Source: Chlamydiota bacterium
Lineage (GTDB): Bacteria > Auribacterota > Tritonobacteria > UBA1439
Reading direction: 5' to 3'
DNA: 32,875 bases
Assembly (NCBI GenBank): GCA_037133055.1
Contig: JBAXOY010000021.1
Span: 1-32,875, forward strand
In this document: in pieces, positions 1 to 32,875 of the stretch
How the letters are laid out: each line of letters starts with the position of its first letter
How positions within the stretch are numbered: the first letter of the stretch is position 1
Notes under the pieces: model-generated
What the model saw: only the letters and a program-made list of their open reading frames with translations
Databases searched by the model: none
What the model was told of the DNA's origin: nothing
Translations under genes and position numbers: made by a program

Positions 1-2514
1 CCGGGGGACGTCTTCGCCGCTTTCCCCCGCGCGCTTTTGGCGTTCACCCGTCGCCTCCCCTCCCCGCCGCCCCCCGCCGCCGCGGCCTCCCCCTCCTCCG
101 CCGCCGCGGAAACCGCCGCCTCCCCCTCCGCGGCTTCCGCCGAAGCTCGGGCGCCCGCCGCCGAAACTCGACCGGTTCCCGCTGAAGCCGGAACGGTCAA
201 ACCCGCCGCCGGCCCGTCCGGAATACCCCCTCTGGAAATCCGACGCCCGCGCCGCGCCGCGCTGCCGCGCCCAGTTCTGGCGGTCAAGGTCTGCGCGGTC
301 GAAGCTGGATGCAGGGAACGACACCTGCCGCCCCCCGATATCGGACGACACCCCGGGCCGGCTCAAGCCTTGGATCTGCGTAACGCCCCGCCCCGCGAAT
401 TCTCCGCGCTCGACGCCGGGGACCGTCACCGCGCGCCCGGCACCGACGCCCGCCGCGCCGCCGCCTTTCGCCCATCCGTCGCGGCCGTACTGCTCCCACC
501 CGTCCTTCATTCTGAAGACATCGCCGTTGCGGTCGGCGAAGACGTTGTTCTCCGCGCCGCGCGAGGGCTTCGGGACCGTCGCCGTCAGGGCGGGCGCCTT
601 TGCGGGCTCCGCGATACGGGACTGATTTCCACTCCTCCTGTAAAGGTTGTCCCTGAGATCGTCGCGGGAGATGGTCCGGCCGCCGACCGTAATCTGCCCG
701 TCCTTCGCGGAGATCTTCCCGCCCGCGAAATCCCCCGCGCCATTCCTTCCCGCGTTGATTCCCTGTCTCAGCTCGTCGCGGGTATAGGTGCGGCCGTCCA
801 CGGTGAGTTTTCCGTCATTCACACCGACGCCATACCGGTCCGCCAGGTCGCCCCACGGGCGGTAGCCCATGGGCCCCCACCAGCCGCTCTGTCCGCTCCA
901 GGTGGGCCAGCGGGGCCCCCATGACGTGCCGTAGCGCCATCCGTTTGTCCATGGGTTGTAGACCGGGTCGAAGCCCCACGTCCACGGCCGGGGATAGTAC
1001 CTGTTCCCGTACCAGCCGGGATACGCGTAGCCGGTGCCGTACACCACGGCGTCGTCGTACACGTAGTTCCCCTCGTAGCCCGGCAGGTACCCCATGTACA
1101 CCTCGTCCGGCGTGGAGTCGTACACATCGACGTACTTCACGTTGTAGACGGGGCAGCTCGGCGGAATCGCGTCGATGTCGTCCGGCACTGAATCGCAGAC
1201 CTCCCACGGCCCCGACGGGTCGTCCGCCTGGTACCAGACCGCCTCGCGGCAGCAGTAGTACCCGTCCTCCACCCCGATAACGGAGTCGGCGGTGTTCGCC
1301 GCGTAGCGCATATCCGTCCCCTCGATCTTCTCGAACCGCGGCTTGCCGTCGTACTCGACCTTCAGGTCCGCTCCCCCCCGTTTCACCGCGGCCGTCTGCG
1401 GGATGCTCGCATCGAGCACCGCCGCGAGCGCCTCCTCGGTGCCCGCCACGTTCGCGCGCACGCGCCCCTTCGGCGAGTCCGGGGGGATCTTCGCGAACGC
1501 GGGCGGGAGCCTGTTCGCCGCGACATAGGCCCACAGCCCGTTCGCGGACGCGCTCCGGTACCAGCGGCCCGCGAGGAGCACGTAGTACTGCCCCGTGGCG
1601 GCCTCCATGAAAACGTCGCTTCCGGTGCTGCTCAGGTAGAGGAGTTGATTCCCCTCGACCGGCCTCCAGGTCGGCGTGCCGTCGGAAACGATCAGTTCCG
1701 TCGGCTCGGTCGCGACGATGACGCGCGGCGCGGGGGCCGGCGACGCCTGAGGCGCAGGCGTGGCGGGAACGGCGGCCTGCGGGGGCTCCGGGGGCGCCGC
1801 CGCTGCGACGGGCGCGGGCACGCTCTTCGCGGCCTGCCAGGGCCCCGTGATATCGGGCGCGCTCAGCCAGCCCTCGGCGGTTTTGAGATAGAATGCAGGC
1901 CCCGCCATGTCGAAGAGCATGACGAACGGGGTGTTCACCACGCGCATGACCGCGGAGCCGGGCGCCTGCTGGAGCTGCGGTGTGCCGTCGATGCTGACGA
2001 GCAGCGCCGGGGTGGCGCTGAAAACGATCTTCGGGGGAACTGTCGAGAGGTTCGCGGCGGCGACCTTCTCCTTTTCCGCCAGGGCAAGGCCGGCGAGCAG
2101 GCGGTCGAGGGAGATTTCCAGGCTCGACCCGGCGAGATGCGTCTCGATGGCATCGGTGAGCCTCTTCTCCTGCGCGGGCGTGGCGCCCGGGAAGCGCGTC
2201 TTCGGGACCTTGACGTCCGTGATGACGGCCGTGCGCGCGTCGCGGTCGGTCGTGACCCGGGCCTCGAGCCACACGGCGCCAAAGACGGGCTCCGTGGCGC
2301 CTTTCAGCGTGACGGACACGGCCGCGCCTCCGGTCAGCATGTCGCCCTTCATCGAGTCGGGCTGCGGCTGGTAGATCACGATCTTTCCGCCGGGCCTGTC
2401 TATCTCGCGCGGCCACTCCGCGGCCGCCGTGTCGTCGGACTGACCGGAAGCCGCCCCGGCGCCCGCCATCGCCGTCACCAGTGCCGATACCCAGACCGCG
2501 AAATATAGTTTCAT
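1..2514 (-). CDS. Large secreted protein of unknown function with Gly/Arg-rich tail (3'-partial); paralog of 4783-6975
   Basis: Missing from the ORF track because no stop occurs before the window edge. Manual translation from ATG 2514 (G-rich RBS upstream) gives MKLYFAVWVSALVTAMAGAGAASGQ...EWPREIDRPGGKIVIYQPQP...AIPPSCPVYN...NNVFADRNGDVFRMKDGWEQY...GGFRGGGGG. Frame spot-checked at several points and colinear with the 730-aa ORF. Confidence 0.9.
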   Translation of the reverse strand, partial: MKLYFAVWVSALVTAMAGAGAASGQSDDTAAAEWPREIDRPGGKIVIYQPQPDSMKGDMLTGGAAVSVTLKGATEPVFGAVWLEARVTTDRDARTAVITDVKVPKTRFPGATPAQEKRLTDAIETHLAGSSLEISLDRLLAGLALAEKEKVAAANLSTVPPKIVFSATPALLVSIDGTPQLQQAPGSAVMRVVNTPFVMLFDMAGPAFYLKTAEGWLSAPDITGPWQAAKSVPAPVAAAAPPEPPQAAVPATPAPQASPAPAPRVIVATEPTELIVSDGTPTWRPVEGNQLLYLSSTGSDVFMEAATGQYYVLLAGRWYRSASANGLWAYVAANRLPPAFAKIPPDSPKGRVRANVAGTEEALAAVLDASIPQTAAVKRGGADLKVEYDGKPRFEKIEGTDMRYAANTADSVIGVEDGYYCCREAVWYQADDPSGPWEVCDSVPDDIDAIPPSCPVYNVKYVDVYDSTPDEVYMGYLPGYEGNYVYDDAVVYGTGYAYPGWYGNRYYPRPWTWGFDPVYNPWTNGWRYGTSWGPRWPTWSGQSGWWGPMGYRPWGDLADRYGVGVNDGKLTVDGRTYTRDELRQGINAGRNGAGDFAGGKISAKDGQITVGGRTISRDDLRDNLYRRSGNQSRIAEPAKAPALTATVPKPSRGAENNVFADRNGDVFRMKDGWEQYGRDGWAKGGGAAGVGAGRAVTVPGVERGEFAGRGVTQIQGLSRPGVSSDIGGRQVSFPASSFDRADLDRQNWARQRGAARASDFQRGYSGRAGGGFDRSGFSGNRSSFGGGRPSFGGSRGGGGGGFRGGGGGGGRGGGGRRGGEATGERQKRAGESGEDVPR

Positions 2515-2571
2515 ATCGTGCCCCCCCTGAAGTGGCCGCCGCGGATCTCCCCGCGCGCATCCTATTTTACA

Positions 2572-2600
2572 TTGGTGATGCCTCCCGCGCATAGTATACT
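2572..2600 (+). promoter_or_regulatory. Candidate sigma70-type promoter for the hydrolase gene
   Basis: TTGGTG-N17-TATACT in the divergent intergenic region. Confidence 0.4.
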
Positions 2601-2691
2601 CCATCGTCATTCGTGTGTGGTGACTTATGGGGGGACAACCCTTCGGGCCTGTCCCTTCACCGCCGTTCAACCGGACACGGAGAACCAGGTC

Positions 2692-4638
2692 ATGAGCACG
2701 TCCCTTCGCGCCCCACGCGCTGTCCCCGCTTTCGCGGCGGTTCTTATCGTCTTCTCCGCCGGCTGCACGACGCTCGACCTCATCAAGCCGCCCCCTCGGA
2801 ACGACCTCTATCCGGCGGCGCCCGCCCCTGACGCCCCGCTGGTCCTCGCCATACCGGGGCTTGCGGTCCCCGGGCTCCGCATCACCCAGGAGGAGCACTA
2901 CGGACGCCTCGTGGAAATGCTGGCCGCGGAGGGGATCCCCTGCCGCATCCTCGCCTACGACACGCCGGAGGACCCCGTAACCAGGCAGGCCGCCCTGTAC
3001 TCCCCCGACCACGGCCTCGCCTGGACGCGCGTCGGCCCCGCGATGGCGAGGGAGTTCGAGGCGGAGAACGAGCGCCGCGCCGCGCGCGGCGCGCCCCCCG
3101 TGAAGAGGGTCGTGCTGATCGGCTACAGCCAGGGGGGCGTCCTGATGGCCCAGCTCGCAAGGCGCGTGTTCTACACATTCAAGAACCAGTACAACGAGAC
3201 CGTCAAGAAATTCGGCCCCGAGTGGGCGGTGCTTCAGAAGGACCCGGAGTTCCTGCTGTTCATCAACGTGATCGACGACTTCGTTGTGCTCGACAATATC
3301 AAGATCCAGTACGAGGAGCTCTTCAGGAACAGCCCCTCCCTCAGGCGTCTCTACGAGCGCGCGCGGAAAAAACTGGTGACGCAGCACGAGGAGTTCCTCG
3401 GGTACCTCACCGACCCGGCGGGCAAATACCCGGGCGTGAAAAAGTTCGAGGGGATTGACAGCCCCTACTACCCCAAGCGCTACGATAAGATCAGGGCCTA
3501 CGCCGCCGAGCGCGGCTCCCGGCCGGAGGCCGAGAAGGAAAAGAACCGGCAGTTCTTCACCACCTACGCGCAGTACCGCGGCCTGCTCGGCATCGAGGCG
3601 CGGCTCATCACGTGCGCCGGGTCCCTGTTCGGCTCCCCGCAGGCGAGCGACACGGTCAACCTCGTGAAGTGGCTGCCGTTCGTGCGGCACTTCATCGGGA
3701 GGGAGTACTATCAGATAGAGCAGACGGAGCTCGGCACGGCGCAGCATATCCAGCGGATAGAAATGCTCGCGGAGGAGGTGCGCGAGAAGCGCTACCCCAT
3801 CGGACCGACGCAGGCGCTGTCCATCGTCGGTTCAAACGGCGCGAACGGGGACGGGCTGGTGGACCAGCCGGCCGCGCACCTGAGCATGCACACCTATACC
3901 CTGTTCAGGGTGGCGGCCGGGAAGGACGGGAAGCCCAGCCTCGAGGAGGCCGAGCGCGTGACGCTGCCGGCCATACCGGTGGTCCCGCTCAAGGTCATGC
4001 ACTTCGCGGAGAAGACGCTGGGGGGGCTCGGCGGGAAGCACTACGGGGCGGCGTACATGGTGAAGGGCAACCCCGCGTGGCCGTACATCCTGAACTTCAT
4101 CAGGGGGAACTGGGCGGAGATGGAGAAGGACTTCTCCCGCGACAGCACCCTGTTCAGGCAGTTCATGATCGAGGTGACGATGGGTGACGGGGAGATGAAG
4201 GAGTCGGACGTGCGGTGGGAGGACGCCTCGGACAACATTGAGATCCGCGGCCGCTACTTTAACGCGGGGAGCCGCACCCTCGTCTGGACGGGCTATTTCA
4301 AGGACACGGGCATGGTCGCGGACCTGAAGGAGAAGGCGCGCCTCCTGAACGTGACCGACATGATGCCCGGCGTGCGCGACGTCCTCGGCGAGTCCGGCGC
4401 CGAACGCCCCCACCTTCTGAAGGGCCTCAGGAGACGCGCCCACATCCTGAACCCCGCCCCCCTCATCCCGAAATCCGAAAAGGTGCTCGGATGGACCGGC
4501 CTGCTCGGCGAGGAGATGAAGGACGCGGCGGGGGAGGTGCAGTTCACGGTGCGGCTGCCGGGGGGGGGAAAGGCCCCCCTCGCGTGCACCGTGCACCCGG
4601 GCCGCATCAGCTTCGTGAAGATCGAGACCGGGAGATAG
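2692..4638 (+). CDS. Alpha/beta-hydrolase-fold (lipase/esterase-like) lipoprotein
   Basis: ATG 2692 with GGAG upstream; lipobox-like FSAGC; IPG oxyanion-type motif; GYSQG nucleophile elbow; DGLV motif. The ORF-track start at 2518 is probably too early. Confidence 0.8.
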   Translation: MSTSLRAPRAVPAFAAVLIVFSAGCTTLDLIKPPPRNDLYPAAPAPDAPLVLAIPGLAVPGLRITQEEHYGRLVEMLAAEGIPCRILAYDTPEDPVTRQAALYSPDHGLAWTRVGPAMAREFEAENERRAARGAPPVKRVVLIGYSQGGVLMAQLARRVFYTFKNQYNETVKKFGPEWAVLQKDPEFLLFINVIDDFVVLDNIKIQYEELFRNSPSLRRLYERARKKLVTQHEEFLGYLTDPAGKYPGVKKFEGIDSPYYPKRYDKIRAYAAERGSRPEAEKEKNRQFFTTYAQYRGLLGIEARLITCAGSLFGSPQASDTVNLVKWLPFVRHFIGREYYQIEQTELGTAQHIQRIEMLAEEVREKRYPIGPTQALSIVGSNGANGDGLVDQPAAHLSMHTYTLFRVAAGKDGKPSLEEAERVTLPAIPVVPLKVMHFAEKTLGGLGGKHYGAAYMVKGNPAWPYILNFIRGNWAEMEKDFSRDSTLFRQFMIEVTMGDGEMKESDVRWEDASDNIEIRGRYFNAGSRTLVWTGYFKDTGMVADLKEKARLLNVTDMMPGVRDVLGESGAERPHLLKGLRRRAHILNPAPLIPKSEKVLGWTGLLGEEMKDAAGEVQFTVRLPGGGKAPLACTVHPGRISFVKIETGR

Positions 4639-4782
4639 GCAGGCCCGCTTTGCTGAAGCAGTCATCGGCTGCGCAGGCTGAACGCGGCAGAGCCCGTTGC
4701 CCGGACATGCTCCCGGGAAACCTCGCTGCCGTTCAGGTTCCGCGTTCCCGGAACATCGTTGCTTTCGCGGCGGCGCCGGCGG

Positions 4783-6975
4783 TTATCTATGCCCTCCCCC
4801 GCCGCCACCTCCTCCCCCGCTACCTCTGCCTCCTCCGCCGCCATGTCCACCACCGCCTCTCCCCGCGGCTCCGCCGCCCCTGACGCCGCCGCCACCATAC
4901 ATCGGTGCGCTTCTCTGGAAACTCTGCGCCCGCACCGCTCCCCGCTGCCGCGCGGCGTAATGCAGGTCTAGTTCGGAGCGGTGTGTGATTGCCGGGGGAC
5001 CCGGCTGCCGGCCCATCTCCCGCGACACGTCATACGACGCGCTCTTTGCCCAACCCGCTTTGCTGTAGCGCTCCCAACCGTCGTCCATGCGCGCGATATT
5101 CCCTTCGCGGTCGGCGAAGACGTTGTTCCGCGCGCCCGTGGCGACCCTGGGCGCCCGCGGGGCCTGCGCCCCGGCACGCGCTTTTGCGCGCAGCGGCTGC
5201 TCCATCCTGGCGTAGATATTGTCCCTGTGCTCGTGGCGGCCGGGGGTTCCGCCTCCGCCTTTCTTCTGCCCGGCATCGGCCTTCCCCTGCCCGTCCGTCT
5301 TCCCCCCCGTGTAGTAGTGATATCCGCCGGGTCCCCACCAGTCGCCCGGCCCGCTCCCGTACACCCAGTCCCCGTAAGACCAGTCGGAACCGTACAGCCA
5401 TGAGCCGCCCGCGGGGTCATACTCCGCGTCAAAGCCCCACGTGGTCGGCCTCGGGGCGTACACGCTCCCTGTCCATCCGGGGTACGAGTACCCCGTGCCG
5501 TACACTACCGTGCCGCCGTACACGTAGTTCCCCGTGTAGCCGGGAAGGTATCCCACGCTCACCTCCTCCGGGGTCGAGCCATATACATAGGCATAGCGCA
5601 CGTTGTAGAGCGGGCAGGTCGGGGGGATCGTGTAGATCTCTTTCGGCACCACCGTGCACACCGCCCATGGTCCCGCGGTGCTATCCGCCGTATACCAGAC
5701 TGCCTGGTCGCAGCAGTAGTAGTTCCCTGCGGCCCTGATAACGGAGGAATCGGTGTTCGCCGCGTAGCGCATCGAGGTCCCCTCGATCTTCTCGAACTTC
5801 GGCTCGCCGTCGTAGGCGACCGCGGGCCCCGCCCCGCTGCGCGGGATGGACGCGGTCTGGGGGATACCCGCGTCGAGCACCGCGTCGCGCGCCTCACCCG
5901 TGCCCGCCACGTGCGCCCGCACGCGCCCCTTCGGCGAATCGGGGGGGATCCCGGCGAACGCGGGCGGGAGTTTATCCGCGGGAACGTACGTCCACGGGCC
6001 GCCGGAAGACGCGCTCCGGTACCAGCGGCCCGCGAGCAGCACGTAGTACCGCTTCGCGGCGGGATCCAGAAATACATCGTCCCAGGTGTTTTTCATGTAG
6101 AGGAGCCGGGCGCCGCCGATCGGCGCCCAGACCGGCTCTCCGTCCGAGACGATCAGCTCCGTCGGCTCCGTCGCGACGATGACGCGCGGCACGACTGTCG
6201 GGGCCGGCTGCGGCACGGACGCCGGAGCGGGTCCGGCGGGGGCCGCTGCCTGCACCGCGGGCGGCACCTTCTCCGCGGCCCGCCACGGACCCATGACATC
6301 GGGCGCGGTCAACCAGGCATCGCCCCCCTTGAGGTAAAATGCCGGTCCTGCGGTATCGAAAAGCACGATAAAGGGTTTGTTCATCGCGCGCATGACCGTG
6401 GGATTATTCCCCGACGGCTGCATCATGGGCTTGCCGTCAAAGACGACCAGGACCGCCGGGGTGGTGTTGAAGAGGATGCGCGGCGGGATCGTCGCGAGGC
6501 GGTCGGCGGCGACCTGCTCCTTCTCGGCGAGATCAATGCTCGTCAGGAGGCTGTCGAGAGAGAAGACGAAACACTGGTTTGCGAGATGCTCCCCGATATG
6601 ATCCGAAAGGGCCTTCCCCTGTTCCGCCGTCGCATCGAGGAACCTGACCTTCGTGACCGTGCAATCCTGGACGACCACGGTCCGGGCCTCGCGGTCGATG
6701 GTGACACTCGACTCGAACCAGACCGCACCGAAGTCCGGTTCGGTCGCTCCCTTCAGGGTCACCGCGACTGCAACGCGAAAGGAAAGCCTGTTGCCCGTGA
6801 AGGACTCCGGCTGCGGCTGGTAGACGATGATTTTCCCCGCGGGGGCATCGATCTCCTGCGGCCAGTCGAGGGACTGTTCGTCGGCGCGCAGGTCCGAAAG
6901 CGCCGTCGCGGTCATCGCCGCGCAGAGTGCATATCGCACGAGCCTCTTCGTCGTCCTTCCGTAGTTCCCATGCAT
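4783..6975 (-). CDS. Large secreted Pro/Gly/Tyr/Trp-rich protein of unknown function; paralog of 1-2514
   Basis: 730-aa ORF with signal-peptide-like N-terminus, repeated GPW motifs, YYCC, IPPTCPLYNV, YGTGY, NNVFADREG and a Gly/Arg-rich tail. Confidence 0.88.
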   Translation of the reverse strand: MHGNYGRTTKRLVRYALCAAMTATALSDLRADEQSLDWPQEIDAPAGKIIVYQPQPESFTGNRLSFRVAVAVTLKGATEPDFGAVWFESSVTIDREARTVVVQDCTVTKVRFLDATAEQGKALSDHIGEHLANQCFVFSLDSLLTSIDLAEKEQVAADRLATIPPRILFNTTPAVLVVFDGKPMMQPSGNNPTVMRAMNKPFIVLFDTAGPAFYLKGGDAWLTAPDVMGPWRAAEKVPPAVQAAAPAGPAPASVPQPAPTVVPRVIVATEPTELIVSDGEPVWAPIGGARLLYMKNTWDDVFLDPAAKRYYVLLAGRWYRSASSGGPWTYVPADKLPPAFAGIPPDSPKGRVRAHVAGTGEARDAVLDAGIPQTASIPRSGAGPAVAYDGEPKFEKIEGTSMRYAANTDSSVIRAAGNYYCCDQAVWYTADSTAGPWAVCTVVPKEIYTIPPTCPLYNVRYAYVYGSTPEEVSVGYLPGYTGNYVYGGTVVYGTGYSYPGWTGSVYAPRPTTWGFDAEYDPAGGSWLYGSDWSYGDWVYGSGPGDWWGPGGYHYYTGGKTDGQGKADAGQKKGGGGTPGRHEHRDNIYARMEQPLRAKARAGAQAPRAPRVATGARNNVFADREGNIARMDDGWERYSKAGWAKSASYDVSREMGRQPGPPAITHRSELDLHYAARQRGAVRAQSFQRSAPMYGGGGVRGGGAAGRGGGGHGGGGGRGSGGGGGGGGGHR

Positions 6976-7171
6976 CGCACAGCCCCCCCGTCGTTGGCAT
7001 CGAGCGGCGTCCCCGCATGAGAGCGCCCGATCCGGTGCAATTGTACTATGGATCCCTCGCGGGTGATAGGCCCATTACCCCGTGGCAAATACCGCTCCGT
7101 CATGAGAGAATAGCCGCGACCCTCGGAGCACGTTTACGCGCATTGTGGATGGGGGAAGACCGGGGCGCGCC

Positions 7172-7849
7172 ATGAATATTCTTCTTGTTGAAGACGATAT
7201 ACGGACCGCTCAGTTCATCACGAAGGGCCTCGCGCAGGCCGGCTTCGCCGTCCGGCACGCCGCCGACGGCGAGGAGGGGCTGCAGCGCGCCCTCATGGAA
7301 TCCTATGACGCGGCGGTGATCGACATCATGCTCCCCGGGCTGGACGGGCTGGAGCTGGTGCACCGGCTTCGCCGGAAAAAGTCGCTGACACCCGTCATCG
7401 TCCCCAGCGCAAAAGGTTCGGTCGACGACCGCATCAAGGGCCTCCAGGCGGGCGGCGACGACTACCTCGTCAAACCGTTTGCCTTCTCCGAACTGCTGAC
7501 GCGCATCCAGGCCCTCATCCGCAGGGCAAACCGTTCCCCGGAACCGACGGCCATTTCCGTGGGGCATCTCTCGATCGACCTCGTCAAGAGAAAGGTTTTC
7601 AGGGAAGAGAGGGAAATCGAGCTCCAGCCCCGCGAGTTCTCCCTCCTCGAGTACCTGATGCGGAACGCGGGGAGGGTCGTCTCGAAGACGATGATCATCG
7701 AGCACGTCTGGGACTATCAGTTCGACCCACACACCAACATCGTCGAGGCGAGGATGTGCCGCCTGCGCGACAAGGTCGACCGCCCCTTCGACCGGAAACT
7801 GATCCACACCGTCCGCGGCGTCGGCTATCTGCTCGAGGAAAAGACGTAA
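7172..7849 (+). CDS. OmpR/PhoB-family response regulator (CusR/CzcR-like)
   Basis: MNILLVEDD, DIMLP phosphoacceptor, DYLVKPF, winged-helix IHTVRGVGY. Confidence 0.95.
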   Translation: MNILLVEDDIRTAQFITKGLAQAGFAVRHAADGEEGLQRALMESYDAAVIDIMLPGLDGLELVHRLRRKKSLTPVIVPSAKGSVDDRIKGLQAGGDDYLVKPFAFSELLTRIQALIRRANRSPEPTAISVGHLSIDLVKRKVFREEREIELQPREFSLLEYLMRNAGRVVSKTMIIEHVWDYQFDPHTNIVEARMCRLRDKVDRPFDRKLIHTVRGVGYLLEEKT

Positions 7850-7850
7850 C

Positions 7851-9266
7851 ATGCTCCGCACCCTCACCGCGCGTCTCACCCTGTGGCACACGGCGATCTT
7901 CGCCGCATTGTCCGTGCTCCTTTTCGGGCTGGTCTGCCTCGCCCTGAAGACGAACCTCCGCGCCCGGACGGACGAGGAACTGAGGAACGAATCAGGCGAG
8001 TTCGAGAAGCTGTACCACCGGGACGGCATCGAGGCGCTGCGGTCCGAGTTCAGGACCGAGGCGGAATCGGAGGGGTTCAAGAGGGTGTTCTTCCGGTTTT
8101 TCTCCGCCGGGGGAGAGCAGCTCCTCGCATCCGACATGAGCGCATGGGGTGGACTCGACGCTCCTCCTCCCGCCGCGGCGTCCCTTCCGCCGGGGGAGTC
8201 GCTGCTGGCCACGGCCACCCTGCCCGGCCGTTCGCACGGCGCCCGCGTGATCTACAGAAAATCCGGCGGCGGGGGCCTCATCCAGATCGGCGTCACGACC
8301 GAGGACGACGACCACCTGCTCGCCCACATCCATAAGGTCTTCGGGGCGACGATCGCCGTCATGCTGTTCTTCGGCGGCGCCGCGGGGTATTTCATCGCGA
8401 GAAAGGCGATGCGCGGGGTCGAAGGGGTCACCGAAACGGCCGTCCGGATCGGGAGGGGCGATTTTACCCACCGTGTCCCTCTTGCCGGCAAGGGGCTGGA
8501 GATCGACAACCTCTCGCGGGCGTTCAACGACATGCTGGAGCGGATACAGGCGCTCGTGGAAGAGATCAAGGGGGTGACCGACACCATCGCCCACGACCTC
8601 CGGAGCCCGATCACCCGCATCCGCGGCATCGCCGAAACGACGCTGACCGGGGCGCAGCGCATGGACGACTACCGGCAGATGGCGGGGATCGTCATCGAGG
8701 AATGCGACCAGATGGTGCACATGATCAACACCATGCTGGAGATCGCCCAGGCCGATTCGGGGGTCGCGGTATTCGCGCGCGCGCCCGTCGATCTTGCGCG
8801 GCTCGCCGCGGATGCGTGCGACCTGTTTCACCCCGCCGCCGAAGACCGGAAGATACGCCTCGAAATCGACGGCACAGGGGCCCCCGTCTTCGCTCTCGGG
8901 GACAGCACCCGCCTCCAGCGCGTCATCGCGAATCTGCTCGATAATGCCGTCAAGTTCACGGCCCCCGGAGGGGAGGTCGTCCTGTCGATACGGGCGACTT
9001 CGACAGACGCCCTGCTCTCCCTGCGCGATTCCGGCGCCGGCATAGACGGGGGCGATATCTCCCGCATCTTCGACCGTTTCTACCGGGGCGACAGGAGCCG
9101 CTCCACCCCGGGCAACGGCCTCGGCCTCTCCTTCGCCCTGGCGATCGTACGGGCGCATGGGGGAGATATCGCCGTCGAAAGCAGCCCGGGGAAGGGAAGC
9201 ACGTTCACGGTGCGGCTTCCCCGGATTCCCACTCCGCCTGATTACCAAAAGGTAATCTCCCGGTAA
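7851..9266 (+). CDS. Sensor histidine kinase (2 TM, HAMP, HisKA, HATPase_c; CusS-like)
   Basis: H-box AHDLRSP, N-box NLLDNAVKF, DSGAGI, FDRFYR, GLGLS. Confidence 0.95.
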   Translation: MLRTLTARLTLWHTAIFAALSVLLFGLVCLALKTNLRARTDEELRNESGEFEKLYHRDGIEALRSEFRTEAESEGFKRVFFRFFSAGGEQLLASDMSAWGGLDAPPPAAASLPPGESLLATATLPGRSHGARVIYRKSGGGGLIQIGVTTEDDDHLLAHIHKVFGATIAVMLFFGGAAGYFIARKAMRGVEGVTETAVRIGRGDFTHRVPLAGKGLEIDNLSRAFNDMLERIQALVEEIKGVTDTIAHDLRSPITRIRGIAETTLTGAQRMDDYRQMAGIVIEECDQMVHMINTMLEIAQADSGVAVFARAPVDLARLAADACDLFHPAAEDRKIRLEIDGTGAPVFALGDSTRLQRVIANLLDNAVKFTAPGGEVVLSIRATSTDALLSLRDSGAGIDGGDISRIFDRFYRGDRSRSTPGNGLGLSFALAIVRAHGGDIAVESSPGKGSTFTVRLPRIPTPPDYQKVISR

Positions 9267-9294
9267 GACCCCGGTAACCTGCCTTTTCTATGCT
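9240..9294 (+). promoter_or_regulatory. Candidate response-regulator operator and promoter for the ArnT-like gene
   Basis: Palindrome GATTACC-N4-GGTAATC (9240-9257); GGTAA at 9251, 9262 and 9273 (exact 11-bp period); -10-like TATGCT at 9289-9294. Confidence 0.6.
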
Positions 9295-9338
9295 GTCCCC
9301 ATCGCCCGGGATCGCGGGACGGCGGCGGGGGAAGGCTC

Positions 9339-11000
9339 ATGCATCGTATTCGGGGGAACATCTTCGAGGCGGCGCCGGCGTGGGCGGATCCGCTTGTGCT
9401 CCTGCTGCTGTTCGGATTCTCCTTTTTTCACTCGCTCGGCGAGGCGCCGCTCCTCAACCCGGATGAAGGCCGCTACGCCGAAGTGCCGCGGGAGATGATC
9501 GAGTCCGGCGACTTCATCACGCCGCATCTGGACTACGTGGTCTATCTCGAAAAACCGCCGCTCTGCTACTGGCTGAACGCGCTTTCGTTCACGGCCTTCG
9601 GAGAGAACGAGTTCGGCGCCCGCTTTTTCAGCGCGCTCTCGGGCATCGCGGGCATCCTTCTCACCTGGCAGATCGGGCGAAGGGTGTTCGGGCGCAGGGC
9701 GGGAATGCTCTCCGCCCTGACCCTGGGGACCTCGATCGGCTATCTGGCCCAGGGGAGGCTCGCGATCATCGACATGCTCCTCACCTTCCTGCTCACCGCA
9801 TCCATCGGCTCCTTCCTTCTCGCGACAAGGAGCGGTGAGACGCACAAAGGCCTTTATTTCTATTCGTTCTTTATTTTCGCCGCCCTCGCGGTGCTCGCCA
9901 AGGGTCTCGTCGGAATCGTGCTGCCGGGGGCGATCATCGTGCTGTACCTGACGCTCGGCAGGCGCTGGAATCTCCTCGGGGAAATGAGGATCAGCGGGGG
10001 CATCACGTTCTTCCTCCTGATCGCCGCGCCATGGTTCGTCGCCGTGACGCTCAGGCATCCGGAGTTCCCGCGCTTCTTCTTCATCCACGAGCATTTCCAG
10101 CGCTATCTCACCTCAGTCCACCACCGTTACCAGCCGTTCTGGTTCTTTATCCCCGTGCTGGCGGGGCTCATCTTTCCATGGTCCTGCTTCCTCCCGGCCG
10201 CCGTCGCCGGGCTGCGGCGAAAGGGGGGAGGCGGGAACAGCGATGCCGGCCTTTTCCTGGCGATCTGGGCCGCCCTGATAGTCTGCTTCTTCTCCTGCTC
10301 AAAGTCCAAGCTCGTCCCCTATATCCTTCCCGCGCTCCCGCCGATCGCGCTGCTCATCGGGAAGACGCTTTCCGCGCTGCTGGAAATGGACTTTCGATCT
10401 CTCAGGAGAGAGGCATGGTTTCTGCACACCGGGCTCCTGAGCGGCGCTCTCGGAATCCTGCTCTATTCTCTCCTGGCGCCTAAACCGACGATCGGTCCCC
10501 TCGGATGCGCGGTGATCGCCGTCCTGCTCCTCTCGGAGGCGCTGCTCGTCGGGGCGTGCAGGCGCCGCTCAAGCGTAGCGGGGCTTTTCCTCAGTTTGTT
10601 CATAATGACCTACCTCCAGGGGATCATCGGGCCGCCGTTCGTCATCGCCGGCATGCAGCGGAAGAGATCCTGCAAGGGACTTGCGCGGCTGGTGGCGAAA
10701 AGCGCGAAGCCCGGGGACACGGTGGTCTGCTTCAGCTTTTACCCGCAGGATCTCCCCTTTTATCTGAAAAGGAGGGTCGCGCTCGTGGGGAACACGGGCG
10801 ATCTTGAATTCGGCAGCGCCCGCGGGGACCAGTCGTCCTGGTTCATCGAGCCGTCCGCGTTCACCGCACTCTGGAATTCGCCCCGGCGCGTCTTCGCCAT
10901 AATCGATATGGAGGACGCACAGGCGATCCGGAAGGCACTGGAAGCGCCGGTCAGGATATGCGGCCGCAAAGAGGACACGCTGGTCATAACCAATCGCTGA
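9339..11000 (+). CDS. arnT: ArnT/PMT-family (GT-C fold) lipid-carrier-dependent glycosyltransferase
   Basis: PDEGRYAEVPREM, YLEKPPLCYW, LAKG, FFFIHEHFQRY, SKSKLVPYILP; multiple TM helices. Confidence 0.88.
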   Translation: MHRIRGNIFEAAPAWADPLVLLLLFGFSFFHSLGEAPLLNPDEGRYAEVPREMIESGDFITPHLDYVVYLEKPPLCYWLNALSFTAFGENEFGARFFSALSGIAGILLTWQIGRRVFGRRAGMLSALTLGTSIGYLAQGRLAIIDMLLTFLLTASIGSFLLATRSGETHKGLYFYSFFIFAALAVLAKGLVGIVLPGAIIVLYLTLGRRWNLLGEMRISGGITFFLLIAAPWFVAVTLRHPEFPRFFFIHEHFQRYLTSVHHRYQPFWFFIPVLAGLIFPWSCFLPAAVAGLRRKGGGGNSDAGLFLAIWAALIVCFFSCSKSKLVPYILPALPPIALLIGKTLSALLEMDFRSLRREAWFLHTGLLSGALGILLYSLLAPKPTIGPLGCAVIAVLLLSEALLVGACRRRSSVAGLFLSLFIMTYLQGIIGPPFVIAGMQRKRSCKGLARLVAKSAKPGDTVVCFSFYPQDLPFYLKRRVALVGNTGDLEFGSARGDQSSWFIEPSAFTALWNSPRRVFAIIDMEDAQAIRKALEAPVRICGRKEDTLVITNR

Positions 11001-11029
11001 TTGCCCGGGGGCCCCGCGGGTCGTATACT
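11001..11029 (+). promoter_or_regulatory. Candidate sigma70 promoter for the efflux operon
   Basis: TTGCCC-N17-TATACT directly after the arnT stop codon. Confidence 0.5.
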
Positions 11030-11054
11030 TATGCGCACTGCGAGACGTGTCGCC

Positions 11055-12458
11055 ATGAGAATCGCGCTGCTCGTCCTCACGCTTGCCCTGGCGCCGGGAT
11101 GCGCCGTGTTCGAGCCCGGGCCCGTGCAGTCCCCGCCGTGGTCCGCCGGGTACGAGACCCGCTCGCTCGACAACCCGCGGCTGAAAGGGTTCATCGCCTC
11201 CTGCCTCGGGCGCGAGATCGACCCCTGGCCCCCGTCGACATGGGATTTGGACACCCTCACTCTGGCCGCCCTCTACTATAGTCCGGACCTCGACATCGCG
11301 CGGGCGCGCCTCGCCCAGGCGAAAGCCGGCGTGACCACCGCCTCGCGTATCCCGAACCCGACGGCCGACTCCCGCTATCAGTACGTCTCGAACCCCGACC
11401 CCGACACGCCCCGGAATGTCCTCGACTCCTCCGTGATGTTCCCCGTCGAGGCGCCGGGGAAGAGACGGAACCGTATCGCGCAGGCCGAGCACCTGGCGGA
11501 AGCGGCCCGCCTGAACATCGAGCGTGCGGCGTGGGAGGTGCGGGGCCGCGTGCGCGCCTCGGTCATCGACCTCTGCGAGGCGGCGGAGACGGAGGCCCTG
11601 CTACGGCGACAGTGCGTTCTCGAAGAGGAAAACATCGCGCGGGCCGAGCAGAGAGCGGACGGGGGAGAGCTTTCGCCCATCGAGCTTCCCGGGGCGCGTG
11701 CGTCGCTCGGCGAGGCCGAAATCGCGCTCTCGAAGGGGCGGCAGCAGGCCGTGGATGCGCGCCTCCGGCTCGCCGCAGCCGTCGGGGTCCCCCCCGCCGC
11801 GGTGGAGCCGATCAGCGTCGCCTGCGGCCCGGCGCCGCGCCGGAAGCGCGATCTGTCCCGCCCCGACCTGCAGAGACGCGCGCTCCGCGCACGCGCGGAC
11901 ATCCTGTCGTCCCTCGCGGACTATGCGGCGTGCCAATCGGCGCTCCAGAGCGAACTCGCCGCGCGGTTCCCCGACCTCCAGCTCGGGTCCGGCTTCGAGT
12001 GGGACCAGGGCGAGGAGAAGTGGGGCATCTCGGCATCCGTCCCCCTCCCGATCCTCGACCGCAACCAGGGGCCGATCGCCGAGGCCAGGGCCCGCATCGA
12101 AGAGTCGGCGGCGCGGTTCACCGCCCTTCAGTCGCAGGTGATCGGCGATATCGATCGGGCCCTCGCGGCGCGCGCCGCCGCGCAGCGCGAGATCGACGCG
12201 GCGGGCGCGCTCCTCGGGGAACGGGAACGACAGGTCGGTTTCCTGAAGGCCATGACCCGCCCCGGCGAGGTGCGGCAGATCGCCCTGTACCGCGCAGAGG
12301 GGCAGCGCATCGCGGCGGCGATCGCCATGCTCGGGGCGAAGGGGAAGGGGTTGCGCGCGGAGGGGGATCTCGAGGACGCGGTACAGCAGCCGCTCTTCTC
12401 CCCCGATGACGTTCCCTCCGTTCCTGAACTGCTGTCGCATTTCCAGGGGGAGCGCTAG
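11055..12458 (+). CDS. TolC/CzcC-family outer-membrane efflux lipoprotein
   Basis: Lipobox LAPGC; OEP-type motifs PDLDIARA, FPDLQLG, PILDRNQGPIAEA. Alternative start at 11031. Confidence 0.9.
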   Translation: MRIALLVLTLALAPGCAVFEPGPVQSPPWSAGYETRSLDNPRLKGFIASCLGREIDPWPPSTWDLDTLTLAALYYSPDLDIARARLAQAKAGVTTASRIPNPTADSRYQYVSNPDPDTPRNVLDSSVMFPVEAPGKRRNRIAQAEHLAEAARLNIERAAWEVRGRVRASVIDLCEAAETEALLRRQCVLEEENIARAEQRADGGELSPIELPGARASLGEAEIALSKGRQQAVDARLRLAAAVGVPPAAVEPISVACGPAPRRKRDLSRPDLQRRALRARADILSSLADYAACQSALQSELAARFPDLQLGSGFEWDQGEEKWGISASVPLPILDRNQGPIAEARARIEESAARFTALQSQVIGDIDRALAARAAAQREIDAAGALLGERERQVGFLKAMTRPGEVRQIALYRAEGQRIAAAIAMLGAKGKGLRAEGDLEDAVQQPLFSPDDVPSVPELLSHFQGER

Positions 12459-13304
12459 ATGAACTGCACGCGCGGGCGAATCGCGGCGGCGGTGGCGGGC
12501 GCGGCGCTCGCGGCCGTGCTGATCAGGGCCTGCGTTGCCCGGCGCGGCAGGGAGGCGCCCGATGAGGGCGCCGCCTCCCGGATCTCCGAGGCCGACGGGG
12601 TGAAGGTCATTACGCTCGACACGGTTGCCGTGAAGGGGAGCGGCATCGTCTCGGCGCCGCTCGCGGCTGCCGGCCACCGGAAGGAGAGAAACGTGTTCGG
12701 GGAGGTACTCGATCCCCGCCCCCTCCCCGCGCGCGCCGGGGATGATTTTCTCATCTCTTCCCCCCTTGAGGGGGAAGGTCAGCCTGCCCGCCATCGCTCT
12801 CGCTCAGGCGAGGCGGGCGGGGATGGGGGGGGCGCCGTGAAGGAGCGCGCCCTGTGCGTCAGGGTCTCGCTTTCCGATGCGGATGCCGCCTCAACGCCGC
12901 GATCTCCCGCGCGGGTCACGCTCCCCGACGGCACGGTCGTCGCCGCTGACCCGCTCGGCGCGCGAGCCCCCGGAGGGGGCCTCGTCTACCGCGCCCCGGC
13001 GGGGTCGTCACCGCCGGTTCCCGGGACGATGCTCCCCGTCGCCCTGCCGGCGGGGCCGGAAGAGGCCGGATACCTGATCCCGGATTCGGCGGTGGTCTGG
13101 ACCGACGGGAAGGCGTGGGTGTATATGCGGCGGGACGGAAATCGGTTCTCGCGCAGGGAGATCGCCGCGGACACCCGCGGCCGGGGGGGATGGTTCGTCG
13201 CGGGGGGGTTTTCGCCGGGAGAACAGGTCGTCGTGACCGGGGCGCAGCTCCTCCTCTCGGCCGAATTCCTCTCGCAGTATGCGCTCATAGAGATCGCGGA
13301 GTAA
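12459..13304 (+). CDS. Atypically short RND periplasmic adaptor (MFP) with a repeat-derived insertion
   Basis: Lies between TolC and RND genes; N-terminal anchor; C-terminal IPDSAVVWTDGKAWVY...GEQVVVTGAQLLLSAE; no obvious alpha-helical hairpin. Confidence 0.8.
   Translation: MNCTRGRIAAAVAGAALAAVLIRACVARRGREAPDEGAASRISEADGVKVITLDTVAVKGSGIVSAPLAAAGHRKERNVFGEVLDPRPLPARAGDDFLISSPLEGEGQPARHRSRSGEAGGDGGGAVKERALCVRVSLSDADAASTPRSPARVTLPDGTVVAADPLGARAPGGGLVYRAPAGSSPPVPGTMLPVALPAGPEEAGYLIPDSAVVWTDGKAWVYMRRDGNRFSRREIAADTRGRGGWFVAGGFSPGEQVVVTGAQLLLSAEFLSQYALIEIAE
12758..12833. repeat. Nested REP-like palindromes inside the MFP coding sequence
   Basis: TTCCCCC-CTTGA-GGGGGAA (12758-12776), then GCCCGCC-a-TCGC...GCGA-GGCGGGC (12786-12818), then GGGGATGGGGGG. 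Confidence 0.6.
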
Positions 13305-13305
13305 T

Positions 13306-16300
13306 ATGGACACCGCACATCGCGGAATCTTAAGCGCCATCGTCGACTCCTCTCTCCGCTTCCGCGGCGTCGTCATCGCCCTTGCGTGCATGTGGCTCGC
13401 CTACTGCGCCTACGCGCTCCTGCGGGCGAAGTACGACGTATTCCCCGAATTCGCGACGCCGCAGATCGACATCCAGACGAGTGCCCCCGGGCTCGCCCCC
13501 GAGCAGGTCGAAGCCCTGGTCACCCAGCCGATCGAAAACGCCGTCAACGGCGTGCCGGGACTTGAATCGCTCCGCTCCAACTCGATCCAGGGGCTTTCGG
13601 TGATCACGATGTACTTCTCCCCGCAGAGCGACATCTACCTTAACCGCCAGGTTATCGCCGAGCGCCTGACGGCGCTTGTGGGAAAACTGCCCGAGGGAAT
13701 CCCCGCCCCGGCCATGGTGCCGCTCACCTCGTCGACCGGCGACCTGTTGACGATCGGCCTCACCTCGAACACGCGCACGCTGATGGAGCTCAGGACGCTT
13801 GCCGACTGGACGGTCAAACCGCGCATCCTGGCGGCCCCCGGCGTCGCCAAGGTCGCGATCTTCGGCGGCCAGGTGAAGCAGTTCCAAATCCAGCCGCGCC
13901 TCGACCGGATGAGGTTGTACAACCTGTCCATGGACGACCTGCTGGCGGCGGCGCGAAAGGCCACGGGCGTCAGGGGGGCGGGCTTCATCGATACCCCGAA
14001 CCAGCACCTGATTCTCCAGACCGAGGGGCAGTCGCTCACCGCCGCGGAGCTCGCGCGGATCACCATCGTCGCCGGGAAGGACGCGGGCGCGCCGATGAGC
14101 ATAACCCTCGGGGACGTCGCCCGCGTCGCCGAGGCCCCCGAGCCGCCCATCAGCGCGGCATCGGTCATGGGGAAGGAGGGGGTCATCCTCAACGTCTGGG
14201 TCCAGTTCGGCGCAAACACACTGGAGGCGACGGGGGGTGTTGAACGGGCGATGGAAGAGCTCTCCCCCATGCTCAGGTCCGAGGGCGTGGTGGTTCATCC
14301 GAGGCTTTTCCGGGCCGCGAATTTCATCGAGACGGCGATGCACCGCCTGAAAATCTCGATCTGCATCGGCGCGGCGCTCGTGGTGGTGATATTGTTCCTT
14401 TTCCTGGCCAACCTCCGGACCGCATCCATTTCCGTCACCGCCATCCCCCTCTCCCTCCTGACGGCGGTGACGGTTCTTGAGTATCTCGGTCACAGTCTGA
14501 ACATCATGACGCTGGGGGGACTTGCCATCGCCATAGGCGTGGTGGTGGACGATGCCGTCATCAACGTGGAAAACATCCTGAGAAGGCTGAGGGAGAACCG
14601 CCATATCGAGAAGCCGCGCCCCGTATCCCGCGTGATCTTCGACGCGACCATGGAGGTGCAGGGGGCGGTCGTGTACGCGACGTTCGCGGTGGCGCTGGTC
14701 TTCGTGCCCGTGCTCACCATGTCCGGCCTCGCGGGAAGGCTCTTCTCGCCGCTCGGCATCGCCTATATCCTTGCCATACTCTTCTCCCTGCTCGTTGCGA
14801 TCACCGTGACTCCCGTCATGTGTTTACTGCTGCTGGGGAACCGGGATCTGGATAAAACAGAACCGCCCCTGGTGCGGTGGTCGAAGGGGAAGTATCGCCT
14901 GATCCTCCTGAGAGTCGAGCGCTCGCACCGCATGGTCATCGCCTCCGCGGGGATCGGTTCGATCGCGGGCGCCGCGGCGCTTTTCCTCCTCGGGGGGGAA
15001 TTCCTGCCCACGCTGCGGGAAGGGCATTTCCTGGTCCACTTGACCGCCGCCCCCGGGACCTCCATCGAGCAGTCGATCGAGATCGGGCGGCAGGCTACGC
15101 GCGCCCTGCTCGAGACGCCGTGCGTGGCGACGGTGGCCCAGCGCGTGGGGCGCGCCGAGGTGGACGACATCTTCGGGACGCACTCCAGCGAACTCGAGGT
15201 GGACCTGAAGCCGCTTAGCGGCGAGGCGGCGGAATCCGCGGAGGAGGATGTCCGGAAGGCGCTCTCGACGCTGGTCGGGGTGAACTTTGTCGTGAATACG
15301 TTCCTGACGGAACGGATCGAGGAAACGCTCTCCGGCTACACGGCCTCCGTCGTGATCAACATCTTCGGCAATGACCTCTCGGTGCTCGACGGGAAGGCGA
15401 AGGAGGTGGTCAGAGAAGTGAGCGCCATCCCCGGCGCCGCCGACGTCCAGGCGCAGTCGCCCCCCGGAACCCCCCAGCTTTTTATTCGTCTCCGACACGA
15501 GGAGTGTGCGCGATGGGGGTTCGACCCCGTGGATATCCTCGAGGTCATCCAGACGGCGTACCAGGGCGCAACCGTCGGCCAGGTGTACGACGGCAACCGG
15601 GTGTTCGACGTCCTGGTGATCCTCGACCCGCGGGACCGGAACAGCGTCAACGGGTTGGGGGACCTGGCCCTGCGCAGCCCGACGGGCAGCTTTGTCCGTT
15701 TGGGCCGGCTTGCCGACATCAAGGAAATGCCCGGCCGCTATACGATCCAGCACGACGCCGCCCGGCGCGTCCAGGTGGTGACCTGCAATGTGTCCGAACG
15801 GAATGTCCGTTCTTTTGTCGAGGAAGCGAAAAAGAGGATCGCCGCCTCCGTCAAGATGCCGGAGGGAACCTATGTCGAGTTCGGGGGGACGGCGGAAGCG
15901 GAGGCGAGATCAAGAAGCGACCTGATACTCCACTCGCTGCTGGCAGGCATAGGGATCATCCTCCTGCTCTCCATCGTGTTCGCCAACGGCCGCAGCCTCG
16001 TCCTGATCCTGGCGAACCTTCCGTTCTGCTTCGTGGGGGGGGTGCTGGCGCTCGTCTGCTCCGGGAACGGGCTTTCGATCGGCTCGCTGGTCGGTTTCGT
16101 GTCTCTCTTCGGGATCACGCTGCGCAACTCGATTATGATGATCTCCCACTACGAGCACCTTGTCTCGTGCGAGGGGCAGAGCTGGGGGCTCGAAACCGCG
16201 ATTCGGGGGGCATCAGAGCGGCTCACGCCCATTCTCATGACCGCCCTCGTCACCGCGATGGGGCTTCTGCCGATCGCGCTCGCGAGCGGCGCGCCCGGGC

Positions 16301-16428
16301 TCGAGATCGAGGGGCCAATGGCGATCGTGATCCTCGGCGGCCTCGCCACCTCGACCGCGTTGAACCTCCTGGTGCTGCCCGCCCTCGCCCTCCGCTTCGG
16401 CCGGTTTGATCGAAAACGCGCCGTCTGA
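13306..16428 (+). CDS. CusA/CzcA-family RND efflux permease
   Basis: 1040 aa; DVFPEFA, APGLAPEQVE, TM4 GVVVDDAVINVEN, ERLTPILMTA, PMAIVILGGL. Confidence 0.95.
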   Translation: MDTAHRGILSAIVDSSLRFRGVVIALACMWLAYCAYALLRAKYDVFPEFATPQIDIQTSAPGLAPEQVEALVTQPIENAVNGVPGLESLRSNSIQGLSVITMYFSPQSDIYLNRQVIAERLTALVGKLPEGIPAPAMVPLTSSTGDLLTIGLTSNTRTLMELRTLADWTVKPRILAAPGVAKVAIFGGQVKQFQIQPRLDRMRLYNLSMDDLLAAARKATGVRGAGFIDTPNQHLILQTEGQSLTAAELARITIVAGKDAGAPMSITLGDVARVAEAPEPPISAASVMGKEGVILNVWVQFGANTLEATGGVERAMEELSPMLRSEGVVVHPRLFRAANFIETAMHRLKISICIGAALVVVILFLFLANLRTASISVTAIPLSLLTAVTVLEYLGHSLNIMTLGGLAIAIGVVVDDAVINVENILRRLRENRHIEKPRPVSRVIFDATMEVQGAVVYATFAVALVFVPVLTMSGLAGRLFSPLGIAYILAILFSLLVAITVTPVMCLLLLGNRDLDKTEPPLVRWSKGKYRLILLRVERSHRMVIASAGIGSIAGAAALFLLGGEFLPTLREGHFLVHLTAAPGTSIEQSIEIGRQATRALLETPCVATVAQRVGRAEVDDIFGTHSSELEVDLKPLSGEAAESAEEDVRKALSTLVGVNFVVNTFLTERIEETLSGYTASVVINIFGNDLSVLDGKAKEVVREVSAIPGAADVQAQSPPGTPQLFIRLRHEECARWGFDPVDILEVIQTAYQGATVGQVYDGNRVFDVLVILDPRDRNSVNGLGDLALRSPTGSFVRLGRLADIKEMPGRYTIQHDAARRVQVVTCNVSERNVRSFVEEAKKRIAASVKMPEGTYVEFGGTAEAEARSRSDLILHSLLAGIGIILLLSIVFANGRSLVLILANLPFCFVGGVLALVCSGNGLSIGSLVGFVSLFGITLRNSIMMISHYEHLVSCEGQSWGLETAIRGASERLTPILMTALVTAMGLLPIALASGAPGLEIEGPMAIVILGGLATSTALNLLVLPALALRFGRFDRKRAV

Positions 16429-16445
16429 CATGCCGCACGTCCGGG

Positions 16446-17273
16446 CTACTTCACGAGGCCCTTCGCCCCGTCCATGAGCCCCTTCGCGGCGCTGCTGGCG
16501 GCTCCGACCGCCTGTTTCCCCGTGTCGGAAACCGCGCCGACCGCCTGTTTCCCCGTGTCGGAGACCGCGCCGACGACCTGGCGGCCCGCCCTGTCGACCG
16601 ACGCGACGCTCGATGAGAGCGACGCCCCGAGTTCGGGGGGGATCACGCCGCCCCCGTTGGCGACTGCCGACCGGATTATCTCCCGGAGGGAGAGCGCCAT
16701 GGTCTGGGCGAGCGTCACCCCCTGGGCGCCCTCTCCGCCGAGCTCCCTCAGTTCGAGCGGCGGCAGCGGGATGAGGGCGGGAAGCGCGCCCTTGAGCTTC
16801 ACGGAGACCGATACCTTCGCGCCGACGATGCGGAGGCTTCCTATGATGAGCTTCTTCCCCCCGCCTGTCGCGCCGGGCTTGCCCGTGTTGGCGAGAAGAT
16901 CCGACAGGTTGGAGCCGGTGAGGCCCTGCTCAAGGGTGACGGCCGGCGCCTCGACGGTGATCGACTCGATGCGGGGCGCGCGACGGAGAAGGGCGGTGAG
17001 CGGGGCGCGCACGTTGATCCGCCCCACCTCGATCGCGTTCATCGTGGTGTAGCCCGGCGGGTTGCCCACCTCCAGCCCCTTCAGATCGATCACGCCGGAA
17101 AATATTTTCAGCCCCGCCCCCCGCAGATGCACGGGCACGCCGAGGGCGAGAGACCCGCCCTTGCCGACGGCCGGACAGATCAGCATCCCCGGCGCGACCA
17201 GCAGCACCGCCAACAGCACCGCCACGACCACCGCCGCGACGATGAGAATCCATCTCCCCCTCACACCGGCCAT
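16446..17273 (-). CDS. AsmA-like membrane-anchored protein
   Basis: ATG 17273 with GAGGAGG; N-terminal TM; GLEVGNPPGY and SNLSDL motifs; repetitive C-terminal tail. Confidence 0.75.
   Translation of the reverse strand: MAGVRGRWILIVAAVVVAVLLAVLLVAPGMLICPAVGKGGSLALGVPVHLRGAGLKIFSGVIDLKGLEVGNPPGYTTMNAIEVGRINVRAPLTALLRRAPRIESITVEAPAVTLEQGLTGSNLSDLLANTGKPGATGGGKKLIIGSLRIVGAKVSVSVKLKGALPALIPLPPLELRELGGEGAQGVTLAQTMALSLREIIRSAVANGGGVIPPELGASLSSSVASVDRAGRQVVGAVSDTGKQAVGAVSDTGKQAVGAASSAAKGLMDGAKGLVK
16504..16569 (-). repeat. 33-bp coding tandem repeat x2 (AVSDTGKQAVG)
   Basis: ccgaccgcctgtttccccgtgtcggaRaccgcg at 16504-16536 and 16537-16569, differing at one base. Confidence 0.9.
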
Positions 17274-17364
17274 ATCAACACCCTCCTCTCGATCCCATGA
17301 TGCCGCGTCACCGCGCCGCTCCCGCGAACGCCCCGCACCACACACAGAAGATTCTACTGCACCT

Positions 17365-19746
17365 TCATGCGCGCGACAACTTCTTCCTCATCACCAGAAC
17401 GTTCTCCCCGCCGTCCCGCCGGTACTCGACCGAGTCCATGACGCTCCGCGCGAGGAACACCCCCATCCCCCCCGCCTCGCGCTCCTCGAGGGGCTTCCGG
17501 AGATCGGGCGAGGGCACCTCCAGCGGGTTGAACGGCCTGCCGTCGTCCCGCACCTCGAGGACGAGCTCGCCGGCGCGGACGATCAACCGGACCGTGATCT
17601 CGTGCTCGCCCGCGTCCCGGTAGGCGTACCGGACGATATTGACGACGACCTCCTCGAGCGAGAGGCGGGCGTCGAAGAGCGCGTCCTCAGCCAGCCGGTG
17701 CTTCTTCCCGAACGCGGCGATTTCCCGCCCGAGGGCGGGGATTTCTGAGAGGCGGTTCCAGAGGGTGACCGTATGCTGCAGCGGTATCGCCACGCTCCCG
17801 GCGACGTGCTGGTACCTGCAGACGACTATGGTGATGTCGTCCGACTGGGGCGCCCCCGCCGCGTGGGCCCTGACCTTCCGCATGGTGTCCTCCGCGAGCT
17901 CGGCCGCGGAGTCCCCGGCGTGCGCCGAGACCTCCTCGGTCAGGCGCTCTTCCGAGTACATCTCTCCCTTTCCGTCGAACGCCTCCGTGACGCCGTCCGT
18001 GTAGAGGCAGAGAATGTCGCCGGGCCTGAGGACGGTGGTCTCCTTCGTGAAGACCGCGTTCTCCTCGATCCCCAGCACGGTCCCCTGCCCCCCCGCCAGA
18101 AACCCGGCAGGCGCACCCTGGCGCGCGATGAGCGGGGGGTTGTGCCCCGCGTTCGTGTAGGTGAACTCACCGGTCGATACGTCCACGATCCCGCAGAACA
18201 CCGTGACGAACATGCAGGATTCGTTGTGGCGGGAGAGCTCCCTGTTGACCCTCGACAGGATCTCATCCGGGCTCTTCGCCTCGTGCGCCGTCGCCTTGAT
18301 GAACGTGATGGTCCTCGCCATGAAGAGGGCGGCCGGGACCCCCTTGCCCGACACATCCCCGACGACGATGCAGAGATGCTCCTCGTCGAGGAAAAAGAAA
18401 TCGTACAGGTCGCCCCCCACCTCGCGCGCGGGCTCGAGGATCGCGCGTATGTCGAACTCGTCCCTCCCCGGGAACGGCGGGATTTCCTTCGGCACCATCT
18501 CCATCTGGATCCGGCGCGCGATCGCGAGCTCGCTCTCCATCCGCTCCCTCGCCGCGGTCGCCTCCGTGAGCTCCCGGATGTGCTTCTTCAGAGCGTCCCG
18601 CATGTAGACGAGCGCCGCCGCGAGACCGCCGACCTCCCCCCCGGGGGGCGCGGGGGGGAGCGTGAAGTCGAGCCCGCCGGTCGCGATGCCCCGGGTCGCG
18701 GCGGCGAGGGCCCTGAGCGGCCGCGTGATGGTCCCCGAGATGGCCGCGATCACCCCGAGCAGGATCGCGAACCCTGCGAGCCCCAGGACGAAGACCGTCC
18801 GGCTCAACCGGGTGACGTCGGCCATCAGCTCGTCCCGGGGGAAGCTCACCCCCAGCGACCAGCCGGTGGAGGGGATCGGCTCGAACCCTATCCAGACCGG
18901 CCGCCGGGTGACGATGCTACTGGACGGGAGAAACCCGCTCCCCCCCCCCATCATCTCCCGGGCGATCTTCTCGAGCTGCGCATCGTGCCGGGCTTCGGCG
19001 AGGTTCAGGAGCTTCTCCTTCATGATGAGGTATTTTTGAGGATGCGTGACGATGGTGGAATCCCCGGCGATCAGGAAGGCGTATCCCGTCTCCTCGATCT
19101 TTATCCCCGCCACGATCTCCTCCAGCCAGGAGAGGTGGACGTCCGCGGTCACCACCCCGGCGAACCGTCTTTTTCCGCCGACCGTCAGGAAGAACGGGAC
19201 GCTGTACGTGGCCATGATGATGTTGCCCCCGCCCTCGTCGTAGTAGGGCCCCGTCCACACATGCCGCCCGGTCTTTTTCGGGAGCGTGTACCAGTCCCAC
19301 TTGAAATAGTCGTACTTCTCGTCGAGCCAGGCGAACTCCAGCCGTCCGCCTCTCTTGTAATAGTAGGGCCCGAAGCAGCGCGACCCGCGGTCGAAGAGGT
19401 GCGGCTCAAAGGAGATGGTCGAGCCGTAGATCGCGGGGGTGCCCTCGACCACGCTGCGAAGCAGGCCCAGGATCTCCTCACGGGTATAGGAGGCGTGCTC
19501 CAGGGATACCGCGAGGGTGTCAGGCACCTTCTCGACGGACTGGAGCACCGTCTCGATCCTGTTGGCGGTGCGGAGCACGAGGTTCCTGGCGTTCTCCTCG
19601 ATCTTCTGCGTGATGAGGCGGCGGGAGACGACGTAGTTGTAGCCGAAGATGACGGCAAAGATGACCGTGCAGCTCGAGAGGATGCACAGGCCGAGCGTGA
19701 ACGCGATGCCCCTGGATCTGATCATGGGGCTCACATGGAGGTGCAT
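17365..19746 (-). CDS. Cache-HAMP-SpoIIE (PP2C) phosphatase fused to an anti-sigma-type HATPase_c domain
   Basis: WDWY/WTGPYYDEGGG Cache motif; EVGGDLYD, GDVSGKG, NAGHNPP, YTDGVTEA, QSDDIT; then EEVVVNIVRYAY, DDGRPFNP, GGMGVFL. Start may be 19725. Confidence 0.92.
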   Translation of the reverse strand: MHLHVSPMIRSRGIAFTLGLCILSSCTVIFAVIFGYNYVVSRRLITQKIEENARNLVLRTANRIETVLQSVEKVPDTLAVSLEHASYTREEILGLLRSVVEGTPAIYGSTISFEPHLFDRGSRCFGPYYYKRGGRLEFAWLDEKYDYFKWDWYTLPKKTGRHVWTGPYYDEGGGNIIMATYSVPFFLTVGGKRRFAGVVTADVHLSWLEEIVAGIKIEETGYAFLIAGDSTIVTHPQKYLIMKEKLLNLAEARHDAQLEKIAREMMGGGSGFLPSSSIVTRRPVWIGFEPIPSTGWSLGVSFPRDELMADVTRLSRTVFVLGLAGFAILLGVIAAISGTITRPLRALAAATRGIATGGLDFTLPPAPPGGEVGGLAAALVYMRDALKKHIRELTEATAARERMESELAIARRIQMEMVPKEIPPFPGRDEFDIRAILEPAREVGGDLYDFFFLDEEHLCIVVGDVSGKGVPAALFMARTITFIKATAHEAKSPDEILSRVNRELSRHNESCMFVTVFCGIVDVSTGEFTYTNAGHNPPLIARQGAPAGFLAGGQGTVLGIEENAVFTKETTVLRPGDILCLYTDGVTEAFDGKGEMYSEERLTEEVSAHAGDSAAELAEDTMRKVRAHAAGAPQSDDITIVVCRYQHVAGSVAIPLQHTVTLWNRLSEIPALGREIAAFGKKHRLAEDALFDARLSLEEVVVNIVRYAYRDAGEHEITVRLIVRAGELVLEVRDDGRPFNPLEVPSPDLRKPLEEREAGGMGVFLARSVMDSVEYRRDGGENVLVMRKKLSRA

Positions 19747-20280
19747 TTACCCTCTCGGCCGCGCGTACCAATGAGTGAACCTCATCGCCGCAATGAAGGT
19801 GCACATCGAGACGACCCAGTTCGCGATGAGCGGGAGCTCCAGTCCGAGCCGTTTTGAGACCGGAACGCCAAGGTTGACCAGGAACGCCCCGAACCAGACC
19901 CAGCTTATGACGAGATTCTTCCGGAAAAATACAGGGTCATTCCAGCGCTCCCGGGGTGCGGTTTCCCGCGCATACTGAAGTGTGAACGGCTTCCCGACGA
20001 GTATCGAGATGAGAACGATCAGCGCAAGTGCGGCCCCTCCCGCGAGGTCAACCCAGCGCCCCACCGGCCGCGCCCCGAGCGATGGAATGGCGAGGGCGAG
20101 CAGCAGGAAGTAGACGAGCGACCCGGCGGGAAGGATCTTCAAGGACCTTCCCCGTGCAACCTCGACGATAACCATGATCAGGGTCGCCGCGAGCCCGGCA
20201 ATCGCCGCCGACTCGAGCCGGTGGAAACTCAGGAGGCCCCAGTACAGCAACCACGGCGCAAAGCTCAGCAGTATCCCCAT
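19747..20280 (-). CDS. Integral membrane protein of unknown function
   Basis: ATG 20280 with GGGGAG; about 6 hydrophobic segments; GKPFTLQYARE motif; stop abuts the next gene. Confidence 0.8.
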   Translation of the reverse strand: MGILLSFAPWLLYWGLLSFHRLESAAIAGLAATLIMVIVEVARGRSLKILPAGSLVYFLLLALAIPSLGARPVGRWVDLAGGAALALIVLISILVGKPFTLQYARETAPRERWNDPVFFRKNLVISWVWFGAFLVNLGVPVSKRLGLELPLIANWVVSMCTFIAAMRFTHWYARPRG

Positions 20281-20345
20281 CGCCGTACTCCCCTTGTCGT
20301 TGCGCGGGTGCGATGTGAAGCGCGGCAACGGTTGGTCCCCCCTCT

Positions 20346-20792
20346 CTATGGTTCGCCAAGAGCTTCGAGATCAGCCAGGTCTTTTCTTCTGCCGATCGCG
20401 CGCTTGTTGGCGATACACTGCTCACGGCCCAGGAAATGCACCGGCACGCCGCCGCAGGTTCCCGCAACCTCTCCGGCCTTCGCTTCTTCCCACGTCACGC
20501 CGGTGAGGGCGGTAATGAGGTCTATCCGTACCGGGGGTACACCGAGCTGCACGACCTTGCCTGGGCTTTGAAAATCGCCGGGAGTCAGATCATGCGAGCC
20601 GAAACCGAAGTCGGCAAGGGCCGAGAGAATCTTAAGGGAGTTTTCGGGGATGGGGCGAATATAGATATCGATATCGCCGGTGAATCGCGGAGCACCATGG
20701 AAGGCGAGCGCGTATGCTCCGACGATGATGTACTCAACCCTATGGGCGTTCAACAACTCTAAGAACTCTCTGAAGTCTGAGTGCAGTTCCAT
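20346..20792 (-). CDS. Minimal nucleotidyltransferase-fold protein (DUF6036-like)
   Basis: MELHSDFREFLELLN..YIIVGAYALAFHGAPRFTGDIDI...NKRAIGRRKDLADLE; DxD motif. Confidence 0.85.
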   Translation of the reverse strand: MELHSDFREFLELLNAHRVEYIIVGAYALAFHGAPRFTGDIDIYIRPIPENSLKILSALADFGFGSHDLTPGDFQSPGKVVQLGVPPVRIDLITALTGVTWEEAKAGEVAGTCGGVPVHFLGREQCIANKRAIGRRKDLADLEALGEP

Positions 20793-20919
20793 GATGCTGC
20801 CCCCTGAGGGAATCGACCGCTGCCACGCGCTCCTCGGGAGGGCGACTGAGCCAGTAGCGCAAATCATCACGCGTGGAGGAGTCGTGCAACTCCCGCTTTG
20901 AGACCGATTTCTTAATCAT
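20740..20919 (-). CDS. 59-aa small partner protein upstream of the nucleotidyltransferase
   Basis: Manual translation MIKKSVSKRELHDSSTRDDLRYWLSRPPEERVAAVDSLRGQHHGTALRLQRVLRVVERP*; overlaps the NTase start by 53 bp; absent from the ORF track. Confidence 0.75.
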   Translation of the reverse strand: MIKKSVSKRELHDSSTRDDLRYWLSRPPEERVAAVDSLRGQHHGTALRLQRVLRVVERP

Positions 20920-20964
20920 GGCTCATTTTACCACAGTAGGAGAGGTCCAGGGAGAGGGGGGGCG

Positions 20965-21699
20965 CTATTTCCCGACTTTTCGCCCCCCGAACAGCGCCAG
21001 CTCGAGCACCCTGAAATAGCAGTCCGTGTCCGCGAAGCCGATTTCCCTGAGCCACCGGCACTGCTCGTCAAGCGGGGCGAGGACATTCTCCCTCTTGTCG
21101 GGGCGGGCGCGGTACTCCTCCTCTATTTCCTTTCGCGATCTCGCCGACCCGGAGGACCGGCCGAACCGGAAGAGATGATCCACAAAATAGTCGGTGAACA
21201 CCTCCTCGATCTCCGCCGTCGGAGATTTCACATGGTCAAGGTTCAGAAAAAGGCCGCCGGTCGCCAGCATGTCGTATATCTCGCGGTACAGGGCCCTCTT
21301 CCGCTCGTGCGGCTGGTGGTGGATGGCAAACCCCGAAACGACGACATCGAACGGGCGCCCCTCCCCCACCGCCTTGACCCATTTCTTCGAGCCGAAGTCC
21401 GCCTTGACGACGCGCGCCCGCGCCACTCCTTTGAGCTTCTCCCGCGCGGCCTTGAGCATCGGGTCCGAAAAATCCGCGAACCAGACGCGCGCCTCCGGGA
21501 ACCGTTCGAGCACCGTCCTGCCGAGTATCCCGTCTCCGCACCCGAGGTCCAGCACCCGACCGGGAGCGGGCCGCCATGCATCGATGAGCGTGCCGATGAT
21601 CTCGATCTGAAGGGCGGCGGCGGGGATCGCCCCCCTCCTCCCCTTCAGGAACGCCTCCACCGCCTCCGCGGTCTTCCAATGGCTTCCGCGCGGGCTCAT
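20965..21699 (-). CDS. Class I SAM-dependent methyltransferase
   Basis: VLDLGCGDG, DFSDPML, FDVVVSGFAIHH. Confidence 0.92.
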   Translation of the reverse strand: MSPRGSHWKTAEAVEAFLKGRRGAIPAAALQIEIIGTLIDAWRPAPGRVLDLGCGDGILGRTVLERFPEARVWFADFSDPMLKAAREKLKGVARARVVKADFGSKKWVKAVGEGRPFDVVVSGFAIHHQPHERKRALYREIYDMLATGGLFLNLDHVKSPTAEIEEVFTDYFVDHLFRFGRSSGSARSRKEIEEEYRARPDKRENVLAPLDEQCRWLREIGFADTDCYFRVLELALFGGRKVGK

Positions 21700-22031
21700 C
21701 TCATCTCTCCGTGGGGTATCCCCGTGGCGAGAACAGATTTCCGCCGCGCACAGGGCATACGGCTCCTCGACGAGCCTATCAGCATCAGTTTCTCCTGCCT
21801 GCCAAGCCGTTTGATCCGCGCCTCGCGCCTCTGGGCCGCGGGCCTACCGCGTGACCTTTCGCAATAGACAAGCCTCACGGGCCGGCGGGAGCGCGTGTAG
21901 CGGGAGGCCATGCCGGAGTCGTGCGCCCGGATCCGGCGGTGGAGGTCGTTCGTGACGCCGGTGTAGAGCGTCCCGTCGCGGCACCGGAGGATGTAGACAT
22001 GCCATGGGGCCGATTTCGCCCCCTTTTTCAT
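21696..22031 (-). CDS. GIY-YIG nuclease-family protein (YhbQ/YazA-like)
   Basis: WHVYILRCRDGTLYTGVTNDLHRRIRAH, SRYTRSRRPV, REARIK; ATGA overlap with the methyltransferase. Start uncertain. Confidence 0.88.
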   Translation of the reverse strand: MKKGAKSAPWHVYILRCRDGTLYTGVTNDLHRRIRAHDSGMASRYTRSRRPVRLVYCERSRGRPAAQRREARIKRLGRQEKLMLIGSSRSRMPCARRKSVLATGIPHGEMR

Positions 22032-22086
22032 GCGCCTTCCATTGGTTGATGTGACCCGCGCGCCGGCGCGGGCGACCGTGCTCCGA

Positions 22087-23595
22087 TCATCGCGGGTACC
22101 CGCACTCATCCGCCCGCGACACCGGGATGGCCGAGCTGACGCCGCGCAGCCATCCCAGGTGGGCGCAAAACTGCGGGCTCCTGAACGCCGATCTGATGAG
22201 TTTCTTCACGTAGAAATAGAGGAGTATCTTCCTCAACGGATAGATCATTCTGAGGGTGCAGGCCCCCTTGACGGCGGTGCGTACGGATTCCCTGAAGGAA
22301 TAGAACTCCCGGTACATGTCGAGGATCAGATGCTGCAGCCGGAGCGGCGTAAAATGATTCGGTTTCAGCACCACGTGCTGCCCGTCGTACAGGGAGAAAT
22401 CCTCCGTCAGCACCCTCCCCGACCGTTTCATCGTTTCGGCGAACTTCGTGCCCGCCAGGGGGGTGGGCGTCATGTACTGGACGCTGTCGAGATTGCGCCT
22501 GGCCCACCGGTCCGTTTCCGCGAGGTTGCGCTCCGTGTCTCCGTCCCCGCCGATCATCATCATGCCGTGGACCCACATCCCGGCCTCCCGGAACAATCTC
22601 GGGGCCATCATGTTCCTCTTCACGTCCACTTTCTTGTTCAGGGCTTTGAGGGTCTCCTCGCTCAGCGACTCGATGCCCACGCAGACTATGGAAAAACCCG
22701 CCTCCCGCATGAGGCCCATCAATTCCTTGTCGAAGGCGGCGGAAATGCACAACTGGCAGAGATACAGGATGCGGTTGAGCCGCCTGTCGATTATCATGCG
22801 CAGAAGTTGTTTCGTCTCTTCCGGCTTGCCGGCGAAATTGTCGTCGTTGAAAAAAATATACTTCACCGTCTCGCCCTTCATGCGCTCGAGGTCGGCGATA
22901 ATGGACTCGTTGGACCTCCTCCGGTATACGCTCCCGTATAACGACGAGACGGAACAGAAGTCGCACTTGAAGGGGCATCCCCGCGAGGTGGAGAGGGGCC
23001 ACACCCACACCCCCTTCTTCGTGCCGTCGTCATAGCAGGGGGCCGGCAGATTCGAGAGCTCGGTCTCGGTCAGCGGCTCGACAGGCGGTTCGTGCACGAT
23101 GCCGGAGCCGTTTTTATAACTGATGCCCCCCGCTCCGTCGGGCGCGCCGTTGCCGAGCAGCGCCTCCATCAGGCGCGGGAGCGTGTTGTCTCCCTCCTGC
23201 CTCACCACGACATCGGCCCATTCCAGGCACTCTTCCGGGCGATAGGTGGCGTGGGACCCCCCGATGATGATCGTTCCCTTCGGATTAAGTTTCTTGTAAA
23301 GGAGTCCCAGTTCCCTCGACTGAGGGATGGTGCGGCTGATGGCGGAGAGGAGAAGGAAATCGGAGCCGGCAATCCGCTCGATATCGGCGGCGGTCAAACG
23401 CCCGGGGGGAGCATTAAAGGAGGGGTTGATGCTGACCAGGTTCGTGAACCCTTCCCTCAGCAGTATCGCATGCAGGAGCGGGATGGCCCGCGCGGGAAGC
23501 TTGAAGTAGCAGAACACATCATCTACCGGCTCGCCATCCAGCCGCCCGAACGATGTCGGCGGCAATTCAACAAGCGTTATCGCCCGATTTTTCAC
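22087..23595 (-). CDS. B12-binding-domain radical SAM protein
   Basis: IGGSHAT, VVRQEGD, SRGCPFKCDFC (CX3CX2C), FNDDNF, GIES, TPLAGT. Confidence 0.93.
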   Translation of the reverse strand: MKNRAITLVELPPTSFGRLDGEPVDDVFCYFKLPARAIPLLHAILLREGFTNLVSINPSFNAPPGRLTAADIERIAGSDFLLLSAISRTIPQSRELGLLYKKLNPKGTIIIGGSHATYRPEECLEWADVVVRQEGDNTLPRLMEALLGNGAPDGAGGISYKNGSGIVHEPPVEPLTETELSNLPAPCYDDGTKKGVWVWPLSTSRGCPFKCDFCSVSSLYGSVYRRRSNESIIADLERMKGETVKYIFFNDDNFAGKPEETKQLLRMIIDRRLNRILYLCQLCISAAFDKELMGLMREAGFSIVCVGIESLSEETLKALNKKVDVKRNMMAPRLFREAGMWVHGMMMIGGDGDTERNLAETDRWARRNLDSVQYMTPTPLAGTKFAETMKRSGRVLTEDFSLYDGQHVVLKPNHFTPLRLQHLILDMYREFYSFRESVRTAVKGACTLRMIYPLRKILLYFYVKKLIRSAFRSPQFCAHLGWLRGVSSAIPVSRADECGYPR

Positions 23596-23671
23596 TTCTT
23601 TGGCCTTCCAAGTCCGGCAGTGATTCTAATATATAATGCGGGCGCTGTCGAGCGATGAATGGCCCGGCCCG

Positions 23672-23860
23672 GGTTCATGGTTCGGCGTTCAGTGTTCAGG
23701 AAACAGTTTGAATCCGCGTTCTCTGCGTCATCTGCGTCCTGAATACCTTTTCATCTTTGTTCCGCGTTCTTATCCGCGCAGATCCGCGCCAATCCGCGTC
23801 CATTTTTTTTGCCGTGTAGGTTTATCCTGTCTATCCTGACGATCTGCGTTCATCTGCGGG
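23672..23860. repeat. Cluster of short, roughly 10-bp-phased direct repeats
   Basis: Nine (A)TCYGCG copies near 23712, 23722, 23730, 23761, 23772, 23782, 23792, 23842 and 23852; also GGTTCATGGTTC, GTTCAGTGTTCAG and TATCCTGTCTATCCTG. Confidence 0.8.
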
Positions 23861-24014
23861 CTACATTAAAGCTCGCCGCACCGCGCAGAAATACTCCCCC
23901 GCGATGGAATTCGGTGCTAGTATAGTGCCGTGGAGTTCGGGGCGCGGGTTCCCCCGCCCCGCGCGCGACGATCCCGCGGCGACGGAATGCCGCGCCGTCC
24001 AATGGGAGGAAGAA

Positions 24015-24788
24015 ATGAAATCCTGCCGCTCGGGAAAGTTTCTCCGGCTTTTCACCGCCGTGTTTTTCGTGCTCTGCGGCTTCTCGGGCGCCGGCGCGTT
24101 CGCGGCGGGGCTCGAACTCGCCGTCAGCCGGACCGCGTTTGTTGCCGGCGACCCGATCAGTGTGACCGCCCATGCCGCGGCGCTTGCCGAGAGCTTCGAC
24201 GCCTGGGCGGTCATCCTCACGCCCGGCGGGCAGCTCTACTCGATGTCGCTCGCCGGGACGCTCGCCCCGGGGGCCGTTCCGATAGCCCGCTCGACGCCGG
24301 GACTCCCGACCGACATGGACGCGACGCTCCTTTCCATGCGAATCCCTGCGGGGATCGCCCCCGGCGAATACACCGCCGTCCTGGTGTTCCTGCCCGCCGG
24401 GACCATACCGACGGGCATCGGGGACGCGGAAGCCAAAGCCATCCCCGGGTGCTTCGCGCGCACGCTGTTCTACGTCATTTCGGGGCGTGTTTCGATTGAT
24501 ATCGACGGGACATGGGCTGTCACGCTCGATAGGCTCGGCACGGGCACGATGACGCTCACCCGCTACGACTATATCGTCGAGGGGGCGTTCACGGGCGACT
24601 TCGATGGGGACGCATCGATCATCGGATTCATAGACCTCGATACCTTTACCCTGTTCCTCAACTTTGCCGACAAGCCCGGCGCGGTGGACATGACCCTGAA
24701 GGGCGGCGAGAGCGGCGCGACGATCTCCGGGACCTATTCATCCGATGTCTTCGACCCCCCGTCGGGGACATGGTCTGCCGTGCATTGA
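24015..24788 (+). CDS. Secreted two-domain beta-rich protein of unknown function
   Basis: ATG 24015 with GGAGG; signal peptide ending AFA; PGEYT-containing domain followed by a GTW...GTW domain. Confidence 0.75.
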   Translation: MKSCRSGKFLRLFTAVFFVLCGFSGAGAFAAGLELAVSRTAFVAGDPISVTAHAAALAESFDAWAVILTPGGQLYSMSLAGTLAPGAVPIARSTPGLPTDMDATLLSMRIPAGIAPGEYTAVLVFLPAGTIPTGIGDAEAKAIPGCFARTLFYVISGRVSIDIDGTWAVTLDRLGTGTMTLTRYDYIVEGAFTGDFDGDASIIGFIDLDTFTLFLNFADKPGAVDMTLKGGESGATISGTYSSDVFDPPSGTWSAVH

Positions 24789-24888
24789 GCGTCACCCGCA
24801 GCTCCAGTCGCCGCCCGCCGCCGGGCGACGCATCGAGCGGGGGTTTGTTTGAGTGACGCCAATTCGGCCTCCTTCCACGCGCCGCACC

Positions 24889-24977
24889 TCGCGAAAAGGC
24901 CCCCCATTGATTGGGAGGCCCCTCGCGAAAATCCTGTCCGCCTCATCCGGGGCTAAAGCCGGATTCGGCGGGCAAGG
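24889..24977. repeat. Two adjacent hairpins between convergent genes (REP-like or terminator)
   Basis: TCGCGA..GGCC.CCC...GGGAGGCC..TCGCGA, then CCTGTCCGCC-ATCCGG...CCGGAT-GGCGGGCAAGG (24933-24977). Confidence 0.55.
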
Positions 24978-25370
24978 TCACATCTTGTGCCCCTCGTGCT
25001 CCTTACCCCAGCCCTTCCCGCCTTTCTCACCCATCTTCTTGCACATGGGGCAGGAGGCGCGCATCTCATCCATCACCTTCTTCATGGCCGCCGGGTCGCA
25101 CTTGATCTCCACTTCCTTCTGCATGGTCAGGTCTTTGTCGTACTTGACGAGCGTTTTCCCGTGTAGCAGCACGACCCCGCCGTCAGCGGTCGCGACCAGT
25201 TTCCGCTCCATCATCATCGCCTTGATCATCTCGTGGTGCATCGGGCAACACGATTCCATCCCCTCATTCGCCATCATGGGGCACTTGCCCTTTTCCGGAT
25301 GCTTCATCGCCATCGCGATGCCGGCGCATCCCACTGCAATCGCCATGGTTATGATAAGAATTTTCTTCAT
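24978..25370 (-). CDS. Small secreted Met/Cys/His-rich protein, possibly metal-binding
   Basis: Signal peptide MKKILII..; CPMM, CCPMHH and CPMC motifs; AGGGGAGGAG RBS. Confidence 0.8.
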   Translation of the reverse strand: MKKILIITMAIAVGCAGIAMAMKHPEKGKCPMMANEGMESCCPMHHEMIKAMMMERKLVATADGGVVLLHGKTLVKYDKDLTMQKEVEIKCDPAAMKKVMDEMRASCPMCKKMGEKGGKGWGKEHEGHKM

Positions 25371-25459
25371 GCCCTCTCCTCCCCTCTTTCGGTTGACTGT
25401 ATCCCTTCGTTCTCAATCCGACCGCGAGACCGATCTATTCTGCTTGCACCGTCCTGCCG

Positions 25460-26113
25460 CTATTTCGCGCCGGCAGTCGTCGGAGCGGCCGCGGGTGTGG
25501 TCAGCGCCTGCGGTGTGGCACAAGGTGCCTCCGTGTCTTCCCCGTCATCGCCGCGCCCACGCCGTTGGCCCTTCCCTTTCCCCTTCCCCCCGCGCCTTTC
25601 GCCCTTGCCCGCTTCGCGCATGGCGCTCAGCTTCTTGAACTGCTCGGGGGTGAGCGACTCCTTCATCTGGAGGATCCCTTTCACATCCTGGTCTATGCGC
25701 TGCGCCTCGAGTTTCTTCAGCTCGGCGGTGATGCTCTCGATCTTCGCCTTATCCGACTTTTCCTTGTCTATCTCCGCGCGAAGCTCCTCGTGCTTCGCCT
25801 TGAGAGCATCGCGGATGCTCTTCATGGCGATCCCCTGTTCCTTGCGCTGGGCTTTCATCTTCTGCTGTTGCTCGGGGGTGAGGTCAAGCTCCTTCAGATG
25901 CTTCCCTAATCCCTTCCCCTTGCGCCCTCCGCCCTCATCGCCCGGCGGGGGCGGAGGGGACGACATCGTCGCCCCATCACCGTCGCGCGGCGGCGGCATC
26001 ATCGCCTCGTCGCTGCCCGGGGTTGAGGCCGGTTGCGCGCACGCTCCCGTGAGCGTGAGGAGCAGCAGTGCCATCCCCAGAACCGTTACCGCGCCGATGC
26101 ATCTCGCTCTCAT
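25460..26113 (-). CDS. Spy/CpxP-family periplasmic protein
   Basis: Two LTPEQ motifs (LDLTPEQQQKM, SLTPEQFKKL); signal peptide; AGGAGG before ATG 26113. Confidence 0.88.
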   Translation of the reverse strand: MRARCIGAVTVLGMALLLLTLTGACAQPASTPGSDEAMMPPPRDGDGATMSSPPPPPGDEGGGRKGKGLGKHLKELDLTPEQQQKMKAQRKEQGIAMKSIRDALKAKHEELRAEIDKEKSDKAKIESITAELKKLEAQRIDQDVKGILQMKESLTPEQFKKLSAMREAGKGERRGGKGKGKGQRRGRGDDGEDTEAPCATPQALTTPAAAPTTAGAK

Positions 26114-26202
26114 CTTCACTCCCTCCTGTTGCGCCGAAGCACCGCGCTGCGGCATGGTTCTATGCGCACGGGCAATGCGTCCGCATCGCCCCTTTACACT
26201 AC

Positions 26203-26231
26203 TTTGACGCGGCGGAGCCGCGGGAAGTTCC
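26203..26231 (-). promoter_or_regulatory. ECF sigma promoter upstream of the Spy/CpxP gene
   Basis: GGAACTT-N14-GCGTCAAA, matching the motif at 27338-27366. Confidence 0.8.
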
Positions 26232-26233
26232 CC

Positions 26234-26767
26234 CTACATGAGGTATTCTTCCACCAGGGTGCCGTAGTTTGCGGAGGACGAGCCGTCGGCGGTCTCACCG
26301 CTCGAGGATTCGCCCGGGCCGTTGTTGCCGTGGGACGCGAGGCTCGATAACTGCTCTTGAAGATATGCCTGCAGCTCCTCGGTATCGGCGGACGGCGCGC
26401 GCGTCCCGCCCGGCACGGTGAAAGGCGCCCGGGCGAGGAATACGGCGATGAGGGCGGCCGCCGCGGCAGACGCCGCGGCATAGGCCGGGAACCGGAGGGA
26501 CCGCCAGGCGCGGGTGAGAGCCGCGCATACGCCTCTCTCCTGTTCGCGCGCAATCCCCCGCTGCACCTTCAGCCAGAGCGACGCCGGCGCCGTGTCCCTC
26601 GGGGCGCCCCTGAACGGATCCACCGCGGCGCGGCGCACGGTTCCCTCGAACTGTCTGCACCCGAGGCACGCCTCAAGATGCCTCGCGACCTCTCCACGCG
26701 CGTCCCCCTCGATCTCTCCGTCGAGGTAATCCGACGCGATGAGCTCCCGTATCTCAGTGCATTTCAT
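26234..26767 (-). CDS. Zinc-binding (zf-HC2/ZAS) transmembrane anti-sigma factor
   Basis: MKCTEIRELIASDYLDGE...HLEACLGC (HX3CX2C), one TM helix; ATGA overlap with the sigma gene. Confidence 0.9.
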   Translation of the reverse strand: MKCTEIRELIASDYLDGEIEGDARGEVARHLEACLGCRQFEGTVRRAAVDPFRGAPRDTAPASLWLKVQRGIAREQERGVCAALTRAWRSLRFPAYAAASAAAAALIAVFLARAPFTVPGGTRAPSADTEELQAYLQEQLSSLASHGNNGPGESSSGETADGSSSANYGTLVEEYLM

Positions 26768-27321
26768 TGTGGTGGCCCCCCCTGTCGCGCGCGGGCGACA
26801 AGCGTTTCCCGCGCCCTCCTGATCCTCGAGCGCACCGTGTTGATGCTGATCCGGAGCGCCTCCGCGATCTCCCCGTAGCGCATCCCCTCCATCTCCCTGA
26901 GGACGATGCACGCCCGCTGGTCGGGGTTGAGCGCCTCCAGCATGGACCGGACGTGCGCCTGATTCCCCTCTTTCTCGATCGCCTCGCGCGTCGCGTTTCG
27001 CTCATCCTCAACCGCGATCCCGTCGTCGAACTCGACCTGCCGCGTCCGCCGCCGCGCCGTCTTCCTCGAAGTGCTTATCGCGCTGTTCACCGTGATCCGA
27101 TAAAGCCACGTGGTGAACGCCGACTCGAAACGAAAATTCCCGAGTTCCCTGTGGATCTTCAGGAATACGTCCTGCGCGACCTCCTCCGCGTCAGCCCTAT
27201 GGCCGGTTATCTTCAGGGCGATGGTGTATACGTAGTCGGCCGTCGCCCGGTAGATCTTCTCGAATGCGTCCGCATCCCCCCCCGACGCCTCTATGAGGAG
27301 TTCTTTCGGTAGCGGCTGCAT
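26764..27321 (-). CDS. ECF RNA polymerase sigma factor
   Basis: DAEEVAQDVFLK, FTTWLYRITVN, YGEIAEAL..SINTVRSRIRRAR. Confidence 0.95.
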   Translation of the reverse strand: MQPLPKELLIEASGGDADAFEKIYRATADYVYTIALKITGHRADAEEVAQDVFLKIHRELGNFRFESAFTTWLYRITVNSAISTSRKTARRRTRQVEFDDGIAVEDERNATREAIEKEGNQAHVRSMLEALNPDQRACIVLREMEGMRYGEIAEALRISINTVRSRIRRARETLVARARQGGPPQ

Positions 27322-27337
27322 GAATCCCTTTAGTATC

Positions 27338-27366
27338 TTAGACGCGGCGCGAAGGCTATAAGTTCC
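27338..27366 (-). promoter_or_regulatory. Autoregulatory ECF sigma promoter
   Basis: GGAACTT-N14-GCGTCTAA, 16 nt upstream of the sigma ATG. Confidence 0.8.
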
Positions 27367-27436
27367 CGCGGCCCCTCGGGCATCTTCCGGGGGCGCGGGC
27401 TGACCGCACTAGTATAGCACTCCGGGAGGAAGTTTC

Positions 27437-28072
27437 GTGGCGCTGGGCATTTTCGCTTTTCTCGGCGTCGGCGTTGTGCTGGGGCTGTCGGCGGGCCTCT
27501 CGCCGGGCCCGCTCCTCGCGCTGGTCGTCTCGCAGACCCTCGCGCACGGGGTCAGGGAGGGCGTAAAGGTCGCATTCGTGCCGCTCGTCACCGACCTCCC
27601 CGTCATCCTCATCGCCCTGTTCGTTCTGGCGTGATTCTCGGGTTCCCATCTCATCCTCGGAATGATCTCTGTCGCGGGGGGGCTGTTCCTGATGCGCCTC
27701 GCGTACCTGAACTTCCGCGCGCGCTCGCGCGAGGAGGAACTCCTCCGCGCCGATCCGAAGTCACTGCGGAAGGGCGTCGTCGTCAACCTGCTCAGCCCCA
27801 ATCCCTACCTGTTCTGGCTCACGGTCGGCGCGCCCACGATGATCAGGGGATGGGGCGAACGGCCGGCCGCGGCGTTCGCGTTCGCGGCGGGTTTTTACGT
27901 CTGCCTTGTGGGGGCGCAGGTCGCGGTGGCGGCATCGGCGTGGCACGCCGGCCGGTGGCTGACCGGTCACGGCTATCGGTATCTCATGCGCGGGCTCGGG
28001 GCGCTCCTCGCGGTCTACGGGCTGCTCCTGCTCAGGGGAGGGCTGACGCTCCTCAAGATTCTGCACGGGTGA
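27437..28072 (+). pseudogene. LysE/RhtB-family exporter interrupted by an in-frame TGA (27632-27634)
   Basis: N-terminal half SPGPLLALVVSQTL..G and C-terminal half KGVVVNLLSPNPYLFW are in the same frame (27437 and 27662 differ by 225 nt). Confidence 0.8.
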
Positions 28073-28102
28073 AGCGGGCCGGGCGGATGCGGGCGCCCGT
28101 AC

Positions 28103-29326
28103 CTATCGCCATCCGTAGTCGCCCCTCGTTCCGTACGCGGTGCCGTTGTCACGCGTGTACGGATCGGGGCACTCCGCGAGGGGCGGCTGGAAGTTGACCA
28201 TCCGGGGGAACGACCAAGGCTCCGTGCGCGTGGCGGCGGCGTAGAGCGCCTGGCTGAGATCGCCAGTCGGCGACTCCTCCCCCACCTGCCACACCATCAC
28301 CCCGGCCAGGCCGATCTCCCTGTACTCCGCGATCTTGGCGTCGATCGCCTCGGCATCGTTCACCCAGCGGCCGTCGACCGGGTGCTGTTTCTCCAGGTAG
28401 GAAACGTGCAGGCCCACGGAAGGCCAGTCGGCGTCGGCGCGCACGCTGTCCCACGAAGCGTAGTCAGTCACATAGAACGGGACCCCGCCCGTGATCTTGA
28501 AGAGATCGTACCCGTTGGCATAAAGGTAGCTGAACGCCCCCCGGACCGACCGCTCCACGGGCCCCTCGCTCCAGTAGAGCCACTGCGCGGTCCCGGGCGC
28601 CCGGAAAGGCCCGTTGGGCTGGGTTGCGTTATCCATGAAGTCATACCCCATGTGGTGTGCCATGTCGACGAGATCGGAGTTGACCACGCCGGCGCTTGGG
28701 CTCACCGGGAGGAAATACAGCGGGGCGAGGGTGACGGTGAAGAGCGCGCCCGGGCGCGCGGCCTTGACGGCCTGCGCGAGGTCCAGGATCAACTGGTCGA
28801 CGTTGTCCCGCTGGAGTGCGGTGATTGTTCCGACATCGGGGTACCACCACCCCTCGAAGTTTGCGTCCACGCCGTCGTAGTCGTTATTGGTGACGAAGGC
28901 GAGCGCGTTGGAGATGAAGTTCGCCTTCGCGTCGGGATCGGCGGCGATATCGACGTACACCTTGTATGAGACCGTGGAGCCTCCGATCGAGACCAGGACC
29001 TTGGATCCCGCGGCCTGAGCCTCGTGGATGCGCTGGATGACGAAAGAATCCGAAGCGTCCACCCAGTCGATGGCGCCGCTGGCATCGGGGACTCCGAAGG
29101 TGGTGATGATGTGCGTGTACGTAAGGTTGAAAAGTTGGGGGTAATTCTTCCACGGCTGGGAGACCGAGGCGTTGATGTACCCGACGCGCAGGAACTCGGC
29201 GCCGGTGACGCGCGCGGATGCACAAAGGAGCAGGAGGATGGCGAGAAGGCACACCCGGCACAGTGCTCCATCCCGTGGGAATAACGCATACGTCGCCTTG
29301 ACCGGCGATGCCCGGGAGGCGCCCAT
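28103..29326 (-). CDS. Secreted glycoside hydrolase family 18 (chitinase-like) protein
   Basis: YTHI, KVLVSIGG, YDGVDANFE, MGYD, GVPFY, GLAGVMVW. Start uncertain. Confidence 0.85.
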   Translation of the reverse strand: MGASRASPVKATYALFPRDGALCRVCLLAILLLLCASARVTGAEFLRVGYINASVSQPWKNYPQLFNLTYTHIITTFGVPDASGAIDWVDASDSFVIQRIHEAQAAGSKVLVSIGGSTVSYKVYVDIAADPDAKANFISNALAFVTNNDYDGVDANFEGWWYPDVGTITALQRDNVDQLILDLAQAVKAARPGALFTVTLAPLYFLPVSPSAGVVNSDLVDMAHHMGYDFMDNATQPNGPFRAPGTAQWLYWSEGPVERSVRGAFSYLYANGYDLFKITGGVPFYVTDYASWDSVRADADWPSVGLHVSYLEKQHPVDGRWVNDAEAIDAKIAEYREIGLAGVMVWQVGEESPTGDLSQALYAAATRTEPWSFPRMVNFQPPLAECPDPYTRDNGTAYGTRGDYGWR

Positions 29327-29482
29327 ATCGACCCCCGCTGTACTTATTATATCTGTACCATACCCATTGCCTCTTCGTCAAACGTTGGAAGAATAGGGTG
29401 TAGAATAGTGGTTGCGGTGTGCCTGCGAAAACGCTACTATTCAATCAAGTAACTCGGGTTCATGCCTGAAGGGAGGAGACAG

Positions 29483-29794
29483 ATGCATTTTCGGCGAGCA
29501 TCAGCGGGCTGGTACCGGGGCAGTATCCTCGGCATGGCGCTGCTGGGTGCGGCGGCGTGCAGCGTGAGCGGGTGCAGGTCATCCGCGCCACCCCCGGTCA
29601 TTCCCGCCATCAGGGAACAAACCTCATCCACCACGGGGGTCCCACTGACAGGGCAGGAGAGGGTGATCAAGGAAACCACGATAATCAAGGAGAAGGAATC
29701 CCACAGCCTCCTGGGGCTGATGTTCAGCAAGATCGGGGATATCGTGGCGCTTCCCTTCAAGCTGATCGCCCTGGTGTTCGACACCGTGTTCTGA
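29483..29794 (+). CDS. Small putative lipoprotein
   Basis: GGAGG RBS; lipobox-like VSGC; amphipathic C-terminus IGDIVALPFKLI. Confidence 0.65.
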   Translation: MHFRRASAGWYRGSILGMALLGAAACSVSGCRSSAPPPVIPAIREQTSSTTGVPLTGQERVIKETTIIKEKESHSLLGLMFSKIGDIVALPFKLIALVFDTVF

Positions 29795-29850
29795 GCGCCG
29801 TTCTTCCCGACATTCTCCGCACGGATTGTGATCGCCATCTCTACGGCTGG

Positions 29851-30246
29851 CTACGCGCCGGGGAGGTGCTTCTCCAGTTCCCTGCGGATGCTTGGCGGCA
29901 GCGGGGCTGGTCTTTTGTGCGCAAGGTCGACGTGCACGAGGACGACCTTCCCCGTCGCGCGGAGACTGCCGTCCTGCCACGCCTCCTGCGCCACATCGAA
30001 GGATGATTTTCCGATGCGGGAGACGAAGGACCTCACCTCGACGTCCCGCCCGTAAAAGAGCTCCCCTTTGTACTCGACCTCGAGCCTTGCCATGACCAGG
30101 TTCCATTTCTTCAGGTCGAGGCCCGGGTTGAATATCCGGTAGAGCGGGTTCCGCGCCCGCTCGAACCAGAGCGGGAGCGCCGTGTTGGTGATGTGCCCCA
30201 TCCCGTCCGCATCGCCGAATCGCGGTTCTATCGTCTTCGTATACAT
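29851..30246 (-). CDS. Hot-dog-fold acyl-CoA thioesterase (4HBT/YbgC-like)
   Basis: PRFGDADGMGHITN, WFERAR, IGKSSF. Confidence 0.92.
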   Translation of the reverse strand: MYTKTIEPRFGDADGMGHITNTALPLWFERARNPLYRIFNPGLDLKKWNLVMARLEVEYKGELFYGRDVEVRSFVSRIGKSSFDVAQEAWQDGSLRATGKVVLVHVDLAHKRPAPLPPSIRRELEKHLPGA

Positions 30247-30320
30247 GGAGTTAGCGCCCCTTATCCTAATCTCATAGGGTAGACTTTAGTCCGCCCTATG
30301 GCAATGATAGCATCATTACT

Positions 30321-30349
30321 TTGCCGCCCCCCACCCTCTTTGTTATACT
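30321..30349 (+). promoter_or_regulatory. Sigma70 promoter for tRNA-Asn
   Basis: TTGCCG-N17-TATACT with extended -10 TG at 30341-30342. Confidence 0.7.
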
Positions 30350-30407
30350 AATGCTGTTCTTTGACATCCGCTTTTTACTGGAAACGAGTAACGAGCAACT
30401 GTTGTAT

Positions 30408-30862
30408 TCCCCGGTAGCTCAGTTGGTAGAGCAGGTGGCTGTCAACTTTCGCCTCCGGCGAAAGTTGATCTCGAGCACGCCGTCAGGCGAGCGAGAGATC
30501 TTCACTTTGAACCGGAGTCGAATCAAATGGCAGCCCCACGTGGAAACGCGTGGGTGAACAGCGGGCTAATTCAGGGAACTCTAACCCGAAGGGTTAGACC
30601 TCGAGCGCAGCGAGAGGCCTTTCCCTTCGGTACGACAATCCTGAGCGAAGCCTTGGCTCTTCGAGCCTCGGAACGTGCAGAGACTATACACCCGCTACCT
30701 AACTCCGGCGCCGCGCCTTTTTTTGTTTTCCGTAGGGCAGCCTTCAGGCTGCCCGCGGAAGGTCGGCGTCGGACACGGTAAAGAGAGAGTCCAGGCCTGG
30801 TGGAAACATCGGGGGTACCTGTAACCACCGTGCCGCAGGTTCGAGTCCTGCCCGGGGAGCCA
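30408..30862 (+). tRNA. tRNA-Asn(GUU) interrupted by a group I intron; exons 30408-30442 and 30822-30862
   Basis: Joined exons give a 76-nt cloverleaf: acceptor TCCCCGG/CCGGGGA, D arm GCTC/GAGC, anticodon stem GGTGG/CCACC with loop CT-GT|T-AA, T arm GCAGG-TTCGAGT-CCTGC, discriminator G and encoded CCA. Confidence 0.96.
30443..30821 (+). ncRNA. Group I intron (379 nt, no homing ORF, IC3-like)
   Basis: 5' exon ends in U and intron ends in G. IGS GCAGCC (30530-30535) pairs with exon GGCUGU including a U-G pair. P2 has a GAAA loop. P3 AGCGGG/CCCGCT; P AATTCAGGGAA (30568); Q AATCCTGAGC (30637); R GTGCAGAGACTATA (30675); S AAGAGAGAGTCC (30781); P9 with GAAA loop. Confidence 0.95.
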
Positions 30863-30903
30863 AAATAGAAAAGGCCCTCACATGAGGGCCTTTTCTATTT
30901 TGG
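30860..30903. terminator. Bidirectional intrinsic terminator after tRNA-Asn
   Basis: Perfect 21-bp inverted repeat CCAAAATAGAAAAGGCCCTCA-ca-TGAGGGCCTTTTCTATTTTGG. Confidence 0.88.
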
Positions 30904-30979
30904 GATTGAGCGAGGGCTGCGCACGCAGCCCGAGTCGAAATCCCTTCCGGGGCTGAAAGCGTCACATCTGTTATTCTTC

Positions 30980-31666
30980 CTATTCCAACACGGCAATAAT
31001 GTCTTTCTCTATAATTTCATCCAATCCCCGCCTTATCTTCTTCTGCCACTTATCGGGAATGGATTTAAATACGCGGTGGAGTATATCAGCCTCACCCTTG
31101 TCAATCAGTGCCCTTAGAATTCCAATCGCGGCATTTTTATCTTTCACTGCTTTATCTTCTTTCGCTCTTCGCTGAAATATAATCAACTTATGCAATGCAA
31201 AATTGGCCGGGTGAGGCACCGTTAGATAAAAACCTTCTATCCTGACCTTTATCGTATTATCGGTTAGAAAATTGAGAAATCGTAATGCGGTGGCGCTTAT
31301 CCCCAAGCCAGGAAGATTGTAGGGCTTATCCATGCCCCTGCCTTTTTCAGGCACGAGGAATTCCAGTATCAGGTCCGCATGAGCCAGTTTCATATAGCCC
31401 TTTTCTGCTTCCATTACTTTTACATAGCCAAGATCCTTGAGCATAAGAGGTATATTGACCTCAGTACGCAGCGTATGGGGGGCAGCAATAAGAAAATCCA
31501 TATCCCTCGTTTTTAGCGCGGTGTGGTCTATAAACGGCCGGGGAGCGAAATATTCCCTATAAAAGACGACACACCAGCTGCCGATAAGGATAAAGTCATT
31601 CAGGAGATGGGCCTTGTTGAACCTCCTGAGAACTTCATAACACAGATCATATTGCTTCTTTTCCAC
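30980..31666 (-). CDS. GSU2403-like nucleotidyltransferase-fold protein
   Basis: LIGSW, TRDMDF, EFLVP, VPHPANFALHKL, KAVKD. Confidence 0.8.
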   Translation of the reverse strand: MEKKQYDLCYEVLRRFNKAHLLNDFILIGSWCVVFYREYFAPRPFIDHTALKTRDMDFLIAAPHTLRTEVNIPLMLKDLGYVKVMEAEKGYMKLAHADLILEFLVPEKGRGMDKPYNLPGLGISATALRFLNFLTDNTIKVRIEGFYLTVPHPANFALHKLIIFQRRAKEDKAVKDKNAAIGILRALIDKGEADILHRVFKSIPDKWQKKIRRGLDEIIEKDIIAVLE

Positions 31667-31967
31667 GCAACGAACTCCTCAAGAACTTCACTTGTTTCTT
31701 GACCTGTGACAACAACTTCCGATATCTCGCCCTCATAAGCTTGGCATCCATATATCTCTTCTTTTCTTCCTCCGATACCTTGCCTTTATACTTGTACCCG
31801 ACTTTTGCGCCGACCCTTTTTACCAAATAGAAATACTCATGCCCCCCGATTTTTTTTGCAACAAGGCACCCCTGGGGCAGCTTGCGCAAGGCATTCTCGT
31901 ATTCCCTTTTCATCCGAAGAGAATTCTCCAACTCCTCAGCCAGGACACCTTTTATCACGCCTTTCAT
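31647..31967 (-). CDS. Small basic protein co-encoded with the nucleotidyltransferase
   Basis: 106 aa, K/R-rich, LPQGCLVAKKIGGHEYFYL; overlaps the NTase start by 20 bp. Confidence 0.8.
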   Translation of the reverse strand: MKGVIKGVLAEELENSLRMKREYENALRKLPQGCLVAKKIGGHEYFYLVKRVGAKVGYKYKGKVSEEEKKRYMDAKLMRARYRKLLSQVKKQVKFLRSSLRGKEAI

Positions 31968-32301
31968 ACACTCTCCGATTACCCAACATCACTATAAGCA
32001 GTGTAGCATGTTAGGTAATAGCGGTCAAAACTAATACTACCCAACATACTGATTATCTCGCCTCGATGTTGGATAACTGTCACTGCCCGGCACTCGGGAG
32101 CCCCGCTTCCCGACAGAAATACAATCTGTTTTCCGGCAACCACGCCGACACATATTTTGCTACCATGCGGCGATAGTCGTGAGTTCGATTCATGGAATAG
32201 GGATTGGCTATGTCCCTGAAGTTGTAAAGGATTTCTATCAATGAAAGACAACGCTCGAGATATATCATTATGGGTCAATAAAGAGGAATTCGCACTCTTG
32301 G

Positions 32302-32838
32302 ATGAAGCCTGTCTATTCGGAGCAGATGCTGACGAGAACCTTGATAATCCCGAAAAAAAAGGGCGGATATCGCATCTATTTTACATATGAAGAACTCGAC
32401 GATTTGGCCGGTTTCGTCGCAGCGGGCGCTAATCATGAAACGTCGCGCCGCAATCAGGAACGACGGGATAATCTATACGCTAAAATTGACAGCCTTCTGA
32501 AGTTCAATGACCCCACCAATTATCCGCCATGCTACCAAATTCAACAAGTTCAGCAGTGTACTCTGAGATATTTCATTTTTGACATCTGGATTGAGAGCGG
32601 AAAGGGCTATAAAGCCTCCTCAAGAGTCTTACGACGCATTCAAATCGCCGAGACGAAGAGCCTTTATAACTTCGCGAAGGTCATCACGCATGCCTTCGGC
32701 TTCTATTTCGACCACTGTTTCGGATTCTACGATAATTTCAAACGATATCACGATTCAAAAAAGGCCTACGAAGTATTCGTGGACATCGGGGAAGATCCTT
32801 TATCTCCCAACACTAAAGGCGTTGTAGCGCCCCGCTAA
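32302..32838 (+). pseudogene. pRiA4b ORF-3/TnpR-like domain protein, probably C-terminally truncated
   Basis: RRIQI....SLYNFAKVI..AFGF.FDH.FGF resembles the domain start. The expected downstream YDF/FDYGDxW motif is missing and the ORF ends within an IS-like end. Confidence 0.55.
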
Positions 32839-32875
32839 TTATGAGACAGATTTGACGGATAAATGGGTAACACTT
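32823..32875. mobile_element. Possible IS3-family terminal inverted repeat (element runs off the window)
   Basis: TGTAGCGCCCCGCTAATTATGAGACAG resembles the TG...GCCCC...GACA ends of IS3-family elements and coincides with the apparent truncation. No transposase is visible. Confidence 0.45.

Follow-up and report, generated by a model that had tools for sequence, protein, structure and literature searches.

The question raised by this locus is whether a bacterial tRNA gene that is broken within its anticodon may still yield a working tRNA, and, if so, by what kind of intron it is broken and from where that intron came. The window under study, the whole stretch of 32,875 nt that was analysed, belongs to an assembly (G000) of 2.99 Mb, 64% GC and 92% completeness that encodes LpxC together with TolC/RND and ArnT family proteins. 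Genome size (3.0 Mb), base composition and the presence of LpxC all suit the diderm, non-CPR host that had been suspected from the window. The intron is read here, with high confidence, as an intact, nuclease-less group I intron of a tRNA-Asn 35/36 family that is very probably functional and that we infer to be catalytic.

A tRNA-Asn gene split within its anticodon

The tRNA-Asn(GUU) gene lies on the forward strand and is split within the anticodon at exact coordinates. The 5′ exon (30408–30442, 35 nt) supplies tRNA positions 1–35 and ends in U35, the base at −1, as indicated by ARAGORN, by intact orthologues and by a check of the register, and the 3′ exon (30822–30862, 41 nt, also on the forward strand) supplies positions 36–76, including discriminator G73 and an encoded CCA, and is identical in G001, G002, G003 and G007. 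Between them lies an intron of 379 nt with 59% GC (30443–30821), the removal of which, as originally predicted, restores a canonical 76-nt tRNA, called tRNA-Asn(gtt) by ARAGORN. The joined exons have the GUU anticodon, a cloverleaf, G73 and U1-A72. Both G73 and U1-A72 are identity elements of tRNA-Asn, and U1-A72 is in addition an identity element for GatCAB. The gene is uninterrupted in two genomes of the same genus (G001 and G002) and in one of the same family (G007); exon 1 differs from these intact orthologues at one base and exon 2 at none, and the region upstream is syntenic with G002. The splice points are thus fixed by the intact gene in G001 and G002.

A gene of this form was expected to escape tRNA finders, and ARAGORN indeed reports 0 tRNAs in the raw window (32,875 nt); tRNAscan-SE, for its part, is stated in the accessible portion of one source not to detect group I introns (PMC8450103). 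When run in intron mode (-i), ARAGORN labels 30408–30862 tRNA-Asp(gtc), which lends some colour to an alternative in which the gene is a tRNA-Asp(GUC) whose intron sits one base downstream, or in which the contig is chimeric. The tRNA-Asp register was rejected, as its intron would follow a C at −1 and terminate in U, whereas 35/36 is the only one of eight registers in the anticodon loop that has both U at −1 and a terminal G; in addition, the intact orthologues read GUU, and a separate tRNA-Asp resides on C100. A chimeric contig is contradicted by single RNA contigs that span both exon-intron borders with 0 differences, and the alternative as a whole is given practically no weight. The finding thereby corrects the annotation, as such genomes would be scored as having no tRNA-Asn or be given a false tRNA-Asp.

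Upstream of the gene, a consensus match points to a candidate sigma-70-like promoter with an extended −10 (30321–30349, forward strand), the promoter scan returning one site where 0.3 was expected, and a similar −10 region precedes the gene in G002 and G003. Downstream, a long palindrome (30860–30903), as read from the sequence, is likely a bidirectional intrinsic terminator; the terminator scan returned none, this palindrome not having been scored by it.

A count of tRNA-Asn copies bears on how far the host would depend on splicing, and no real tRNA-Asn besides the split gene is present in the assembly (92% complete), as the original prediction had considered possible. A second ARAGORN “tRNA-Asn”, on C31, was discarded: the structure is 91 nt long, its acceptor and D stems contain mismatches, and a BLAST comparison with the exons gave no match. 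ARAGORN also found no Ile-GAU, Ala-UGC, Lys-UUU or Arg-UCU tRNAs in the assembly, and with these expected tRNAs missing at 92% completeness a second, intact tRNA-Asn is possible. Nonetheless, as the split gene is the sole real copy assembled, splicing is probably essential to the host. GatB is present in the genome and no AsnRS scores over the cut-off there, so that tRNA-Asn is probably charged by the route of aspartylation followed by amidation.

Core, fold and transcripts of the intron

The covariance search that had been proposed as a check places an RF00028 match at 30509–30813 (55 bits, E 2.5e-12, model positions 1–253), which is the sole match in the genome and lies 5 bits above the gathering score of 50. 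The region folds at z = −7.3 relative to 100 shuffles, and P1 to P9 as well as P9.0 are all pairable. On the strength of this score, the helices and the ORF searches, the whole of 30443–30821 (forward strand) is assigned to a group I intron with a compact, Azoarcus/IC3-like core and no endonuclease ORF, core features and subgroup criteria being taken from the portions available of several sources (PMC3984707, PMC11835236, PMC3494683, PMC2275092). The helices were examined against a comparative set of 49 same-site tRNA-Asn 35/36 introns obtained by automatic extraction, across which compensatory pairs occur in P2, P4, P6 and P9.

The intron opens with an 87-nt loop, L1 or the P1 extension (30443–30529), which contains stable hairpins. 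It is followed by a predicted internal guide sequence (30530–30535) that pairs with exon bases 30437–30442 to form P1, with G30530 as the wobble partner of U30442, which refines the U-G splice-site pair of the original prediction; in the nested fold the outermost P1 pair has a probability of 0.57 and the other five of 0.99–1.0. A perfect hairpin just 3′ of the splice site (30443–30467) was considered as P1 and set aside, as U35 would then lie opposite A and the hairpin has a pair probability of at most 0.04; in the modelled fold it belongs to L1. The U-G pair is found at the splice site in 47 of the 49 introns, the two misses (L081 and L159) being extraction errors, and the guide of L159 was confirmed by eye. 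P2 (30535–30554) is capped by a GAAA tetraloop (30543–30546), and its six inner pairs are kept, with several pair types, in 45–48 of the 49.

Within 30560–30696, pairing defines P3 (30560–30565/30691–30696), the strands of which co-vary among compact introns, P4 (30571–30576/30639–30644), whose pairs persist, by way of compensatory types, in 46–49 of the 49 introns, P5, which bears an extension of 45 nt (30586–30630), and P6 (30645–30647/30674–30676). P7 (30680–30685/30788–30792), supported by RF00028 and by pairing, has a bulged A30681 and a guanosine-binding pair G30682-C30791; five of its pairs are invariant in 49 of 49 introns, which is not independent evidence since the rows were chosen on these motifs, and its last position is A-G here as against A-U or U-A in 47 of 49. 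An extended P8 (30697–30779) contains a motif resembling the 11-nt receptor (30698–30703/30774–30778), as judged from its likeness to the receptor consensus, and the intron closes (30793–30821) with a three-base-pair P9.0 (30793–30795/30818–30820), a P9 with a GAAA tetraloop (30803–30806) and terminal G30821. P6, P7 and P9.0 have pair probabilities below 0.05 in the nested fold, which is expected of P7 there as it is one half of a pseudoknot, although such a fold lends these helices no support. P3, P4, the P/Q/R/S elements and the terminal G named in the original prediction could thus all be located (P4 and P7 formed; G30821).

This arrangement resembles the Azoarcus intron in its insertion into the anticodon loop, its U-G splice site, its compact core, and a P3′ that begins five bases after P7 with no P7.1/P7.2 insert, P5 being one extended hairpin with no P5abc domain. 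A further likeness lies in the GAAA loops of both P2 and P9, accompanied by two candidate motifs resembling the 11-nt receptor, in P8 and in P5, which depart from the consensus at 2 and 4 of 11 positions, respectively. In the Azoarcus intron the tetraloop-receptor contacts are assigned to L2/P8 and L9/P5. It differs from the present intron in that it occupies tRNA-Ile 36/37 and measures 205 nt, whereas the present one occupies tRNA-Asn 35/36 and reaches 379 nt with extensions in L1, P5 and P8. Two tetraloop-receptor contacts of this kind are described for the Azoarcus ribozyme in the part of PMC2275092 that was covered, Azoarcus intron data being given in the covered part of PMC13168695, and IC3 introns are described as having no P5a–d in that of PMC11835236. 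From the core and the receptor-like motifs in P5 and P8, the design would be Azoarcus/IC3-like. The same motifs and compact core are shared with the IC3 introns of cyanobacterial trnL(UAA), tRNA-fMet and tRNA-Arg(CCU), four copies of which, taken from G066 and G068, are 55–58% identical over 189 core columns; these differ in the tRNA and the site that they occupy.

Taken together, these features allow a model for expression of the gene. This model proposes that the pre-tRNA folds P1 between the end of the exon and the guide (30530–30535), whereupon free guanosine bound in P7 would attack after U35; the terminal G30821 would then take the same P7 pocket, and the 3′-OH of the exon would attack the 3′ splice site. 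Joining of the exons would restore the GUU anticodon loop, the product being the cell's tRNA-Asn, and splicing as exact as this would render the intron nearly neutral and so allow it to persist. No new mechanism is contained in the finding.

Transcripts bear on this model in part. Six metatranscriptome runs share words with the locus, and the best four of the six, which represent a single study and no more than two samples, were analysed; the shares of the other two, X5 and X6, are 0.12 and 0.05. Contigs from these RNA libraries, which cannot show strand, ends or level, match 30410–30857, 30425–30855, 30435–30713 and 30559–30815 with 0 differences, and RNA depth is zero at 30200–30385 and at 30882–31100 in all four runs. 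Transcription of the unspliced precursor is weakly shown by these contigs. A bolder and speculative reading is that the unspliced RNA, which seems to end near the ends of the mature tRNA, hints at splicing as the rate-limiting step for the only tRNA-Asn of the cell. In the contigs of the best four of the six runs, no spliced 30442–30822 junction of this gene was found. Libraries of this type often fail to retain short, modified tRNAs, and the missing junction therefore neither shows nor excludes splicing. RNA joints 30434→30836 and 30852→30414 were considered as splicing and rejected, as they derive from tRNAs of other organisms; likewise, contigs in which 30442 is followed by another 3′ exon (three differences, other flanks) represent tRNAs of other organisms and not splicing of this gene.

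That only unspliced RNA was seen would also suit an intron that is dead or barely active, in which case the gene would be a pseudogene and a working tRNA-Asn would lie in sequence missing from the assembly; misfolding could result from the four large insertions in the periphery, and the assembly does miss other tRNAs. However, a pseudogene is hard to reconcile with exons that differ from intact orthologues at a single base, with core helices that are all pairable, with first 52 core columns identical to those of G003, a genome of another genus at 80% RpoB identity, and with the lack of an intact copy in 13 of the 14 genomes of the host phylum in which the intron occurs. A dead intron is therefore considered improbable, and a functional intron is the reading carried forward.

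Distribution and descent of the intron

The original prediction proposed that the case extends the host range of an intron reported in Patescibacteria or else reflects lateral transfer. A notable extension of the range is not supported, as 14 of 79 genomes in the host phylum, along with many groups outside the CPR, have an intron at this position. The figure of 14 comprises 16 pattern matches less two false ones (an intact tRNA-Thr in G046, no tRNA in G043); an intact tRNA-Asn gene is found in 47 of the 79, as a single hit in 45 of these 47, neither form is found in 19 of the 79, and both occur together only in G075. The split and intact genes of G075 (C19, C29) have different 3′ exons, and one of them may be foreign or a contaminant. 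Beyond the phylum, a pattern scan of GTDB contigs returned at least 120 loci, 40 of which had short flanks that would hide longer introns; among the 120 listed, to which all counts refer, 36 are full tRNA-Asn genes split at 35/36. By record title, these 36 comprise 8 CPR, 7 Cyanobacteria, 4 Acidobacteriota, 3 Omnitrophota, 2 Eubacteriales, 2 Pacearchaeota and 2 other bacterial records, with one each from Deltaproteobacteria, Binatia, the PVC group, Gammaproteobacteria, Elusimicrobia, Methylomirabilia, Nitrospira and Pirellulales. The intron is an ordinary member of a widespread tRNA-Asn 35/36 family, and it adds to the evidence that introns at this site are pan-bacterial and not a speciality of the CPR. 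Two architectures coexist at the site: 12 of the 49 introns are compact between P7 and P3′, as here, and 37 have a longer insert, which elsewhere marks another intron class, yet both sorts fall on one side of the tree relative to introns of other tRNAs.

Nakagawa et al. reportedly described in 2025 a novel group I intron site in Patescibacteria, said to be tRNA-Asn 35/36, and the 8 CPR records among the loci listed do carry an intron at this site. These differ from the present case in that its host is not a member of the CPR and its intron falls apart from theirs in the trees. Williams 2020 (bioRxiv 10.1101/2020.01.27.920355), in the portion of that text available, raised the classes of intron-split bacterial tRNA genes from 4 to 21 from genomes of January 2017; its classes share the register of U(−1) and G(omega) within the anticodon loop, and the present site would be Asn.4Ug in its numbering. 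The text covered by the literature search, which for Williams 2020 was the main text, held no description of a tRNA-Asn 35/36 intron, and the site is probably already in print.

Several other loci merit mention in their own right. Introns at tRNA-Asn 35/36 occur on archaeal-labelled contigs, namely two Candidatus Pacearchaeota records (L041 and L068) and G069:C13:57943–58170, the last with 83 bits to RF00028. All 39 archaeal group I introns were placed in rRNA in the covered part of one source (PMC6125680), and one archaeal tRNA case was set aside as misbinned in that of Williams 2020 (bioRxiv 10.1101/2020.01.27.920355). In a Sphingomonas cremea record (L031), tRNA-Lys(UUU) is interrupted at 35/36 by a group I-like intron of 220 nt, the genome search with RF00028 returning 0 matches. 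Lastly, an HNH-bearing tRNA-Asn intron gene (L158, G072:C18) adjoins a gene for a large serine recombinase, and the split tRNA may double as an integration site.

Descent was examined, as had been suggested, in trees that included introns of other tRNAs and of the CPR, built from 54 rows and 189 columns or from 52 rows and 127 motif-anchored columns, the mis-extracted L081 and L159 having been dropped from the latter. The 49 Asn introns lie on one side of a branch that separates them from trnL(UAA), fMet and Arg(CCU) introns (95/93 on 189 columns, 90/78 on 127). The intron is sister to that of G003, a member of the same family (94/88), and on 127 columns the introns of G003, G039 and G010, all from the host phylum, form a group with it (82/92). 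A clade uniting it with the 8 CPR introns was rejected by AU tests of hypotheses framed after a first tree had been seen (p 0.0019 on 189 columns, 0.008 on 127). A recent lateral transfer from a Patescibacteria/CPR donor might be entertained on account of the patchy presence of the intron (1 of 3 genomes in the genus and 2 of 5 in the family, counting those in which the gene was found) and of CPR genomes that bear the same-site intron, some with an HNH. However, the nearest rows are introns of the host phylum, and the intron holds no HNH, nor do 9 intron HNHs find a tblastn match in the genome. In view of these results, a CPR donor is very unlikely, and the lateral transfer of the original prediction, insofar as it came from the CPR, is not upheld. 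A single clade for all introns of the host phylum was rejected on 189 columns (p 0.0006) and not on 127 (p 0.126); as the stricter 127-column alignment gives the latter value, two separate origins within the phylum are not claimed.

The model is thus completed by proposing that the intron lineage is resident in the host phylum, where it would be gained or lost patchily. An alternate scenario, possible but held with less than even confidence, provides for recent homing within the phylum, for example from a G003-like source with a nuclease acting in trans or since lost, rather than ancestral inheritance with loss in G001, G002 and G007. Such homing would account for the absence of the intron from the closer relatives G001 and G002 (RpoB identity 89–90%) and its presence in the more distant G003 (80%), for the identity of 52 of 52 columns to G003 at the 5′ core and of 90–96% at the 3′ core, and for low-GC downstream genes that are common to both genomes at 82%. 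However, overall core identity to G003 (79%, or 89% on anchored columns) is near the 86% of tmRNA between the same two genomes, and P5 and P6 are only 33% and 60% identical, all of which fits old shared ancestry. Residence in the phylum may reflect either an inherited intron that was lost several times or homing among members of the phylum, and gain or loss may have run in either direction. The host family offers matched intron-plus and intron-minus alleles that are useful for tests of homing and loss.

Host repeats in the peripheral helices and the remainder of the window

The intron is long for a member without a nuclease owing to its extensions in L1, P5 and P8. Two chance ORFs (84–85 aa) over the intron have no Pfam match, no HNH motif is present in it, and the intron HNHs of 9 relatives have no tblastn match in the genome at E 0.01. 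By comparison, 9 of the 49 same-site introns bear an HNH-like ORF, located in L1 in those inspected, and the one such ORF tested gave a Pfam HNH match with E 4.5e-4, just under the cut-off. It is proposed that relatives spread by means of the HNH nuclease in L1, and that the present copy, without a nuclease, would have gathered host repeats in its peripheral loops.

One such repeat, a GTAG-type, REP-like palindrome, lies inside P8 (30732–30754, forward strand). A pattern for its family gave 13 hits, which fall at 11 genomic loci, and none in the reversed control. In a separate count, a hairpin follows 23 of 559 GTAGGG sites as against 0.4–1.7% for five other leading tetramers, but three shuffled genomes also gave 3–10 hits. 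The random chance of a palindrome of this family in a given 379-nt stretch is about 0.0014, a figure that is post hoc and ignores avoidance of coding DNA. GTAG-type REPs consist of GTAG and a short palindrome, are dispersed in many copies, and have a cognate RAYT (Y1) transposase flanked by the same repeat. The present family is similar in its GTAG tetranucleotide, its GC-rich palindrome, its dispersal (11 loci) and the presence of Y1_Tnp in the genome, where eight Y1_Tnp (RAYT/IS200-like) genes lie on C4, C11, C17, C19, C20, C64, C88 and C175. It differs in sitting inside a ribozyme helix and in that none of these eight loci has a copy within 1.5 kb; with no RAYT gene flanked by the family, the palindrome is called REP-like and not REP. 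The Y1_Tnp gene on C17 is flanked by a second dispersed repeat family, distinct from that in P8.

Repeats also occupy the periphery of other introns at the site. The G003 intron has the P8 family of the present genome in its P6 and another GTAG palindrome in its P8; introns of family f11 have a different GTAG family in P6, for which three of the five genomes tested have 13–20 hits, G074 has 3, and G017 has no copy but that within the intron itself. Repeats are further found in P5 of G074 and G057 and in L1 of G039 and G075. In the present intron, L1 resembles a four-unit tandem hairpin repeat directly after tRNA-Ser (G000:C70, approximately 2400–2640), a likeness that is weak by BLAST (E 0.26–0.9), and a similar L1 unit is found in 6 of the 49 introns. 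As splicing would remove the intron in its entirety and extra hairpins would be tolerated in its peripheral helices, repeats could accumulate in L1, P5, P6 and P8, and it is tentatively suggested, at less than even confidence, that nuclease-less tRNA group I introns may repeatedly provide host REP-like palindromes with a safe place to land. The literature search found no paper on REP-like repeats within tRNA group I introns. The GC-rich, repeat-laden periphery provides a natural test of insertion tolerance in an Azoarcus-like ribozyme.

The remainder of the window yields minor observations. Downstream of the tRNA, GC drops to approximately 45% (30900–32875), possibly as the remnant of an island at the tRNA 3′ end; within this stretch, an NTP_transf_8 nucleotidyltransferase gene (30980–31666) overlaps a gene for 106 aa, with which it may form a toxin-antitoxin-like pair, a weak match resembles pRiA4 ORF3, and 30987–31700 matches G003:C186 at 82%. 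A stand-alone GIY-YIG domain gene (21696–22109, reverse strand) overlaps its neighbours; a link between it and the L1 repeat was discarded, as no such repeat was seen by eye in its flanks. Two long ORFs on the reverse strand, of at least 1249 aa (1–3747) and 730 aa (4783–6975), have no NCBIfam match, the second also having no Pfam match. Finally, a single run on the forward strand (7145–16428) encodes a response regulator, a heavy-metal-type sensor kinase, an ArnT-like glycosyltransferase, an outer-membrane factor, an adaptor and a CusA/CzcA-like RND pump.
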